Below are positions 1 through 64,000 of a stretch of DNA of 64,000 nt, piece by piece. The DNA comes from Oscillospiraceae bacterium (lineage in GTDB: Bacteria; Bacillota; Clostridia; Oscillospirales; Ruminococcaceae). The stretch covers positions 1,298 through 65,297 of the forward strand of contig JAJQIG010000038.1 of assembly GCA_021199335.1 (NCBI GenBank), read 5' to 3'. The notes beneath the pieces were generated by a model, which saw only the letters and a program-made list of their open reading frames with translations, did not search any database and was not told the origin of the DNA. The position numbers and the translations under genes are program-made. Position 1 is the first letter of the stretch, and the number at the start of each line of letters is the position of its first letter.

Positions 1-533
1 AAGGCTATAATGTTGCCGCTTGCAAGGCGAACGGTTTCGCTCGGCGAAAGCTCGTCGGCTATAACGATAGCGGGTTCGTCCGATGAAATTTTCTGCTCCT
101 TTATTCCGCCGAGTATGTCAAGAAGTCTTGTTGTTATGTCCTTTACATCTGCGGAACGCGCCTGCATATATGGATCGTCCATGCTCTGGAACATATCGAA
201 AAAGCTCTGCCCCGTAACGGAAACGGCATATTCCGCATTAAAGCCGCCGTCCGAAATAAGGTGTTCAATCGAGCTTAGGAAGCTGAAATCCTCCATCATC
301 ATCATATGTATCATAAAAATGGCGGCATCCTCGCCGCCAACCTCGTTTATGGCAAGGGTGTAAAGCTCGTCAAGCTGCGATGCGGCGGTTTCCTTTGCGC
401 AATAAAAGCGTTCAAGCTCCTCATAACGGTCGGAAACGGTATAGCTTTTAACGCTCACGCTTGTGCGCTTATAAACGGTGATTTTTCCTATTGCAATTCC
501 TTTAAAAACACTTTTTCCGTTGTAATCTGTCAT
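1..533 (-). CDS. ptsI: Phosphoenolpyruvate-protein phosphotransferase (PTS enzyme I), N-terminal part; gene runs off the window edge
   Basis: Reverse translation from ATG (complement of cat at 531-533) reads MTDYNGKSVFKGIAIGKITVYKR...DDPYMQARSADVKDITTRLLDIL, typical of the EI N-terminal domain. It is absent from the ORF track because it is truncated. Confidence 0.8.
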   Translation of the reverse strand, partial: MTDYNGKSVFKGIAIGKITVYKRTSVSVKSYTVSDRYEELERFYCAKETAASQLDELYTLAINEVGGEDAAIFMIHMMMMEDFSFLSSIEHLISDGGFNAEYAVSVTGQSFFDMFQSMDDPYMQARSADVKDITTRLLDILGGIKEQKISSDEPAIVIADELSPSETVRLASGNIIA

Positions 534-1029
534 AAAAATTCACCTCAGTTCGGACAAAACCAATACATATACAACTTCATCTTTAATTAATAATATAATA
601 ACACTTTGCAAACACTATGTCAATCAGCTTATCGCATAAACAGAAAGAATAATTTTGTGCATTTTTCATATTTATTAGCATATTATGCTGCTTTATTTTT
701 GTTACAAATGTGAATAAAATAGAATTTTCTTCCCAAAATGCATTTCGTATAAGTCTAAAGAACGATTGTTTTTGGGTTTCCATAAATCTTCCAAGGAATT
801 TTATTCGCTTTAAAGCCGTTTTGTGCGTTATGTATATTTATTATACGTCTTAATGTGTAAATTTGGTGATGTTTTTGGGTTCACTGCGGAAAAATGCACA
901 AAATTCCCGCTCCAATTTATCCCAAACAGCGCACATTTCATATTTTATGCCCAACCTTCGCAAAATATTTATAAAAAATATAGACATTTTCGTTTTTTTG
1001 AGTTATAATATATATTGATTATTTAGAGC

Positions 1030-1164
1030 AAATTAGCGAGAAGTCCCCCACTTTAAACGATAGATAAGCGGTGGGCGGAGAGAAATCGGTATCAATGCGT
1101 AATAGGTACGCATATCTGAATACGTATGTCGTACTCAGCGAAATTGCCGAGCGTGGATTGAAAC
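1030..1164 (+). repeat. Copy A of a dispersed ~135-nt structured element. Its last 37 nt (1128-1164) resemble a solitary type I-C CRISPR repeat
   Basis: Shares blocks AGCGGTGGGCGGAGAGAAATCGGTATCAATGCGTA and ACGTATGTCGTACTCAGCGAAATTGCCGAGCGTGGATTGAAACA with 5686-5839 and partly with 41173-41304. Lies downstream of a TAGACA-N17-TATAAT promoter (about 980-1008) and 25 nt upstream of the rsmD ATG. Confidence 0.6.
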
Positions 1165-1189
1165 AAAGTTGATAGGAAATTTTTACACT

Positions 1190-1741
1190 ATGAGAGTTAT
1201 TACCGGAACCGCAAGAGGAAGAAGGCTTCAAACGCTTGAGGGGAATGATGTTCGCCCGACCTATGATAAGGTTAAGGAAGCTGTTTTTTCAATCGTCCAT
1301 TTCGATATCGAAGGCTCGAATGTGCTTGACCTGTTTTCAGGTTCGGGGCAGCTCGGCATCGAAGCAATATCAAGGGGCGCTTCAAAATGTACCTTTGTTG
1401 ATATATCGCAAAAATCCGTTAAAATTACGAATGAAAATATCAAAACCTGCGGGTTTGAGGACAAGGCTTCTGTGCTTAATACCGACAGCATAGGCTATCT
1501 TCGTACCTGCCGCCTTGTGTTTGACCTTGCTTTTCTTGATCCGCCCTACAGAAAGGGCATTATCGAGGAGGCTCTTCCGCTGCTTGAAGCTCATATGTCG
1601 CAAAGGGGAATAGCGGTCTGTGAGCATGAGGTTGGGCTTGCTCTGCCCGATGAGGTTGGGCGGCTTAAAAAATCCAGAACATATAAATACGGCAAAATCG
1701 AAGTGACGGTTTACCGCATTCTCTGTAATAATGAGGAATAA
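1190..1741 (+). CDS. rsmD: 16S rRNA (guanine966-N2)-methyltransferase RsmD
   Basis: MRVITGTARGRRL...DLFSGSGQLGIEAISRGA...FLDPPY motifs. ATG at 1190 preferred over the TTG at 1169. Confidence 0.85.
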   Translation: MRVITGTARGRRLQTLEGNDVRPTYDKVKEAVFSIVHFDIEGSNVLDLFSGSGQLGIEAISRGASKCTFVDISQKSVKITNENIKTCGFEDKASVLNTDSIGYLRTCRLVFDLAFLDPPYRKGIIEEALPLLEAHMSQRGIAVCEHEVGLALPDEVGRLKKSRTYKYGKIEVTVYRILCNNEE

Positions 1742-1744
1742 ATT

Positions 1745-2257
1745 ATGAGCAAGACAAGAATTGCCGTCTGCCCGGGCAGCTTTGACCCCGTTACCTTTGG
1801 GCATATGGATATTATACGCAGGGCATCAAGGCTTTTCGATAAGGTTATAGTCCTTGTTTCCGTCAATGCGGTAAAAAATCCGTCCTTTACAACTGTGGAG
1901 CGTGTTCAGCTCATCAATAAGGTAGTTGATCACCTCAAGCTTGAAAACGTAGTCGTCGATATTTGGGACGGTTTGCTTGCCGATTATGTTAAGCAGGTTG
2001 GTGCGTGTGCAATTATAAAGGGTCTGCGTGCGGTTTCCGACTTTGAGTATGAATTTCAGATGGCGCTTGCGAATAAAATGCTCTATGATGGGGCGGAAAC
2101 GGTTTTCCTTACAACAAGTGCGGAAAATATGTATCTTTCTTCAAGCGTTGTAAAACAGATTGCCTCTTTTGGCGGTGATATAAGCCATTTTGTTCCCAAG
2201 TGCATTTTAAGCGATATTACGGAACGTCTTGTTCCGCCGAAGTGCCCGAAAACTTAA
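1745..2257 (+). CDS. coaD: Phosphopantetheine adenylyltransferase
   Basis: IAVCPGSFDPVTFGHMDII signature; conserved rsmD-coaD pairing. Confidence 0.9.
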   Translation: MSKTRIAVCPGSFDPVTFGHMDIIRRASRLFDKVIVLVSVNAVKNPSFTTVERVQLINKVVDHLKLENVVVDIWDGLLADYVKQVGACAIIKGLRAVSDFEYEFQMALANKMLYDGAETVFLTTSAENMYLSSSVVKQIASFGGDISHFVPKCILSDITERLVPPKCPKT

Positions 2258-2279
2258 TCTTAAACAGGAGGTTAATGAT

Positions 2280-2759
2280 ATGATAATCGATGAAATCCTT
2301 GATATGATGGACGATATGCTCGATGAAGCAAACGCCGTTCCTTTCAGTAATAAAAAGGGCGTTATCGACCTCGATAAAATGCGCAGCTGCATTAATGACC
2401 TGCGTCTTAATCTTCCCGATGAAATCCGTAATGCCAAAAATATTGTGCGTGACCGTCAGGAAATTGTGAGCGACGCCAATAAGGAGGCTGACCAGATTGT
2501 CCGCCGTGCCGAAGAAAGAGCAAAGGTTATCGTTTCAAACGATGAAATTACCAAAGCCGCCAAACAGCAGGCTGTGGAAATCCTTAATCAGGCGCAGGCA
2601 AGGGCAAAGGATATCAGGAATGCCGCAAATAAATACATTGACGATATTCTTCTCCAGTCGGAATCGGTCCTTCAAACAAGCCTTACCGACATAAAGAAAA
2701 CAAGACAGGCTGTGCGCAATGTTCCGTCAAGCGCCGCCGTTCAGAAACCCAAGAATTGA
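2280..2759 (+). CDS. Hypothetical coiled-coil protein (ATPase subunit b/E-like heptads)
   Basis: AGGAGG 8 nt upstream of the ATG at 2280. Charged helical sequence; no catalytic motif recognised. Confidence 0.55.
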   Translation: MIIDEILDMMDDMLDEANAVPFSNKKGVIDLDKMRSCINDLRLNLPDEIRNAKNIVRDRQEIVSDANKEADQIVRRAEERAKVIVSNDEITKAAKQQAVEILNQAQARAKDIRNAANKYIDDILLQSESVLQTSLTDIKKTRQAVRNVPSSAAVQKPKN

Positions 2760-2825
2760 CGATAAATCCTCAGCTGCCTGCTGCGCTGGGGATTTTTGCA
2801 TAAAAGCGTAAAGGAGAAAAGAGAT

Positions 2826-3494
2826 ATGAATAATTTTTCCGCCGAAAAAACGGATGGCTGCGTTGCCGCAATAAAAAAGGTTTCCGAAGAAATCGCCGCT
2901 CTTCCTGAAATGCGTTTCGAGAAAATACCGAGGGGAAGCTCTGCGCTTGTTATTGTAGATATTGTGAACGGATTTATTCGTGAGGGCGCAATGTCGTCTT
3001 CCGATATTGAAAACATAATTCCTCCTTCTGTGAGCCTTGCGGAAGGCTTTAAATCGGCGGAAATGCCTATTGTTGCTTTTGCCGACTGCCATAAAAAGGG
3101 CTGCGCCGAATTTAATTCGTTCCCCGAGCATTGCCTTGACGGAACGAGCGAGTCCGAGCTTGTTGACGAGCTTAAAGCTGTTGGGGGATATACATTGATA
3201 AGGAAAAATTCCACAAACGGCTTCCATGAAAGGGCATTCCGCAGCTTTATCGAGGAAAATCCGAACATCGAAACCTTTGTCGTTGTCGGAGATTGTACGG
3301 ATATATGCGTCCTTCAATTTTGCCTTGCGCTAAAAACCTATTTCAACTGCGAAAATAAAAGGTGTGATATAATAGTTCCCGTAAGCTGCGTTGAAACATA
3401 TGATGCGCCATACCATAACGCCGCATTTATGAATCTTGCCGCATATAAGCTTATGTCCGACTGCGGTGTGCGCTTTGTAAAAAATATCAGATAG
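2826..3494 (+). CDS. pncA: Isochorismatase-family hydrolase, probable nicotinamidase
   Basis: ALVIVDIVNGF...VVVGDCTDICV isochorismatase-type motifs. AAGGAG RBS; directly upstream of pncB. Confidence 0.65.
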   Translation: MNNFSAEKTDGCVAAIKKVSEEIAALPEMRFEKIPRGSSALVIVDIVNGFIREGAMSSSDIENIIPPSVSLAEGFKSAEMPIVAFADCHKKGCAEFNSFPEHCLDGTSESELVDELKAVGGYTLIRKNSTNGFHERAFRSFIEENPNIETFVVVGDCTDICVLQFCLALKTYFNCENKRCDIIVPVSCVETYDAPYHNAAFMNLAAYKLMSDCGVRFVKNIR

Positions 3495-3505
3495 GGGAAA
3501 TAAGA

Positions 3506-4951
3506 ATGAAAAATATAGACCGTAACCTTACCATGCTTACCGACTTTTATGAGCTTACAATGGCTAACGGCTACTTCCGAAACGGCATGGGTGAAATGAT
3601 TTCCTATTTTGACCTGTTCTTCCGCAGCGTCCCCGATGAGGGCGGCTTTGCAATTATGGCGGGCCTTGAACAGGCTATAGACTATATGAAAAATCTCAGC
3701 TTCAGCGAGGACGATATTGATTATCTTAGGGGTAAAGGCATATTCGGCGAGGATTTCCTCGGCTATCTTCGTGATTTCAAGTTCTGCTGCGATGTGTGGG
3801 CAATCCCCGAGGGTACTCCGATTTTCCCCAATGAGCCTGTTATGACCGTAAGAGGTCCCGCAATTCAAGCGCAGTTTGTTGAAACGATGCTCCTTATTTG
3901 CGTAAATCATCAAAGCCTTATTGCAACAAAAGCGAACAGAATTGTCCGTGCCGCTGAGGGAAGACCCGTTATGGAGTTCGGCTCAAGACGTGCCCAAGGC
4001 TTTGACGGTGCGGTTTACGGCGCAAGGGCGGCATATATCGGCGGCTGCTGCGGAACGGCTTGCACAATCTCCGATAAGGATATGGGAACTCCTGCGCTCG
4101 GAACAATGGCGCATTCGTGGATTCAAATGTTTGACAGCGAGCTTGAAGCGTTCCGTGCATATGCGAAATGCTATCCCAAGGGAACAACTCTCCTTGTTGA
4201 TACCTACAACGTGCTTAAATCGGGAGTGCCGAATGCCATAACGGTTTTCAAGGAAATGAGGGCGAGGGGAGAAGAACCCGCAGGAATAAGGATTGACAGC
4301 GGCGATATTACCTATCTCTCAAAGTGCGCAAGGCAGATGCTTGACGATGAGGGCTTTCCAAACGTAAAAATTGTCGCATCCAATTCCCTTGATGAGTATA
4401 TTATAAGGGATATTCTTCTGCAAGGGGCGAAAATCGACAGCTTTGGGGTCGGGGAACGACTTATTACCTCAAAATCAGAGCCTGTTTTCGGCGGAGTTTA
4501 TAAACTTGCCGCCATCGAAAAGGATGGGGAGATTATCCCCAAAATTAAAGTTTCGGAAAATGTTGCGAAAATCACCAACCCCGATTTCAAGGAGGTATGG
4601 CGCTTGTTCGACAGTTCAACCGGAAAGGCAATTGCGGATATCCTTACCTGCCATGGGGAGGAAATCGATGATTCAAGACCGTATGAAATCTTTGACCCGG
4701 AGCATACCTACAAAAGAAAGGTTCTATCCAATTTCAGCGCAGTAAAGCTCATGGAAAAAATTTTTGACGGCGGAAGGTGCGTTTACGAATCCCCCACAGC
4801 GGATGATATAAGAGCATATTGCGTAGCTCAGATCGATACGCTTTGGGATGAGCTTAAACGCTTTGAGTATCCGCACAAATATTACGTTGACCTTTCGACA
4901 AAGCTCTGGCAGAAGAAAAACGAGCTTCTTAGAAAGGCGCACAATTTTTAA
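3506..4951 (+). CDS. pncB: Nicotinate phosphoribosyltransferase
   Basis: LTDFYELTMANGYF...EFGSRRAQG...GTMAHSWIQ motifs; 481 aa. Confidence 0.9.
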   Translation: MKNIDRNLTMLTDFYELTMANGYFRNGMGEMISYFDLFFRSVPDEGGFAIMAGLEQAIDYMKNLSFSEDDIDYLRGKGIFGEDFLGYLRDFKFCCDVWAIPEGTPIFPNEPVMTVRGPAIQAQFVETMLLICVNHQSLIATKANRIVRAAEGRPVMEFGSRRAQGFDGAVYGARAAYIGGCCGTACTISDKDMGTPALGTMAHSWIQMFDSELEAFRAYAKCYPKGTTLLVDTYNVLKSGVPNAITVFKEMRARGEEPAGIRIDSGDITYLSKCARQMLDDEGFPNVKIVASNSLDEYIIRDILLQGAKIDSFGVGERLITSKSEPVFGGVYKLAAIEKDGEIIPKIKVSENVAKITNPDFKEVWRLFDSSTGKAIADILTCHGEEIDDSRPYEIFDPEHTYKRKVLSNFSAVKLMEKIFDGGRCVYESPTADDIRAYCVAQIDTLWDELKRFEYPHKYYVDLSTKLWQKKNELLRKAHNF

Positions 4952-4992
4952 TCCTGTAACAGAAATGCGTAAACAGATAATTTGGAGATTTT

Positions 4993-5667
4993 ATGAGCAG
5001 TATTATAACCTATCGTTACATTAAACAAAATGAAGATATCCACACCTATATAAAAAATGCGGACGCAGCCGTTGCGGCGCAGGGCTACACGGAGCATTCA
5101 TTTGCCCACGTTGAAAGGGTTGCGCAGACAGTTGAAATGATTTTATCAACCCTCGGTTATCCCGAAAGGCAGGTTGAGCTTGGCAAAATTGCGGCATACC
5201 TGCATGATATAGGCAATGTCGTTAACCGAATTGACCACGCTCAGAGTGGAGCGGTTATGGCTTTCCGTCTGCTTGATAACCTTAATATGCCTGCGGAGGA
5301 AATTTGCGCCGTAATTTCCGCTATCGGCAATCATGACGAGCATACAGCACAGCCGCTTAACGCAATTGCGGCGGCGCTTATAATCGGCGACAAAACCGAC
5401 GTTCGCCGCAGCAGAGTAAGAAATGTCGAGAGCGTTAATCTCAGGGATGATATTCATGACCGTGTGAATTATGCCGTTGAGGAATCGAGAATTTATTTTA
5501 CAGAGGATAAAAAGGCAATCGTCCTTGAGCTCAGGCTTGATACGAATATTTCGTCTGTAATGGAATATTTTGAAATTTTCATGGATAGAATGCTGCTTTG
5601 CAGGCGTTCTGCGGAATTTTTTGGTATAGAGTTCAGAGCGAGAGTAAATGATACCGAGGTAATGTAA
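4993..5667 (+). CDS. HD-domain phosphohydrolase
   Basis: HSFAHVERVA...AAYLHDIGN...GNHDE HD-superfamily pattern. Confidence 0.7.
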   Translation: MSSIITYRYIKQNEDIHTYIKNADAAVAAQGYTEHSFAHVERVAQTVEMILSTLGYPERQVELGKIAAYLHDIGNVVNRIDHAQSGAVMAFRLLDNLNMPAEEICAVISAIGNHDEHTAQPLNAIAAALIIGDKTDVRRSRVRNVESVNLRDDIHDRVNYAVEESRIYFTEDKKAIVLELRLDTNISSVMEYFEIFMDRMLLCRRSAEFFGIEFRARVNDTEVM

Positions 5668-5685
5668 TTTAACCAAAATCATCAA

Positions 5686-5839
5686 GAATTCCCCCACTTC
5701 AACCAATAGGTAGGTGGTGGGTGGGATGAATTGCCAAAGGGAAAATTGATGGCAGCGGTGGGCGTAGAGAAACCGGCATCAATGCGTACCTTTGTAACGT
5801 ATATCGCACTCCGTTAAGTTACCGAGCGTGGATTGAAAC
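5686..5839 (+). repeat. Copy B of the dispersed element, with type I-C repeat-like 3' end at 5803-5839
   Basis: 32/35 and 37/44 identity to copy A in the two conserved blocks. Has an extra 5' hairpin TCCCCCAC...GTGGGTGGGA. Starts 19 nt after the HD gene stop. Confidence 0.6.
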
Positions 5840-5914
5840 AATGGCATAAGGCATAATTTGCTGCCGCAGTTTGCGCATTAATTATTGTAAATGTGTTAAA
5901 TTGTAAAAATGTGC

Positions 5915-5943
5915 TTGCTTTTTTCGGCGAAAAAAGGTATAAT
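5915..5943 (+). promoter_or_regulatory. Putative sigma-A promoter of pyrG (TTGCTT-N17-TATAAT)
   Basis: Hexamers read directly from the sequence, about 40 nt upstream of the pyrG ATG. Confidence 0.45.
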
Positions 5944-5946
5944 TAA

Positions 5947-7584
<1,638 letters not shown>

Positions 7585-7589
7585 TTACA

Positions 7590-7624
7590 AAACTGCCGAG
7601 TCCACAGTACACGGCAGTTTTTGA
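7590..7624 (+). terminator. Rho-independent terminator after pyrG
   Basis: AACTGCCG...CGGCAGTT stem followed by TTTTT. Confidence 0.75.
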
Positions 7625-7783
7625 ATTTTGTCGGGCAAATAAGAAACATTTGGCAAACCGCTTGTAAAATCCGTGCAATTGTGGTAAAATAAATGTTATA
7701 CGTTAAAATTACAGCTTGAGGATAATTCCCTGCTGCATTGAATTTCGGGGCAATTCCCCTTGTTAAACGAAAGGATGATATAA

Positions 7784-9070
7784 ATGGCAAAAAAACCTTT
7801 AGTGCCGATTACACTGCTTACAGGCTACCTCGGCGCAGGAAAAACTACTCTTATCAATCATGTCCTTAATAATCAGGAGGGCTATAAGGTTGCAGTTATA
7901 GTCAACGATATAGGTGAGGTTAACATTGATGCGGAGCTTATCCAAAAGGGCGGCACCGTTACCCAAAAGGACGATAACCTTGTTCCTCTTTCCAACGGCT
8001 GTATCTGCTGCACATTAAAGGTTGACCTTATGAATCAGATTACGGAGCTTGTTAAGACGGGGAAGTTTGATTACCTCCTTATTGAAGCAAGCGGAATTTG
8101 TGAGCCGCTGCCCATTGCGCAGTCCATTTCTGTTCTTGAGGGTAAGGTTGATAAGCGTTATCCTGCAATCTGCCGACTTGATAATATTGTTACGGTTGTT
8201 GATGCGCTGAGAATGGCTTCGGAATTCGGCTGCGGGGATAATCTGCTCAAGGATGATGTAGGCGAGGAGGATATTGAAAATCTCCTTATCCAGCAGATTG
8301 AGTTTTGCACAACAATTATTCTTAATAAGGTCGATAAGGTTACTCCCGACCAGCTCGGAAGAGTAAAGGCAATGATAAAAACCCTTCAGCCCAAGGCAAG
8401 AATTATTGAAGCAAGCTACGGAAAGGTTGAGGTTTCCGATATTCTTAATACAAACTGCTATGATTTTGAAGAAGCCGTTACCTCCGCAGGTTGGGCAAAG
8501 GCCTACGAGGAGGGCGTTCCCGATGATGATGAGGACGAGCATCACCACCACCATGAACATGACGAAGATGAACACGAGCATGAGCATCACCATGACCGCG
8601 ATGATGATGAGCATGACCATGAACACCATGAGCATCATTATGATGGGTTCGGAAATTGCAGCTGTGGGCATCACCACCATCACCATGACGAGGGCGAAGC
8701 CGAGGAATATGGCATAGGCACTTTCGTTTACCGCCGCCGCCGTCCGTTCAATCAGGATAAGCTCGGCGAGTTTATTGAGAATTGGCCCAAGTCCGTAATA
8801 CGCTGCAAGGGTATGCTTTGGTTCTCCGATGATAGGGATACCGCTTATGTTTTTGAGCAGGCGGGAGTTCAGATTAACGCCACCGATTCGGGAAAATGGT
8901 TTGCATCCGCCCCCGAAAAGGAAAGAAAACGTCTTTTGAAGCAGTACCCCGAAATCGAAAAGGATTGGGATGAAATATACGGCGACCGTGAAATAAAGCT
9001 CGTCTTTATCGGTCAGAAAATGGATAAGGCTGCTATCACAGAGGCGCTTGATAGCTGTCTTGATAAGTAA
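7784..9070 (+). CDS. COG0523/CobW-family GTPase metallochaperone (ZigA/YciC-like) with a long His/Asp/Glu-rich insert
   Basis: GYLGAGKTTL P-loop, GCICCTLK metal motif, and HHHHHEHDEDEHEHEHHH...GHHHHHHD insert. Confidence 0.85.
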   Translation: MAKKPLVPITLLTGYLGAGKTTLINHVLNNQEGYKVAVIVNDIGEVNIDAELIQKGGTVTQKDDNLVPLSNGCICCTLKVDLMNQITELVKTGKFDYLLIEASGICEPLPIAQSISVLEGKVDKRYPAICRLDNIVTVVDALRMASEFGCGDNLLKDDVGEEDIENLLIQQIEFCTTIILNKVDKVTPDQLGRVKAMIKTLQPKARIIEASYGKVEVSDILNTNCYDFEEAVTSAGWAKAYEEGVPDDDEDEHHHHHEHDEDEHEHEHHHDRDDDEHDHEHHEHHYDGFGNCSCGHHHHHHDEGEAEEYGIGTFVYRRRRPFNQDKLGEFIENWPKSVIRCKGMLWFSDDRDTAYVFEQAGVQINATDSGKWFASAPEKERKRLLKQYPEIEKDWDEIYGDREIKLVFIGQKMDKAAITEALDSCLDK

Positions 9071-9084
9071 AAATACTGTTGCGG

Positions 9085-9118
9085 GAGGACGAATTGTAAA
9101 TGCGATTCGTCCTTCTTT
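9085..9118 (+). terminator. Probable terminator after the COG0523 gene
   Basis: AGGACGAAT...ATTCGTCCT stem; weak T tract. Confidence 0.5.
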
Positions 9119-9221
9119 GGTATAGTCGTATACAAATGCTTGAACCCAAAATGAATTCAACATAAATCCGTGATTGTGTTGTTCAGTTTTGCGCCTATAG
9201 ATGTTACAATAACAGTATCAA

Positions 9222-9368
9222 ATATAACTTACGACTGATGTCCCCCGCCTCTTCAGGCGGGGGAGCATACGCTCTTTCAGTGGGGGATACAATCCCCCAC
9301 TGAAACCCCTAAGGGGCTAACGCCCCCAGTCGTTCGTTGAATGACGGGGCGATGCCCCTTATTGAAGG
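9222..9368 (+). repeat. GC-rich multi-hairpin element, copy 1 (5' leader of the 9380 operon)
   Basis: About 90% identical to the reverse complement of 50316-50462. Closing stem ACGACTG/CAGTCGT encloses hairpins CCCCCGCC/GGCGGGGG, CAGTGGGGGA/TCCCCCACTG and CCCC/GGGG. A further hairpin GGGGC-GAT-GCCCC lies just before the RBS. Confidence 0.7.
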
Positions 9369-9379
9369 AGGTTCAGAAT

Positions 9380-9736
9380 ATGAACACGGATAAAATTTAT
9401 GCGGAAGCAATTGCCAATGAGTATGCCCCCAAAAATACATCAAAGGTTGTAGCCTTAAAAAAGCTTGACATGAGAGCAAAGAGGGCGGCAAATATTTTCG
9501 CCTATACATTTGGAGTTGCTGCGGCATTGGTTTTGGGCACCGGTATGTGCCTCTCGATGAAAGTAATCGGAGCGGGTACAATCGGGTTTATTGCTTTGGG
9601 AATTATTTTGGGCGTTGTAGGATTTGCAGCAATGGGTATAAATTACCCCATCTACAAAAAACTGCTTGAGAGCGGAAAGCGGAAGTACGCGTTTGAAATT
9701 ATTCAGCTTGCAAAGGAAATTACCGAGGAGGAATAA
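9380..9736 (+). CDS. Small membrane protein, unknown function
   Basis: GGAGG RBS and ATG at 9380; two hydrophobic helices. Confidence 0.55.
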   Translation: MNTDKIYAEAIANEYAPKNTSKVVALKKLDMRAKRAANIFAYTFGVAAALVLGTGMCLSMKVIGAGTIGFIALGIILGVVGFAAMGINYPIYKKLLESGKRKYAFEIIQLAKEITEEE

Positions 9737-9751
9737 AGGAGGAGGGGTGGA

Positions 9752-10336
9752 GTGAATAGGTCCGAAAGCAAATATTTTAATACAGCAATAAGAATGGACG
9801 AGGCTTTCTTGGAGCTTTTGAGCAAGAAGGACTTTGAATTTATTACCGTAAAGGAAATATGCGAAAAGGCAGATGTTAATCGCTCCACCTTTTATCTTCA
9901 CTATGAAAATATAGGGGAGCTGCTTGCTGAAAGCATCGGTTACATAAACGAGCGATTTTTTACTTATTTCCCGCAAAAGGATGAAATGATAAGCGGCATA
10001 AACGGAGCATCCCTTGAAGAACTGTACCTGATTACGCCCGCATATCTGATACCGTATCTCACTTACGTAAAGGAAAATAAGGATTTATTTCGGTTGGCTA
10101 TTAAAAGGTATACAGTGCTGCAAATGGATAGTAATTTCAGGGAATTGTGCAAGTATATTCTCAACCCGATTTTGGAAAGATACCGCGTTCCCGAAGCTGA
10201 AATGGAATATATTCTCGCATTTTATATTGAGGGGATTATAGCGGTTATCAGAAAATGGCTTGAGCTTGACTGCATAACCCCCGTTGAAAGAATGGCTGAA
10301 ATTATTATGGAGAATGTTAAAGAGACTGACGGTTGA
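9752..10336 (+). CDS. TetR/AcrR-family transcriptional regulator
   Basis: FITVKEICEKADVNRSTFYLHYENI helix-turn-helix; GTG start after GGAGGAGG. Confidence 0.8.
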   Translation: MNRSESKYFNTAIRMDEAFLELLSKKDFEFITVKEICEKADVNRSTFYLHYENIGELLAESIGYINERFFTYFPQKDEMISGINGASLEELYLITPAYLIPYLTYVKENKDLFRLAIKRYTVLQMDSNFRELCKYILNPILERYRVPEAEMEYILAFYIEGIIAVIRKWLELDCITPVERMAEIIMENVKETDG

Positions 10337-10346
10337 AAGGGGAAAT

Positions 10347-11030
10347 ATGAAAAAAGAAAAGAAGAAGGTCGGGATTATACAGGCATTAAATATCTTGGCA
10401 GCAAACGAGCGCCGCAAAATTGTGTTTTTTACGGCGTTTTCTTTTGCTGTCAATTTGATTTATGTAATATACAACGCATATATGGGGTTGAAAACGGATG
10501 CGGCTTGGTTCTTTACTATGTGCGTTTATTATCTTATGCTGAGCTGTATGCGCGGCTATGCCGTTTTTGCGGAGCTTAGGATAAAAAGAGATTCGGGAAT
10601 GAGTGATACTTACAATGCCGAAAAAAGGGTAATGAAAACAGACGGAATTCTGATTATGCTGTTGGTGATTGCATTAAGCGGGACGGTGGTTTTGACCGTA
10701 GCGGAAAATCGGGTTGTGACTTATGATACCATTACAATGATTACAATTGCGGCGTTTACATTTTACAAAATCATTGCGGCAATAGTCAACGCAGTAAAAA
10801 TCCGCAAGCATAATTCACCCATATTTACAACCATTCGCAACATAAGCCTTGTTGATGCGGTGATGTCTGTGCTTCCGATGCAAACTTCGATGATAGGCTC
10901 GTTCGGCGGTGATGATGGGCTGCCGACAGACTACCTCCGCCTTATGACAATTATGACGGGAACAGGAATTTGCGTGGTAATGCTGATTATTGCGGTAACA
11001 ATGCTGTTTTCGGGAAACGGACATGAATAA
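10347..11030 (+). CDS. Multi-pass membrane protein, unknown function
   Basis: ATG at 10347 (MKKEKKK) follows the TetR stop; several hydrophobic segments. Confidence 0.5.
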   Translation: MKKEKKKVGIIQALNILAANERRKIVFFTAFSFAVNLIYVIYNAYMGLKTDAAWFFTMCVYYLMLSCMRGYAVFAELRIKRDSGMSDTYNAEKRVMKTDGILIMLLVIALSGTVVLTVAENRVVTYDTITMITIAAFTFYKIIAAIVNAVKIRKHNSPIFTTIRNISLVDAVMSVLPMQTSMIGSFGGDDGLPTDYLRLMTIMTGTGICVVMLIIAVTMLFSGNGHE

Positions 11031-11220
11031 ATACCCTTCTCCGAGATAAAACTAAATCCGCAAAAATGATTTTTGTAGCTTTTTATTCCTAATTTTCACC
11101 GAAAAATGCGGGCGATTACCGCCATTTTTATTAAAATTCACAAAAAATAAATCGAATATTTTCAGAATAGTAATTTTGTTGCTGTATAATTACATTTAAT
11201 TATATTTAAGGAGCATACCA

Positions 11221-13179
11221 ATGAGTAAAAGAAAGCTTATCGGATTGTTACTTCCCGACCCCGAATCGGTTTATCAGCAGCGAATCCTTGACGGAGTTAC
11301 AGCCCAGTGCGGCAGGTACGGCTATGACTGCGCCGTTTTCTCCCCCCTTATGCGGGTGTGCCATAATTATAGGGAATACCTCAGCGGGGAGCTTAATATT
11401 TTTGAGCTTATTAATTTTGAACGGCTGGATGGCGTAATTGTTCCCACTATATCCTTATCGGAAAATCAGGATTGCGCCGTTAGGGATGCTATGCTGGAAA
11501 AAGTAAGTGCCGAATGTTCAAAACCCATTGCCGCAGTTGACCTTCCGTTCGGGGATTATCCCATTGTGGAAACGGACGACAGAACAGCGTTCTCTGTAAT
11601 AACCGAGCATATCCTCGATGTGCATAAGTGCGATCCCGATAAGATTTATTTCCTTACCGGAATGGAGGGCTATGACGTTTCGGAAAGACGCTTGGGCGGT
11701 TTTGCCGACCTCTTTAAGGATAGGGGCATTGAAATAAAAGAGGATAATATTTTCTATGGCGACTTTTGGTACAGCGGAGGAGAACGCCTTGCTGACAGAA
11801 TTATTTCGGGCGAGGTTCCCATTCCGCAGGCAGTTGTTTGCGCAAGTGACCATATGGCGATAGGTCTTGCCAATAGGCTTTCCGAGAATGGCATAAACGT
11901 GCCGAAGGAGGTTATTGTCACAGGCTATGATGTAACCGCCGAGGCTGTTATAAACAGTATTTCCATTACAACATATGTCCCCGATGTAAGCGCGGCCGCC
12001 GCAAAAGCGGTTAATATCGTCCACAATGCTATAGAACCCGATGTTCCCGAAATGGAGCTGCCTGATTTCCCGGGAAGCGGCTTGAGAATTTGTTCAAGCT
12101 GCGGCTGCCCCGAAAATATAGCTTACATAAGAAGCCGCTTGACCAATTCTCTTTATAACATCAATCATAACTATATTAACGGTAAGATGACCGGCGATGT
12201 CGATATAGGGGTTCTCCTTGAAAGCTATATGATGGAAACCCTTACAAGCGCCGACAGCGTTGAGGATTGTATGGCAAAAATTGCTCAAAGCGAATACCTT
12301 GTCCGACCATATAAAAGACTGTATCTCTGCCTTAATGAAAATTGGCTCGATACCTCGCGGGGTGATGAAGTCGGGGCATATTCCGACCGTATGAGGACGG
12401 TTGTTTCATCCTTCCCCGAGGATACCGCCGACAGGAGCAAGAATTATTGCGGAAACACCTCTGACCATTCCTTCGATACAAGCCTTATGCTGCCCGAGCT
12501 TGATGAGGAATGCGATGAACCCTCGGTTTTCTATTTTTCACCGCTTCATTTTAACAGCAAATCCCTCGGCTACTCCGTTTTTCAATGCGGTGTTAATCAG
12601 GGGCATAAGATAAACACTGTGTTCAGAAATTGGATAAGATATGTCAATAACGCCTTGGAAATGATGACAATTCGTGAGGAACTGAAAAAATTCTCCGAGC
12701 GTGACGCTATGACGGGCCTTTACAATCGCCGCAAGCTGTCTGAGTGGGAGAATCGGGTTCGTGAAAACGCAAAGCCTAACGATAACATAATTGTCTTTGT
12801 CATTGATATGGACGGACTTAAATATATTAACGATACCTTCGGGCATAACGAGGGGGATTACGGCATAAAAGCAATTGCCGCCGCTGTAAGCAGCGTTACA
12901 AGGAATAACGAAATCTGCATAAGAGCGGGCGGGGATGAGTTTTACATAATCGGGATAGGCGATTATTCGGGAATGGATGCGATTATCCGTTCCGAGCGGC
13001 TCAGCCTTTCTTTTGCCGAGGTTAATAAATCCGCCGAAAAGCCATATGAAATATCCGCCAGCATAGGCTACAGCCTAAATCTCTTTTCATCGGGAATTTC
13101 GCTTGGCGATGCCATAAAAGAGGCGGATAAGAAGATGTATGAAAATAAAACAGCGCGAAAGAAGCAAAGAGTAAATTAA
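11221..13179 (+). CDS. Diguanylate cyclase with an N-terminal LacI/PBP type-1 sugar-binding-like domain (no HTH) and a C-terminal GGDEF domain
   Basis: N-terminus IGLLLPDPESVYQQRILDGV resembles a LacI core. C-terminus DAMTGLYNRR...IDMDGLKYINDTFGHNEGD...RAGGDEFYII has an intact GGDEF. Confidence 0.8.
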   Translation: MSKRKLIGLLLPDPESVYQQRILDGVTAQCGRYGYDCAVFSPLMRVCHNYREYLSGELNIFELINFERLDGVIVPTISLSENQDCAVRDAMLEKVSAECSKPIAAVDLPFGDYPIVETDDRTAFSVITEHILDVHKCDPDKIYFLTGMEGYDVSERRLGGFADLFKDRGIEIKEDNIFYGDFWYSGGERLADRIISGEVPIPQAVVCASDHMAIGLANRLSENGINVPKEVIVTGYDVTAEAVINSISITTYVPDVSAAAAKAVNIVHNAIEPDVPEMELPDFPGSGLRICSSCGCPENIAYIRSRLTNSLYNINHNYINGKMTGDVDIGVLLESYMMETLTSADSVEDCMAKIAQSEYLVRPYKRLYLCLNENWLDTSRGDEVGAYSDRMRTVVSSFPEDTADRSKNYCGNTSDHSFDTSLMLPELDEECDEPSVFYFSPLHFNSKSLGYSVFQCGVNQGHKINTVFRNWIRYVNNALEMMTIREELKKFSERDAMTGLYNRRKLSEWENRVRENAKPNDNIIVFVIDMDGLKYINDTFGHNEGDYGIKAIAAAVSSVTRNNEICIRAGGDEFYIIGIGDYSGMDAIIRSERLSLSFAEVNKSAEKPYEISASIGYSLNLFSSGISLGDAIKEADKKMYENKTARKKQRVN

Positions 13180-13185
13180 GATAAG

Positions 13186-13213
13186 AAAAGCCGCCGATTA
13201 AGCGGCTTTTTTT
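13186..13213 (+). terminator. Rho-independent terminator
   Basis: AAAAGCCGC...GCGGCTTTTTTT. Confidence 0.8.
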
Positions 13214-13311
13214 GCGATATTATGTTCCTTCTGTTGCAATTATTCGGATAAAATGCAGAAATTTTAAAAAAGCTATTGAAAAAAAGCTAAAATAATGTAT
13301 AATAAACGTGT

Positions 13312-16059
13312 ATGTCTAAAATTATATCGGATTTAGAAAGGAAAGGGTTTTCATTGAAAAAAAACAAGAGTCCCGTAACATTGAATTTTAACTTAAAAAC
13401 ATTTTTATACAGTAAAAGAGTATATATAGCAGCATTTTTTATCCCTGTAATTGTTCTCTATACTGCCTATGCAATTTTCGGAGTATATCCGTGGGGACAG
13501 GAATCGGTGCTTGTTCTTGACCTTAACGGACAGTATGTTTATTATTTTGAAAATCTTAGGGACGCTTTTTGGGGAAACGGAAGCCTTGTTAATTCATGGA
13601 GCCGTAACCTTTCGGGGGAAATTGTGGGCATTTTCGCCTACTACCTCGCCAGTCCGTTTACGCTTATAGTAATGCTGCTCCCAAGATGGATGATGACAGG
13701 CTCGATTATGATAATGCAGCTTTGCAAGGCGGGCTCGGCGGCCGTTGCGATGTGCCATTACCTCGGAAGGCACAAGAAGTATTCGGGCAGCACTGCGCTT
13801 ATTTTTTCCATAATCTATTCCCTTATGGCATATATGATTGTTCAGCTTATGGATCCCATGTGGCTTGACGGACTTATCTATCTCCCCCTTATATGCAAGG
13901 GCATAGAAAAGGTTATAGATGAGAAAAAGTGGCTTTATTTCCTTATCCCGCTTGCGCTTATGTTTGTCGCAAATTTTTACATTGGCTGGATGATTGCGAT
14001 TTTCAGCATATTGTATTTTATTGCGTATTACTTTTTCATATCCGATAAGGCAGCGCCGTTTAATGCAGGGGATTTTATTAAAAGCGGCTCGATTTTTGCC
14101 TGTGGGGGTGTAATGGCGGCGGTTTGCTCCGCATGGCTGCTTATACCGCTTTATTATTCCTTGAGCCTTGGCAAATTTGAGTTTTCAACTCCGAATTACA
14201 GCATGAAAACTCAGTTTGATTTTATAGATTTTTTTGTGAACCTTTTGCCGAATGTTTATGATACCTGCCGCCCCGAGGGTTCACCTGTGGTTTACTGCGG
14301 GGTTTTGACGATACTTCTTATCCCGTTGTTTTTTATGAACACAAACATTAAGTTCCGCAAAAAAATAGGCTATGGTCTGCTTGCGCTGTCGGTTATACTT
14401 TCGATGTATATGTCCACCGTTGATATAGTGTGGCACGGCTTTCAGGTTCCGAACTGGCTTCCTTACCGTTATTCATTTACGTGCAGCTTTGTGCTTATCA
14501 TTATGGCGGCGCAGGCATTCGAGCGCATTGAGGGAATATCCTTCAAGGAAATCGGCGGAGTTTTCTTCCTTCTGTTCGGTTATGTTATTTATGTAAATAA
14601 ACAGGGGCTTGAAAATGTGACCCTCCTTGCGACCGTGTGGTTCACAATTGCGCTCGGAGGAATTTATGCGCTGCTTCTTTATATGTATAAAAAGCATTAC
14701 AACATAAAGCCTGTGCCTGTAGTGATAGTGTTTTTCCTAATGGTGGAGCTTATAACCACATCGGCATACACAATGTGCCGCATAGATGATGATGTTGTTT
14801 ACTCAAAAAATTCCTCATATAACCGCTACATTACTCTTGGAAGAAATACTGTTCAGAAAATTTATGAAATGGATGACGACCCCATATACAGAATTGAATC
14901 GAATTATCACAGAACCGTAAACGACGCTATGGCATTCGGTTCCTACGGCATTTCACATTCAAGCTCAACCCTTAATTCCGCACCGATAGAATTCCTTAAT
15001 AAGCTCGGATTCTCCTACGGCGGACATTATATTAAATATAAAGGCTCAACTTATGTTACCGATGCTATTTTGGGAATAAGGTACGTTATGGAAAAGGGTT
15101 CGGCGGAGCCCGATGGAGTAAGCGGGGAGGTAATCGTTGCCGAAAACAGTCACTATGATAATCTTGTGCTTGCAAACGGCGATAATACTGATATTTTTTA
15201 TGTGTATGAAAATCCCTACGCCCTGCCCATAGGCTTTATGGCGAGCAATGATATTGCCGATGTTTCACTTTCGGGAGATAACCCATTTATCTGTCAGAAT
15301 GTGCTGCTTTCGGCTCTCGTGAGCGACACAAAGGATGATTATTTCAAGCAGATTGAGATTGATAAAATCCTTCCCGAAAATGCTAAGCCCTCGACATATG
15401 GTACGCACACAAAGTATGTTCCCCGCATTGAGGGTGAAAACTCCCATATTGAGTTTATCATTACTGCGCCGACAACGGATATGATTTATATGTATTTTCC
15501 CTCAAGCTATGAGCGCAAGGTTAACGTTTGGCTTAACAATGAATTTCTCAATTATTACTTTGAGGGCGGAAATAAGGTAATCCAGACCCTTGGACGTTTT
15601 GAGGAGGGCGAGGAAATTTCCCTTATTACAACCATTACCGAAGAAAAGAACGAGGTTCTTTTTGCCGACGAGTATTTTTATTATCTTGATGAGGAGGCAT
15701 TCCAAAAATCCATTGCGGAGCTTCAGGAGCATCCTCTTGTTGTTGAAGAATTCAGCGAGGATTACCTCAAGGGAACGGTTACCGCCGATGAGGACGGTAT
15801 ACTTTTCACTACAATTTCATGGGAGCCGGGCTGGACGATTAAGGTTGACGGCGTAAAAACAGAACCCGTTGAGCTTGTTGACGCATTGATAGGAATTCCT
15901 GTAACAGAGGGAACGCATACGATTGAAATGTCATTCTTCCCCGAGGGAATGGCGCTTGGAATTATTATAAGCCTTGCGGGAATAATCATTGTTGTAACTG
16001 TGACTGTGATTTCACGCAGAAAGCGTAAGGTCTTGCTCGATAGGCTTTATGACATCTAA
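13312..16059 (+). CDS. YfhO-family membrane glycosyltransferase
   Basis: 915 aa with many N-terminal TM segments, a large extracytoplasmic domain and a C-terminal TM. The start is uncertain; a TTG near 13354 has a better RBS. Confidence 0.65.
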   Translation: MSKIISDLERKGFSLKKNKSPVTLNFNLKTFLYSKRVYIAAFFIPVIVLYTAYAIFGVYPWGQESVLVLDLNGQYVYYFENLRDAFWGNGSLVNSWSRNLSGEIVGIFAYYLASPFTLIVMLLPRWMMTGSIMIMQLCKAGSAAVAMCHYLGRHKKYSGSTALIFSIIYSLMAYMIVQLMDPMWLDGLIYLPLICKGIEKVIDEKKWLYFLIPLALMFVANFYIGWMIAIFSILYFIAYYFFISDKAAPFNAGDFIKSGSIFACGGVMAAVCSAWLLIPLYYSLSLGKFEFSTPNYSMKTQFDFIDFFVNLLPNVYDTCRPEGSPVVYCGVLTILLIPLFFMNTNIKFRKKIGYGLLALSVILSMYMSTVDIVWHGFQVPNWLPYRYSFTCSFVLIIMAAQAFERIEGISFKEIGGVFFLLFGYVIYVNKQGLENVTLLATVWFTIALGGIYALLLYMYKKHYNIKPVPVVIVFFLMVELITTSAYTMCRIDDDVVYSKNSSYNRYITLGRNTVQKIYEMDDDPIYRIESNYHRTVNDAMAFGSYGISHSSSTLNSAPIEFLNKLGFSYGGHYIKYKGSTYVTDAILGIRYVMEKGSAEPDGVSGEVIVAENSHYDNLVLANGDNTDIFYVYENPYALPIGFMASNDIADVSLSGDNPFICQNVLLSALVSDTKDDYFKQIEIDKILPENAKPSTYGTHTKYVPRIEGENSHIEFIITAPTTDMIYMYFPSSYERKVNVWLNNEFLNYYFEGGNKVIQTLGRFEEGEEISLITTITEEKNEVLFADEYFYYLDEEAFQKSIAELQEHPLVVEEFSEDYLKGTVTADEDGILFTTISWEPGWTIKVDGVKTEPVELVDALIGIPVTEGTHTIEMSFFPEGMALGIIISLAGIIIVVTVTVISRRKRKVLLDRLYDI

Positions 16060-16072
16060 GGAGAATATTCTG

Positions 16073-16621
16073 ATGAAGATTATGTTTGCTTCAGATATAC
16101 ATGGCTCTTATCCATCCTGTGCGCAGATGATGAAGCGCTTCGATGAAGAAAAGGCTCAAAGGCTTATACTTTTGGGGGATTTGCTTTATCATGGCCCGCG
16201 CAACGACCTTCCGACGGGATATTCCCCGAAAGAAACCGCACGTATTCTGAATGAGAGAAAAAATATACTTTTCTGCGTAAAAGGCAACTGCGATTCCGAG
16301 GTTGACGGCATGGTTCTTGAATTTCCGATAATGGCGGAATATGCCTTGATTTGGCTTGATGGAAGAACCGTTTTCGTTACTCACGGAGATAAATACAATA
16401 AGGAAAATCCTCCGCTTATCGGAAAGAATGACATCCTTATCCACGGTCACACCCACGTCAGTACAATTGATGCCTCGGGAGATTTTGTTTACCTTAACCC
16501 CGGTTCGGTTTCACTGCCGAAGGAGGGAAGTGAAAAAAGCTATATGATTTATGAGGACGGTATTTTTTCTCTAAAAAATCTCCTTACGGCGGAGATCGTG
16601 GAGAAATATGCAATTAAGTGA
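16073..16621 (+). CDS. YfcE/MJ0936-family metallophosphoesterase
   Basis: MFASDIHGS...LGDLLYHGPRN...GNCD...GHTH motifs; AAGGAG RBS. Confidence 0.8.
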   Translation: MKIMFASDIHGSYPSCAQMMKRFDEEKAQRLILLGDLLYHGPRNDLPTGYSPKETARILNERKNILFCVKGNCDSEVDGMVLEFPIMAEYALIWLDGRTVFVTHGDKYNKENPPLIGKNDILIHGHTHVSTIDASGDFVYLNPGSVSLPKEGSEKSYMIYEDGIFSLKNLLTAEIVEKYAIK

Positions 16622-16625
16622 AAAA

Positions 16626-16667
16626 AAGAAAGGATTTGCGCAGCTGTAGGCAAATCCTTTTTTAAAG
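16626..16667. terminator. Bidirectional terminator between convergent genes
   Basis: AAAGGATTTGC...GCAAATCCTTTTTT with A/T runs on both sides. Confidence 0.75.
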
Positions 16668-16680
16668 CGAGAGGTTAATT

Positions 16681-17517
16681 TTATTCCGTTTCTTCCGCCG
16701 CATCGTCAGTTGCGGGCTTTTCAACGCCGAGAGTATCGTAAAGATAATCAAGTTCGTTTTCAAGGCTGTCTATTCTTTCGATATATGCCTGCTCCTTTTC
16801 CTCCTCCTGAGATTTAACCTTGTTTGTTGCGGCAAGATTTATTGTAAAGATGAGGGTTACTACTACTGCAAATATTGTAAGGCAGACGGTAACGGGGTTG
16901 AAATGAGTTTTCTTTTCCTTTGAAGCCTTTCTTTCCAAATCATTTTCGGCGATAAATTCATAAATTCCCGTTCTCTTTAAAGCATTGCGCAGCAGGAAAT
17001 AAAGCGGAACAGCAATTATAACGGCAAGCGCCGCATTTATGCATGATGTTATCGCATTCGTTCCGACAGCCGCCCATGCCGCCTGAGATGTTCCGCCGAG
17101 GATTATTATGGTGACATAGGATTTCAGCAGGTAAAGGACGATATAAACAACCTGACCCGCAATTGCCGAAATAATAACACGCTTTTTCTCATTCGTTGTT
17201 CTGAGCAAACCCGCCGTTAAGCCCATCGCAAACTTTGAAAGGAAGGTGTACGGTGCGGAAACTATATACACAGGGTCAAAAAGGTCGTAAAGACCCGCCC
17301 CGATTCCGGATGCAAGACCGCCGCTGAGTCCGCCGAAAAGCAGGCCCGCAAGCAGACACATTGAATTTCCCAGATGAACTCTTGTAACGAGAACCCCGTT
17401 TGGAATTTTTATTTGAAGATAGTTTCCCGCATAGACAAGCGCAGCCATAAGACCAACTATAATAATTTGGTATAAGGTTCTTCTGCTTTTTGTCATTGTT
17501 TGATTTGCCATTTTCAT
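16681..17517 (-). CDS. ECF-transporter S-component-like membrane protein with an extra C-terminal TM and an acidic coiled-coil tail
   Basis: The hydrophobic core resembles ECF substrate-capture subunits. The start is 17517 or 17511. Confidence 0.45.
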   Translation of the reverse strand: MKMANQTMTKSRRTLYQIIIVGLMAALVYAGNYLQIKIPNGVLVTRVHLGNSMCLLAGLLFGGLSGGLASGIGAGLYDLFDPVYIVSAPYTFLSKFAMGLTAGLLRTTNEKKRVIISAIAGQVVYIVLYLLKSYVTIIILGGTSQAAWAAVGTNAITSCINAALAVIIAVPLYFLLRNALKRTGIYEFIAENDLERKASKEKKTHFNPVTVCLTIFAVVVTLIFTINLAATNKVKSQEEEKEQAYIERIDSLENELDYLYDTLGVEKPATDDAAEETE

Positions 17518-17850
17518 TGCCCCTTTTCTTTTTACTCGGTAATCCAATTATATTACCGACAAATTCGGTTTGCAAATTTCGGCAAGTAATTAATATTTCG
17601 TACATATTTATTTATTCTGCCTATGGTATTCCCTTATAAAAGAGCTTGGTTTGCAGCAATAGTCACAAAATTTTTTTCGGCGGATTTTTGCAGTATTTTT
17701 TAAGACAAAAAATTGTACAATAATTTTGCCTGCAGCCTGCCGCCTATTGTTGAAAAAGCAGAAAGATAAAATGCCTGCGATGGCTTGGCATTTGCCGAAA
17801 AATATAGTATAATGTAACTACCGCTTAATATATCGAAAGGATTTTTACAG

Positions 17851-18990
17851 ATGAACATTTATCTTGATAACGCCGCAACAACTAAGCCGTGCGAGGCTGC
17901 AATGTCTGCGGTATTTGACAGTATGCTGGAGAATTACGGTAACCCATCCTCTCTCCATAAAATCGGACTTAACGCCGAAAATGATATAAATGAAGCAAGG
18001 AAAGCCGTTGCGGCTGCCCTTGTGTGCGACCCTAAGCTCCTTACATTTACATCAGGCGCAACGGAGGCAAACAATACAGTTATTTTCGGCGCAGCGAAAA
18101 AATACGGCAGGCGCAGAAAAAAAATCGTTGTTTCGGGAATAGAACACCCTTCCGTTGCCGAGCCTATAAAAATTCTCGAGGAAACGGGGGATTACACCGT
18201 TGTTCGTGTTATGCCGGACAGAAGCGGAGCTATCGATGCGGAGGATTTTATAAAGGCTGTTGACGATGATACTTTTTTGGTTTCCTGTATGCTTGTCAAT
18301 AATGAAACAGGGGCAATCAATCCTGTTAAGAAAATTTTTTCATATGTAAAGAGAACCTTTCCCGAATGCATTACGCATTGCGACGCTGTTCAGGGATTTA
18401 TGAAAATTCCCATAAAGTCCGCCGACCTTATGGCGGATGCGATTGTTGTTTCCGCCCATAAGGTCTATGCCCTAAAGGGCGTTGGCGCATTGTTCGTTAA
18501 GAACGGCATTAGAATTCCTCCGCTTATCTACGGTGGCGGGCAGGAGAACAGGTTTCGTTCGGGAACGGAGGCTGTTCCGCTCATAACGGGCTTCGGCGCG
18601 GCGGTGAGATACCTTATGCCGACAATGAAAACCGCTTACAGCAATGCGGAAATTATCTGCAATTATCTTGTAAAAAGCCTTTCAAAGCTCAATTTCGTGA
18701 AAATAAATTCCAACCTTGAAAACCATTCGCCATACATATTGAATTTTTCGGTTGAGGGAATACGTTCGGAAATTATGCTTCATTTCCTTGAAAGCAAGGA
18801 TATTTACGTCTCAAGCGGCTCCGCCTGCTCAAAGGGAGGACACAGCTCTGTCCTCACAGCAATGGGTATACCCGATAAAATCGCCGACAGCGCAATAAGG
18901 GTTTCCATAAGCAGGGGAACTACGGAGGGCGACATAAACGCACTTGTAAACGCATTAAGAGAGGGTTATGAAACCCTTGCAAAGAGATAA
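17851..18990 (+). CDS. Cysteine desulfurase (class V aminotransferase, NifS/IscS-like)
   Basis: YLDNAATT...SGATEANN...SAHKVYALKGVGALF...SSGSACS motifs. Confidence 0.85.
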   Translation: MNIYLDNAATTKPCEAAMSAVFDSMLENYGNPSSLHKIGLNAENDINEARKAVAAALVCDPKLLTFTSGATEANNTVIFGAAKKYGRRRKKIVVSGIEHPSVAEPIKILEETGDYTVVRVMPDRSGAIDAEDFIKAVDDDTFLVSCMLVNNETGAINPVKKIFSYVKRTFPECITHCDAVQGFMKIPIKSADLMADAIVVSAHKVYALKGVGALFVKNGIRIPPLIYGGGQENRFRSGTEAVPLITGFGAAVRYLMPTMKTAYSNAEIICNYLVKSLSKLNFVKINSNLENHSPYILNFSVEGIRSEIMLHFLESKDIYVSSGSACSKGGHSSVLTAMGIPDKIADSAIRVSISRGTTEGDINALVNALREGYETLAKR

Positions 18991-19020
18991 ACGGGCGAAC
19001 AACATTCGCCCGTCCTTTTG
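18991..19020 (+). terminator. Rho-independent terminator
   Basis: ACGGGCGAA...TTCGCCCGT followed by CCTTTT. Confidence 0.7.
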
Positions 19021-19147
19021 TACGCTGCGAATTTTTAACATAAAATGAAATATTTGAAAACATTTTGCGGGAATGAAAAATATCGCAGATTTAATTTGTA
19101 TTATATATGAAATGAGAATCACATAAATTTCTTATGGGGGGAAATAA

Positions 19148-19708
19148 ATGATTTCTGATTCTGCCGAAAGGCTGCTCTCCGATAAAACGGAGAACGCTGA
19201 AAATGGCGGTTTCGGAACAGATGCGTATATCCGCCGTGTCCTTGAAAAATATTCCGACTGTGTAATTAAGCTCAGCTATACCTATGTTCACAATATATAC
19301 GATGCCGAGGATATAGCGCAGGAGGTTTTTATGGCGCTCATTAAATTCGCCAAGCCGTTTGAATCCGATGAGCATGAGAAGGCTTGGATTTTGAGAACAA
19401 CCATAAATAAAAGCAAGAATTATCTTCATTCGGGCTGGCTCAGAAGAACAGTTTTGCTTGAAGAAAGCGGCGAAAACGCAGATGCTGCCGAAAATATTAC
19501 CGCAAACGAGGAAAGTGAAGTTATGGAAGCAGTCCTTGCGCTGCCCGAAAAGTACAGAACTCCTGTGCACCTTTTTTATTATGACGGCTATTCAATCAAT
19601 GAAATTGCGGCAATTCTGCATAAAAAGCCCGCAACCGTTGGGACTCTCCTTGCAAGGGGCAGGGAACGTCTTAAAGCGCTTATGATAGGGGGTTTTGATG
19701 ATGAGTAA
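19148..19708 (+). CDS. ECF-type RNA polymerase sigma factor
   Basis: Region 2 (DAEDIAQEVFMAL) and region 4 (YDGYSINEIAAILHKKPATVGTLLARGRERLK) patterns. Confidence 0.8.
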   Translation: MISDSAERLLSDKTENAENGGFGTDAYIRRVLEKYSDCVIKLSYTYVHNIYDAEDIAQEVFMALIKFAKPFESDEHEKAWILRTTINKSKNYLHSGWLRRTVLLEESGENADAAENITANEESEVMEAVLALPEKYRTPVHLFYYDGYSINEIAAILHKKPATVGTLLARGRERLKALMIGGFDDE

Positions 19709-20755
19709 ATCAATTAAACAATATAAAAACGCTATGAACAGCATCAAAATTTCCGAAAGCTTTGAAAGGCGCACCGAAGCCTTGCTTAAAGAGATGAACA
19801 AGGAGGAAAACGGCACTGCGTTAAAGGGTATGAGCGATGATTTTTCAAGCTCCGAAAATGATGGCTGCCGTCTTAATAAAGGATTCCCAAAAAGAAATTT
19901 TTCGCTGAGCGCGGCTGCTGTTGTTGCGGCGGGAATTATCGTTTTTTTGTACTTAATCCAATCGGAAACAAGGAAATTGCCGCTGATACAGCAGCCGCTG
20001 AGTCGGAGCAGACCGTCCTTAACGAAATAACCGATGAGGAAACCGAGTCTGTTTATTATTACCCTGAGGACGATGGATTCGCCGAAGCGGTTGACGGCGG
20101 TGAATTCCTTGTTCAAGACTTTGACGGCGGAGCCGCCGAGTATACAGAGGAGGAAGAGGCTCGGGATGAATCGGCTGAATTATCTGCGCCCGAGAAAACG
20201 GATAAAACCAAAGCCGCAAGCGGCGGAGCGGATGCGGCCGCACCGTCAGCGCAAAGTATGCCGACCGAGGATGCTCCCTCCGATGATATTGAAATGGATG
20301 CGGCTGAAACAATCATCGCTGACGGGGATGAATCCCCGAATATAAAATTTCTTTATGATGTTGACGTAAGCAATTCGGATTTTGAAATAATTTTCTTTGA
20401 GGAGGGTTCGGAAAGCAGAACGGCTATGGAGGATTCCGATTCTTCAAAGCAAAACATTATTTCGGCAATCGGAGGTGTTATTTACAACAGCGGAATATCA
20501 ACCTCCTCCGAGATAAAATACGATGTTGAGTTTATCCTCGGCATTAACGATAAAACCACGGGTGAAAGAACAGTCACGGTCTATGTTACGGATAACAATG
20601 CCGTAATTGTTACCGTCCACACCTCATCGGCGCAGATAAAAACGTCATATATGCTCCCGTCCAAGGATTATTCCGAAATTGAAAGGATGATGTTCAGCTA
20701 CTTTGGAACGGAAAGCGACTATGAAGCGTTCTCCGCACTTAAAAGCGGGAAATGA
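19698..20755 (+). pseudogene. Anti-sigma factor gene split by a -1 frameshift at a T7 run (19942-19948)
   Basis: Frame 0 (19698-20030) encodes the cytoplasmic part and half of a TM helix. The -1 frame is open from 19880 to 20755. One extra T would give IIVFFVLNPIGNKE... and a single 350-aa-class protein. Confidence 0.6.
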
Positions 20756-20841
20756 GTATTTATCGCTTGATTAAGCCTTAGGGCTTTTTCATAAATAATG
20801 TCAGGGTTCTGAGTTTCTCTGACAATTTCTCCTATTTAATC

Positions 20842-20886
20842 GGCGCTTTGGAATTCCCCATGTTCCAAAGCGCCCATTCTTTTGTG
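20842..20886 (+). terminator. Rho-independent terminator
   Basis: GGCGCTTTGGAA...TTCCAAAGCGCC followed by CATTCTTTT. Confidence 0.75.
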
Positions 20887-20911
20887 ATGCGCCGTTAGCC
20901 TGCCGCCGTAA

Positions 20912-20971
20912 ATTGTAATTAAAATTGTAATATTATTGTAACTGTACAAAAAGCGGCTCTTGCTGTATAAT
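20912..20971 (+). promoter_or_regulatory. Three helically phased ATTGTAA direct repeats abutting a TGTACA-N17-TATAAT promoter
   Basis: Repeats at 20912, 20924 and 20935; -35 at 20943-20948; -10 at 20966-20971. Confidence 0.4.
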
Positions 20972-21036
20972 TATTTCGGAGAATATTGTATAAATGAAAT
21001 CGGCAGAATTTCATGTGTAAAATGGGGGGAGCTTTC

Positions 21037-24000
21037 ATGCTTGTTATTTTATTGATTTTATGGCTTGTTTCGCCGATAGCGCTGACTATTTTTTGTATAG
21101 TCGATCGTAAGAAAATTTCTAAGCAGAAAAGCGTTATTAAAGAGCTTAGTGAGGAAAATGCCCGACTTAAAGGGAGGTATTCTTCATCGGAAGCCGCCGA
21201 ACAAGCAGAAAAAATCCTTTCGGAGGAAAAAGAAACGGAACAAAGCGCAGAGTCAAGATATGATACGTCCTATATGGGGAAGGCGGCAAAGCCCGCCGCT
21301 CCTGTGTGGGGCAAACCCGCAGATGTTCCGCCAAAGGCTGAAAGGAGACGGAAAATAAGCTCAATTAATGTTATGCTTATCCTTGGGGCAATGTTTATTA
21401 TTATCGCAGGGCTTATTTTCGCAACAACGGCATGGGAGTTTCTTTCGAGCGGAGTTAAAGCGGTTGTTATCTTTTCCTTTTCGGCAATTTTTTTCGGCGT
21501 ATCATCCCTTTCGGAGAGAAAATTCGGGCTTAAAAAAACAGGCGTGATTTTTTACACTCTGGGCAGCGTGTTTTTGCCCATAACTCTTGTTGCGGCGGGC
21601 TATTTCAGGGTTTTCGGCGAATGGTTCTCGCTGTTTGGCGAAGGGCGTCCCCTTCTGCTTGCGCTTACGTTTGCGCTCCTTTCCGCAGTTGGTCTTAAAG
21701 GAAGCGCAGATTACAAAAGTGCCCCTTTTGCGTGGGTGAACTTGGCAGGGTTTTCGGCGGCGGTATGCTCGCTCATTTTGCAGTTCACCGACAGGATGGA
21801 TATATTTGCGGCAGCTGCATCGATATACGGTCTTGTTGTAATTTTGATTTGCCGTCCGCTTTCAAATAAAACCTCGGAGAAATTTGGGGCGGTTATATCT
21901 CAGCTCGGAGTGTTTGCGGCGGTCAACACCGTTTTGCTGAGCATAAGCACGTTTATATCCGCCGCCGATAAGGGAAACGGTATCATGGTTTGTATAACAA
22001 GCGTGATTTTTGCCGTGGGATTTCTAAAACTGGCGGATATTCCGCTTGGCGATGAAAATGGTCTTGGCGCGGCTATACCCTTTGTGATTTTTATAACCTG
22101 CGGAATGCTGTCACTGTTTTCTCCCGATGATTTCGTCGGAGTGGTGCAAACCGCTGTTGCAGCCGCCGCAGTTCCCGTGGCGCTTTCGATGCTCGGAATT
22201 TTCTCTATCAAAATAAAATCGGCTCTTCGGGCTGTTTCGGGAGTCTTTGCATCGGCCCTGCTTGCGCTTTGCATTATAGCCGCCCTTGTCGCAGAACCCA
22301 CATGGATTTCCCTTGCCGCATATTGTATCCTTGCGGCGGAAATGCTCGTCCTTGGGATTTTTCACAGAGAGGAAAGCAACGGGAAAATTATGATTTCGAC
22401 TTTCCCTGCGGCGTGTGTTACGGCGGCGATTGTGTTATCAAGGCTTATTTTTAAATCTGCGGATATTGCGGACAGGACATTCTATACGGCGCTTACAGTG
22501 ATTCCCCTTATCGCCGTAATGCAGGCAGTGTTTGTGTTTGTTAAGCCACTGAAGCTGCGCACGGATTCTTCCGATTACATATTTGCGGCAGGTTCGCTTA
22601 TCTGCGGCAGCGTTGCATTGGGTATATGGGGCGAGGACAAAAGCTCGGCTCTTTATATGCTCTTGGGATTTGCTGTTTCCGCACTTACAGTAATTCTTCC
22701 GATAATCGGCGGAGCGGGTAAAATTAAAAGGATTCTTCTTGCCTCATCGTCAATGGCGTGGGGAGGATTGCTTGCGGAGATATTGAATGTATTTTTCCAT
22801 AACCCTGTTTACCCTATGACAATAACCTCCCTTGTTCTTTCGGCTGCGGCTCTTGCGCTTACATTCCTTCGCCCAAAGGATGATATGGAAATTGCCTCCG
22901 TAATTTGTCTGAGGGCTGTAACCGCTGTTTATATCCTTATCGGATTTGTTAATTATGAAACTGTATTCCCGCTTTTCTTGATTTTAACTGCGCTCTGCCT
23001 TGTAAGATTTTGGAGAAAGAAACGCATTTCGGAGCTTGTGGGAGGAATAATTCTTTCGTCATTTTCTGTTGGAGCAATTGCCTACGATGCTTTCGGCGCT
23101 GATATATATGATGCTGTCCTTGCGGCGGGAGCTGCCGCCGCAGTTATAAATGCGGCAATGCTGTTCATTGGCGGTGGAGGAAAATTTGCAAAAATTGCGG
23201 AGAGAACCTCACGTTACACCCTGTTTGCGGCAGCTTCCATAACAATGCTTGTCCTTGCTTCAACGGGAGCGTTCGATGCTGTGTATATCTCTGCGGCGGC
23301 ATTGCTGTTCCTCTATATGACGGTTTCATTTTACTGCGCTGAATCAACGGCTGCGCTTATTCTGCCGTTTTCGCTGCTTTATCCAACGGTCCTTAATTTG
23401 CTTGAAAACCGCCTGTTTGATGGATATTATTCATACGGCGTTGAGGGATATTATCCCGACTTCAATATAATAAATGTCACCATTTGCGTGATGCTTGCCG
23501 TAAGCATCGGGCTTAGCTATGCTTTGCACAGAAATGCGCTTCGGGAAAAGAGTAGAAATTCGTTTTACATAGACGGGCTTGCATTTTCAAGGATTATAGG
23601 TTTGATGTCATACTTTGATGCCTGCCCGTATAATGGGGATAAATCACGCTGGTTTGGGATTTTTCCTGCGGCAGCCTGCCTTATGAGCTTTTGCAGGAAA
23701 AATCAAAGGCCCGATTTCAGGAGGTGGATATACACCGTTTCGGCTGCCGCTCCGTTTACAGCGTTCATGGTTCAGCCGTTTGTTGAATTTAAGGAAATCA
23801 TTGCCTTGGAGATGCAAATTCTCCCCATTCTTCTTTACCTTTTTGCGATAAGATTCCTTTGGAAAAATCGCACCGGTGTCATTGACATAATCACCTTTGC
23901 CGCCTATGTTGTGTCCTATATTGTTCTCTTCTTCTCCGCATTGGTAAGCGGCGAGCTTGCGGACGGACTTATTATAATGATAACTGCCCTTGCGATGCTT

Positions 24001-24243
24001 ATATTCTCATTCTCGGTTAAAAAGAAGAAGTGGTTTGTGCTTGCGGTTACGGTGCTTGTCACAACTGCGCTCTTTATGAGCAGGGGCTTTTGGGCAAGCT
24101 TGGGATGGTGGGTATACCTCCTTGCGGCGGGATTGCTTCTTATTGCTATAGGTTCGCTTAACGAGATGAAAAAGCAGTCGGCAGATAAGGAGGGCGGCTT
24201 CAGAAAGAAACTCACAAGGTTTATGTCCGAATGGACGTGGTAG
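21037..24243 (+). CDS. Very large polytopic membrane protein (about 1068 aa), unknown function
   Basis: GGGGGAG RBS before the ATG at 21037. N-terminal TM, then a charged coiled-coil linker, then dozens of hydrophobic segments. Confidence 0.6.
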   Translation: MLVILLILWLVSPIALTIFCIVDRKKISKQKSVIKELSEENARLKGRYSSSEAAEQAEKILSEEKETEQSAESRYDTSYMGKAAKPAAPVWGKPADVPPKAERRRKISSINVMLILGAMFIIIAGLIFATTAWEFLSSGVKAVVIFSFSAIFFGVSSLSERKFGLKKTGVIFYTLGSVFLPITLVAAGYFRVFGEWFSLFGEGRPLLLALTFALLSAVGLKGSADYKSAPFAWVNLAGFSAAVCSLILQFTDRMDIFAAAASIYGLVVILICRPLSNKTSEKFGAVISQLGVFAAVNTVLLSISTFISAADKGNGIMVCITSVIFAVGFLKLADIPLGDENGLGAAIPFVIFITCGMLSLFSPDDFVGVVQTAVAAAAVPVALSMLGIFSIKIKSALRAVSGVFASALLALCIIAALVAEPTWISLAAYCILAAEMLVLGIFHREESNGKIMISTFPAACVTAAIVLSRLIFKSADIADRTFYTALTVIPLIAVMQAVFVFVKPLKLRTDSSDYIFAAGSLICGSVALGIWGEDKSSALYMLLGFAVSALTVILPIIGGAGKIKRILLASSSMAWGGLLAEILNVFFHNPVYPMTITSLVLSAAALALTFLRPKDDMEIASVICLRAVTAVYILIGFVNYETVFPLFLILTALCLVRFWRKKRISELVGGIILSSFSVGAIAYDAFGADIYDAVLAAGAAAAVINAAMLFIGGGGKFAKIAERTSRYTLFAAASITMLVLASTGAFDAVYISAAALLFLYMTVSFYCAESTAALILPFSLLYPTVLNLLENRLFDGYYSYGVEGYYPDFNIINVTICVMLAVSIGLSYALHRNALREKSRNSFYIDGLAFSRIIGLMSYFDACPYNGDKSRWFGIFPAAACLMSFCRKNQRPDFRRWIYTVSAAAPFTAFMVQPFVEFKEIIALEMQILPILLYLFAIRFLWKNRTGVIDIITFAAYVVSYIVLFFSALVSGELADGLIIMITALAMLIFSFSVKKKKWFVLAVTVLVTTALFMSRGFWASLGWWVYLLAAGLLLIAIGSLNEMKKQSADKEGGFRKKLTRFMSEWTW

Positions 24244-24293
24244 AAAAAACTGCCGACTTGACGGCAAGCATACCTTATACGATAAAAATATTT

Positions 24294-24335
24294 GGCGTTC
24301 GGGAGCTTTTCATATTCCCGAACGCTTTTATTTTA
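24294..24335 (+). terminator. Rho-independent terminator
   Basis: GGCGTTCGGGA...TCCCGAACGC followed by TTTTATTTT. Confidence 0.75.
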
Positions 24336-24343
24336 TGTTTGTT

Positions 24344-24376
24344 TTGACAATTTATACCAAATGACTGCTGTATAAT
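24344..24376 (+). promoter_or_regulatory. Putative spoIIE promoter with consensus hexamers separated by 21 nt
   Basis: TTGACA at 24344-24349 and TATAAT at 24371-24376. TTTGACA is one mismatch from a reversed 0A box (TGTCGAA). Confidence 0.4.
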
Positions 24377-24419
24377 TATTCTATGTAAATATTTTCATCG
24401 GAAAGGAATGTAAAAAAAT

Positions 24420-26753
24420 ATGATTTTGAAAGAAAAACGGAGCGAGGGCATATCCGCAGCCGAAGCGCCTGTACAAGCCACAGAAAGAAAAAACAGGGTA
24501 AATCCGCTCCTCTCGGCGGTTATTTCCTGCCTGTGCGGAGCCGCATTCTGTGGGGCGTTTTCGGGGGGAACAGCAGTGCCGGTGTGTCCGTCACTGACTG
24601 CAATATTGCAGCCTGTTTACGGACTATGCGTGTTTGTCGGTGCGGCGGCTTCATACATAGCGGCGGGAACGGCAGGCGGCTTCGTTACCGAAATAATCGC
24701 AATGCCGCTTATTCTCTGCATAAGGCTTGCCGCACGCCTTTTCTTTGGTGAAGTAAGGCCCTCCCCCAAAAATGCGGCTTTTACGGCGGGACTTGTTTAC
24801 TTCATTTCGGGAATCGCAGCCGCTCTTGCGATGAAAATAACCTTTGTGCTTGTCGCTGCAATTTTCTTTCGGGGAATAATATGCGGAACGGTCGCATACT
24901 TTGCCGCTCTGTGCTTCGGTGAGCTTTCGGATAACGGGAAAATAAGCGTAACGGGAGAAAAAGGCGTGGCTGCGGCGGTTCTGTATGTGCTGACAATATC
25001 AGCGCTGAGCGGAGCGCGTTTCGGCAGTCTTTGCGTTGGGAGGGCAGTTGGGATTTTCATTATCCTTGCGGCAGGCGGCCGCTTCGGAGGGACGGGCAGT
25101 GCGGCTGTGGGTGCGCTTACCGCACTTGGAATAATCCTTGCGGAATCGGCGGGAACGGAGCTGCCCGATATGGTGAGAAGCACGGCGCTCATAAACTGTT
25201 CCGGGCTTATATCGGGCTGCGTTTCGGGAAAGGGAAGAACAGCATCGTCTGTCTTTTTTTCGGTGTCAATGATGGTGCTTATCCTTTTTATGGGTAAAAT
25301 ACAATGGGCGGCCGAGCTTATGACGGATACCATCGCTTCCGCGGCGCTCTACTGCCTTGTCCCCGATAGATTTTATATGCGTACCGTAAACGGGACATTG
25401 AAAAGGGGTTCTGCGGTTATAGATCATTTCGGGGGTGTAATGGATTTTGCGGCGAGGGCAATCGGGGGCATAAGGAAAAGCGTTATGAAAGCATCTGCGC
25501 TGCTTTCGGAAATAAACGGGGAGGATAATGAAATTGACATTGCTGAGAAGGCTTGCCGTGAAATCTGTTCGGAATGCCGCAATAATGAATTTTGCTGTAA
25601 GGGCAATAGCCGCAGAGCAAAGTATATTTTACCTGAAGCTGTACATCTTCTCGAAATTAAAGGTTATATTACAGAAAAGGAGCTGCCAAAGGTACTTGAG
25701 GGCTGTACAAAAAAGACCGAGATAACGGAGCTTCTTAACGATATGCATTATATGAACAAGATGGCACAGGGCGGAAGAAGAACATCGGAAAGACTTATGG
25801 AATGCCTTGATGAACAGCTTTCATCGGCGGAGGATATGCTGGGCGGAATGGGCAGCAGCCTCACCGATGGAAGAATTTATGACGAGGGTTTATCGGAAAG
25901 GGTGAAAATAGCTGCGGAACGTTTCGGAGCAAAAAATGCTTCTGCGGCGGTATATTTTGACGCCGCCGGTCATATCTTTATTTCATGCTTTACAGAGGAA
26001 AGGCTTGAATCTCCCATTGAGGAGCTGACGCAAAAGCTTTCCTCAATGACAGACCGTGAGCTTGAAAAGCCCATTATTTTCAATGAGGAAGGATTCATCC
26101 GTATATGCTGGCATGAATTTCCCTGTTTTAAAACGGAAACGGGGAAGTCCGTCCTTAACGGACGTGAGGAAACAAGCGGCGATTGTTCTGCGGAATTTTA
26201 TGACGGAGAGGGAAACGCATATTTCCTTATCTCGGACGGTATGGGCAGCGGCAACAGAGCCGCACTGGAGAGCAATATGACTGCGGCAATCCTTGCAAGG
26301 CTTATCCGTTCGGGAACAGGTGCGGAGGCCGCTTTGAAAATAGTTAATACCATCCTTATTTCAAAGTCGGAGGATGAGATTTTCGCTACCGCCGACCTCC
26401 TTAAAATCAATCTTTTCAGTGGAAGAATCGACATTTTTAAAGCGGGAGCTGCGCCGAGCTTCATTAAAACGGGCGGAACGGTGAAAACCGTTGAAAGCAG
26501 AACATTCCCACTTGGAATAATGCCGCACATTCAGACGGAGCGGCGCACACTGCGCCTTTCGGATGGGGAATGCGCCGTTATTTTAAGCGACGGAATATCG
26601 GAGGAAAGCTATCCAAAGCTGAGGGAGCTTATGCTGAGTGATGGTTATTCCCCACAGAGATGCGCCGATGCCATCATTGAGAATGACAAATGCTGCAAAA
26701 AGATGTCATCCGATGATAGAACCGTCCTCGTGGTCAAACTGCATAAATTTTAA
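24420..26753 (+). CDS. spoIIE: Stage II sporulation protein E (membrane-bound PP2C phosphatase)
   Basis: About 10 N-terminal TM segments and a C-terminal PP2C (FLISDGMGSGNRAALES...ATADLLKINLFSG...VILSDGI). Confidence 0.85.
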   Translation: MILKEKRSEGISAAEAPVQATERKNRVNPLLSAVISCLCGAAFCGAFSGGTAVPVCPSLTAILQPVYGLCVFVGAAASYIAAGTAGGFVTEIIAMPLILCIRLAARLFFGEVRPSPKNAAFTAGLVYFISGIAAALAMKITFVLVAAIFFRGIICGTVAYFAALCFGELSDNGKISVTGEKGVAAAVLYVLTISALSGARFGSLCVGRAVGIFIILAAGGRFGGTGSAAVGALTALGIILAESAGTELPDMVRSTALINCSGLISGCVSGKGRTASSVFFSVSMMVLILFMGKIQWAAELMTDTIASAALYCLVPDRFYMRTVNGTLKRGSAVIDHFGGVMDFAARAIGGIRKSVMKASALLSEINGEDNEIDIAEKACREICSECRNNEFCCKGNSRRAKYILPEAVHLLEIKGYITEKELPKVLEGCTKKTEITELLNDMHYMNKMAQGGRRTSERLMECLDEQLSSAEDMLGGMGSSLTDGRIYDEGLSERVKIAAERFGAKNASAAVYFDAAGHIFISCFTEERLESPIEELTQKLSSMTDRELEKPIIFNEEGFIRICWHEFPCFKTETGKSVLNGREETSGDCSAEFYDGEGNAYFLISDGMGSGNRAALESNMTAAILARLIRSGTGAEAALKIVNTILISKSEDEIFATADLLKINLFSGRIDIFKAGAAPSFIKTGGTVKTVESRTFPLGIMPHIQTERRTLRLSDGECAVILSDGISEESYPKLRELMLSDGYSPQRCADAIIENDKCCKKMSSDDRTVLVVKLHKF

Positions 26754-27022
26754 ATTAAAGACATTTTTCAAAATAGGGATTTTCTACAAAACCGGTTCCA
26801 TTTATGCCTAAATTATTAATTGAAATAAGCTATTTTCCTTTTTGTGGCTTAAAATTCTAATAAAAATTGTAAAGTTTGCATAAATTATACTGTAACTTTA
26901 CGTGAGAAATATAAAATAATTACAAAAACACTTGAAATATGATACACAATCTGTTAAAATATAAATACAAATGCAAGTGATGCAAATTAGGGAACTTAGG
27001 TTCCTTTGAAGGAGTATGATAT

Positions 27023-29071
27023 ATGGCTTCCAATAAAGTAAAATTCCCCGACGGATATGAGTTCCCCCTTCACATTTTTCATGAGGGAACAAGTGTCAGC
27101 GCGTTCGATTTTTTTGGAGCGCATAAAGGGGTAAAAAAAGGAAAAGAAGGAGTTTTTTTCCGTGTGTGGGCGCCCCATGCGAAATCTGTTTCCATTGTCG
27201 GCGATTTCAATAAGTGGGATAGGCGTAAAAATCCGCTTACAAAGCTCCCCGATGATGCCTCTTGGGAAATTTTTATTGAGAATATCGAGCAATATTTTAC
27301 CTATAAGTACAGCATTGAAACTGCCCACAGCAGCATTGTGCTCAAAGCCGACCCATATGGAACGCATATGGAAACAAGGCCCGCCACCGCTACGAAATAT
27401 TTTGATATTGACGGGTACAAGTGGGAGGATAAGGCGTGGTACGACAAAAAAGCAAAAACCAATATTTATAAAAGCCCAATGAATATTTATGAGGTTCATT
27501 TGGGTTCATGGCGTACCTATGAATACGGCGAACCGTTCAACTATGTTAAATTTGCTGAGGAAATTGTGCCGTATCTCAAGGATATGAGCTACACTCATAT
27601 TGAAATGATGCCCCTTGCGGAATATCCGTTCGATGGCTCATGGGGTTACCAAATAATCGGTTATTATGCGCCGACATCCCGTTACGGAACCCCGTTTGAT
27701 TTTATGAAGATGATTGATATTTTCCATAAAAACGGCATTGGAGTTATTCTTGATTGGGTTCCGGCGCACTTCCCGAAGGATGGAGCGGGCTTGTTTGAAT
27801 TTGACGGCGATTGTTGCTATGAATACACCGACCCGTTGAAAAAGGAGCATACCTCATGGGGGACAAGAGTGTTCGACTTCGGAAAGCCCGAGGTACAGTC
27901 GTTCCTTATTTCAAATGCGGTTTATTGGATTGAAAAGTTCCACATTGACGGCTTGAGGGTTGACGCCGTTGCTTCGATGCTTTATCTCGATTATGACAGG
28001 CGTGACGGTGAGTGGCGTCCGAATAAGGACGGCGGTAGGGAAAACTATGAAGCCGTTGAGTTCCTCAGAAAGCTTAATACCGCTGTTTTCGGAAGAAACC
28101 CCGATGTTCTCATGATTGCCGAGGAATCGACCGCATGGCCGCTTGTTACAAAGCCCGCCGATGTTGGTGGCCTTGGCTTCAACTTCAAGTGGAATATGGG
28201 CTGGATGAACGACATCCTCGACTATATGCGGCTTGACCCGATTTACAGGGCGAATAACCACGGAAAGCTTACGTTTTCGTTCTTCTATTGCTTCAGCGAG
28301 AACTATATTCTTCCGATTTCACATGATGAGGTTGTTCACGGCAAGGCTTCGCTTTGGAATAAAATGAGCGGCGCCTTTGAACCCGATAAATTTTCAACGC
28401 TTAAAACCTTCTTTATGTATATGATGGCCCACCCGGGCAAAAAGCTGAATTTTATGGGCAACGAGTTTGCTCAGAAAATCGAGTGGAATTTTAAGCAGGG
28501 GCTTGATTGGCAGCTTCTTAACATGCCCGAGCATAAGGCTATACTCGATTTCAGCCGTGACCTTAATAGGTTTTACCTCGAAAATTCTCCTCTGTGGCAG
28601 CATGATGACGACTGGAACGGATTCTCATGGATTTGTCATGACGACTATATGCAGAGCGTTATCGCTTTCAGACGTATTGACGATGAGGGCAACGAGGTCG
28701 TTGTCGTTTGCAATTTTGTTCCCGTTAAGCGTGAAAATTACCGCATAGGCGTTCCTCACGCAGGGTATTGGCAGCAGGTTCTTTCCACTGATGACGTCAA
28801 ATACGGCGGCAAGGGAGAGGTTGACAACAAAAAGCGGAAAACAGAGGATTATTCCATGCATGGCTATGAGCAGTCCATAACGCTCGATATTCCTCCGCTT
28901 TCGGCAATGTATTTCAAGTATATTCCGCCAAGAAAACGCAGGTCAAAAGCGGAATTGGCTGCAGCGACAACGGATTCGGCAGCAAAAAACAGTTCTTCGG
29001 TTAAGAAACCCACGGGCAAGAGGACTGCCGAGAAGAAAGCAGCCGCAAAGTCCGATAAAAATACTAAGTAA
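27023..29071 (+). CDS. glgB: 1,4-alpha-glucan branching enzyme
   Basis: GH13 motifs (DWVPAHF, GLRVDAVASMLY, IAEESTAWP) with a Lys/Ala-rich C-terminal tail. Confidence 0.9.
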   Translation: MASNKVKFPDGYEFPLHIFHEGTSVSAFDFFGAHKGVKKGKEGVFFRVWAPHAKSVSIVGDFNKWDRRKNPLTKLPDDASWEIFIENIEQYFTYKYSIETAHSSIVLKADPYGTHMETRPATATKYFDIDGYKWEDKAWYDKKAKTNIYKSPMNIYEVHLGSWRTYEYGEPFNYVKFAEEIVPYLKDMSYTHIEMMPLAEYPFDGSWGYQIIGYYAPTSRYGTPFDFMKMIDIFHKNGIGVILDWVPAHFPKDGAGLFEFDGDCCYEYTDPLKKEHTSWGTRVFDFGKPEVQSFLISNAVYWIEKFHIDGLRVDAVASMLYLDYDRRDGEWRPNKDGGRENYEAVEFLRKLNTAVFGRNPDVLMIAEESTAWPLVTKPADVGGLGFNFKWNMGWMNDILDYMRLDPIYRANNHGKLTFSFFYCFSENYILPISHDEVVHGKASLWNKMSGAFEPDKFSTLKTFFMYMMAHPGKKLNFMGNEFAQKIEWNFKQGLDWQLLNMPEHKAILDFSRDLNRFYLENSPLWQHDDDWNGFSWICHDDYMQSVIAFRRIDDEGNEVVVVCNFVPVKRENYRIGVPHAGYWQQVLSTDDVKYGGKGEVDNKKRKTEDYSMHGYEQSITLDIPPLSAMYFKYIPPRKRRSKAELAAATTDSAAKNSSSVKKPTGKRTAEKKAAAKSDKNTK

Positions 29072-29092
29072 ATCCATTGGGAGGAAAAAATA

Positions 29093-30295
29093 ATGTATAC
29101 AAAAAAAGAATGCGTTGCAATGCTGCTTGCAGGCGGCCAGGGCAGCCGCTTATATGCCCTAACTCACGATATGGCAAAGCCTGCTGTTCCTTACGGAGGA
29201 AAGTATAGAATTATTGACTTTCCGCTTTCCAACTGTGTAAACTCGGGAATCAATACGGTTGGCGTTCTTACTCAGTATCAGCCGCTTGTTCTTCATGATT
29301 ATATCGGAAACGGTCAGCCTTGGGATTTGGATAAGCAGTACGGCGGCGCTCACTGCCTGCCGCCTTATCAGACCGCCCTCGGGGCTGAGTGGTATAAGGG
29401 CACAGCCAATGCTATTTACCAGAATATAGCTTTTGTTGACAGATACGATCCCGAATATGTTGTAATACTTTCGGGCGACCATATTTATAAGATGGACTAT
29501 AACGATATGCTCCGCCACCATAAGGAGAAGAATGCCGATGCTACGATTGCTGTTCTCGATGTTCCTATGGAGGAAGCGTCAAGATTCGGCATTATGATTA
29601 CGGATGATAAGGGTGACATTGTTGACTTTGAGGAAAAGCCTAAGAATCCCCGTTCAACCCTTGCTTCGATGGGTATTTATATATTCACATGGAGCAAGCT
29701 CAAGAAATACCTTATCGAAAACGAGAATAATCCCGAGGAGGATAAGGATTTCGGCAAAGCAATCATCCCAAATATGATGAATGCGGGAGAAAAGCTTGTT
29801 GCTTACGCTTTTGACGGCTATTGGAAGGATGTTGGAACGCTTGATTCCCTTTGGGAAGCAAATATGGATCTCCTTAACCCCAATATTCCGATTGATCTTT
29901 ATGACCCCGAGTGGAAAATGTATTCCAAAAATCCGATCATGCCCCCTCAGTACATAGGCTCGGAAGCGGTTATCGAAAACTCAATGGTAACCGATGGCTG
30001 CGTTGTTGAGGGAACAGTTGATTTCTCCGTTATTTTTGAGGGAGTAAAGATTGAACAAGGCGCAACGGTTACAGACTCGATCATTATGCCCGGCTCTGTG
30101 ATTAAATCGGGTGCAATTGTTGAATATGCAATCGTTGGCGAGAACTGCGTTGTGGGCGAGGGCGCACAGATTGGCGCAAGGCCCGAAACCTTTGACAACA
30201 GAGATGATTGGGGCATTGCAGTAGTCGGCCATAACATCACAATCTCCGAAAATGCAAAGGTTCTTCCGAAGCAGATTATTTCGGAAAATGTTTAA
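29093..30295 (+). CDS. glgC: Glucose-1-phosphate adenylyltransferase
   Basis: [13 protein letters not shown]...[19 protein letters not shown]. Confidence 0.9.
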
Positions 30296-30315
30296 AATGA
30301 GGAGGAACTTTTACA

Positions 30316-31440
30316 ATGAGCATCAATAAAAAAGTATTGGGACTTATTTTCTCAAATATGCATGATAATACTATTTCTGACCTTACAAAGGAGAGAACAA
30401 TGGGCAGCGTCCTTTTCGGCGGACGCTACAGACTTATTGACTTTCCTCTTTCCAATATGGTTAACAGCGGAATAGACGAGGTCGGAGTTATTACAAAGTC
30501 GAATTACCAGTCGCTCCTCGATCACCTTGGCTCGGGACGTGAGTGGGATCTTGCAAGCAAAAACGGCGGACTTCATCTGCTTCCCCCATTCAGCCACGTT
30601 TCCAGCGGTATGTACAGGGGCAGACTTGAGGCTCTTTACGGCGTATGGGATTTCATAAAGACATCGGCAGCGGATTATGTGGTTCTTTCGGACTGCGACG
30701 TCGTTGCAAATATTGATTTTGCGGCGATTGTTGATTCGCACATCGCCTCGGGCGCAGATATTACCGCAGTTTATGCAAAGGATGTCCTTACTGCGGAGCA
30801 GGCTCAGAAGGCTACCGTTTTCGGAATCAATGATGACGGCCGTGTTGTTAATGTTCTCACAAATCCATACATAAGCGGCGCTTGCAACGTTTCGCTTAAT
30901 ATGTTTGTTCTTTCAAAGGAGTTCCTTAAAAATATAGTTCTTGAAGCGCGTTCAAGGGGACTTGTAAGCTTTGAAAAGGATATTCTTCAGGCAAGAACCC
31001 ACGATTACAAGATTATGGCATACCGCTTTGACGGATATTTCAGCAGAATTTGTTCAATGGATACGTTCTACAAGGCAAATATGAACCTGCTTAATACCAC
31101 TAACAGAGATAAGCTGTTTATCCAAAATCGTCCTATTTACACAAAGGTTAGAGATAACCCTCCCGCAAAATTTGCAATCGGGGCAAAGGTTACAAACTCC
31201 CTTATCGGTGACGGATGCATTATTGAGGGTACGGTTGAAAATTCTGTCCTTTTCAGAGGTGTTAAGGTCGGTAAGGGTGCCGTTATCAAGAATTCTATTC
31301 TTATGCAGGACACAAATGTTGGCAGCAAGTGTGAAATAAGCTGTGTTATCTCCGATAAAAATGTTAAGATAAACGATATGCGTATGCTTACAGGCTCGCA
31401 GAATTATCCTTTGTATCTTGGCAAGGGTGCTGTTATCTAA
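30316..31440 (+). CDS. glgD: Glucose-1-phosphate adenylyltransferase regulatory subunit GlgD
   Basis: A glgC paralogue lacking the GGxGxRL motif; Firmicute glgC-glgD arrangement. Confidence 0.85.
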   Translation: MSINKKVLGLIFSNMHDNTISDLTKERTMGSVLFGGRYRLIDFPLSNMVNSGIDEVGVITKSNYQSLLDHLGSGREWDLASKNGGLHLLPPFSHVSSGMYRGRLEALYGVWDFIKTSAADYVVLSDCDVVANIDFAAIVDSHIASGADITAVYAKDVLTAEQAQKATVFGINDDGRVVNVLTNPYISGACNVSLNMFVLSKEFLKNIVLEARSRGLVSFEKDILQARTHDYKIMAYRFDGYFSRICSMDTFYKANMNLLNTTNRDKLFIQNRPIYTKVRDNPPAKFAIGAKVTNSLIGDGCIIEGTVENSVLFRGVKVGKGAVIKNSILMQDTNVGSKCEISCVISDKNVKINDMRMLTGSQNYPLYLGKGAVI

Positions 31441-31652
31441 TATCAAACCTCCGCCCCTAAACTTTAGCTTAGCTGAGTTTAGCGGCGGCTTGCCGCATTA
31501 AACGGAGGGACAACCCCTAATTCAGCAATGTACTCACTTAAACAATGCGAAAATTGAACGCCGAAAGGTGCGATTATCCGGCATTTCTTTTCTGCTGCAG
31601 GATATATCGTCAGTTTTTGAACAAAATTTATTGAAGGGATTTGGTTGATACA

Positions 31653-33074
31653 ATGAAAATTTTATATGCCGCTTCGGAAGCTATCCCATATGCCGCATCG
31701 GGCGGACTTGCAGATGTTGCAGGTTCTCTTCCCCCCGCACTTGCAAGGGCAGGTCATGACGCAAGAGTTGTTCTGCCGCTTTATAAAAACGTTAAGCCCG
31801 AACTGCGAAACGGACTTGAATTTATGACAAATTTCACCGTTGATGTAGGCTGGAGAAAGCAGTACTGCGGTGTTTTCAAAGGATATATAAACGGCGTGAC
31901 ATACTATCTTCTCGATAATGAATATTACTTCGGCAGGGATGGACTCTACGGCTTCTATGATGACTGCGAGCGTTTTGTTTTCCTTTCAAGGGCAATTATG
32001 GAAATGCTCAAATACATCGACTGGATGCCTGATGTTATAAACTGCAACGACTGGCAGACAGCCCTTGTCCCTGTTTATTACAACATCTTCTATAAATACC
32101 AGTTCGGATATGACAACATCAAAACGGTGTTCACTATCCATAACATTCAGTATCAGGGCAAGTATGGCATGGAGGTTCTTAACGAGGTTCTCGGAATCCC
32201 TATGTACCACACAAAGCTGCTTGAATATGACGGCTGCGTAAACCTTATGAAAGCAGCTTTTGAAACTGCGGATAAGATTACAACCGTATCCCCGAGCTAT
32301 GCGTGGGAAATTCTTGACCCGTGGTATTCACACGGTCTTGATAGGGCGCTTGCCAATAAGCAGTATAAGCTCTGCGGATTCCTTAACGGGATCGATACAA
32401 AGCTTTATGACCCCGCAACAGATCCCCTTATTGTAAAGAACTTCACTGTAAAGAATACAAAGGGCAAGGCTGAATGCAAAAAAGCGCTTCTTTCGGAGCT
32501 TGGACTCCAGGAGGGCGATGAGCCTGTTATTGGCATTGTAACAAGATTTGTTTCACATAAGGGAATTGACCTTATCAAGTATGTTTTCGAGGATATGCTC
32601 AGCTTGGGCTGCAAGTTTACCATTGTTGGTTCGGGAGAAAAAATCTACGAGGATTTCTTCAGAGAAATGGCATGGAGGCACCCCGACAGAGTAAGCACAA
32701 CCATTGGATTTATCCCCGACCTTGCAAGAAGAATTTATTCGGGTGTTGATATGTTCCTTATGCCGTCGCAAAGCGAGCCGTGTGGACTTGCGCAGATGAT
32801 TTCTCTTCGTTACGGTACAATTCCCATCGTCCGTGAAACGGGCGGTCTTCGTGACAGCATCAAGGATGCGGGAAACGATGACGGAAACGGCTTTACGTTT
32901 AAGACATACAACGCACATGATATGCTCGATGCGGTAAGACGCGCAAAGGATGCTTATTATGACAAGGGTCGCTGGAAGTGCATTATGAAGACAGCAATGA
33001 CTACGGACTGCAGCTGGGATACCTCGGCAGAGCTTTATCTGGGACTTTACAGAGAGCTTGTCGGCGACAGATAA
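31653..33074 (+). CDS. glgA: Glycogen synthase
   Basis: MKILYAASEAIPYAASGGLADV...; GT5 family. Confidence 0.9.
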   Translation: MKILYAASEAIPYAASGGLADVAGSLPPALARAGHDARVVLPLYKNVKPELRNGLEFMTNFTVDVGWRKQYCGVFKGYINGVTYYLLDNEYYFGRDGLYGFYDDCERFVFLSRAIMEMLKYIDWMPDVINCNDWQTALVPVYYNIFYKYQFGYDNIKTVFTIHNIQYQGKYGMEVLNEVLGIPMYHTKLLEYDGCVNLMKAAFETADKITTVSPSYAWEILDPWYSHGLDRALANKQYKLCGFLNGIDTKLYDPATDPLIVKNFTVKNTKGKAECKKALLSELGLQEGDEPVIGIVTRFVSHKGIDLIKYVFEDMLSLGCKFTIVGSGEKIYEDFFREMAWRHPDRVSTTIGFIPDLARRIYSGVDMFLMPSQSEPCGLAQMISLRYGTIPIVRETGGLRDSIKDAGNDDGNGFTFKTYNAHDMLDAVRRAKDAYYDKGRWKCIMKTAMTTDCSWDTSAELYLGLYRELVGDR

Positions 33075-33092
33075 GAATCAAATAAAAATGAT

Positions 33093-33130
33093 GCTGTCCT
33101 CCGCCTTAGGGTGGGGGACAGCTTTAAATT
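33093..33130 (+). terminator. Terminator after glgA
   Basis: GCTGTCCTCCGCC...GGTGGGGGACAGC followed by TTTAAATTT. Confidence 0.6.
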
Positions 33131-33134
33131 TGGT

Positions 33135-33177
33135 AAAAAAGCAGGACTGCCGCAAAACAAGATGTGCGGCAGTCCTG
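33135..33177 (-). terminator. Terminator of the minus-strand ABC exporter operon
   Basis: 12-bp stem CAGGACTGCCGC/GCGGCAGTCCTG followed by T6 on the minus strand. Confidence 0.8.
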
Positions 33178-33219
33178 TTAAATGTTAAAGAGTCTGATTG
33201 CGCAAAGACGGTTTTAAAT

Positions 33220-34995
33220 TTATTCGCGGTGGCTTGCCGTTTGTTCAAACTGGGAATTGTAGAGTACGGAGTAAAATCCGCCCTTTTCAAGAAGCTCCTC
33301 ATGATTGCCCTGTTCAATAATATTTCCGTCCTTCATAACAAGTATAAGGTCGGCATCCTTTATGGTGGAAAGACGATGAGCAATAATGAAGCTTGTTCTG
33401 CCCTTCATAAGCTTTGCAAAGGCTTTTTGTATACGCTGCTCCGTCATGGTGTCAATGCTTGAGGTTGCTTCGTCAAGAATGAGCATCGGAGGGTCGGTGA
33501 GCATTATTCTTGAAATGGAAAGAAGCTGTTTTTGACCCTGCGAAAGGTTTCCGCCGTCCTCCGAAAGCATGGTATCATAGCCGTTCTCAAGCCTTTTTAT
33601 AAAGCTATGGGCGTGAGCCATTGAAGCCGCTTCCCTTATCTCATCATCGGGGGCTTCGGGGCGGCCGTATGCAATATTTTCCCCCACTGAGCCTGTGAAA
33701 ATCCATGTATCCTGCAGAACCATTCCGTAAAGGCTGCGGAGATTTTCCCGCTTCATATTCTTGATATTAATTCCGTCAATAAGAATTTCTCCTTCGGTAA
33801 CATCATAGAAACGCATAAGCAGATTAATAAAGGTGGTTTTTCCGCAGCCTGTCGGACCGACAATTGCAATCTTTTGACCCGACTTGACGGAGAGATTGAG
33901 ATTCTGTATAAGCGGAGTATCGGGGCTGTAGGAAAATGATACATTCTTTATTTCGATATTGCCCTTGCTGTCGGTAACCTCAAGACCGTTTTCATCCGAG
34001 GCTTCGGGTTCCTCATCAAGAATGTCGAAAACTCGCCTTGCTGATGCAAATGCAGATTGAAGCTCGGTGATAACTCCTGTAATTTCATTGAACGGCTTTG
34101 TGTACTGATTTGCGTAGCTGAGAAACGTTGCAATCTGTCCGACCGTCATAGCGGATGTTCCCGAAAGAACGGAAATCGCACCGAATACACCCGTTGCGGC
34201 GTAAACAAGACCGTTAACAAAGCGTGTGCTCGGGTTTGTAAGGGCGGAATAAAACTGAGCCTTTAATCCGCAGACATATAACCGCCCGTTTATTTCCTCA
34301 AATTTTTCCTGCGCACGTTCCTCATATGAGAAAGCCTGAACTATTTTTTGATTGCCGACAAGCTCTTCGATGCAGCCGCTGAGCTCACCTTGAACAGCGG
34401 AGCGTTCACGAAATTTGTCGTGCGAAATTTTGGTGATAAATGCAGCCACGAAAAGCGAAAGCGGGGTTATAAAAATTACAACAAGAGCAATTTTAAAGTT
34501 AATGCTTAGCATAAAAATTATTGTTCCCGCAATGGTTACTATTCCTGTGAAAAATTGCGAGAAGCCTTGGAGCATACCGTCGGAAATTTGCTCTATATCA
34601 ACCGTAACTCGCCCGATAATGTCACCACGCGAGCTGCTGTCAATATATTTGAGCGGGAGAGAGTTAATCTTTGCATAAACCTGACGGCGGAGATCGTTAA
34701 CGGTGTGGTATGAAACGGTATTTGTGCATACCGTCATTATCCATGTAAAGAAAGCGGACAGCAGAACGACTGCGCAAAGCTTTATTACAACGGGAAGGAG
34801 CGAATCGAAATCAACATCGCCCTTGCCGATTATGAAATCAACGCCCTTGCCGACAAGAACGGGCGCATAAAGAGTCATTGCAACGCTTATTACAGCCGCA
34901 ATAAAGGAGAGAATAAGAAAGCCGAGATACGGCTTTGTGTAGGAAAGCATACGCCTTAAAATTGGCTTTTTGTCGGGGGAAGTATTATTTTTCAT
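33220..34995 (-). CDS. ABC exporter, fused permease/ATPase (MsbA/MDR-type)
   Basis: Six-TM domain plus GPTGCGKTT, LSQGQKQLL and ILDEATS. Confidence 0.85.
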   Translation of the reverse strand: MKNNTSPDKKPILRRMLSYTKPYLGFLILSFIAAVISVAMTLYAPVLVGKGVDFIIGKGDVDFDSLLPVVIKLCAVVLLSAFFTWIMTVCTNTVSYHTVNDLRRQVYAKINSLPLKYIDSSSRGDIIGRVTVDIEQISDGMLQGFSQFFTGIVTIAGTIIFMLSINFKIALVVIFITPLSLFVAAFITKISHDKFRERSAVQGELSGCIEELVGNQKIVQAFSYEERAQEKFEEINGRLYVCGLKAQFYSALTNPSTRFVNGLVYAATGVFGAISVLSGTSAMTVGQIATFLSYANQYTKPFNEITGVITELQSAFASARRVFDILDEEPEASDENGLEVTDSKGNIEIKNVSFSYSPDTPLIQNLNLSVKSGQKIAIVGPTGCGKTTFINLLMRFYDVTEGEILIDGINIKNMKRENLRSLYGMVLQDTWIFTGSVGENIAYGRPEAPDDEIREAASMAHAHSFIKRLENGYDTMLSEDGGNLSQGQKQLLSISRIMLTDPPMLILDEATSSIDTMTEQRIQKAFAKLMKGRTSFIIAHRLSTIKDADLILVMKDGNIIEQGNHEELLEKGGFYSVLYNSQFEQTASHRE

Positions 34996-36728
34996 TACTT
35001 CTCAACCTCCTCTTTGCTAAGCTGTGAATAGCAAATTTCACGGTAAACCTCGCAGCCTTCGAGCAGCTCCTTGTGGGTTCCCATGCCAACCTGCTTTCCA
35101 TCGTCAAGGACGATGATTTTATCAGCTTGACGGATTGAATTTGCTCTTTGCGATACGATAAAGACGGTCATATTTTCCGTGTCCTGCGCAATTGCTTTTC
35201 TCAGCGCCGCATCGGTTGCAAAGTCGAGGGCGGATGCGCTGTCGTCAAGGATAAGAACTTCGGGCTTGGAAACAAGCGCCCTTGCAATTGTAAGACGCTG
35301 CTTTTGACCGCCCGAAAGGTTCTTTCCTCCTTGACTTATCTTAGTATTCAAGCCGTCATGAAGCCTGTTTACGAACTCCTCCGCTTGTGCGGTCTTTATT
35401 GCGGCATAAATTTCATCATCTGTGGCGTCCTGCTTGCCCCAACGCATATTTTCCGCAACCGTTCCCGAGAAAAGAACAGCCTTTTGCGGAACAATGCCGA
35501 TTTTGTTTCTCAGTATGTTGAAGTCATAAGCCCTGACATCCGTGCCGTTTACGGTTATGCTTCCCTCGGTTACATCGTAAAAGCGTGGGATAAGGTTTAC
35601 AAGGGTGGATTTGCCCGAGCCTGTTCCGCCGATAATGCCTATGGTTTCGCCCTTTTTGGCGGTGAAGGTTATGCCCTCGAGAGCGTGTTCGCCCGAGCTG
35701 TTGTAGGAAAACGAAACATTGTCGAACCTTACAGCATCGCTGTCGTTGCCGCCGCCCATGTAATCGCCGTTTTTAAGCGACGGCTCAATGTCAAGCACCT
35801 CGTTAATTCTTACGGAGGAAGCGGCTGCTTTTGTGAAAAGCACAACAAGGTTTGCAACAACAACAAGCGCAAGTGAAATCTGCGTCATATAGTTTACAAA
35901 TGCAATAACCTCGCCCTGTGTGAGGTCGCCGACATTTACTCTAAATCCTCCGAACCAAACAACGGCGGCTATCGCAAGGTTAAGCACAGCGTAGGTAAGC
36001 GGATTAAGCAATGCGGAAAGCCTTCCGACACTCAGTGAAATGCGGAGATACTCGTCATTTGCTTCGTCAAAGCGTTTTTGTTCGGTTTCCTGGCGTGAAA
36101 AGGCACGGATAACCCTTACGCCGGAAAGTCCTTCCCTTGTAACAAGAGAAATGCGGTCGAGCTTTTTTTGGATAACCTTGTAATACTTTATTGAGCGTGA
36201 CATAATAAGGTAGAGTATAAGAACAACGGCGGGAATAACAACAACGAAAATAAGCGACAGCTTAGCATCAATGCTGAGCGCCATAATCGCCGAGCCTATT
36301 ACAATAAAAGGGGCGCGTACAACGAGTCGAATGTACATCGCCACTGCCTGCTGAACCTGATTTATGTCGTTTGTAAGCCTTGTAATAAGCGAGGGAGTGC
36401 CAAGCTTGTCAAGCTCCGCATAGGAAAGTCTGTTGATATGGCGGAACATATCATTTCTCATAACCGTTCCGACACTTTGCGATGCCTTTGAAGCGAGATA
36501 TTGGCAGATAAGTGCGGAAATAAGTCCGAGAACACCGAGAAGAACAAGCAGCCCGCCCATTTTGTAGATGTAGGGCTTTCCTTCGCCGCCGTTTATTCCC
36601 TTGTCGACAATCGCCGCCATTATAAGCGGAACAATGACCTCAAAGATTGCTTCGATAAGCTTTGAGGTTTGACCGATAATAATTTCCTTTTTTACTGCGC
36701 CAAGATAGCGCCGAGCAAGTTTGAACAT
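34995..36728 (-). CDS. ABC exporter, fused permease/ATPase; partner of the preceding gene
   Basis: GGTGSGKST, LSGGQKQRL and ILDDSAS. Its stop overlaps the partner start. Confidence 0.85.
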   Translation of the reverse strand: MFKLARRYLGAVKKEIIIGQTSKLIEAIFEVIVPLIMAAIVDKGINGGEGKPYIYKMGGLLVLLGVLGLISALICQYLASKASQSVGTVMRNDMFRHINRLSYAELDKLGTPSLITRLTNDINQVQQAVAMYIRLVVRAPFIVIGSAIMALSIDAKLSLIFVVVIPAVVLILYLIMSRSIKYYKVIQKKLDRISLVTREGLSGVRVIRAFSRQETEQKRFDEANDEYLRISLSVGRLSALLNPLTYAVLNLAIAAVVWFGGFRVNVGDLTQGEVIAFVNYMTQISLALVVVANLVVLFTKAAASSVRINEVLDIEPSLKNGDYMGGGNDSDAVRFDNVSFSYNSSGEHALEGITFTAKKGETIGIIGGTGSGKSTLVNLIPRFYDVTEGSITVNGTDVRAYDFNILRNKIGIVPQKAVLFSGTVAENMRWGKQDATDDEIYAAIKTAQAEEFVNRLHDGLNTKISQGGKNLSGGQKQRLTIARALVSKPEVLILDDSASALDFATDAALRKAIAQDTENMTVFIVSQRANSIRQADKIIVLDDGKQVGMGTHKELLEGCEVYREICYSQLSKEEVEK

Positions 36729-37229
36729 TTAATCATCTCCGTTTTTTCCCTCGGCGGAATTTTCATTTTCAGCCTTCTTCGATTTTGAGAAAACAAAAAA
36801 TCTGCTGAAAAGATAATTTGCAATGAGTACAAAAATCTGTGCTATCAGTTTCATTAAGTAGGTGTTCAGCCGCAGTACATCAACCGTAAGCAGCATAAAT
36901 CCCAATTCAAGAAAATATGAAACAAGCCTTGCGCCGTAGAATGAAAAAAATTCCTTCATAAAGAGCTTCCTTTCAAAGCTGCCGCTCTTGAATACATACA
37001 GCTTGTTCGTAAAGAAAGCAAAGGTTACCGCGCAGACCCATGAAATCGTTGTGGAAAGAGCCGTCCCCGCGCCGAGCCACACTGCAATATACTGCGATGC
37101 AATCGAAACAATCGTTGTAAGTCCGCCGAAGAATATATAAAGTATCGCCGATTCATATTTATAGTATAGCTTTTGCAGTTTTTCGGGAAGAATCCCTACT
37201 ATTTTTTTTATAAATCCATCAAACATCAT
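36729..37229 (-). CDS. GtrA-family membrane protein
   Basis: Four-TM small protein with a GtrA-like pattern (YLFSRFFVF). Confidence 0.6.
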   Translation of the reverse strand: MMFDGFIKKIVGILPEKLQKLYYKYESAILYIFFGGLTTIVSIASQYIAVWLGAGTALSTTISWVCAVTFAFFTNKLYVFKSGSFERKLFMKEFFSFYGARLVSYFLELGFMLLTVDVLRLNTYLMKLIAQIFVLIANYLFSRFFVFSKSKKAENENSAEGKNGDD

Positions 37230-37417
37230 AACTCCCCTTAGAAAAATACCGAATTTCAGCTTTTAAATTATACCACAACGTTTAAAATAATGTATTAAGA
37301 AAGAATGATTTTCTATTAATAAAGCCTTAATGCCCTTGCAATTTTGGAGAGGATATGTTATCATTAGCTGTATAAAGGTTGAAAGAATCATAGTAATTGT
37401 TGAAAGGATAATTTATT

Positions 37418-38701
37418 GTGGACAGTACAGCCGTCAGTATTCTGACAATTATAATTCTTATAGCATTGTCGGCAGCGTTTTCATCAATGGAAACCGCCAT
37501 TTCCTCGGCGAGCAAAATCCGCCTCAAGCACAACGCCGCAAACGGAGATAAAAAATCGGCAAGGGCGCTCAGACTTGCGGAAAATTTTAATAAGACCATC
37601 ACTACAATTTTGATAGGAAATAATATTGTAAATATACTTCTCTCCTCATTGGGTACTGTTTTTTTTACAAAGCTGTTCGGGGCATCGGGAGTTGCGATTT
37701 CGACGGTTGTAATAACGATTTTGGTGCTTATATTCGGGGAGATTCTTCCCAAATCCATCGCAAAACAAAACTCCGAGAAGCTTGCGCTTGCAAGCTCGGG
37801 GATTCTTAGCGGCGTTTGCTGGCTGTTTACCCCCATTTCCGTTATTTTTATGCAGCTCCAAAAGGCGGCTTCGCATTTGTTTAGGTCGAATACCGATTCG
37901 CCAAGTGTAACGGAGGACGAGCTTAAATATATTATCGAAGAAATCGAGGATGAGGGCGTCCTTGAGGAAAAGGAAAGCGACCTTGTTCGTTCCGCCCTTG
38001 AATTTGACGACACAACCGCAAAGGAAATCCTTATACCGAGGGTAAAGGTTGTTGCGGTTGAAGCGTCGGACGATACGGATAAAATACTTCAATTGTTCCT
38101 GAACGAGCGATATACCCGCCTGCCTGTTTATGAAAACAGTATTGACAATGTTATCGGATTTATTACCGACAAGGATTTCTTCGCCATGCTTTATACGAGC
38201 GGAGATAACCATCCGCCGACCGTGGAAAGGATTATTCAGAAAGCCATCTATATTTCGGAATCAAAGCTCATTTCGGAGGTTTTGTACGAAATGCAGCGCT
38301 CGAAAATCCATATGGCGATAGTTAAGGACGAATATGGCGGAACGAGCGGCATTATTACAATGGAGGATATTATCGAGGAGCTTGTCGGCGAAATTTATGA
38401 TGAAAACGATGAGGTTATACAGTCCATTGTAAAGGTCGGCACAAATATGTATGAAATAATGGCGGATTTAAGCCTTTCGGATATGATTTTTAGGCTTGAG
38501 CTTCCCGACAATATTATTGAGAGCGAGAGCAATACGGTCGGCGGCTGGACTACCGAGCTTTTTGGCTGCATCCCCGAAAAGGGAAGCGTAACAAAGAACG
38601 GAATTTTCACCGTCACAGTGCTTGACAGCGACGACCGAAGCGTTGGAAAAATCGGGCTTAAAATTGATATGCCCGAACTGGGAAATTCAGAACAGGGGTA
38701 A
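37418..38701 (+). CDS. CNNM/TlyC-family transporter (DUF21-CBS-CorC)
   Basis: Begins with the DUF21 N-terminus ...[15 protein letters not shown], then a CBS pair, then a CorC C-terminal domain. GTG start. Confidence 0.8.
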
Positions 38702-38723
38702 GGTAAGTTCGGAAATTTGTAAA

Positions 38724-38768
38724 AAAGTCGGGGTTTTTAAGTAAAAAAAATCCCGACTTTTATTTTTT
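38724..38768 (+). terminator. Rho-independent terminator
   Basis: AAAGTCGGG...CCCGACTTT followed by TATTTTTT. Confidence 0.7.
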
Positions 38769-38944
38769 GTTCCATAAAATCGTTAAAATGCACAATAAAA
38801 CGCTTTCAAATTTAAAATATTTGTAAAAAATAGTGATTTACCATTGCAATCAATAGCAAAATGATATATAATATTATTTGTGAACAAATTGAAATTTGTT
38901 TAGTTTTAACAGCGTAATTCACACAGATTGGAGTGTACCCACTT

Positions 38945-41029
38945 ATGAAACGTTTTGGAGCTGAAAATATCAAAAATATTGCCATTACAGGACATTCAGG
39001 TTCGGGCAAAACATCATTGGCGGAGGCTCTGCTTTTTAAGGCAGGAGCAACCGATCGCCTTGGCAATACTGCCGATGGTACCGCCGTGTGCGATTTTGAT
39101 CCCGAGGAAATTAAGCGTAAGGCTTCGCTGAATATGGCGCTTGCCTCCTTTGAATATAACAATATAAAGGTAAATCTTTTGGATACCCCCGGCCTTTTTG
39201 ATTTTGCGGGCGGTATGTATGAGGGCGTTTCCGCCGCAGGTACGGTTATGATTACCGTTTCCGCCAAATCGGGAGTAAAGGTCGGCACGGAGAAGGCGTA
39301 TGAGCTTGCGGGCGAGATGGGAAAGCCGACAATGTTCGTTATTACAAAGGTTGACGACCCGGATGCGAACTATTTTAACGTCCTTACCGAGCTTAAAACC
39401 AAGTTCGGCCCGACTGTCTGCCCCGTTGTGTTCCCGATTATAAAGGATCATAAGGTTGTTTCCTTTGTAAACCTTATTGAAATGAAAGCATATACTTACG
39501 ATGTAAACGGAAATGCTGTTGAAACCGAGATGCCCACGGCTGAGATTTCAGAAAAGCTGGAATACCGTATGGACGGTCTTGTAGCGGCTTTTTCGGAGGC
39601 GGTTGCCGAAACCGATGAGGAGCTTATGGAGAAGTTCTTTGAGGGAGAGGCCTTCACCCAAAAGGAGCTTGTTCATGGTCTTCATAAGGGTATGAACGAG
39701 GGCATTATTACACCTGTTGTTTGCTGTTCATCCACAACAACCGCAGGGGTTGACATGATTCTTAAGGAAATTGAACTGCTTCTTCCCGCACCGTGCGATA
39801 ACAAGCCGCTTACTGCGGAAACTGCTTCGGGGGATATTATCGAGGTTGACTACAAGGATTCCGACCTTATGTCGGCATATGTTTTTAAGACGGTTGCAGA
39901 TCCGTTTGTCGGAAAAATGTCCTACATTAAGGTTGTAAGCGGCATTCTTAAATCGAATACGGATTATGTAAACTCCACAACGGGCAATCCCGAGAAGGTG
40001 GGTAAGCTCTATACCCTTTTGGGCAAAAAGCAGACGGAGATTTCCGAAGCCGCTGCAGGTGATATTGCGGTTGCCGTTAAGATTTCCGCAAATACATCAG
40101 ACACAATATGCGACTCCGCAAGAAGCCTTACGATTCCTGCGGTCAACTTCCCCAAGCCATGCTACGGAATGGCTGTTCACGCTAAATCGCAGGGCGATGA
40201 GGGAAAGGTCGGAGCCGGTATCCAGCGCCTTATAGAGGAGGATAAAACCCTCAGCTATGAGCTTAATCCTCTAACTAAGGAGCAGGTTCTTAAAGGACTT
40301 GGCGAGCAGCACCTTGAAAATGCCGTTGCAAAGCTCAAATCAAAGTTCGGCACGGATGTTGTTCTAACCGACCCCAAAATTGCTTACAGGGAAACAATCC
40401 GCAAAAAAGTTAAGGCGGAGGGAAAATATAAGAAACAGACGGGCGGTCACGGACAGTATGGCCACGTTTGGATTGAGTTTGAACCGTGTCTTTCCGATGG
40501 ACTTGTGTTTGAGGAAAAGGTGTTCGGAGGAGCCGTTCCCAAGAATTTCTTCCCCGCAGTTGAAAAGGGACTTCAGGACTGTATAAAGAAAGGCGTTTTG
40601 GCGGGCTGCCCCGTAACAGGACTCAAGGCGATTCTTGTGGATGGTTCGTATCACCCCGTTGACAGCTCGGAAATGGCATTCAAGACGGCTGCATCCCTTG
40701 CGTATAAGGAGGGCTTAAAGCAGGCTGACCCCACTATTCTTGAACCGATAGGCAAGCTTTTCGTAAAGGCTCCCGATGAGAATACAGGCGACATTATGGG
40801 CGACCTTAACAAGCGCCGCGGAAGAGTTGTCGGAATGAATCCCGTTAAAAAGGGAGTTACCGAAATTGAAGCCGAGGTTCCGATGCGTGAAATGCAGAGC
40901 TTTACAATGCAGCTTCGTCAGATTACAAGAGGAAAAGGAAGCTTTACCTTTGATTTCCTCAGATACGAGCAGCTTCCGGGTAATCTTGTAAGCGATGTTA
41001 TCCTTAGTGTTGACAATTCTAACGAATAA
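38945..41029 (+). CDS. Elongation factor G paralogue (EF-G2-like translational GTPase)
   Basis: NIAITGHSGSGKTSL, DTPG; five-domain length of 694 aa. It stands alone, not in a str operon. Confidence 0.8.
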   Translation: MKRFGAENIKNIAITGHSGSGKTSLAEALLFKAGATDRLGNTADGTAVCDFDPEEIKRKASLNMALASFEYNNIKVNLLDTPGLFDFAGGMYEGVSAAGTVMITVSAKSGVKVGTEKAYELAGEMGKPTMFVITKVDDPDANYFNVLTELKTKFGPTVCPVVFPIIKDHKVVSFVNLIEMKAYTYDVNGNAVETEMPTAEISEKLEYRMDGLVAAFSEAVAETDEELMEKFFEGEAFTQKELVHGLHKGMNEGIITPVVCCSSTTTAGVDMILKEIELLLPAPCDNKPLTAETASGDIIEVDYKDSDLMSAYVFKTVADPFVGKMSYIKVVSGILKSNTDYVNSTTGNPEKVGKLYTLLGKKQTEISEAAAGDIAVAVKISANTSDTICDSARSLTIPAVNFPKPCYGMAVHAKSQGDEGKVGAGIQRLIEEDKTLSYELNPLTKEQVLKGLGEQHLENAVAKLKSKFGTDVVLTDPKIAYRETIRKKVKAEGKYKKQTGGHGQYGHVWIEFEPCLSDGLVFEEKVFGGAVPKNFFPAVEKGLQDCIKKGVLAGCPVTGLKAILVDGSYHPVDSSEMAFKTAASLAYKEGLKQADPTILEPIGKLFVKAPDENTGDIMGDLNKRRGRVVGMNPVKKGVTEIEAEVPMREMQSFTMQLRQITRGKGSFTFDFLRYEQLPGNLVSDVILSVDNSNE

Positions 41030-41040
41030 TGAATAAAAAA

Positions 41041-41080
41041 TTTGTCAATATGTATTTTAAAAACATATTGACAAATTTTA
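41041..41080 (+). terminator. AT-rich perfect 13-bp hairpin terminator
   Basis: TTTGTCAATATGT...ACATATTGACAAA followed by TTTTA. Confidence 0.55.
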
Positions 41081-41172
41081 GCTGTTATAATACAATATAT
41101 ATTGTATGGTTGTGATGAAAGGAATTTCAGCACAGGCAGCAATGATTTCCTTTGCTCCTATGGCGATGGGAT

Positions 41173-41304
41173 AAATTGCCGAGAAGAAAATTGGCGGCAG
41201 CGGTGGGCGGAGAAAAGCGATATCCCCGCTGACACAGGTTCAATCCATTTGCGCATAACTGCACATATACCATGTTTCAATAATATGCCGAGCGTGGATT
41301 GGGA
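41173..41304 (+). repeat. Copy C (divergent) of the dispersed element
   Basis: Shares AATTGCCGAGAAG, GCAGCGGTGGGCGGAGAAAA and GCCGAGCGTGGATTGGGAT. The central part is unrelated to copies A and B. Confidence 0.5.
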
Positions 41305-41326
41305 TAATAAAGGATGGATTTGTCAA

Positions 41327-42067
41327 ATGAAAAAAATTATTTCAATTTTTGCGGCAGTGACTGTAATGCTCTCGAGCTCGGCATTTGCCGCTTCTGCGGA
41401 AACGACTTCGGCGGATGATGCCGCTACATATTGCTTCGATTCCGATGTTTCCCTCGCTCAGTGGGAAGCCTATGGTTCAACGGCCGAAACGGGATTTTCG
41501 TTAAGCATAGATACCTCGATTAAGGAATCGGGCGATGGTTCACTTTGCGTAAGCGAAAATATTGCGGAGGATATTGATGCCGACAGCAGGTTCGGCGGGA
41601 CATACGTAAGCGCAGGAACGCTCGGGCTTGAATCCTTTAAGGGCTGCACGATTGAGATGTCGGTTTATCTTGATGAAGATGCAGCGGTTGCGGGCGGCTC
41701 GTTCACGATGTTTTCGGACGGAATAGTATGGCTGACCTCTGCAGTCACCTCGGAAAATGCCGGCAAATGGGTAACGCTTTCGTTGACCGTTCCCGAAAAT
41801 GCGGATAATACAAGAATTGGATTTACAATTCCTGTTTTCAGTCAGTATAACGGTAAAGCAGCGTATGTTGATAACCTCACCGTTTACAGCTCAGACGGAA
41901 CAGCTATTGCAAATGTTGGCGACCAAAAGATTTCTTCGGGTTCAATAGTGGTTTCACTCAGCACGGGTGCAAGAATTGCGCTTTTGATAGTGCTTGTTAT
42001 AATTATTGCGGCAGTTGTTGGAGGAATAGGATTTGTTGTTTCTTCCTTTATAAAGAGGTTTACTTAA
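41327..42067 (+). CDS. Secreted, C-terminally membrane-anchored protein with a carbohydrate-binding-module-like beta-sandwich domain
   Basis: Signal peptide MKKIISIFAAVTVMLSSSAFA, a CBM4/9-like pattern and a terminal TM. Confidence 0.5.
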   Translation: MKKIISIFAAVTVMLSSSAFAASAETTSADDAATYCFDSDVSLAQWEAYGSTAETGFSLSIDTSIKESGDGSLCVSENIAEDIDADSRFGGTYVSAGTLGLESFKGCTIEMSVYLDEDAAVAGGSFTMFSDGIVWLTSAVTSENAGKWVTLSLTVPENADNTRIGFTIPVFSQYNGKAAYVDNLTVYSSDGTAIANVGDQKISSGSIVVSLSTGARIALLIVLVIIIAAVVGGIGFVVSSFIKRFT

Positions 42068-42085
42068 TAAAATTATATGGTTTTG

Positions 42086-42116
42086 AGCCGCTGCATTTAG
42101 GTGCAGCGGCTTTTTG
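42086..42116 (+). terminator. Rho-independent terminator
   Basis: AGCCGCTGCA...TGCAGCGGCT followed by TTTTT. Confidence 0.8.
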
Positions 42117-42160
42117 ATTATGAAAAAAGGTGAAAATTTATATTTTTTTTAGAAAAGCCC

Positions 42161-42189
42161 TTGACAAATTATTCAGGTGGTGTATAATA
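42161..42189 (+). promoter_or_regulatory. Consensus sigma-A promoter of the hrcA operon (TTGACA-N17-TATAAT)
   Basis: Hexamers at 42161-42166 and 42184-42189. Confidence 0.8.
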
Positions 42190-42192
42190 TAC

Positions 42193-42219
42193 TTAGCACT
42201 CAAGGATGAGGAGTGCTAA
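42193..42219 (+). promoter_or_regulatory. CIRCE operator (HrcA binding site)
   Basis: Perfect TTAGCACTC-N9-GAGTGCTAA immediately after the -10 hexamer. Confidence 0.95.
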
Positions 42220-42276
42220 CAGAGTGCTGAATTAAGTGCTAATATATTGGTATACTAATTGTTATCCGAATTTGCA

Positions 42277-43350
42277 ATGTTGGGAGTGATTGTTCTGCTG
42301 GATGACAGGAAATTAAAAATACTTGCCGCTGTTATTAATGAGTATATTGTGACGGGCGAGCCTGTCAGCTCTAAGTCGATTGCGTCAATGCCCGACATGA
42401 GGGTTTCCCCCGCAACTATAAGAAATGATATGGCAATGCTCGAGCAGCTTGGCTATCTCGAACAGCCGCATACTTCGGCAGGAAGAATCCCAACCTACAG
42501 CGGTTATAGGCTTTATATCGATAAGCTCATGCCGGAATATTCGCTCAGCGATGATGATAAAAGGTTGCTTGACGATATTTTGAATGTCGAGGTTCCGACA
42601 GCTGATACGCTTATAGAAAATGCGTCAAGGGCGCTTGCGGAGCTTACTCATTGCGCGGCAGTTGCGAAAAATGTTTCACCGAGGTTTTCCGTTATTACAA
42701 AGGTTGAGGTCATACCCACAGGACGGAGGATGTACGTCCTGCTGATGGTTACTTCATCGGGCGATATAAAAAATAAGGTGTGTCGGCTGGAATTTGACCT
42801 TACCGATGAGCAGCTTGAATTTTTCAGCGGCTATATGGCGGAAAATTTGCAGGGAATTTCAATTGATGAGCTTTCGGATGAGGCTATGCATAACCTTGCC
42901 GCGGCAATGGGCACATATATGATAACGCTTGCACCGCTTATCGAGGGAGTTTGCGAGCTTGCCGAGGGCTTTCGTGACAACGAGGTCGTTGTTGCGGGAG
43001 AAAAAAATCTTCTCGCAAGAACCGATATTGATAATGACCAGATCGCCAATTTCTTTGAACATAAAAACGAGGTTGTTAAAATGCTTGACGACAGCTTCGG
43101 GGATTTGCAGGTTATGTTCGGCGAAAACGGTGACTTTGTTATCGAAAATTCCAGCATTATTGTTTCAAAAATAAAAAAGGACGGAAAAACCGCGGGTTCT
43201 CTCGGGGTTATTGGGCCGTTGCGAATTAATTATGCGAGAATTATACCCTATATTGAATATCTCACAGGCCGCATTACCGAAATGATTTCGGAGGATGAGC
43301 CTAATGGGTCGGCGGGGGATATAAAATCTCTTCCGCAGAAGGACGAATGA
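42277..43350 (+). CDS. hrcA: Heat-inducible transcription repressor HrcA
   Basis: LDDRKLKILAAVINEYIVTGEPVSSKSIA... The exact start is uncertain. Confidence 0.9.
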   Translation: MLGVIVLLDDRKLKILAAVINEYIVTGEPVSSKSIASMPDMRVSPATIRNDMAMLEQLGYLEQPHTSAGRIPTYSGYRLYIDKLMPEYSLSDDDKRLLDDILNVEVPTADTLIENASRALAELTHCAAVAKNVSPRFSVITKVEVIPTGRRMYVLLMVTSSGDIKNKVCRLEFDLTDEQLEFFSGYMAENLQGISIDELSDEAMHNLAAAMGTYMITLAPLIEGVCELAEGFRDNEVVVAGEKNLLARTDIDNDQIANFFEHKNEVVKMLDDSFGDLQVMFGENGDFVIENSSIIVSKIKKDGKTAGSLGVIGPLRINYARIIPYIEYLTGRITEMISEDEPNGSAGDIKSLPQKDE

Positions 43351-43364
43351 AAGGAGTTTTGCCA

Positions 43365-43901
43365 ATGGAAAATTCACAGGAAAATATGGAGCTTGAGGAG
43401 GAAGAGGCAAAAGAGGAAACCCAAACCGATGCAGCATCGGAGGAAAGCTCGAATGACAGCAATGCAACGGAGAAGCTTGAAAAGGCGCTTGCCGATGAAA
43501 AGGATAAGTACCTTAGAATCGTGGCGGAGTACGATAATTTCCGCAAACGTTCCGTAAATGACAGGCTTAACGCAGCTGCGGATGCGCAATCAAGGGTTGT
43601 TGAGGAATTCCTTTCCGTTATAGATAACTTTGAACGTGCCCTTGCTGCCGAATGCTCCGATGAGAATTACAAAAAGGGAGTTGAAATGATTTTCAATCAA
43701 TTTAATTCGATTCTTGCTAAGCTCGGCGTAACGGAGATTGAATCATTGAATCAAGTATTTGACCCGAAGGTTCATCATGCGGTGAGCCAAATTGAGGATG
43801 AAAATTTTGGGGAGAACACAGTTTGTCAGGTATTTCAGAAGGGCTATAAGCTTGGAGATAAGATTATAAGGTGCGCTATGGTTGCCGTGGCAAACCCCTA
43901 A
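43365..43901 (+). CDS. grpE: Nucleotide exchange factor GrpE
   Basis: YLRIVAEYDNFRKR motif. AAAGGAG RBS favours the ATG at 43365. Confidence 0.9.
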   Translation: MENSQENMELEEEEAKEETQTDAASEESSNDSNATEKLEKALADEKDKYLRIVAEYDNFRKRSVNDRLNAAADAQSRVVEEFLSVIDNFERALAAECSDENYKKGVEMIFNQFNSILAKLGVTEIESLNQVFDPKVHHAVSQIEDENFGENTVCQVFQKGYKLGDKIIRCAMVAVANP

Positions 43902-43956
43902 AGGCTCATTGATTAAAATTACAGTATAAATTATATATTTGAAAGGAAGATTTTTT

Positions 43957-45795
43957 ATGTCAAAGATTATTGGTATTGATTTAGGTACAACAAACTCTTG
44001 CGTAGCCGTTATGGAGGGCGGAAACGCAGTCGTTATAGCTAATACAGAGGGCGCAAGAACAACTCCTTCCGTTGTAGGCTTCACAAAAACGGGAGAAAGA
44101 CTTGTGGGCCAGGTTGCAAAGCGTCAGGCTGTAACAAATGCCGAGAGAACCATTTCTTCAATAAAAAGACATATGGGTTCCGATTACAAGGTAACAATTG
44201 ATAACAAGAGCTATACTCCGCAGGAAATTTCCGCTATGATTCTCCAGAAGCTTAAGGCAGATGCTGAGGCTTATATCGGTGAGCCTGTTACAGAAGCCGT
44301 TATTACCGTTCCTGCATATTTTACCGATGCTCAGCGTCAGGCTACAAAGGATGCCGGTCAGATTGCGGGACTTAACGTAAAGAGAATTATCAACGAGCCT
44401 ACCGCGGCTGCTCTTTCCTACGGCATTGATAAGGAAGACGATCAAAAGGTTATGGTCTACGACCTTGGCGGCGGCACATTCGATGTTTCCATCATCGAGA
44501 TGGGCGACGGCGTTCAGCAGGTTCTTGCAACAGCAGGAAATAACCGCCTTGGCGGCGATGACTTCGACCAGAGAATTATCAACTGGATGGTTGATGAGTT
44601 TAAGAAGGCGGAGGGCATTGACCTTACGGGCGATAAAATGGCTATGCAGCGTCTTAAAGAGGCAGCTGAAAAGGCTAAGATTGAACTTTCTTCAACTCCA
44701 AGCTCAACAATCAACCTCCCTTATATAACAGCGGATGCAACAGGCCCGAAGCATATGGAGCTTACTCTTACACAGGCTAAGTTTAACGAGCTTACCTCCG
44801 ACCTTGTTCAATCCACAATGGGCCCCGTTAAGCAGGCTCTTTCGGACAGCGGTCTTAGCATTTCCGAAATTAACAAGGTTCTGATGGTTGGCGGTTCTTC
44901 AAGAATCCCCGCTGTTCAGGATGCTGTTAAGAGCTTTATCGGAAAGGATCCGTTTAAGGGCATTAACCCCGATGAGTGTGTTGCCCTCGGCGCTGCGCTC
45001 CAGGGCGGTGTTCTCGGCGGAGATGTTACCGGACTTCTTCTTCTTGATGTTACGCCCCTTTCCCTCGGCATTGAAACCGCAGGCGGCGTATGTACAAAGA
45101 TGATTGAGAGAAATACCACAATTCCTACAAAGAAATCGCAGGTATTCTCCACATTCGCAGATAATCAGACTGCTGTTGATATTAACGTCCTCCAGGGTGA
45201 GCGTGAGTTCGCAAAGGATAACAAGCAGCTCGGAATGTTCCGACTTGACGGAATTGCTCCCGCTCCGAGAGGAATCCCACAAATTGAGGTTACCTTCGAT
45301 ATCGATGCAAACGGCATCGTAAATGTATCCGCAAAGGATCTCGGTACAGGTAAGGAACAGCATATTTCCATCACCTCTTCAACGAATATGTCCAAGGAGG
45401 ATATTCAGAAGGCTGTTGATGAAGCCGCTAAGTTTGCGGAGGAGGATAAGAAGCGCAAGGAAGCTGTTGATGTTAAGAATAACGCAGATAACCTTGTGTT
45501 CCAGTGCGAGAAGTCCCTTGCAGACTTTGGCGATAAGGTAAGCGCAGAGGATAAGGCTGCTGTTCAGCCCAAGATTGACGCTCTCAAGGAGGCTGCAAAG
45601 ACCGATAATACAGAAGATATAAAGGCTAAGACAGAGGAGCTTCAGAAGGCATTCTCCGATGTTGCAACAAAGGTTTACCAGGCAGCGGGCGCAGCCGCTC
45701 AGGCTGAGCAGGGTGCGGCTGATAACGGCGGAAATGATGATAACGGCGGAAGCAACGGCGATTTCGTTGATGCTGATTTCAAGGACGCTGAATAA
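43957..45795 (+). CDS. dnaK: Chaperone DnaK (Hsp70)
   Basis: [15 protein letters not shown]...[10 protein letters not shown]... Confidence 0.97.
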
Positions 45796-45897
45796 AGCCG
45801 AAACACATCAATATATCGGGGCAGTACCCGAATATCATACGGCATCAAAAGGTCAGATAATCTCTGACCTTGAGGTGTTTATCAACGGAGGCTTAAA

Positions 45898-47055
45898 ATG
45901 GCTGATAAAAGAGATTATTATGAAGTCCTCGGCGTGGATAAAAATGCCTCCGCAGAGGATATAAAAAAGGCGTACAGGCAGCTTGCCAAAAAATATCACC
46001 CCGACCTTAATCCTGATAATAAAGAGGCTGAGGAAAAGTTTAAGGAAGTCAATGAAGCATATGAGGTCCTTTCCGATGAGGATAAAAAGGCTCGCTACGA
46101 CCAGTTCGGTCATGCGGGCGTAGACCCGTCATACGGCGGTGGCGGCTATGGCGGAGGTTTTAGCGGCGGTTTTGGAGATATGGGCGACATCGGAGATATT
46201 TTCAACAGCTTCTTTGGCGGAGGCTTCAGTGGTTCATCAAGCCGTTCAAGCGCCAACGCGCCGAGAAGAGGTCAAGATATTACCGTAAGTATTACCATTA
46301 ACTTTATGGAGGCTTGCTTTGGTAAGGAGGTTGAGGTTTCTGTTAATCGTATGGAGAAGTGTCCCGATTGCGGCGGCACAGGCTCAGCATCAGGTTCAAG
46401 CACAGAAATCTGCCCCGATTGCCACGGCTCGGGTCAGGTTAAGGTTACACAGCGTACACCATTCGGTATGATTTCCACACAAAGCCCGTGTTCACGCTGC
46501 GGAGGAAAGGGTAAAATTATTACTAATCCTTGCCCCAAATGTCATGGCAACGGCAGAACCAATACTTCAAAGAAGATAAGCGTCAGTGTCCCTGCGGGCA
46601 TCGACGACGGTCAGACATTAAGAGTTCCGAAGCAGGGCAACTCGGGTATAAACGGCGGACAGAACGGGGATTTGCTTGTCAATGTTACGGTTCGTCCCGA
46701 CTCCATTTTTGAGCGCGACGGTTACGATATTCATACCGAGGTTCCGATTACTTATTCCCAGGCGGTTCTTGGAGATGAAATTACCGTTCCAACAATTGAC
46801 GGAAAGGTTAAATACACTATTCCCGAGGGTACCCAAAATGGCGCAACATTCCGCTTCAAGGGTAAGGGCGTACAGAAATTGAACAGCAGAAATTCCGCAA
46901 GAGGAGATCAGTTCGTCCATGTCAATATTGAAGTACCGAAGGGCCTTACAAAAGAGCAGAAGGATTTGCTCCGTGAGTTCGATAAATCAATGAGTGAAGA
47001 GAACTACAATAAGCGCAGATCGTTCTTTGATAAGCTTAAAGAAGCCTTTAAATAA
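45898..47055 (+). CDS. dnaJ: Co-chaperone DnaJ
   Basis: J domain (YHPDLNP), G/F region and four CxxCxGxG zinc motifs. Confidence 0.95.
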
Positions 47056-47065
47056 AATGCGTTAA

Positions 47066-47105
47066 GCCTTGCGTGTAATGTATAGTACACGCAAGGCATT
47101 TTTGC
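47066..47105 (+). terminator. Rho-independent terminator after dnaJ
   Basis: GCCTTGCGTGTA...TACACGCAAGGC followed by ATTTTTG. Confidence 0.8.
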
Positions 47106-47134
47106 TTTTATTTCATGCATCATCCGTTTTGCTC

Positions 47135-47189
47135 TTGACAAAGGGGTCTAAAGATGCTATAATTTACTTAGGTTAGCTATGGCTAACCT
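47135..47189 (+). promoter_or_regulatory. Perfect consensus promoter (TTGACA-N17-TATAAT) followed by an 8-4-8 palindrome AGGTTAGC-TATG-GCTAACCT
   Basis: Hexamers at 47135-47140 and 47158-47163; palindrome at 47170-47189. Confidence 0.5.
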
Positions 47190-47221
47190 GTGGCTTTGGC
47201 TTGTTGAAAGGAGATATTCTG

Positions 47222-47599
47222 ATGACAACTGCAATAATTATTATCGCATTAATTGTAATAGCCGTTCTGACGGTGAAAAGCTATACCAAAAAACTTGCAA
47301 AGGGCTGCTGCGGCGGAGGAAAGGATAATGAAATACGTATGGGCAGTCAGATAAATAAATCCGACTGCCCATACTGCTACAAAATTGTAATCGGTGGAAT
47401 GAAGTGCGCAAACTGTTCCGTGAGGATTGAAAATTCATTTAACAGACAGAGCGGAGTATCCGCCGAGGTCAGCCTTGACGATAAAACGGCAACGGTCTGT
47501 TCCATGAGTCCGATTTCTGAGCTTATGCTGAGAAAAACTGTTATTGACCTCGGTTATTCCGTTGAAGGTGTTGCAAATGTAAGCGGCAAAATGGAATAA
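47222..47599 (+). CDS. Membrane-anchored heavy-metal-associated (HMA) domain protein with a Cys-rich juxtamembrane segment
   Basis: N-terminal TM, then KGCCGGG, then GMKCANC in a ferredoxin-like HMA fold. Confidence 0.6.
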   Translation: MTTAIIIIALIVIAVLTVKSYTKKLAKGCCGGGKDNEIRMGSQINKSDCPYCYKIVIGGMKCANCSVRIENSFNRQSGVSAEVSLDDKTATVCSMSPISELMLRKTVIDLGYSVEGVANVSGKME

Positions 47600-47621
47600 A
47601 CCGAAATAACGGTTGATTTTC

Positions 47622-48854
47622 TTACATATCAACAACGGTTATCTTGTCCAATATCCCGCTGAGATGCGCAATTGTAACGCCGTAGTTTGTCATAGGAATC
47701 TGCTGCGATTTTGCACGGTCAATACGTGACAAAATATATTTGCGGTTAAACATACAACCTCCGCACTGGATAATTAGGTCGTATCCCGACAAATTCTCGG
47801 GAAAATCCGTTCCGCTTACAATGTCAACCGTCAGACCATCGCCTGTTCTTTTCCTCAGCATACGTGGGATTTTGACCCTTCCGATGTCCTCTGCAAGCGG
47901 CGCATGGGTGCAGCATTCGGCAATTAAAATCTTGGATTTTTCGGTTAATGCATCGATTGCCTTTGCGCCCTCCATGTAATAGGGGAGATCCCCTTTATAT
48001 GCCGCAAAAAGCACAGAAAACGATGTAAGCATACTTTCCTGAGGCTTGTTTTCGTAAACATAACCGAACGCCTGCGAATCGGTGATAATGAGTTTTGGCG
48101 GTTTTGATAAAAGCTTTAGCGCATTTGTGAGCTTGTCCGTTGTTACGCAGATTACGGTGCATTTTTTATCCAAAAGCTCACGGAGAGTTTGTACCTGGGG
48201 AAGAATAAGTCTGCCCTTAGGCGCTTGTATGTCCTGCGGCATAACAAGGAGCACTGAATCATCCTCCGAAACTAAGCCTCCCGTAATAAATTCCGCCCCG
48301 AAGCTTTCAGGCATAAGGCGAACAAGAGCCGACTTAACCTCATCCATGCCAATGCGGTTCTTTGCGCTGACCGAAAGTGCCCTTTCACCCGTTTCCTCCG
48401 CTATCCATTCCGCAAGCGCACCCGCCGATTTGTCTAAGTCCGACTTGTTAATCAGGAAAAGTACGGGAGTGTGCCTTTTCTTAAAATAGGAATACCATTG
48501 ATTCTCTGTCGGATAGCATTCTGCGAAGCTTTTCTTAAACTCCGTCCCCATGCCGCAAAGGATAATTACAGCAATGTCCGTTTTTTCTGCCGCAAGGGCG
48601 GTTTTTTCCATCCTGAGATCCCTTAGATTGCTTTCATCGCCAAAGCCTGCGGTGTCGATAAGAACGCATGGACCGAGCGGATGAATTTCCATTGATTTGT
48701 AAACAGGATCCGTTGTAGTTCCGTCAACATCGGCAACGATGGATACATCCTGATTTGTAAATGCGTTTATAAATGATGATTTTCCGCTGTTTGTCTTTCC
48801 GAAAATGCCTATATGAAGCCGATTGCTGTTCGGAGTTTCGTTTAAAGTAGCCAT
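47622..48854 (-). CDS. hydF: [FeFe]-hydrogenase maturation GTPase HydF
   Basis: HIGIFGKTNSGKSSFINAF...DTAGF, with C-terminal Cys residues. GGAGGG RBS 6 nt upstream of the ATG at 48854. Confidence 0.85.
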   Translation of the reverse strand: MATLNETPNSNRLHIGIFGKTNSGKSSFINAFTNQDVSIVADVDGTTTDPVYKSMEIHPLGPCVLIDTAGFGDESNLRDLRMEKTALAAEKTDIAVIILCGMGTEFKKSFAECYPTENQWYSYFKKRHTPVLFLINKSDLDKSAGALAEWIAEETGERALSVSAKNRIGMDEVKSALVRLMPESFGAEFITGGLVSEDDSVLLVMPQDIQAPKGRLILPQVQTLRELLDKKCTVICVTTDKLTNALKLLSKPPKLIITDSQAFGYVYENKPQESMLTSFSVLFAAYKGDLPYYMEGAKAIDALTEKSKILIAECCTHAPLAEDIGRVKIPRMLRKRTGDGLTVDIVSGTDFPENLSGYDLIIQCGGCMFNRKYILSRIDRAKSQQIPMTNYGVTIAHLSGILDKITVVDM

Positions 48855-48867
48855 ATATTTCCCTCCA

Positions 48868-50286
48868 TCAGAAACGGAAGTCGCGTTTTCCCTCCGCAAT
48901 GTCGTGTATATGCTCATATGCCGTTTGCTTTACCTTGGGATTAGGTATCTTCTCAAGCTCACGGTCAATCATCTCAATGCCAAGCTTTTTGGTTTCTTCG
49001 CTTGCATAATCCTCAAGGTACTCTTTTAGGGTCATAAGCGCATTCGGGTGACAGCAGTTCAAAATCTGCATATTCTTGCAAAGCGCCATAAAACGATCGC
49101 CCGTTCTGCCCTCACGGTAGCACGCTGTGCAGAATGAGGGAATGTATCCGAGCTTTATAAGCCAGCCAACAACTTCATCGAGGGAACGTTGGTCGCTGAC
49201 GTCAAACTGAGCCGAGTTGTCCTCCTCCGCTTCGGGCTCGGCGTAACCTCCGACACTTGTGCGTGAGCCTCCGCTGATTTGCGATACGCCGAGTGGGAGA
49301 ACCATTTCGCGTACCTTCTGGCTTTCTCTTGTGGAAATAATCATTCCCGTATATGGCACGCTGACACGAATGAGCGCACAAATTTTCGCAAAAATATCAT
49401 CGCTGATGCCGTTATCGAAATCGTTCGGGTCGATGTCGTCCGCGCGCTTTACTCGGGGAACGCTTATCGTATGCGGGCCTACACCGTGGACTGCCTCCAA
49501 ATGCTCTGCGTGCATCAAAATTCCCGCAAATTCATAGCGGTACATTTCAAGGCCGAATAAAACGCCGAGTCCTACATCATCTATACCGCCCTCCATTGCA
49601 CGGTCCATTGCCTCGGTGTGATATGCATAGTCGTGCTTAGGGCCTGTCGGGTGAAGCTGTTCATAGGACTTTTTATTGTATGTTTCCTGGAAAAGGATGT
49701 AGGTTCCGATTCCTTTTTCCTTCAGCTTGCGATAATTTTCAACCGTTGTTGCCGCAATATTAACATTTACACGGCGAATTGCCCCGTTTTTGTGTTTTAT
49801 GCTGTAAATAGTATCAATACATTCCAAAATGTATTCTATGGGGTTATTTACGGGGTCTTCTCCCGCTTCGATTGCCAAACGCTTGTGACCCATATCCTGA
49901 AGTGCGGTGACTTCCTTTATGATTTCCTCCTGAGTCAGCTTTTTTCTTGCGATATGTTTATTTTTTGCGTGGTATGGACAGTATACACAGCCGTTAACGC
50001 AGTAGTTGGACAGGTACAGCGGCGCAAAAAGCACAATACGGTTGCCGTAATAATCCTGCTTAATCTGCTTTGCAAGATCGTATACTTCGGCAAGCCTTTC
50101 TTCGTTTTCACAGGCAAGAAGAACGGATGCCTCCCTGTGGTTTAAGCCCTTTCTGAGCTTTGCCTTTTCGATAATTTTGTCAATCAGCTCCAAATTGTCC
50201 TTGTTTGCATCCGCATATTCAAGCGTTTCACGGATTTCCTCATCGGAGATAAATTCCTCCGCCTTTAAAGATTTTGCGTTGTACAT
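48868..50286 (-). CDS. hydG: [FeFe]-hydrogenase maturation radical SAM enzyme HydG
   Basis: CVNGCVYC radical SAM motif and the C-terminal CTACYREGRTGDRFM...C cluster motif. Confidence 0.9.
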   Translation of the reverse strand: MYNAKSLKAEEFISDEEIRETLEYADANKDNLELIDKIIEKAKLRKGLNHREASVLLACENEERLAEVYDLAKQIKQDYYGNRIVLFAPLYLSNYCVNGCVYCPYHAKNKHIARKKLTQEEIIKEVTALQDMGHKRLAIEAGEDPVNNPIEYILECIDTIYSIKHKNGAIRRVNVNIAATTVENYRKLKEKGIGTYILFQETYNKKSYEQLHPTGPKHDYAYHTEAMDRAMEGGIDDVGLGVLFGLEMYRYEFAGILMHAEHLEAVHGVGPHTISVPRVKRADDIDPNDFDNGISDDIFAKICALIRVSVPYTGMIISTRESQKVREMVLPLGVSQISGGSRTSVGGYAEPEAEEDNSAQFDVSDQRSLDEVVGWLIKLGYIPSFCTACYREGRTGDRFMALCKNMQILNCCHPNALMTLKEYLEDYASEETKKLGIEMIDRELEKIPNPKVKQTAYEHIHDIAEGKRDFRF

Positions 50287-50315
50287 AAGCTTCTCCTTCC
50301 CGCCTTTATTTGGCG

Positions 50316-50462
50316 ATTCAATAAGGGGCATCGCCCCGTCATTCAACGAACGACTGGGGGCGTTAGCCCCTTAGGGGTTTCAGTGGGCGGATTGCATCCA
50401 CCCACTGAAAGACCGTATGCTCCCCGCCTGAAGAGGCGGGGGACATCAGTCGTGAGTTATAT
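50316..50462 (-). repeat. GC-rich multi-hairpin element, copy 2 (hydE-hydG intergenic, hydG leader)
   Basis: The reverse complement is about 90% identical to 9222-9368. Hairpin 2 differs by changes on both arms that keep the pairing. Confidence 0.7.
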
Positions 50463-50467
50463 TGTTT

Positions 50468-51514
50468 TTATTCTGCATAATCTCCCCTTGATATAACAAC
50501 GTGGCAGCCGATTTCCTCCATGCGCCGCTCCATACAGGATCGGCATTCCGCAGCCTCGTCGCCGGTACAGATTTTGTTGTCATAAAGCTCGTATTTTTTT
50601 CTTACAGAAACAGGGGAAAGGTTCGGCATAACAACATTTGCCCCTGAAAGAATGCCCTTTTCCCTGCCCTGCGGATGGATAGTGCCGAGCGCTGTTGTGG
50701 ATGGCAGAAGCACCCTTGGGCAAATCAGTCGGATAACAGAGAGCAGCCGTAGGGTTTCCTCCATTGTTCCCGCCTTCATTTTCGCAAACGGCGTGTCATG
50801 CTGCGGAATAAACGGCCCAATCCCCACCATATGTGGGTTTAGCTCCCGAATAAACTGTATGTCTGAATACAAGGTTTTCACGGTTTGATATGGCGAGCCA
50901 ACCATAAATCCGCAGCCCACCTGATAGCCGATTTCCTTTAAATTCCAAAGACATTGCTTGCGATTTGATAATGACATTTCCCTCGGGTGCAGCCTTCGGT
51001 AATGCTCATCATCTGCGGTTTCATGCCGAAGGAGATACCTGTTTGCTCCCGCATCAAAATATTTTTGATAGCTTTCCTTTGTTTTTTCACCTATTGAAAG
51101 GGTAATGGCGCAGTCCGAGTATTTTTCCCTTATCCCCGATACAACAGCGCAGATTCTTTCATCCGTAAAATAAGGATCCTCTCCACCCTGCAGGACAAAT
51201 GTGCGGAATCCAAGCTCATACCCCGACCTACAGCATTCCATAATCTGCTCCGTGCTTAAACGGTAACGGTCGGCGTTTGTGTTGCTTCGCCTTATGCCGC
51301 AGTAAAGGCAGTCATTCCTGCAATAATTGGTGAATTCAATCAGTCCTCGTATATAAACCGCATTGCCGTAGACCTCATGTGCGGTTGTTCTTGCAAGACT
51401 GTGGAGGTATTCAATTCCCTGCTCATCATCCGTTGTAAGTAGTTCTTCAAGCTCATTCGGGGTGATGTTTCGTGTTTCCTTAATCCTGTCCGCAATTCTA
51501 ATTATTTTCTCCAT
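50468..51514 (-). CDS. hydE: [FeFe]-hydrogenase maturation radical SAM enzyme HydE
   Basis: NYCRNDCLYCGIR motif and BioB-like fold length. Confidence 0.85.
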   Translation of the reverse strand: MEKIIRIADRIKETRNITPNELEELLTTDDEQGIEYLHSLARTTAHEVYGNAVYIRGLIEFTNYCRNDCLYCGIRRSNTNADRYRLSTEQIMECCRSGYELGFRTFVLQGGEDPYFTDERICAVVSGIREKYSDCAITLSIGEKTKESYQKYFDAGANRYLLRHETADDEHYRRLHPREMSLSNRKQCLWNLKEIGYQVGCGFMVGSPYQTVKTLYSDIQFIRELNPHMVGIGPFIPQHDTPFAKMKAGTMEETLRLLSVIRLICPRVLLPSTTALGTIHPQGREKGILSGANVVMPNLSPVSVRKKYELYDNKICTGDEAAECRSCMERRMEEIGCHVVISRGDYAE

Positions 51515-51516
51515 AG

Positions 51517-51780
51517 TCAATTGTCGTTTTTTTCGATAATGTTTGAATATACTGTCTTTGCACTTATCCCGTCAAGCCTGCCGATTTTTCCCGAAAGCGT
51601 GTTAACGGTATCCTGCGGCGCATCTATTGCAATGCTTATGATGCTTATACCACGTTTGTGGTATGGAATTCCCATTCTTCCGACAATATAAGCTCCGTAT
51701 TCATGAAGAATCTGATTCAGCTGTTCAACGGAATCACGGTTTTCCACAATAATTCCGATTAATGCTACTCTTGTTTCCAT
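51517..51780 (-). CDS. TM1266-family putative iron-only hydrogenase system regulator (ACT-like, 87 aa)
   Basis: METRVALIGIIVENRDSVEQLNQILHEYGAYIVGRMGIPY... GGAGG RBS; immediately upstream of hydE. Confidence 0.7.
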   Translation of the reverse strand: METRVALIGIIVENRDSVEQLNQILHEYGAYIVGRMGIPYHKRGISIISIAIDAPQDTVNTLSGKIGRLDGISAKTVYSNIIEKNDN

Positions 51781-51800
51781 AAAAAACCTCCATGTAAAGT

Positions 51801-51830
51801 AAAAAGGCTGTATCCGTTTTGGATACAGCC
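51801..51830 (-). terminator. Rho-independent terminator or attenuator hairpin 20 nt upstream of the TM1266-like gene start
   Basis: Minus strand reads GGCTGTATCC-AAAAC-GGATACAGCC followed by TTTTT. Confidence 0.7.
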
Positions 51831-52002
51831 AAATTGTCTTACCCGATGAATGCGCAGCCACCGCAAAAAAATGAGGGAGTGCATTCACATTCTGTCCGTT
51901 ATGCGCTGTATCTTCCGCTTCAACCGTGTTTCGGCGTCAGAAATTGTATTTTTTACATTAATGCAATTTTCTTGATTCGGCAATGCCCGCAAAATTTTCG
52001 GG

Positions 52003-53919
52003 TTACATTGTCATAAGGCTCGATGATTTTTTCTTAAGGTCGGAGGAAATACCTTTAACCGTGTCGGTCGATGCCGCAATTTCCTCTGTGCTTGCCGCAA
52101 GGTTCGTCATTCGTTCATTAACGCTGTCAACAATTTCAAGCAAACGGTCTGATTCATCAAGAAGCAGATCCATTGCAGTGCTTATCTGTTCCTTGTTTGA
52201 GTTGCTGTCAACGGCAGCGGCGCGGCTCTTTTCCGAAAGGTTCTTTATTTCCTCCGCAACAACTGCGAAGCCCTTTCCCGCTGCTCCCGCATGAGCGGCT
52301 TCAATTGAAGCGTTCAGCGACAGAAGATTTGTTTGGCTTGCTATGCTGCTGACGGCGTTGTTATTGCTTTCAAGATTGCCCAAAAGACCGACTATATCGG
52401 AGAAGGAGTTTTTCAGCCTTTCGCAGAAATCCACAACCTCCGCCATTGAGCTTGTTATTTCTGTGCTTTCCTCCGCATTGTTGCTGTTTCCTTCAGCCAT
52501 CTGCTTTACGGATAGGTCAAGGCTTTCCAAATCCTCGTTAAGCTCCCTCGCAACCTCCGCAATCATATCGCTGCGGCGGCTTATCTCGATATTAGCTTCG
52601 GCAGCCTGTCTGCCCTGCTCCTCAACCTCGTCCTTGATGTAATGAATGCAGGAATCCTTGTGGTTGCATCCGTTGAAAATAGCGGCAGCCATCTGTTCGC
52701 AGGATTCATATCCGCAGGCGCCGCAGTTGATTTTGCGCTGCTCACGGGTTATTTTGTTCATTTGGTTGAATATGCTGTCAGCCTGTATGCTGTCGGGCTT
52801 GTTTATTTCATGTCCATGTGATTTATCGGTGTAAACCCTTATAAAGTCGTTAAGGTTTAGCTTTGAAAATTGGCGATTAAGCAGCTTGAGCCTTTGAGCG
52901 GGGGTGCTTTTTACTGCCCATGGACCGCCTGAGGGCTTTGTGCTGTTCTTTTTTATTTTCTGAATTTCGTATAAGGTGTCGTCGCTCTTGGTTTTTTCTT
53001 CTTCAACGCCTGTTCCGTACAAGCATCCCGAACCGCAGTTGAGAGCATCGACCATAAACGGAAGCTCCTTACCCTTGATTACCCTGTCCTTATAATCCTG
53101 CAGGAAAGCATATGCGTGTTTTTCCCCTTCAATTTGGCGAATAAATACATCATTGCCGCAGAACCAGTACACATTTTCCTTTAGTCCGCCGGGCATAGGA
53201 TAGATTGAACCGAGTCCGTATTCAATTTCATCGGTTGCATTTCTGCCGCCAATGTTATTTTCCCTTACATATTTCATAAGATGATCGAACGTAACGTTGT
53301 AGGATATGTAGCCGTAATTGTTTGGATCCTCGATCTCATTCTTTTTTGCGATACATGGGCTGATGAACGCCAGCTTATCCGTAATATGTTCATATTTCTT
53401 TGCATATATTGCCGCGCACATCATAGGGCTGTGAACAGGCATAAGATTCGGAAGAAGCTCGGGAACGTAATGCTCTATGTAATTGACGATTGCGGGGCAC
53501 GGCTGGGATATTCCGCCATAATATTTATTCTGCGTAATATAATTGATATATGCCCATGTGGTAATATCCGCGCCGAAGCTTACGCTTATAATGCGGTTAA
53601 CGCCAAGCTCCTTTAATCCGCCGAGAACAGTTCCGTATTCGTTCGGATAATTTGCCAAAAAGGCAGGGGCTAGGAGAAGTGAAATTCTTTCTCCCTTTTT
53701 AAGATCCTCAAAAAATCTCTCCGTATCGTCCTTGAATGCTCTTGCATTATGCTCGCACGCATCAAAGCAGGCGCCGCAGTTGATGCATTGCTCCGAATTT
53801 ACCTCAATGCGAGCCTTCCCGTTCCGTACAACCGCTTTGTTTGCAGTCAGCATAGGACAAACCGAAATGCATTTGTTGCATCCGATACAGTTATCGTTTG
53901 TATAAACAAAACCAGCCAT
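52003..53919 (-). CDS. Sensory [FeFe]-hydrogenase-like protein fused to a methyl-accepting chemotaxis (MCP) signalling domain
   Basis: Two ferredoxin motifs ([24 protein letters not shown]). H-cluster-like motifs ([23 protein letters not shown]). An extra Cys cluster (CGACGYESC...C...C). MCP hairpin tip ([34 protein letters not shown]). No TM segment. Confidence 0.8.
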
Positions 53920-54545
53920 TTAGCCTTCATTCCTCCTGATTGTATATGCTGAAAATGCATAAATTCTTTATAATTCGACACTTTACAGTAAATTATGCTG
54001 CGGAATAATTATGGCAATACCCCTCACTCCTCATTAAAGCTTGTCCGTCTGTAACGACTTCTTAAATTACTGTTAAATTCCGCACTTACTGTTATTGCAT
54101 AAATATCCATCATTGAGTATATACCTGTTTAAAATAGATGTCAAGTAGTTTGTCCTGAAAATTCACGTATTTTTTATGCGATATTCACAAAATGACCACT
54201 TTGTAGAAAATGAATTTTGACGGCTGCCTTTCATCAGAAAAAGATTAAGCGGCAGTTAACATTTTAATCGCGCAGCTGCTCTCACACAACCTCTAATTTG
54301 TTTATCGGCACGAAAAACAAAAAATTAACACCTATTTAAAGCTGAAAAAAATTTTTCTGCGTTTCTCCCAAAATAACACGATTTTTTTGTGCATTATCTA
54401 CGGTACAACCGCCTAATGCATTACCGCACAAGGCATGGACAAAGCCATTAAAAGGTGATATAATATCATCAAAGGGTAAACAAAAGGACGAATATTGAAG
54501 CGCGGTTCTGCGAAATTGCGGCGGAGGATGAGGAGGTAAAGAAAA

Positions 54546-55379
54546 ATGCTCGGAGCGATTATCGGAGATATTGTAGGCTCTCGGTTTGAATGTAATAACT
54601 ACAGAGCGAAGGATTTTGAGCTTTTTACGGACAAATGCTCGCCGACCGATGACAGCATTATGTCACTGGCGGTTGCAAAGGCTATTCTAAACAGCAAGCC
54701 CGACCACAGCGACTTGTCCGATGCGGCGGTGAGGTATATGCAGCAGCTTGGAAGGCTGTATCCGAATTCGGGATATGGAATGATGTTCCGCAGCTGGCTT
54801 ATGAAAAGGGCCCCGCAGCCCTATGGAAGCTTTGGAAACGGTGCGGCAATGCGAGTCAGCGCCGTCGGCTTTGCCGCACAGAGTCTTGCCGATGCAAAAA
54901 TTATGTCCGATATGGTAACTAAGGTTACGCATAATCATCCCGAAGGAATTAAGGGCGCAGAGGCTGCCGCCGTTGCGGTTTTTATGGCGCATTCGGGAAA
55001 AAGTGCGCTTGAAATTTGTGATGTTATCGATAAGGAATATTACCCTATGGATTTTACTTTAGATGAAATTCGGGGTACATATATGTTTAATTCAAGCTGT
55101 CAAGGGACTGTTCCGCAGGCATTAATGGCATTTTTTGAATCAACGGGCTTTGAGGATGCGATTCGTAATGCAATTTCTATCGGCGGGGACAGCGATACGC
55201 TTGCGGCAATCACAGGTGGGATTGCCGAAGCGTATTACGGAATCCCCGACGACATTCGTAGGGATGCAATCTCATTTCTCGATGAGCGTCAGCTTAAGAT
55301 ACTTTTGGATTTTGAAAGCAAATATCCTCCCGTTGCGGAAAAAGCTCGGCAACACAGGGGAATGAGCGGTTATGCCTAA
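54546..55379 (+). CDS. ADP-ribosylglycohydrolase-family protein
   Basis: GAIIGDIVGS...TDDSIM...GGDSDTLAAITGGIAEAYYG pattern. Confidence 0.75.
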   Translation: MLGAIIGDIVGSRFECNNYRAKDFELFTDKCSPTDDSIMSLAVAKAILNSKPDHSDLSDAAVRYMQQLGRLYPNSGYGMMFRSWLMKRAPQPYGSFGNGAAMRVSAVGFAAQSLADAKIMSDMVTKVTHNHPEGIKGAEAAAVAVFMAHSGKSALEICDVIDKEYYPMDFTLDEIRGTYMFNSSCQGTVPQALMAFFESTGFEDAIRNAISIGGDSDTLAAITGGIAEAYYGIPDDIRRDAISFLDERQLKILLDFESKYPPVAEKARQHRGMSGYA

Positions 55380-55405
55380 GCCCATGGGACACTAAGGAGA
55401 AGCAG

Positions 55406-55963
55406 ATGAAAATTATTTTTATACGTCACGGAAAAACGCAGGGAAATCTCAGGGGCGCATATATCGGAAGAACGGATGAGGAGCTTTGTCTTGAGGGAAT
55501 TGCAGAAATAAAGTCAAAAAAATATCCATTGGCGGATGTTGTGATAGCAAGCCCCATGAAACGCTGTCTGCAGACCGCAGACATTATTTATCCCGATGCG
55601 AAAAAAATTATCTGCAACGACCTGCGTGAGTGCGATTTCGGTGACTTTGAGGGAAAAAGCTACTCCGAGCTTAACGGAGACGACTATTATCAGAAATGGA
55701 TAGACAGCTTTGGCTCGCTCCCTTTCCCGAACGGTGAACCGCATGAAAATTTTACCGAACGCTGCTGCGGAGCCTTTGAACGGCTTGCCGATGAATATTT
55801 TGGTTCTGATATTGCTTTTGTCGTCCACGGGGGAACAATAATGGCTGTCCTTGAAGGATTTTCGGTTGAGGGCGGCGGCTTCTATGACTTTGGAGTAAAA
55901 AACGGATGCGGTTACATCGCCGAATATTCCGACAAAAGGCTCTGCATTACAGAGCATATATGA
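55406..55963 (+). CDS. cobC: Histidine-phosphatase-family protein, probable alpha-ribazole phosphatase
   Basis: IFIRHGKTQGN...SPMKRCLQTA...FVVHGG. Confidence 0.6.
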   Translation: MKIIFIRHGKTQGNLRGAYIGRTDEELCLEGIAEIKSKKYPLADVVIASPMKRCLQTADIIYPDAKKIICNDLRECDFGDFEGKSYSELNGDDYYQKWIDSFGSLPFPNGEPHENFTERCCGAFERLADEYFGSDIAFVVHGGTIMAVLEGFSVEGGGFYDFGVKNGCGYIAEYSDKRLCITEHI

Positions 55964-56079
55964 GAAATTGCTAATTTTTGTGGTTTTTTCATAGATTATT
56001 AGTGAAAAAACACGCTTGAAAAAGGGGGAGAAAAATAGTATACTATTTAGTTGTATGCATACAATAAAATTTAATATGC

Positions 56080-56430
56080 GAACGGTGCTTCGGTGCAAAG
56101 CTTTTGCAGCCGAAGATAATAGGGAAACAGGTTGGAATCCTGTGCGATCTCGTCACCGTATTAAGGGAATGAACGGACTGTGATGTTTTATCGGTCACTG
56201 GCGAAAGTCGGGAAGGCTGTCTGTTTGTGATGATCTTTAAGTCGGGAGACCTGCCGTTTGCAAGTACAGGGAAAAGCCGTTAAAGCGCTTTTCTCAGATC
56301 ACGAGGTATTGATCGTACATAGCGGATATTGCCGTTTGGCAGTATCTTTGTTTGCTGTGCCTTCTTTATGTTTCGTAAGGAAAGGCATTTTTTCTACGTC
56401 AATGCCTCCGATAAAAATGAATCGGAGGAT
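56080..56430 (+). ncRNA. Cobalamin riboswitch. Aptamer is about 56080-56262; the expression platform has a terminator (56358-56398) and an RBS-sequestering hairpin (56405-56428)
   Basis: AGGGAAACAGGTTGGAATCCTGT...CGTCACCGTA, B12-box-like GGTCACTGGCGAAAGTCGGGAAGGC, and AGTCGGGAGACCTGCC. Then TGCCTT...AAGGCA followed by TTTTTT, then CCTCCGAT...ATCGGAGG covering the GGAGG RBS. Confidence 0.9.
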
Positions 56431-56437
56431 TTTTATT

Positions 56438-57466
56438 ATGAAAAAAATTTATGCTTCACTTGCCGCAATTCTTCTTGCCGCTGCTGTTATGACAGGCTGC
56501 GGTTCATCGGACAATACCGAGGTTCCTTCCGCTGATGCATCCGAGGCTTCCGTTTCCGAAGAAGCGCAGTCCGAGGAGGATGCCGATGCGTCTGAATCCG
56601 AATCGGAGGAAGAAGAGGAAAATTATGATACGGGCGATGCTTCGCTCGACAACATCCGCAATCAGGATGAAATCGGGGAAAATGAGCTGCTTGTCGTAAG
56701 CTTCGGTACGAGCTATAACGACAGCCGCCGCCTTACTATCGGAGCAATAGAGGATGCGCTTGAAACGGCTTTCCCCGATTATTCCGTAAGAAGGGGATTT
56801 TCCGCAAATATTATTATTGACCACGTTGAGCGCCGTGACGGAATTCTTATCGACGATATAAATGCGGCTCTTGAAAGGGCTGTGGACAACGGTGTAAAAA
56901 CTCTTGTTATTCAGCCTACCCATCTTATGAACGGACTTGAATATGACGAAATTGTCGGTGAGGTTGCAGCCTATTCCGATGCCTTTGAAAATGTTGTATT
57001 CGGAGAACCGCTCCTTACAAGCGATGATGATTTTAAGCGTGTTGAACAGGCTATTACGGAATGGACATCCGAATATGATGACGGCGAAACCGCTATATGC
57101 TTTATGGGACACGGCACAGAAGCGGAATCCAATCAGGTTTATCAGAAAATGCAGGACCTCCTTACATCGGACGGTTACAGCAATTATTTTGTCGGAACGG
57201 TTGAAGCTGAGCCATCCCTCGACGACGTCCTTGAGCAGGTCAAGGCAGGCGGATATAAGAGAGTTGTACTTGAACCCCTTATGGTTGTTGCGGGAGATCA
57301 CGCCAACAATGATATGGCGGGCGATGAAGAGGATTCTTGGAAAACAACCTTTGAAAGCGAAGGCTTTGAGGTTGTATGCCTTTTAAGGGGTCTTGGCGAA
57401 AATGAAGCTGTAAGACAGATATATATTGACCATGCACAGGCCGCAATTGACTCGCTCGGCGAATAA
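56438..57466 (+). CDS. Exported lipoprotein with a CbiK-type (anaerobic cobaltochelatase-like) domain
   Basis: Lipobox VMTGC, an acidic Ser/Glu linker, then the CbiK pattern VVSFGTS...IQPTHLMNG...FMGHGTE...LEPLMVVAGDHANND. Confidence 0.75.
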   Translation: MKKIYASLAAILLAAAVMTGCGSSDNTEVPSADASEASVSEEAQSEEDADASESESEEEEENYDTGDASLDNIRNQDEIGENELLVVSFGTSYNDSRRLTIGAIEDALETAFPDYSVRRGFSANIIIDHVERRDGILIDDINAALERAVDNGVKTLVIQPTHLMNGLEYDEIVGEVAAYSDAFENVVFGEPLLTSDDDFKRVEQAITEWTSEYDDGETAICFMGHGTEAESNQVYQKMQDLLTSDGYSNYFVGTVEAEPSLDDVLEQVKAGGYKRVVLEPLMVVAGDHANNDMAGDEEDSWKTTFESEGFEVVCLLRGLGENEAVRQIYIDHAQAAIDSLGE

Positions 57467-57532
57467 ATTCAGCATTACAACGACTGCCGCCATAAGCCGC
57501 GGCAGTTATTGTTTATTGAAAGGAATTGTAAA

Positions 57533-58453
57533 ATGAATATAAATAAAAAAGCTGCGGCAGCGGCGCTTATCGGAGCTATGCTGCTTGGATTTTCGGGTTG
57601 TTCGGGGGAAAGTTCCGAGGTTCAGTCCGATTTTACAACGGCTTCGGAGGAGCTATCCGAAGGGGTATCTGCAAAGGCGGAAAACAACGTCGCCTCAGGG
57701 GATGAAACAGTTCCGTATGAGCTTGATGTTTCCGAGAATATGACGCCGATATACGGCGACAGCCTCAAGGACGGAGTTTATGATATAACGGTTGATTCAA
57801 GCTCCTCAATGTTTTCGGTAACGAAATGCGAGCTTACGGTTGAAGGCGGCGGGATGACAGCCTGCATGACTATGAGCGGCACCGGCTATCTTTACGTCTT
57901 TATGGGCAAGGGCGAGGATGCGGAGGAAAGCGGGTTTATTTCCTATGTTGAAAATGAAAACGGAGAGCATACATATACCGTTCCTGTTGAAGCGCTTGAT
58001 ATGGGAATAGAATGCGCCGCATTCAGCAGGAAAAAGGAACAGTGGTATGACAGAACTCTGATTTTCCGAAGCGATTCTCTTCCCTCGGATGCTTTTGCCG
58101 ATGGATTTATAAACACTGTTCAAAGTCTTGGAATTGCCGATGGAGCATACACTGTTGAGGTTACTCTTGAGGGCGGTTCGGGACGTTCATATGTAGAATC
58201 CCCTGCGGTTGTAACGGTAAAGGACGGCAATGCGGAGGCTGATATAATCTGGAGCAGCTCAAATTACGATTACATGGTTGTAAACGGGGAGAAGTATTAT
58301 CCGATAAATTCGGAGGGCAACTCGGAATTTATTATTCCAATCACGGGGTTTGATTACAGAATGCCCGTTTCCGCAGATACCACCGCCATGAGTCAGCCTT
58401 ATGAGATAGAATATACGCTTTATTTTGATTCGGAAACAATAGTGAGCCAATGA
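57533..58453 (+). CDS. Lipoprotein of unknown function with two tandem ~105-aa repeats
   Basis: Lipobox FSGCSG. Repeats start DGVYDITV and DGAYTVEV. Confidence 0.6.
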   Translation: MNINKKAAAAALIGAMLLGFSGCSGESSEVQSDFTTASEELSEGVSAKAENNVASGDETVPYELDVSENMTPIYGDSLKDGVYDITVDSSSSMFSVTKCELTVEGGGMTACMTMSGTGYLYVFMGKGEDAEESGFISYVENENGEHTYTVPVEALDMGIECAAFSRKKEQWYDRTLIFRSDSLPSDAFADGFINTVQSLGIADGAYTVEVTLEGGSGRSYVESPAVVTVKDGNAEADIIWSSSNYDYMVVNGEKYYPINSEGNSEFIIPITGFDYRMPVSADTTAMSQPYEIEYTLYFDSETIVSQ

Positions 58454-59568
58454 AAAAATTATTTATTTGTGCCGCAATCTGTTTAATCGCCATGACAGGC
58501 TGCAAAGAAAGCGGCTCCGATTCTGCGGAGCTGTCAGGGCTTCAATATATCGGCAGCACCGAGCTTACCTATGCGGAGCAGTTCTCTATTGATAATTACA
58601 GCGGGGATATTTCCGTTATTACAATAGGCGAGGAGAAATATATCGTTGTTCCCGAAAATTGCACCGCCGCAATCCCCGATGGTATGACCGTTATAACAAA
58701 GCCGCAGGAAAGCATCTACCTTGCCGCATCATCCGCAATGGATCTTTTCGATGGTATCGGTGCGCTCGAAAACATATGCGCAACCGCAACTGCGGAAAAC
58801 AGCTGGTCGCTCCCGAATGTAAAGGAAGCGATAGACTGCGGCAGTATTCTTTATGCGGGAAAATACAGCGCTCCGGATTTTGAGCTTCTCCTTTCGGAGG
58901 GTTGTTCACTTGCAATTGAATCGACAATGATTTACCATAAACCCGAAATAAAGGAACAGCTTGAGGAAATTGGCATACCTGTTCTTGTGGAGCGTTCAAG
59001 CTACGAATCCCACCCACTAGGGCGGCTCGAATGGATAAAGCTGTATGGAATCCTTACGGACCGTGAGGAGGAAGCGGAGGAAATATTCAACCGACAGGCG
59101 GAGTGCGTTAACAGCATTATGTCGGAGGAGAAAACGGGCAAAATCGTTGCATTTTTCTATATAAGCTCCAATGGATATGTGAACGTAAGAAAGCCGGGGG
59201 ATTACATCTCAAAAATGATTGAGCTTGCGGGCGGAGAGTACATTTTTACAGCGGATGATATGAACGTTGACGAAAATGCTCTTTCAACGATAAATATGCA
59301 GTTTGAAACGTTTTACGCAATTGCATCCGAAGCGGATATTCTTATTTACAACAGCACCGTTGACGGCGGAGTTGATACAATTTCTCAGCTTACGGAAAAA
59401 AACGGAATGCTCGCCGATTTTAAAGCTGTAAAGAACGGAGATGTATGGTGTACCGAAAGCAATATGTTTCAGCAGACGACAGGTACGGCGGATATGATAA
59501 GCGATATGCATAAAATATTTACGGACGAAGCCGATGATGAAATGAATTATCTTCACAGATTGAAATAA
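58450..59568 (+). CDS. ABC transporter substrate-binding lipoprotein (BtuF/FhuD class)
   Basis: Lipobox AMTGC. Class III periplasmic-binding-protein pattern. Start overlaps the upstream stop (ATGA). Confidence 0.8.
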   Translation: MKKLFICAAICLIAMTGCKESGSDSAELSGLQYIGSTELTYAEQFSIDNYSGDISVITIGEEKYIVVPENCTAAIPDGMTVITKPQESIYLAASSAMDLFDGIGALENICATATAENSWSLPNVKEAIDCGSILYAGKYSAPDFELLLSEGCSLAIESTMIYHKPEIKEQLEEIGIPVLVERSSYESHPLGRLEWIKLYGILTDREEEAEEIFNRQAECVNSIMSEEKTGKIVAFFYISSNGYVNVRKPGDYISKMIELAGGEYIFTADDMNVDENALSTINMQFETFYAIASEADILIYNSTVDGGVDTISQLTEKNGMLADFKAVKNGDVWCTESNMFQQTTGTADMISDMHKIFTDEADDEMNYLHRLK

Positions 59569-59581
59569 AAAGAGGTATAAT

Positions 59582-60607
59582 GTGAGCAGAAAGATAAGAT
59601 ATACGGTTTGTTTTTTATCCCTTGCGCTGATTTTTGCCCTGCTGGCGGCTCTTAACCTTTTTATCGGGAGCATTTCCTATTCCCCGAGCGAGGTTGCGGC
59701 TGTCCTTTTGAATAAAAGCACGGACAGCACCGCAATAAGCATTGTAATGAATATAAGGCTTCCGAGAATGGTTGCGGCAGCCGTCCTTGGGGGAGGTCTG
59801 TCCGTTTCGGGTTATCTTCTTCAAACATATTTTGCGAACCCTATAGCGGGTCCGTTCGTGCTGGGAATATCCTCGGGGGCGAAGCTCACGGTTGCGCTTG
59901 CGATGATTTTTTCCCTTGAAAGGGGCGCAGCAATGGGTTCCGCCACACTTATGGCGGCATCATTCGCAGGTTCAATGCTTTCGATGGGATTTGTTTTAGC
60001 TGTTGCGGGAAGAATAAAGGGCAGCGGTATGCTTATCGTCAGCGGAGTTATGATAGGATACATATGCTCTGCGGTAACGGACTTTGCAGTTACATTTGCC
60101 GATGATTCAAACATTGTTAATCTCCATAGCTGGTCGCTCGGCAGCTTTTCGGGAATTGACGGCGGCGATGTAAAGGTGTTCTCCGCAGTTGTTTTTTTCG
60201 CTGTTATTGCTGCGTTTCTTCTGTCAAAGGATATAAACGCATACAGGCTTGGGGAAACATACGCCGCAAGCGTTGGGGTAAATATAAGGCTTTTCAGGAT
60301 TGCCCTTATATTGCTTTCAAGCCTTCTTTCGGCAGTAGTAACGGCATTTGCGGGTCCTGTTTCATTTGTCGGAATAGCTGTTCCTCATGTTGTAAAGGGA
60401 ATTTTCGCATCCTCCGATTCCGCAGTGATAATTCCGGCATCGTTTATTGGCGGGGGAGTGTTCTGCCTGCTGTGCGACCTTCTCGCAAGGACGGCATTTG
60501 CGCCCACAGAGCTTAGCATAAGTTCCGTTACGGCAGTGTTCGGTGCGCCTATCGTTATAATAATAATGATAGGTAAGAAGCGCAGGGGTGCCGGAGGTGC
60601 AGCATGA
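59582..60607 (+). CDS. FecCD/BtuC-family ABC permease
   Basis: RLPRMVAAAVLGGGLSVSGYLLQ... typical of the FecCD family. Confidence 0.85.
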   Translation: MSRKIRYTVCFLSLALIFALLAALNLFIGSISYSPSEVAAVLLNKSTDSTAISIVMNIRLPRMVAAAVLGGGLSVSGYLLQTYFANPIAGPFVLGISSGAKLTVALAMIFSLERGAAMGSATLMAASFAGSMLSMGFVLAVAGRIKGSGMLIVSGVMIGYICSAVTDFAVTFADDSNIVNLHSWSLGSFSGIDGGDVKVFSAVVFFAVIAAFLLSKDINAYRLGETYAASVGVNIRLFRIALILLSSLLSAVVTAFAGPVSFVGIAVPHVVKGIFASSDSAVIIPASFIGGGVFCLLCDLLARTAFAPTELSISSVTAVFGAPIVIIIMIGKKRRGAGGAA

Positions 60608-61737
60608 ATATTCCTATTATCAAAGCCGAAAATTTGTCCGTTGGATATGGTGGAAAAATAATCATAGGCGGGATAAATATTTCTTTTGAAAAGGGGAAAA
60701 TTATCACAATCATAGGTCCTAACGGAGCGGGTAAATCTACCCTCCTAAAGAGTATTTCCCGACAGCTTGAAACGCTCTGCGGAGCTGTTTTTATTGAGGG
60801 AGAAAACCTTGATCTGATAAAAAGAAATGAGCTTGCAAGGAAAATTTCTTTGCTTATGACATCTCGAACCGATACCGAGCTTATGACCTGTGAGGACGTC
60901 ATTGCCTCGGGACGGTTTCCCTACACGGGAAGATTTGGATTTCTTTCCGCTAATGATAAGGAAATTGTGCGGAACGCTATGATTCTTACATCGACCGAAT
61001 GCCTTGCCGAATGTGATTTTGATAAAATAAGCGATGGTCAGCGTCAGCGTGTTATGCTCGCAAGGGCAATATGCCAAGAGCCTGATATACTTATTCTTGA
61101 CGAACCGACATCGTATCTTGACATTCATCATAAGCTCGATTTTCTCGGAATAATTTCAAGGCTTGTCCGTGAGAATGGTATATCTGTGGTAATGTCGCTT
61201 CATGAGCTTGACCTTGCAATGCGTGTTTCCGATGAAATAATATGCGTGAATGAAAACGGCATAGATAAAGTCGGGACTCCCGAGGAAATATTCTCGAACG
61301 GATTTATAGAAAGACTTTATCACATTGAAAGCGGGAGCTTCAACACAGTTTCGGGAACAGCGGAGCTTAAACGAAATGAAGGCAGCCCCAAAATATTCGT
61401 TATTGGCGGAAATGGCAGCGGATGTAATGCTTATCGCAGGCTTCAAAGGGCGAATATCCCCTTTGCGGCGGGTGTCATTCATGAAAATGATATTGATTTT
61501 CCGATTGCAAAGGCTCTTGCGGCAAAGGTTGTTTCCGAAAAAGCATTTGAAAGCATTTCCGCCGAAAATGAGCGTGCGGCGGAGGAAATAATTGAGGGCT
61601 GCGGCAGGGTTATATGCTGCACGGAGCTTTTCGGCACATCAAATAAGGCAAATGAACGCCTTAAATTTTATGCCGGGCAGCTCGGGAAATTGTATTCTGA
61701 GGAGAGTGTGTTTAATGATACAGATATATTGCGGTGA
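60604..61737 (+). CDS. ABC transporter ATPase (BtuD/FepC-like) with a ~115-aa C-terminal extension
   Basis: GPNGAGKSTLL, SDGQRQRV and ILDEPTS. 377 aa total. Confidence 0.85.
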   Translation: MNIPIIKAENLSVGYGGKIIIGGINISFEKGKIITIIGPNGAGKSTLLKSISRQLETLCGAVFIEGENLDLIKRNELARKISLLMTSRTDTELMTCEDVIASGRFPYTGRFGFLSANDKEIVRNAMILTSTECLAECDFDKISDGQRQRVMLARAICQEPDILILDEPTSYLDIHHKLDFLGIISRLVRENGISVVMSLHELDLAMRVSDEIICVNENGIDKVGTPEEIFSNGFIERLYHIESGSFNTVSGTAELKRNEGSPKIFVIGGNGSGCNAYRRLQRANIPFAAGVIHENDIDFPIAKALAAKVVSEKAFESISAENERAAEEIIEGCGRVICCTELFGTSNKANERLKFYAGQLGKLYSEESVFNDTDILR

Positions 61738-62230
61738 CGGAAAGGGAAAAACAACTGCGGCGGTTGGGGCGGCTGTCCGTTTTGCGGGCTGCGGCGGAAG
61801 AGTTCTTTTTTCCCAATTCATGAAATCAGGAACATCATCCGAAATTTCAATCTTGAAAAGTATACAGAGCATTGACGTTTTCGAGGGCTACAGCGTTTCA
61901 AAATTTTCGTTTATGATGAATAAATCCGAAAGGGAGAAAGCTGCAATAGGCTTTTTGAAGCAGCTTGAGGATATTAAGAAGCTTTCCTGCGAAAATAATT
62001 ACGGAATGATAATTGCAGATGAGCTTGCCGTCTGCGTTTCGTGTGGATTTGTTCCCGAGGAGGAGGCAATCGAGTTCCTTAAAAATGTTCCCGCCGAAAC
62101 GGAGATAATTATTACGGGAAGAAACCCCTCCGAGAGCCTTTTGGGATATGCGGACTATGTTTCCGAAATTAAGAAAATAAAACACCCCTTTGATAGGGGT
62201 GTTGACGCACGAAGGGGTATTGAATTTTAA
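61715..62230 (+). CDS. cobO: Cob(I)yrinic acid a,c-diamide adenosyltransferase (CobO/BtuR type)
   Basis: MIQIYCGDGKGKTTAAVGAAVR...QFMK...DEL pattern. Confidence 0.85.
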   Translation: MIQIYCGDGKGKTTAAVGAAVRFAGCGGRVLFSQFMKSGTSSEISILKSIQSIDVFEGYSVSKFSFMMNKSEREKAAIGFLKQLEDIKKLSCENNYGMIIADELAVCVSCGFVPEEEAIEFLKNVPAETEIIITGRNPSESLLGYADYVSEIKKIKHPFDRGVDARRGIEF

Positions 62231-62249
62231 AAAGCGAAAGCCGCATAAA

Positions 62250-62879
62250 TTACCTTGCTTCCAACAGCAGCGCATTGCATATGGCTGCCGCAATGCCGCT
62301 TCCGCCCTTGTTGCCCTTTGCGACAATATAGGGAATTTCACTTTGCATAATAAGCTCCTTCGCTTCAACAACGTTTACAAATCCGACAGGAACACCGATA
62401 ATAAGCTTCGGTGTTATTTTTTTGTCCATTATAAGCTCGTAAAGCCTTATAAGCGCAGTGGGGGCGTTCCCAACCGCAATTATAACATCATTTTCCGCTC
62501 CGCAGGCTTTTTCCATGGAAACCATAGCCCTTGTTATCCCCCGTTTTGTCGCTTCTTCGGCGATATCTTCATCGGACATAAAGCATCGGGCGCATCCCCC
62601 AAATGAGGTAAGAAGCCTTTTATTTATCCCCGAAAGAGCCATATTTGTATCGGTAATAATATCCGCCCCGCCTTGCAGAGCTGCCTTGCCGATCGCCACG
62701 GCATTTTTGGAGAAAACAAGGTTATCGGCATAGTCAAAATCCGCCGATGTATGTATAACCCTTTTCAGTATAGGCTTCTGTTCGGGCGGAATATCTCTGC
62801 CTTTAATATGCTCTTCAATTATTTCAAAGCTGCGTTTTTCAATATCGGCAGGCTTTAGTATTTTAAAATCACAGTTCAT
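62250..62879 (-). CDS. cbiC: Cobalt-precorrin-8 methylmutase
   Basis: RVIHTSADFDY...AVGNAPTAL...IGVPVGFV motifs. ATG at 62879. Confidence 0.85.
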   Translation of the reverse strand: MNCDFKILKPADIEKRSFEIIEEHIKGRDIPPEQKPILKRVIHTSADFDYADNLVFSKNAVAIGKAALQGGADIITDTNMALSGINKRLLTSFGGCARCFMSDEDIAEEATKRGITRAMVSMEKACGAENDVIIAVGNAPTALIRLYELIMDKKITPKLIIGVPVGFVNVVEAKELIMQSEIPYIVAKGNKGGSGIAAAICNALLLEAR

Positions 62880-62895
62880 TTTATTATGACCCCTT

Positions 62896-63954
62896 TTATT
62901 TAAGAAGCTTGTATTGTTCAACGTTTGCTTGGGAAAAATAAGCCGTTTCGTTATATGCCGCAAGAGCAAAATCGAACAGCTTTGCGCCTATAACGCCGCC
63001 CGTTCCTTCGCCGAGGCACATTCCGCATTCAAGATATGCTTTAAGTCCCACAGCATCGAGCGCAATCCTTCCCGCCGGCTCTGCGGAGCAATGGGAGGCG
63101 AAAATATAATCCCTGCATAGGGGTTCAAGTCTTACTGCGCATAATGCCGCAACGGAGGAAATTAAGCCGTCAATTATAACGGGAATGTGGTATACCGCTC
63201 CTCCGATAAATGCTCCCGCCATTCCGCAAATATCAAATCCGCCGACCTTTGAAAGAACATCGATAACATCATCCTTATTCGGCGAATGAAGCTTAACAGC
63301 GTTTTTTATAACCTCGGCTTTGTGCTTCACTCCCTCTGAGGTAAGCCCCGCACCCCTGCCTGTTATCATTTCCGGGGGAACGCTTTCAAGCGCGGAAAGT
63401 ACTGCGCTTGATGTTGAAGTGTTGCCAATGCCCATTTCTCCCGTAATAATAAGATTATAACCCTCGTCTTTTTTTTGCTTGACAAGCTCTATTCCCGCAA
63501 TTATGGCATTTTCGGCCTGCTCCCTTGTCATGGCGGGCTCCCTCGCAAAATTTTTTGTGCCATAGGCAATTTTTCTGTTAATAATTCCGCCGCAGTCCAT
63601 ATCCTTAGCGATGCCAATGTCAATGGGGAAAACATCCGCCCCGCATTCGTATGCAAGGGAGTTTACCGTGGCTATCCCCCTAGTGAAATTTTCCGCAACA
63701 ATCGCTGTAACGTTGCTTTCCGATTGTGTAACCTTCTCCTCAACTATTCCGTTATCGGCGCAGAATATAAGAACAGCTTTCTTTCTCGGCGGAACGTCAC
63801 AGCTTTTCTCTATCCCCGCAAGCTTTATTACCATTTCCTCCAACCGCCCAAGGCTTCTTAGCGGCTTTGCTATACTATCCCATTTTTTTTGCGACTCCGC
63901 CATCGCCCTTTCATCGGCGGCGGTTATTTTTTTCAGATATTCATTAAGCCTCAT
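62896..63954 (-). CDS. cobT: Nicotinate-nucleotide--dimethylbenzimidazole phosphoribosyltransferase
   Basis: CADNGIVEE...TGEMGIGNTSTSSAV...; 352 aa. Confidence 0.9.
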   Translation of the reverse strand: MRLNEYLKKITAADERAMAESQKKWDSIAKPLRSLGRLEEMVIKLAGIEKSCDVPPRKKAVLIFCADNGIVEEKVTQSESNVTAIVAENFTRGIATVNSLAYECGADVFPIDIGIAKDMDCGGIINRKIAYGTKNFAREPAMTREQAENAIIAGIELVKQKKDEGYNLIITGEMGIGNTSTSSAVLSALESVPPEMITGRGAGLTSEGVKHKAEVIKNAVKLHSPNKDDVIDVLSKVGGFDICGMAGAFIGGAVYHIPVIIDGLISSVAALCAVRLEPLCRDYIFASHCSAEPAGRIALDAVGLKAYLECGMCLGEGTGGVIGAKLFDFALAAYNETAYFSQANVEQYKLLK

Positions 63955-64000
63955 TGCATCCCATCCTTTATTTCCGTTATGAGAGATATTATTTCTCCCA
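63951..64000 (-). CDS. 3' end of an unidentified upstream gene (probably another cob gene) whose stop overlaps the cobT start
   Basis: Open frame ...GEIISLITEIKDGMQ with a stop in an ATGA overlap. Too short to identify. Confidence 0.3.
   Translation of the reverse strand, partial: GEIISLITEIKDGMQ

Follow-up and report, generated by a model that had tools for sequence, protein, structure and literature searches.

A protein-less mobile element of gut Clostridia with a type I-C CRISPR repeat-like end, possibly encoding a homing guide RNA

Three related sequences in the window, the whole 64-kb stretch of DNA analysed here, are decayed copies of a family of non-autonomous mobile elements of ~185 nt that is found in Lachnospiraceae and Ruminococcus. 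On sequence comparison, the last 37 nt of these elements are homologous to real type I-C CRISPR repeats of gut Clostridia. The reading that we favour, with a probability of roughly 0.45, is that the family consists of IS200/IS605-like transposons carrying a homing guide RNA, the effector of which would be either the I-C Cascade of the host or a TnpB-like nuclease encoded elsewhere. An earlier, sequence-only reading of this DNA had recognized the I-C-like end, which is upheld, but had not foreseen a mobile, structured element of ~185 nt shared by several genera.

A search of the window with the family profile (nhmmer) returned exactly three copies, all on the plus strand as first reported, with E-values from 1e-27 to 4e-36 and spans of 1022-1165 (copy A), 5668-5840 (copy B) and 41125-41306 (copy C); no fourth copy was found in the 64 kb below E=0.1. 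Of the limits drawn originally (1030-1164, 5686-5839 and 41173-41304), the profile moves the starts of B and C farther 5', and the refined limits are 1025-1164, 5671-5839 and 41129-41305. The block CCGAGCGTGGATTG occurs three times with 0 mismatches, against an average of 0.34 occurrences in shuffled sequences even with 2 mismatches tolerated, and AGCGGTGGGCGKAGA is found, exactly, at the same three positions only. The 3' block ends in GAAAC in A and B and in GGGAT in C, as had been stated. The features of the window are as follows, with P2 denoting a hairpin of the predicted fold.

981..1009, plus strand: promoter-like site upstream of copy A, TAGACA-17-TATAAT (11/12 matches)
1025..1164, plus strand: copy A, a decayed element in the rsmD-coaD leader (nhmmer E=1.4e-27; family alignment)
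1067..1092, plus strand: G block of copy A, AGCGGTGGGCGGAGAGAAATCGGTAT, equivalent to the P2 5' arm and the invariant loop
1128..1164, plus strand: psiR (degenerate I-C repeat) of copy A, GTCGTACTCAGCGAAATTGCCGAGCGTGGATTGAAAC; Rfam CRISPR-DR9 at 16 bits, far under the gathering score
1154-1164, plus strand: 11-nt handle equivalent of copy A, TGGATTGAAAC, followed by AA at 1165-1166
5671..5839, plus strand: copy B, located 3' of the stop codon (5665-5667) of an HD-domain gene and 5' of the pyrG promoter (nhmmer E=4e-36)
5803..5839, plus strand: psiR of copy B, ATCGCACTCCGTTAAGTTACCGAGCGTGGATTGAAAC
41068..41096, plus strand: promoter-like site upstream of copy C, TTGACA-17-TACAAT (11/12 matches)
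41129..41305, plus strand: copy C, leader region of a gene encoding a secreted, membrane-anchored protein (ATG 41327; nhmmer E=4.9e-33)
41269..41305, plus strand: psiR remnant of copy C, ACCATGTTTCAATAATATGCCGAGCGTGGATTGGGAT, with 5' arm and handle end both decayed

Copies A and B have lost one P2 arm, and copy C has lost hairpin P1 and carries a mutated handle. Specifically, copy A is flanked by TTT (1022-1024), starts with AGA instead of AAC and is missing the P2 3' arm as well as the stretch that joins P1 to the G block; its G-block loop is complementary to CUCCG and UACCGA of the repeat-like segment. Copy B retains its target TTT (5668-5670), the element start AAC (5671-5673), the AA that follows the element (5840-5841) and an intact P1 (5690-5727), lacks the P2 3' arm and has a G-to-T change in the G block. 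It is polymorphic within the species, P3 showing an 18-nt indel and the G block a G-to-A change. Copy C, flanked by TTC (41126-41128), combines a degenerate P1 with an intact P2 (41198-41207 with 41224-41231) and a helix P4 in which CAATCCA (41241-41247) pairs with TGGATTG (41295-41301), its handle end being mutated to GGGAT. The window copies are relics, A and C presumably just being transcribed within host 5' leaders. The site at 981..1009 would initiate transcription a few bases 5' of copy A, which would make this copy the 5' leader of rsmD (ATG 1190); downstream of it, Pfam identifies RsmD (PF03602) and a CoaD-like gene. Upstream of copy C an EF-G-like protein is encoded, for which no database record was found on lookup. 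Among the 30 window proteins scanned with Pfam, there is neither a Cas protein nor a transposase, and all matches are housekeeping. As first observed, the window also holds no second repeat and no spacer periodicity. The sole match in an Rfam scan of the window at gathering thresholds is a cobalamin riboswitch located elsewhere in it.

The relation to type I-C repeats is best seen in intact relatives and bears out what had been proposed for the terminal 37 nt. Their ends read GTCGCACTCCG...CCGAGCGTGGATTGAAAC, with the first 11 and the last 12 nt identical to the repeat GTCGCACTCCGCAAGGAGTGCGTGGATTGAAAC, parts of which GTCGCACTCCG and GTGGATTGAAAC each match without difference. This is the commonest I-C repeat recovered; it belongs to gut Clostridia and in Emergencia adjoins cas3-cas5c-cas8c-cas7-cas4-cas1-cas2. 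Such an agreement over 23 bases disfavours the earlier suggestion of an unrelated RNA that converged on this sequence. I-C repeats combine a 5' GTCGC, a palindromic stem and a 3' GCGTGGATTGAAA(C/T) that gives an 11-nt handle; correspondingly, intact members begin with GTCGCAC, carry a hairpin and finish with GCGTGGATTGAAAC. The hairpin base lies 12 nt from the end, at the same distance from the handle as in the I-C repeat, and its basal pairs covary. The I-C consensus given in the earlier reading was essentially right, the repeat of B. halodurans being GTCGCACTCTTCATGGGTGCGTGGATTGAAAT (PMC6519985). The element nevertheless differs from genuine I-C repeats in its length (37 versus 31-33 nt) and in its degenerate stem, which is interrupted by a 2-nt bulge and closed by a long loop of 8-13 nt; copies A-C are mutated further. 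The commonest gut subfamily departs from the consensus in having the handle GUGAGUUGAAAC and a changed stem, and a real array with a repeat end like that of this subfamily exists (L292). The covariation first claimed for the loop-closing pair (C-G in A, T-A in B) does not hold across the family, in which that position is often unpaired; the same hairpin truly covaries at two basal pairs (GC:GC, AG:CU, GG:CC).

A repeat-like unit at the 3' end of a leader-like conserved segment of ~150 nt could in principle be an orphan CRISPR leader with its first repeat, or what is left of a decayed array, as had also been considered. There is one unit per locus, no repeat-spacer array (spacers of ~33-37 nt) lies in the flanks, and a pattern of the scaffold plus a further repeat, spaced as in an array, has 0 matches in metagenome contigs. 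When compared with 120 real I-C arrays, the family profile matches the repeat part alone and never the leaders, and the elements form precise insertion alleles at unrelated intergenic sites. These results disfavour such an origin, which we regard as extremely improbable.

The insertion alleles attest to mobility. In one clean pair, in which a flanking protein is 99% identical between the lineages, the empty allele GAGGTTTAATCCGCAG corresponds to the filled allele GAGGTTTAAC...GTTGAAACAATCCGCAG; reduced to its junctions, the comparison is GGTTTAATCC empty versus GGTTTAAC...GAAACAATCC filled, as in IS200/IS605 insertion. A second, more diverged case is found at ychF-lgt. An intact copy thus runs from AAC to GAAAC and sits within TTT^AA, or TTY^AA across the family, the left flank being T in 80% and 85% of cases at the first two positions and T (70%) or C (27%) at the third. 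TTYAAC was rejected as the target by the empty sites, which leave TTYAA, with AAC part of or overlapping the element. The ends carry no terminal inverted repeats, and no target duplication is longer than 2 nt, the AA junction creating a 2-nt ambiguity in the element boundary. Orientation is also biased. Copies lie mostly in the leading-strand orientation; at 71/84 sites, both positive GC skew and the coding majority fall on the strand of the element. Skew and gene direction being correlated, these sites point only indirectly to an IS200/IS605-like orientation. For the IS200/IS605 family, orientation is tied to replication, with the active strand on the lagging-strand template.

The same alleles largely refute the idea that the element is a cis-regulatory leader RNA, such as a riboswitch or a protein-binding attenuator, for the gene downstream. 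That idea would fit the placement of A and C between promoter-like sites and start codons, the many relatives ending 15-40 nt 5' of an ATG, and the complex conserved fold. It is at odds with downstream genes that are unrelated (rsmD, a secreted protein gene, ileS, an ABC-F gene, lgt, wecG and others) and that lie on the same strand at 50/72 sites but on the opposite one at 22/72, as well as with near-identical copies within genomes and with presence/absence alleles; nor was a terminator, an SD-sequestering platform or an Rfam family match found. We consider it highly improbable.

Several features place the family close to the small, protein-less PATEs of IS200/IS605 elements: it inserts on the 3' side of a short motif rich in T, leaves neither inverted repeats nor a target duplication, has subterminal hairpins and is biased in orientation. 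TTTAA is a known IS605/TnpB TAM, that of ISAam1 (PMC12908284), and PATEs often encode omegaRNAs that act in trans (PMC10055086). No TnpB paper reporting a TTTAAC TAM was found in the literature, and the omegaRNA sequence of ISAam1 was not found in the supplements searched. Unlike with PATEs, no longer parent or autonomous relative that shares the ends and bears tnpA or tnpB was seen in the flanks of ~150 copies. All-against-all clustering of open reading frames in 8-14 kb of these flanks yielded generic ABC ATPases as its one broad cluster and no recurrent tnpA, tnpB or cas family, and no tnpB-like frame lies upstream of 5'-truncated copies. The end hairpins are also dissimilar, differing in sequence and arm order: P1, with its bulged base, begins ~16-20 nt in from the left end, and the distance from the end of P5 to GAAAC is 12 nt. 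The end hairpins of IS608-type elements resemble each other, a difference that tells against the IS200/IS605-like reading. With MITEs, the elements share a short, non-coding, multi-copy and intergenic character, but lack their terminal inverted repeats and clear target duplication and have a strong orientation bias.

According to folding predictions, the sense strand can form a conserved structure composed of hairpin P1, hairpin P2 with an invariant 17-nt loop, the variable hairpin P3, helix P4 and the short hairpin P5. In P4, CAAUCCAC(GC) pairs with the handle (GC)GUGGAUUG, so that the handle is bound by an upstream anti-handle, CAAUCCACGC; P4 covaries at 3 positions, with compensatory changes. 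P5 is the stem of the degenerate I-C repeat, and its arms are also complementary to the P2 loop. The model likely contains two pseudoknots between loop and arms, with P5 lying within a three-way junction. RNAalifold recovers P2 and P4, and the minimum free energy fold recovers P1-P5. Among the pairs counted, 4 in P2 are changed on both sides, and the basal pairs of P5 occur as GC:22/AU:10 and CG:14/GC:11/UG:10. Pairing is kept at 99% in the two pseudoknot helices, whose changes are all of the G-U type; being one-sided, these changes speak weakly for covariation, and the search patterns had required the P2 loop (in the genome scan also the 3' block) to be invariant.

This fold bears on the alternative that the family is a selfish element at the DNA level only, with hairpins and junction serving as single-stranded DNA signals for an HUH transposase and with a functionless transcript. 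The I-C-like end would then reflect ancestry, as a captured repeat re-used for the right-end hairpin. Site-specific, orientation-biased insertion without inverted repeats agrees with this, as do the lack of a partner protein in the flanks, the indel and G-block mutation that copy B tolerates within one species, and a hairpin-to-end distance on the right that resembles the one generally known for IS608-type ends. It fits poorly with a best-conserved part that is the internal 17-nt loop and not the ends, and with loop partners that change in a pairing-compatible manner (27 G-U compatible changes versus 3 breaks). Furthermore, on the complementary strand many of the U-G pairs in P4 would become C-A mismatches, the subfamily of copies A and B lost one P2 arm yet kept the loop and its partners, and a transposase hairpin has no need of 23 bases identical to a resident CRISPR repeat. 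We judge a DNA-only element to be unlikely.

The favoured model, a transposon with a homing guide RNA, combines the insertion geometry with the fold. The element would move by the single-strand mechanism of IS200/IS605 elements, with an HUH TnpA supplied in trans, and its transcript would be a guide composed of scaffold, repeat-like handle and flanking DNA as the guide segment. A transcript reading ...UGGAUUGAAAC|AA+flank faces an element-free allele reading TTY|AA+flank; the RNA would therefore match the vacant site beside a T-rich motif that is interpretable as a PAM for type I-C (TTC/TTT) or a TAM for TnpB (TTTAA). Occupied sites would be protected because AAC replaces the motif. A nuclease encoded in trans could cut vacant sites, upon which recombination would restore the element, or cells that have lost it would be penalized. 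For the effector, repeat identity suggests I-C Cascade-Cas3, and the large pseudoknotted scaffold suggests a TnpB-like protein. Against the model as a whole stand the flanks of ~150 copies, in which no effector or transposase family recurs.

In the version that involves Cascade, a protein-less transposon would hijack the class 1 (type I-C) CRISPR-Cas system of its host for its own maintenance. Read-through across the right end, a degenerate I-C repeat, would give a crRNA-like RNA with the spacer 'AA + flanking DNA', whose only perfect target with a TTC/TTT PAM would be the element-free allele (TTY|AA+flank). Vacant sites would thus be open to attack by Cascade-Cas3, and occupied ones, reading AAC|AA+flank, would be immune. 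The I-C PAM is 5'-GAA-3' on the target strand, which equals TTC on the spacer-sense strand (PMC6519985), and solitary single-psiR units of other bacteria, in which, as in the element, one unit precedes non-repeat sequence, undergo Cas5c processing and serve I-C Cascade (bioRxiv 2024.12.27.630466). This version is tentative, and we would sooner bet against it than on it. The optimal TTC is present at only ~27% of sites, most having TTT; Cas5c would need the handle and the hairpin arms, which P4 and the pseudoknots tie up; a 150-nt scaffold is superfluous for Cascade; and the GUGAGUUGAAAC handle and altered stem of the commonest gut subfamily weaken the I-C link.

A solitary repeat could also interact with Cas proteins without any homing, either as a decoy or antisense RNA (Racr-like) that titrates Cas5c, Cas7, Cas8c or pairs with pre-crRNA repeats, or as a crlRNA-type regulator. 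Racrs made from solitary repeats are reportedly established. The key parts of the element are identical to I-C repeats and share their geometry, all I-C repeat handles have their complement in the anti-handle CAAUCCACGC, and there are many copies per genome, often in transcribed leaders. That crlRNAs arise from solitary repeats is established as well (bioRxiv 2024.12.27.630466). Known Racrs reside in phages and plasmids and known crlRNA units within cas operons, whereas the element is dispersed as mobile DNA at chromosomal, intergenic sites beside housekeeping genes and has 0 matches in IMG/VR (with the core pattern) and in PLSDB. Its 'spacers' are arbitrary flanks and therefore share no regulatory target; its repeat-like part sits in a ~150-nt scaffold and is already paired in cis, unlike in I-C repeats, crlRNAs or Racrs; and the gain for a tiny chromosomal transposon is not evident. 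Such a role appears distinctly unlikely.

For the homing guide RNA, the closest known counterparts include the omegaRNAs of TnpB, in which, as in the fold predicted here, the scaffold ends at the right end with the flank positioned as guide and the guide-adjacent segment pairs with an upstream one. The element matches none of the Rfam families built on IS605 orfB RNAs, and the module next to its guide shares homology with a class 1 (I-C) repeat, a feature that to our knowledge has not been described for any omegaRNA. It further resembles the tracrRNA:crRNA duplexes and natural single guides of type II and V systems, in that the anti-repeat CAAUCCACGC pairs with the guide-adjacent repeat part within a larger pseudoknotted scaffold, but no Cas9 or Cas12 gene is associated with it, and type I-C, as far as we know, uses no tracrRNA.

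The family joins an IS605-like insertion signature to a class 1 repeat-like, guide-shaped 3' end. We know of small non-coding transposons that carry guide RNAs only from TnpB/IscB systems, and of CRISPR repeat mimics only from phages, plasmids and cas operons. If host Cascade uses the RNA, it would represent a novel mode in which selfish DNA exploits adaptive immunity and, for gut bacteria, a previously unrecognized origin of self-directed CRISPR activity, and the hijack would be a class 1, host-borrowed counterpart of homing by TnpB and omegaRNA. If a TnpB-like enzyme uses it, it would be an omegaRNA with an I-C-repeat-homologous guide-proximal module, with a bearing on the kinship between CRISPR repeats and transposon ends. 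Possibly, class 1 repeats and the right ends of IS605-type elements are linked in evolution, the element being a trace of this.

The family comprises at least 143 copies, spread over at least 80 distinct sites, in genomes of Lachnospiraceae and Ruminococcus and in gut metagenomes. With search patterns that forced the invariant P2 loop and, for genomes, also the invariant 3' block, 32 true loci were recovered from genomes of Diplocloster, Enterocloster, Hungatella, Blautia, C. symbiosum and Ruminococcus, and at least 120 from metagenomes. Rfam 15 has no matching family; the Rfam comparison that the sequence-only reading proposed gave, in permissive scans of copies A and B and of two relatives (L149 and L163), sub-threshold CRISPR-DR9/DR2 matches or nothing. 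No paper was found that contains the core sequence. Six 'Bacteriophage sp.' virome contigs in INPHARED were rejected as phage copies, being bacterial ychF-lgt DNA, and a viral scan with the 14-mer CCGAGCGTGGATTG gave 120 chance matches and no family member. A small reading frame (AUG AGG...) in the gut subfamily was likewise discarded, its AUG being ACG or GCG in other subfamilies. At 93% identity, the 143 extracted elements fall into 47 clusters, with 81 distinct 5' and 91 distinct 3' flanks; near-identical copies occur within D. hominis (11 copies) and across Enterocloster, Hungatella and C. symbiosum. The element is common in gut and rumen Clostridia, including Fusicatenibacter-like hosts, and its abundance in such widespread inhabitants of the human gut and the rumen (Fusicatenibacter-like bacteria, Enterocloster, Hungatella, Blautia, Diplocloster and Ruminococcus) has practical consequences: it breaks assemblies, gives rise to presence/absence alleles at gene ends and places a structured RNA in many 5' leaders, that of rsmD in the window among them.

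The dispersed unit described in the sequence-only reading is present as three plus-strand copies, whose refined limits in the window are as follows:

1025-1164, plus strand: copy A
5671-5839, plus strand: copy B
41129-41305, plus strand: copy C

The 14-mer CCGAGCGTGGATTG matches three times in the window with 0 mismatches (mean of 0.34 in shuffled sequence even at 2 mismatches), and the G-rich block AGCGGTGGGCGKAGA is exact at the same three sites. A whole-family profile recovers 1022-1165, 5668-5840 and 41125-41306 with E-values of 1e-27 to 4e-36 and no fourth copy in the 64 kb. The remaining content of the window is housekeeping: rsmD, coaD, pncA/pncB-like genes, pyrG, glycogen genes, the hrcA-dnaK region, hydEFG and cobalamin genes. 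In line with the first reading, a Pfam scan of 30 window proteins returned no Cas protein, and repeat periodicity was looked for in vain. The Pfam scan returned no transposase either.

The copies belong to a family of ~185-nt elements whose intact form runs AAC...GAAAC. Specifically, one genome from each species was scanned with the pattern GGTGGGCG-N50-80-CCGAGCGTGGATTG, which gave 40 loci, 32 of which are true relatives and 8, all GC-rich, chance matches. Diplocloster hominis carries 11 near-identical copies, Enterocloster hominis 5, Blautia schinkii 3, three Lachnospiraceae MAGs 6 and two Ruminococcus MAGs 6; D. modestus, Hungatella hathewayi, a Hungatella MAG (UBA5385), [Clostridium] symbiosum and one goat-rumen isolate are also positive. 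A metagenome scan with the core only (GGYGGGCGGAGARNAATYGGTAT) gave at least 120 loci, mostly on human-gut contigs. From 164 profile matches, at least 143 elements were extracted, which form 47 clusters at 93% identity and differ in their surroundings (81 distinct 5' flanks, 91 distinct 3' flanks). The commonest gut subfamily has a Fusicatenibacter-like host. The core sequence occurs in none of the papers of the literature searched. The comparison with Rfam proposed earlier found no family for the element in Rfam 15: at gathering thresholds the window yields a cobalamin riboswitch alone (56066-56272), and permissive scans add sub-threshold CRISPR-DR9 matches confined to the last 37 nt of the element.

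The element is mobile. Its copies are nearly identical within a genome and across Enterocloster, Hungatella and C. symbiosum, their flanks are unrelated, and the conserved stretch begins at TTYAAC and stops at GAAACAA. Of two comparisons between empty and filled sites, one is clean: downstream of the glutamine synthetase III gene, the empty allele reads GAGGTTTAATCCGCAGACG and the filled allele GAGGTTTAAC-element-GAGTTGAAACAATCCGCAGACG, in lineages with a 99% identical protein. At the ychF-lgt spacer, the element is missing from four contigs whose YchF proteins are 97-98% identical, and the comparison is less clean, the spacer having diverged. These comparisons give TTTAA as the target, with TTCAA in its place at other sites. 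They can be read as an insertion of AAC...GAAAC into TTT^AA or of C...GAAACAA behind TTTAA, which are equivalent: the junction is ambiguous by the AA dinucleotide, and no target duplication extends beyond this 2-nt overlap. With the flanks aligned on AAC, the three positions before it show T (80%), T (85%) and T/C (70%/27%), with no conserved position further 5', and no terminal inverted repeats were found. We put the probability of an HUH/IS200-IS605-type mechanism at about 0.6-0.7.

Short forms of the element also occur. In L160 and L129/L253 (L-numbers denote loci from other genomes, metagenomes or viral collections) they begin at or near the foot of helix P2, again with TTTAAC in front, and the internal (A/C/G)TTAAC ahead of P2 may be an alternative left end. 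In L189 and L237, P2 and its loop are fused straight to TTGAAAC, with a ribosome-binding site next, which is an internal deletion retaining only core and end. The core pattern has 0 matches in IMG/VR, and the element is absent from PLSDB. Six virome records deposited as 'Bacteriophage sp.' that contain the element are bacterial ychF-lgt DNA; MT835706, MT836829 and MT835696 (L161-L163, human faecal viromes) carry chromosomal ychF, lgt, mraZ and glutamine synthetase III and are probably bacterial DNA in virome preparations.

At 71 of 84 distinct sites GC skew is positive on the element strand, and the coding majority likewise lies on that strand at 71 of 84, whereas the gene immediately downstream points the same way in only 50 of 72 cases. 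This strong orientation bias agrees with an insertion mechanism or a selection pressure linked to the leading strand rather than with a dedicated 5'-UTR regulator. Copies A and C each lie between a promoter-like site and a start codon (that of rsmD for A, that of a secreted-protein gene for C), so transcription as leader sequence is probable for both. A role of the family as cis-regulatory leader is very unlikely.

The anatomy of an intact copy (L149, sense strand) is, from 5' to 3':

Left end: AAC and ~15 nt
P1: C-rich 5' arm, variable loop, G-rich 3' arm with a bulged base
Between P1 and P2: GAUGAAUUGCC...
P2: CAGYGG-U-GGG with CCCCCRCUG, enclosing the invariant loop CGGAGAGAAAUCGGUAU
Between P2 and P3: CAAUCCAC(GC)
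P3, 3' of CAAUCCAC(GC): variable hairpin
Repeat-like right end, 3' of P3: GUC-GCACUCCG-loop-(U)ACCGAGC-GUGGAUUGAAAC

RNAalifold recovers P2 and P4, and the single-sequence minimum-free-energy fold recovers P1 to P5 (-60.9 kcal/mol, z = -1.9). In 35 non-redundant sequences, 95.4% of cells are paired, compared with 41-48% when partners are slid, and 0 of 500 shuffles match the covariation score of the whole structure. The fold is thereby established for P2, P4 and the base of P5. Four P2 pairs are changed on both sides, and the two basal pairs of P5 vary as GC 22 / AU 10 and CG 14 / GC 11 / UG 10. P4 joins the handle GUGGAUUG, the segment equivalent to the 11-nt crRNA 5' handle, plus two bases with CAAUCCAC plus two bases; it covaries at three positions (C-G/U-A, G-C/A-U, C-G/G-C) and contains many U-G pairs, which are C-A mismatches if read on the opposite strand. 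The P2 loop is complementary to the repeat-like segment twice (CGGAG with CUCCG, UCGGUA with UACCGA). Pairing at these positions is 99% preserved and every change is G-U compatible, in a loop fixed by the search patterns: the scans demanded exact core or end patterns, so the apparent invariance of the P2 loop is inflated, as is that of the 3' block in the genome-per-species scan. The sequences suggest a double pseudoknot, and the same positions also fit a simple interrupted hairpin. In L193 the handle is duplicated in tandem over 15 nt (GCGTGGATTGAAACA twice) at the 3' end, with no spacer-sized insert between.

Measured against this anatomy, the window copies are relics. Copy A begins AGA, not AAC, and has lost the P2 3' arm as well as the stretch between P1 and the G block, the latter block comprising the 5' arm and loop of P2. 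Copy B, after an HD-domain gene with its TTTAA target directly behind the TAA stop, has P1, lacks the P2 3' arm and carries CGTAG within the loop. It is polymorphic within the species: an 18-nt direct duplication in P3, ATGCGTACCTATGTACGC, is present or absent (L289, L291; window 5780-5800), and the G block has a further G-to-A change in the same-species MAG GCA_965297625.1. Copy C keeps P2 and P4 and has lost P1, the repeat 5' arm and the GAAAC end. The family also breaks assemblies: three independent short-read assemblies of the same species (Logan contigs L165-L167) stop inside copy A, 118 nt upstream of rsmD (equivalent to ~1072 of the window), as expected because copy A is a repeat.

The likeness of the 3' end to type I-C repeats, noticed from the sequence alone, is borne out. 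Published I-C repeats end GCGTGGATTGAAA(C/T), as in B. halodurans (GTCGCACTCTTCATGGGTGCGTGGATTGAAAT) and Roseburia hominis (GTCGCTCCCTGTGAGGGGAGCGTGGATTGAAAT). The commonest repeat among 120 I-C arrays fetched, GTCGCACTCCGCAAGGAGTGCGTGGATTGAAAC, is assigned to gut Clostridia genomes (PMC8530359), and Emergencia timonensis has a T-ended, one-base loop variant beside a complete I-C cas operon (PMC10213047). The element end, GTCGCACTCCG-UUAAAUUAC-CGAGC-GTGGATTGAAAC, has its first 11 and last 12 nt in common with GTCGCACTCCGCAAGGAGTGCGTGGATTGAAAC, as well as the 3-nt 5' overhang and the 12 nt from stem base to end; its loop is expanded and the 3' arm GGAGTGC shortened to CGAGC. This is homology rather than chance, and it disfavours the suggestion that an unrelated structured RNA had converged on the sequence. 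An orphan leader-repeat stub, also suggested, is hardly credible: the family profile matches the 120 arrays only at model positions ~121-185, their leaders have no similarity to the scaffold, and a scaffold followed by a second handle has 0 matches in metagenome contigs, the unit never lying within an array. In the largest gut subfamily this end has diverged to GUC-AG-ACUCCG...CCGA-CU-GUGAGUUGAAAC, and P4 and P5 carry compensating changes. Genuine CRISPR repeats with the variant handle GTGAGTTGAAAC exist: on a 392-kb contig (L292, IMGVR_UViG_3300021077_000115), one array contains at least 14 copies of the repeat GTTACATCGCTCCTGAGAAGGAGCGTGAGTTGAAAC, which ends GGAGCGTGAGTTGAAAC. An unrelated array (repeat containing GTTTGAGAATGATGTAAA) at ~7713-8500 of gut metagenome contig L251 lies ~4.7 kb from an element copy, probably by coincidence, and a lone CCGAGCGTGGATTGAAAC without scaffold in a viral contig (L097, IMG/VR, ~12922) possibly matches by chance or represents a solitary repeat-like unit.

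Homology with real repeats places the end of the handle at GAAAC, and the sense transcript therefore reads handle|AA+flank. The corresponding DNA junctions are:

Empty allele: TTY|AA+flank
Filled allele: AAC|AA+flank

TTT is a weaker I-C PAM variant in some systems. The I-C PAM itself reads TTC in the spacer-sense strand; PMC6519985 gives it as 5'-GAA-3' for the opposite strand. With this PAM and junction geometry, RNA made from the element would be a perfect guide whose sole target is the vacant site. Under an IS605 model, the TAM would be TTTAA, known for the TnpB of ISAam1 (PMC12908284), and the guide would be the flank behind GAAACAA. Both models share the logic of transposon-encoded homing guides. 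Gene-less IS605-type derivatives (PATEs) carry omegaRNAs used in trans (PMC10055086), and Cas5c processes solitary units with a single degenerate repeat (psiR), which I-C Cascade then uses (bioRxiv 2024.12.27.630466).

A guide-RNA function may be given slightly less than an even chance. As its effector, the host I-C Cascade, favoured because of the repeat identity and the TTY motif, is a tentative candidate; a dedicated TnpB-like partner, favoured because the large pseudoknotted scaffold sequesters the handle, is only slightly less likely. Against both stand the flanks of ~150 copies, which hold no recurrent protein family and no tnpA, tnpB or cas gene (copies with a truncated 5' part have ordinary genes directly upstream), and the presence of TTC at only ~27% of sites. 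A DNA-only selfish element, whose right-end hairpin would descend from a captured repeat, is compatible with such flanks and remains rather doubtful. A Cas decoy or regulator, compatible with the repeat homology, is distinctly improbable.

Other features of the window are:

56066-56272, plus strand: cobalamin riboswitch (RF00174, 97.9 bits), immediately 5' of genes for a CbiK-type cobalt chelatase and an ABC transporter
7784-9070, plus strand: ORF for a CobW/HypB/UreG-family GTPase with an internal His/Asp/Glu-rich repeat at 8521-8643
21013-24243, plus strand: 1076-aa ORF with no Pfam match at E<=1e-5
52003-53919, minus strand: one protein with an [FeFe]-hydrogenase large-subunit domain, ferredoxin-type clusters and a methyl-accepting chemotaxis signalling domain

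In the DNA, the His/Asp/Glu-rich stretch is visible as a degenerate repeat with a period of 12-15 nt; it resembles a metal-binding linker. The hydrogenase-chemotaxis protein, a possible sensory hydrogenase fusion, is encoded next to hydE/F/G-like maturase genes.

Follow-up and report, generated by a model that had tools for sequence, protein, structure and literature searches.

The gene at positions 52003..53919 of the window, the whole stretch of 64,000 nucleotides analysed here, lies on the minus strand, as do all the features located below, and encodes a protein of 638 amino acids (NCBI MCD7730881.1 by exact-sequence match). We give about even chances to the reading that this protein is a cytoplasmic group C2 chemoreceptor, with a HydS-like sensory hydrogenase as input and a short MCP hairpin as output. 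Judged from its sequence, it probably allows a gut anaerobe to steer in response to H2. The ORF begins with ATG, preceded by AGGAGG just 5′ of the start, and a Pfam search, as proposed in the preliminary description, assigned to the single polypeptide, in this order, a Fer4 dicluster, Fe_hyd_lg_C, PF04060 and MCPsignal. All the motifs quoted in that description were found again in the translation. By its architecture the sensor is of the [FeFe] group C2 type of HydDB, which lists this group as "Chemotactic (putative)" (Søndergaard, Pedersen & Greening 2016; PMC5037454), so that the earlier statement that hydrogenase-MCP fusions are known to sequence classifications is borne out.

The hydrophobicity profile places the protein among the soluble, cytoplasmic ones, with no transmembrane segment: the highest Kyte-Doolittle mean over a 19-residue window is 1.06, against the customary threshold of ~1.6 for a membrane helix, in agreement with the preliminary description. 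More than 6000 database proteins matched the sensor, and the best 120 of them all present the complete architecture at 64–100% identity, which excludes a chance origin of this arrangement. The type is already known, and the protein is a further case of a catalogued kind for which, as had been supposed, the literature searched yielded no characterised hydrogenase-MCP fusion or H2 chemotaxis receptor. New here are the C2 active-site signature, the connector varying in heptad steps, the length of the hairpin and the kinship of its tip, the alternative outputs and the adjacency of the maturase genes.

The H-domain (53014..53673; residues 83–302) matches Pfam Fe_hyd_lg_C with E = 1.3e-30 and 107.3 bits against a cut-off of 22.1, and in Foldseek it matched CbA5H, HydABC, DdH and CpI with E values of ~1e-13 to 1e-10. 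HMMER alignment to solved [FeFe] hydrogenases (PDB entries 8a6t, 7p5h and 9rkm) placed the motif SQPCP (residues 138–142) on TSCCP, SPCIAKKNE (187–195) on MPCxxKxxE, and NCGSGCLYG (294–302) on the C-x-x-G-C-x-x-G-G-G-Q-P segment (MACVGGCIGGGGQP) of 9rkm. The cluster-ligating cysteines, which the preliminary description had recognised by motif, are by this alignment C141, C189, C295 and C299 of the sensor. The pocket residues K192, E195, P85 and P165 are conserved as well, the first two corresponding to K358 and E361 of CpI. Pro140, Ser187 and Leu293 of the sensor stand at the CpI positions C299, M353 and M497, and the exchange of the proton-relay Cys for Pro was thus seen correctly. In the 8a6t alignment, a different stretch that includes a gap of four residues takes the place of the segment with the equivalents of E279, E282 and R286, and acidic or Arg residues are absent at those positions. 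On this alignment, the sensor has lost the proton-transfer pathway of group A (C299, E279, E282 and R286). Ser164 occupies a position that we take, with some uncertainty, to be that of S319/S323 in CpI numbering.

The same signature is found throughout the MCP-fused family. Among 51 divergent MCP-fused sequences, with identities down to 36%, the CpI-numbered exchanges C299P, M353S and M497L occur in 49, 46 and 48, respectively, and the four H-cluster cysteines and the equivalents of K358, E361, P231 and P324 are invariant or near so. The cofactor-binding residues are under strong purifying selection in this family. Pro at the C299 position had been described as a trait expected of sensory enzymes; it is a minority state, present in ~10% of sensory sequences overall (PMC10055695), and yet it is the rule inside the MCP-fused clade.

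An H-cluster might also serve a strict anaerobe in its escape from oxygen, with O2 or CO sensed as oxidant or inhibitor of the cofactor, a role that we consider quite improbable. O2 does attack H-clusters and CO is a tight ligand of them, and HemAT and Aer2, the known soluble gas-sensing MCPs, sense O2. TamHydS, whose pocket has the same M353S and M497L exchanges, forms an unusual air-stable state (PMC8163306). Damage of H-clusters by O2 is, however, usually irreversible and ill-suited to a gradient sensor, the characterised HydS proteins respond reversibly to H2 (PMC8163306, PMC13104023, PMC10055695), and the sequence offers no specific support for an O2 or CO sensor.

Directly downstream of the sensor gene follow four genes in the order TM1266-hydE-hydG-hydF. 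The first encodes a TM1266-family putative iron-only-hydrogenase system regulator (51517..51780; Pfam PF21699, E = 4.9e-32; TIGR03959, 115.6 bits against 60.8), with its likely ATG start at 51780 and GGAGG before it. The H-cluster radical SAM maturases HydE (50468..51520) and HydG (48868..50346) were assigned by the equivalog models TIGR03956 (602.6 bits, cut-off 254.6) and TIGR03955 (932 bits, cut-off 312); the HydG match begins at residue 22, and translation probably starts ~20 codons into the ORF as listed. HydF, the H-cluster scaffold GTPase (47622..48917), presents the Pfam domains HydF_tetramer, HydF_dimer and MMR_HSR1. Since a terminator-like hairpin (GGCTGTATCC-aaaac-GGATACAGCC followed by TTTTT; 51796..51830) lies after the sensor gene and ahead of the start codon of TM1266, the arrangement suggests that the sensor gene is largely its own transcription unit. 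A promoter-like site, TTGACA-17-TATACT, was located ~200 nt 5′ of the sensor start codon (54116..54144); such sites are no commoner in the region than in shuffled sequence, so it is a weak candidate. An Rfam scan of positions 47000–55000, covering the 626-nt upstream region and the region before TM1266, gave no riboswitch or leader match at E ≤ 1.

Linkage to hydEGF was rejected as a trait of the family. When the TM1266, HydE, HydG and HydF proteins of the window were compared by tblastn with 80 related loci, maturase genes stood beside the sensor only in L023, in the different order hydE-hydG-hydF-sensor, and a TM1266 homologue adjoins the sensor in L039, which brings the linkage to 2–3 of 81 loci overall. 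The order TM1266-hydE-hydG-hydF next to the sensor sets the present lineage apart. The usual neighbours in the related loci are housekeeping genes, with glyA and genes for homoserine dehydrogenase, aspartate kinase, a LUD-domain protein and a GH3 enzyme among them. In close relatives (67–76% identical) the sensor gene lies between a gene for a PucR-like regulator and a gyrB/parE-like gene.

These genes bear on whether the H-domain carries a [2Fe] subcluster. We regard it as very improbable that the domain lacks this subcluster and is an Fe-S scaffold, Nar1-like or degenerate, through which the MCP would sense Fe-S or redox state only. The missing proton pathway would fit such a scaffold, as would the NCBIfam scores, which are far under the trusted cut-offs (133 against 450 bits for TIGR04105, and 98 against 406 for TIGR02512); low scores are nevertheless expected, because these models cover groups A and B. 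Against a bare scaffold speak the conservation of the four cluster cysteines and of the pocket residues, the presence of hydE, hydG and hydF next to the sensor both here and in L023, and the functional H-cluster bound by HydS proteins with the same deviations (PMC8163306, PMC10055695). A Nar1/NARF-like non-hydrogenase, named in the preliminary description as a possible outcome, was rejected on the same residues (K358, E361, P231 and P324) and the same adjacent maturase genes.

On either side of the H-domain lie further Fe-S domains. The F-domain (53743..53904; residues 6–59) matches Pfam Fer4_10 and Fer4_7 and contains two ferredoxin-type [4Fe-4S] motifs, with cysteines 11/14/17/21 and 45/48/51/55; the two motifs of the preliminary description are therefore present with all eight cysteines, each of which is kept in 50–51 of the 51 divergent MCP-fused members. 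The C-terminal Fe-S domain (52645..52734; residues 396–425; Pfam PF04060, 28.4 bits against a cut-off of 23) corresponds to the extra Cys-rich motif described earlier, CGACGYESC (399–407) and two further cysteines, and reads C399-x2-C402-x4-C407-x16-C424. The equivalents of these four cysteines are invariant (51/51), and Cys418 is an extra one at a position where the residue varies. The sensor thus has the HydS-type features, two N-terminal [4Fe-4S] motifs and a C-terminal Cx2Cx4Cx16C motif, the latter described among the HydS features in PMC8163306.

In [FeFe] hydrogenases, electrons from ferredoxin usually enter through the F-domain, and the conservation of all its cysteines would also suit a receptor for energy or redox taxis instead of H2, an alternative to which we assign a minor share of the probability. 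The N-terminal clusters would then trade electrons with the pool of ferredoxin, the H-cluster would act as a slow vent or reference electrode, and CheA would be told how reduced ferredoxin is poised against H2, that is, the thermodynamic headroom for fermentation. Under H2 it is an N-terminal cluster of TamHydS that becomes reduced, and this cluster is regarded as the chief route for electrons (PMC13104023), and the preliminary description had already allowed "H2 or redox". For such a purpose, however, a plain ferredoxin-like or PAS-flavin domain would suffice; the costly H-cluster pocket, under strong selection, and the linkage to hydEFG at a few loci favour H2 chemistry. Redox taxis and H2 sensing are, moreover, compatible with each other.

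The output domain is the MCP signalling hairpin (52006..52554; residues 456–638), matched by Pfam MCPsignal at residues 479–628 (E = 2e-20, 73.8 bits against 34.6). In an AF2 model of moderate confidence (mean pLDDT 70), helices 425–544 and 547–637 are joined by a turn at 545–546, with the tip AHAGAAGKG at 542–550, and the canonical MCP hairpin of the preliminary description is so supported by profile and model alike. The C-arm, 547–637, comprises 13 heptads, which gives a bundle of ~26 heptads. The tip region (52231..52338; residues 528–563), the predicted surface for contacts with CheA/CheW and within the trimer, is the best-conserved stretch of the MCP part, and the Phe matching Tsr F396 is invariant in the 51 MCP-fused sequences. 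Other MCP genes occur near related sensors at L018, L029, L047 and L072. Over the 36 residues of the tip, three 44H-like transmembrane MCPs of Lachnospiraceae, encoded near related sensors in the genomes of three relatives, are identical at 27–30 positions (~72–83%), TM1143 at 26, Tm14 at 23 and Tsr at 22. The distance from the tip to the C-terminus is 86–98 residues in the sensor family against 146–149 in the relatives' transmembrane MCPs, the hairpin being ~9 heptads per arm shorter. At this shorter length, a soluble receptor might still plausibly join the same array as the transmembrane MCPs.

A candidate methylation site was located at residues 608–617 (52069..52098), with the pair E612/E613, as the single match of the consensus [ASTG][ASTG]xx[EQ][EQ]xx[ASTG][ASTG] in the whole sensor protein; it aligns to ISASTEEVTS of T. 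maritima TM1143. Position 612 is E or Q in 35 and position 613 is E in 33 of the 51 MCP-fused sequences, so the EE pair is kept in only ~60–65% of the divergent members. A methylation helix of the Tsr type was rejected: taking the sites of Tsr to be 297, 304, 311, 493 and 502, the C-arm anchored at the tip stops at the equivalent of Tsr 484, before sites 493 and 502, and the equivalents of the N-arm sites 297, 304 and 311 are not E/Q pairs.

Between the Fe-S domain and the four-helix bundle, the AF2 model places a connector (52555..52644; residues 426–455), made up of the ~30 residues with which the long N-arm helix 425–544 begins and which have no partner in the C-arm. The connector of the present protein is one heptad short in relation to 118 of the 120 close homologues, as shown by an alignment gap of seven residues, and, counted from the fourth Fe-S Cys, the tip Phe lies 120, 127 or 134 residues further on, a spacing that varies by whole heptads.

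Relatives of the sensor were found in at least 576 species genomes, mostly of Lachnospiraceae, and a single cluster at 90% identity holds 2886 member sequences. The best 80 genomic loci belong to Roseburia, Agathobacter, Lachnospira, Kineothrix, Acetatifactor and further Lachnospiraceae. The MCP tail is present in 69 of the 150 best representatives at 50% identity; the 56 scanned representatives with other outputs carry GGDEF (24), HisKA (22), REC (16), EAL (12), PAS, SpoIIE/PP2C (3) and HD-GYP (1). Because MCP, GGDEF, EAL, histidine-kinase and PP2C outputs are all fused to it, the HydS-like module behaves as an input domain. This exchange of outputs bears on whether the protein could be a catalytic hydrogenase merely tethered to a chemoreceptor array or coiled-coil scaffold, which we consider scarcely probable at all. 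TmHydS and TamHydS do keep measurable H2 oxidation and evolution (PMC8163306, PMC10055695), but the sensor has lost the proton-transfer pathway and has other residues at M353 and M497, the module is interchangeable across many signalling outputs, and the length of the connector helix is conserved in phase, as signal transmission predicts.

The alternative outputs raise a further possibility, an improbable one in our judgement, that the MCP hairpin feeds a pathway other than motility, or other partners, such as those of hydrogenase expression, biofilm formation or c-di-GMP. The sensor module is very often found on GGDEF, EAL and histidine-kinase outputs, the hairpin is of a short class unlike the 44H-like transmembrane MCPs, and a PucR-like regulator is encoded directly upstream of the sensor in three close relatives (P0008, P0015 and P0028). 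Moreover, no che or flagellar genes were found in the 64-kb window or within ±7–10 kb of 85 related loci, and tblastn with E. coli CheW as query gave 0 matches in 86 loci and the window. This lack of che neighbours is nevertheless uninformative, since MCP genes are usually scattered. The 72–83% identity of the tip with conventional transmembrane MCPs of the relatives argues for the same CheA/CheW partners, and short soluble receptors coexist with longer ones in Thermotoga (Tm14 and TM1143). Foldseek also matched 9a72, an integrative PDB model of B. subtilis YfmS with CheW, and several of the genera that carry the family are flagellated.

For the H2 chemoreceptor, we propose the following mechanism. 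HydE, HydG and HydF, encoded directly downstream, would build the [2Fe] subcluster, which would be inserted beside the [4Fe-4S] cluster held by C141, C189, C295 and C299. Intracellular H2 would react at this H-cluster, and turnover is expected to be slow, because the group A proton pathway is missing (Pro at CpI position C299, and no equivalents of E279, E282 and R286), so that the pressure of H2 would set the population of the reduced state. A population that follows H2 pressure with slow turnover has been shown for TmHydS and TamHydS (PMC8163306, PMC10055695, PMC13104023). Electrons would equilibrate with the two N-terminal [4Fe-4S] clusters, and a conformational change would pass via the Cx2Cx4Cx16C domain into the continuous helix of 120 residues, which in the homodimer, with the return helix of 91 residues, would form the bundle. 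[quoted passage not shown] The tip would dock on CheW/CheA and alter kinase output, and hence flagellar reversal, and methylation of E612/E613 could provide adaptation. An H2-producing fermenter would likely move away from inhibitory H2 and towards H2 consumers, although this direction is guesswork. That the family as a whole represents true cytoplasmic H2 chemoreceptors of flagellated gut Lachnospiraceae and Oscillospiraceae, steering along H2 gradients by means of a slow H-cluster, we place a little below even chances.

To our knowledge, the [NiFe] regulatory hydrogenase is the only system for which bacterial perception of H2 has been worked out in detail; an output has yet to be measured for a sensory [FeFe] hydrogenase, and for that reason these enzymes continue to be called putative. 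H2 is a central currency in gut and rumen fermentation, the sensor family belongs to abundant butyrate-producing gut taxa, and a recent preprint found carriers of group C2 depleted in Crohn's disease. A sensor fused to an MCP is convenient for experiment, with an output that would be fast and easily scored in CheA activity in vitro or in swimming bias in an H2 gradient, and H2 taxis, if shown, would be the first readout of an H-cluster talking to a signalling domain. Fermenters guided in this way could reach partners that consume H2 or leave places where H2 builds up; interspecies hydrogen transfer would be partly behavioural, and its models would gain a corresponding layer. The variation of the connector by whole heptads would suggest a simple mechanical coupling of the Fe-S domain to the hairpin, which would also serve the relatives linked to GGDEF, EAL, kinase and PP2C outputs.

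Among known systems, HydDB group C2 is the one to which the sensor itself belongs by architecture: a sensory-type H-domain is linked to an MCP signalling domain, the proposed role in H2 sensing and MCP signalling is the same, and its occurrence in gut Clostridia agrees with recent gut surveys of the group. The sensor is not different in kind from this group; its connector is one heptad shorter than in most close relatives, and the adjacent maturase operon is absent from most members. Only two putative sensory [FeFe] hydrogenases have been studied, the PAS-linked TmHydS of Thermotoga maritima (group C / M2f) and TamHydS of Thermoanaerobacter mathranii (group D / M2e) (PMC8163306, PMC10055695, PMC13104023). 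By their published features, they share with the sensor the two N-terminal motifs, the four ligating cysteines and the Cx2Cx4Cx16C motif, and they likewise lack C299 and the group A proton pathway. The pocket substitutions of TamHydS, M353 to Ser and M497 to Leu, are exactly those of the sensor (PMC8163306), whereas the C299 position is occupied by Ala in TmHydS and by Pro here (PMC10055695). The output is a PAS domain in TmHydS and there is none in TamHydS, while in the sensor the MCP hairpin follows right after the C-terminal cluster.

For the output half, the closest comparison is with Tm14 (TM0014; PDB 3g67/3g6b), a short soluble MCP hairpin of T. maritima of the same length as that of the sensor. 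The alignment is nearly gapless (query 469–632 on chain 31–194, 164 residues with one 3-residue offset), and Foldseek gave a TM-score of 0.75 to 3g67, normalised to Tm14. Tm14 coexists in Thermotoga with longer transmembrane receptors, such as TM1143, and fragments of its tip have been found to bind CheA/CheW in vitro and to regulate them (bioRxiv 10.1101/2020.03.27.011866). Unlike the present protein, Tm14 has no sensor domain, and its tip is identical at fewer than two thirds of the positions.

In general plan the sensor recalls HemAT and Aer2, cytoplasmic O2 sensors that join a haem domain, which binds a diatomic gas, to an MCP hairpin. In place of haem and O2, the sensor would have the predicted H-cluster with three [4Fe-4S] clusters and, presumably, H2. 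Its input domain is not homologous to theirs, and a HAMP or PAS relay is absent from it. The logic of a hydrogenase with slowed turnover, used as an H2 sensor and coupled to a signalling protein, is that of HoxBC-HoxJ. This regulatory [NiFe] hydrogenase of Cupriavidus necator is an H2 sensor (PMC8163306). It belongs to an unrelated metalloenzyme family, relies on a separate kinase subunit and has a transcriptional rather than a behavioural output.

The sensor gene (52003..53919, minus strand) is a single ORF encoding a protein of 638 aa, with an ATG start and AGGAGG 12 nt upstream. The preliminary description had read it as a hydrogenase-like sensor fused to a methyl-accepting chemotaxis protein (MCP) signalling domain, and this interpretation is supported: the fusion is borne out in full by the ORF, the Pfam matches, the motifs and the structural model. 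Pfam profiles, each over its own gathering score, place a 4Fe-4S dicluster domain in residues 6–59, Fe_hyd_lg_C in residues 83–302 (E = 1.3e-30), a small 'FeS' domain, PF04060, in residues 396–425, and MCPsignal in residues 479–628 (E = 2e-20). The two 4Fe-4S motifs and the H-domain are therefore present as described, and so is every motif quoted in that description. The AlphaFold2 model (mean pLDDT 70) was matched by Foldseek to [FeFe] hydrogenases (E ~1e-13) and to MCP hairpins (E 1e-5 to 1e-4). The absence of a membrane helix also holds, because the top 19-residue hydrophobicity window of the sensor is only 1.06 (Kyte-Doolittle). An exact-sequence look-up showed the protein to be identical to NCBI MCD7730881.1, 'MAG: methyl-accepting chemotaxis protein [Oscillospiraceae bacterium]', encoded on a contig of 78.9 kb to which four further proteins of the window were also traced.

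In HMMER alignments with solved hydrogenases, SPCIAKKNE falls on MPCxxKxxE and SQPCP on TSCCP, and NCGSGCLYG coincides with the segment C-x-x-G-C-x-x-G-G-G-Q-P (MACVGGCIGGGGQP) in PDB entry 9rkm. Pro140 therefore occupies the position of the proton-relay Cys (C299 in the numbering of the hydrogenase CpI), which agrees with the replacement reported earlier. Where group A enzymes carry E279, E282 and R286, the window protein has a different 13-residue stretch, aligned with a four-residue gap and with no acidic residue or Arg at those positions. Of the five rival explanations considered, a tethered catalytic enzyme is the one in which we place least confidence. [FeFe] hydrogenases of the sensory type combine two clusters at the N-terminus with a Cx2Cx4Cx16C motif at the C-terminus, and lack the group A proton pathway (PMC8163306); the window protein matches that motif exactly, as C399-x2-C402-x4-C407-x16-C424. 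The Cys-rich C-terminal motif noted earlier is thus present with its four Cys conserved, but the extra Cys418 is not conserved across 51 sequences.

These 51 sequences comprise the window protein and 50 MCP-fused representatives, down to 36% identity. The eight F-domain Cys, the four H-cluster Cys and the four Cys of the C-terminal motif are invariant or nearly so, as are the equivalents of K358, E361, P231 and P324. The MCP-fused proteins also present a characteristic pocket, in which C299 is replaced by Pro (49/51), M353 by Ser (46/51) and M497 by Leu (48/51). The putative sensory hydrogenase TamHydS carries M353S and M497L, exactly the substitutions of the MCP clade (PMC8163306); at the C299 position, the sensory sequences of HydDB have Ala in ~43%, Cys in 17% and Pro in ~10% (PMC10055695). 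The strong constraint on the residues that ligate the cofactor and line its pocket speaks for a genuine H-cluster in the window protein. An H-domain without the [2Fe] subcluster ranks fourth among the rivals. The same constraint argues against a Nar1-like relic.

Among 5.8 billion proteins searched, more than 6000 match the window protein; the best 120 are 64–100% identical, have 638–682 aa and all share its architecture, and a single 90%-identity cluster holds 2886 member sequences. With each GTDB species represented by one genome, at least 576 species proved to have a relative. The best 80 of these belong to Lachnospiraceae (Roseburia, Acetatifactor, Kineothrix, Agathobacter, Lachnospira and 'Eubacterium'), plus one Oscillospiraceae, and never exceed 67% identity to the window protein. 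At E <= 1e-30, an exhaustive HMMER search found 848 clusters among 1.84 billion 50%-identity representatives, and the MCP tail occurs in 69 of the best 150. In two Lachnospiraceae MAGs, the hydrogenase-MCP gene is accompanied, ~7 kb further downstream, by a divergent paralogue (loci L042, 17465–19144, and L055, 17677–19239) whose H-domain is ~39% identical and which has SQPCA in place of SQPCP and 98 residues from tip to C-terminus.

The outputs of 56 non-MCP representatives (P0122–P0267, alignment A2) that share the module up to the C-terminal cluster, that is, two Fer4 motifs, the H-domain and Cx2Cx4Cx16C, were also scanned. GGDEF was found in 24, HisKA in 22, HATPase_c in 20, receiver in 16 and EAL in 12; PAS (at most 9 per PAS family), SpoIIE/PP2C (3) and HD-GYP (1) completed the set. 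Since the module is exchanged among all main bacterial output types, it behaves as a sensor. HydDB divides group C into C1 (kinase-linked), C2 (MCP-linked) and C3 (phosphatase-linked) (PMC5037454); the cyclic-di-GMP outputs GGDEF and EAL are frequent here, yet absent from these three subtypes.

In the AlphaFold2 model, the MCP part is one helix (residues 425–544), a turn (545–546) and a return helix (547–637); its C-arm of 13 heptads would give a bundle of about 26 heptads. The distance from the fourth Fe-S Cys to the tip Phe is 134 in 23 representatives, 127 in 12 and 120 in 2, and such seven-residue steps are the signature of a coiled coil with a phase that matters. The connector helix of the window protein is itself shorter by one heptad, exactly seven residues, than that of all 27 aligned relatives (residues ~440, nt ~52600; alignment A1, columns 481–487), and the homologue P0042 has a different seven-residue deletion close by.

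The hairpin aligns over 164 residues, with a single 3-residue offset, to that of Tm14, a soluble Thermotoga receptor; in vitro, constructs of the Tm14 tip bind CheA/CheW and regulate them (bioRxiv 10.1101/2020.03.27.011866). The hairpin of the window protein also aligns to residues 283–464 of Tsr, whereas alignment to the 44H receptor TM1143 needs heptad-sized insertions. A conventional transmembrane MCP lies near the sensor in four related loci. These nearby receptors have 146–149 residues from tip to C-terminus (44H-like), against 86–98 in the sensors. For the three loci in which the tip was scored (L018, L029 and L047), identity over its 36 residues is 72–83% with the sensor encoded in the same genome and 75–83% with the window protein (residues 528–563), the tip of which is 72% identical to TM1143 and 61% to Tsr. 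The sensor tip is thus much like that of the transmembrane receptors of related genomes, on a shorter stalk, which a soluble receptor can tolerate. One exact methylation consensus (residues 608–617) aligns with ISASTEEVTS of TM1143, and its EE pair is kept in ~60–65% of divergent members.

Downstream of the sensor gene, and on its strand, lie a gene for a putative regulator of the TM1266 family and then hydE, hydG and hydF. Between the sensor's stop codon and the TM1266 ribosome-binding site lies a good terminator-like hairpin (51796–51830, minus strand; GGCTGTATCC-aaaac-GGATACAGCC + TTTTT), with 10 bp, 6 GC pairs and T5, which matches no Rfam family. It ends ~15 nt before the GGAGG and ATG (51780) of TM1266-hydE-hydG-hydF, and no promoter-like site was found between it and this start codon. 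The hairpin suggests that the sensor is probably transcribed largely alone; read-through may be needed for expression of the maturase operon, or the hairpin may work as an attenuator.

Sensor-maturase linkage was rejected as a family trait: among 80 related loci, maturases occur only in L023, in the different order hydE-hydG-hydF-sensor, and TM1266 only in L039, and most loci are flanked by housekeeping genes. Even so, the presence of maturases beside the sensor in two independent arrangements supports a functional requirement for assembling the H-cluster. In close relatives (67–76% identical), the sensor gene is flanked by a PucR-like regulator on one side and a gyrB/parE-like gene on the other. 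The regulator, a 364-aa PucR/CdaR-like protein (GGDEF_2 + HTH_30), is encoded 60–150 nt upstream on the same strand (L081 8830–9924; L083 8753–9847; L084 8843–9937; L085 653–1747), and the gyrB/parE-like gene pair then follows the sensor in these four loci; this neighbourhood could reflect shared ancestry rather than a functional link.

The window is otherwise an ordinary Clostridia chromosome, with spoIIE, glycogen genes, hrcA-dnaK-dnaJ, EF-G and a cobalamin and iron-uptake cluster. Its cobalt/corrinoid-related genes (56258–63954) encode a CbiK-type chelatase that is extended at its N-terminus, a protein weakly resembling NEAT, a periplasmic binding protein, a FecCD permease, an ABC ATPase and CobT, and are separated from the sensor gene by an ADP-ribosylglycohydrolase and a histidine phosphatase. 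The plus-strand ORF at 11221–13179 (652 aa) joins a LacI/periplasmic-binding-protein-like sugar-binding fold to a C-terminal GGDEF, and its product is a putative diguanylate cyclase, cytoplasmic and controlled by a ligand. Two plus-strand ORFs have no Pfam match. The first (21013–24243; 1076 aa) is very hydrophobic and polytopic-looking, with many predicted membrane spans, and lies where the AT skew is strongly negative (-0.22 at 22001–24000). Read from the Met at about residue 76, the second (41102–42067; 321 aa) resembles a secreted protein, having a segment like a signal peptide and a hydrophobic anchor at its C-terminus; the TTG listed as its start probably lies too far upstream.

The best-supported model is that the sensor is a cytoplasmic H2-responsive chemoreceptor. 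HydEFG would mature its H-cluster, which H2 would then reduce; with the proton pathway missing, turnover would be slow, so that the reduced state would report H2 pressure. The change would travel through the domain of the C-terminal cluster, then along the phase-conserved helix, and so reach the hairpin tip, which would modulate CheA via CheW, and E612/E613 would possibly be methylated for adaptation. What the analysis shows are the features of sequence and structure; cofactor binding, signal identity and kinase coupling are inferred from MCP biology and from the putative sensory hydrogenases TmHydS and TamHydS. Under 1 atm H2, the C-terminal cluster of TamHydS stays unreduced (PMC13104023), which makes a simple redox relay through that cluster unlikely; a structural role would fit better. 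As for the signal, ferredoxin-pool or energy taxis is the strongest of the five rivals, and O2 or CO sensing the third. Second among them is a non-motility output of the MCP part; no che genes, flagellar genes or catalytic hydrogenase occur within the 64-kb window.

The hydrogenase-MCP family is large and occurs in important gut taxa, and through the MCP fusion, signalling by [FeFe] sensory hydrogenases gains its most tractable readout so far. Literature searches found no characterised member of this type, in line with the preliminary description, which had also noted correctly that such fusions are already classified. The window protein has the same architecture as HydDB [FeFe] group C2, 'Chemotactic (putative)', which was defined in 2016 (PMC5037454) and cited in later genome surveys, and is a further member of this known type.
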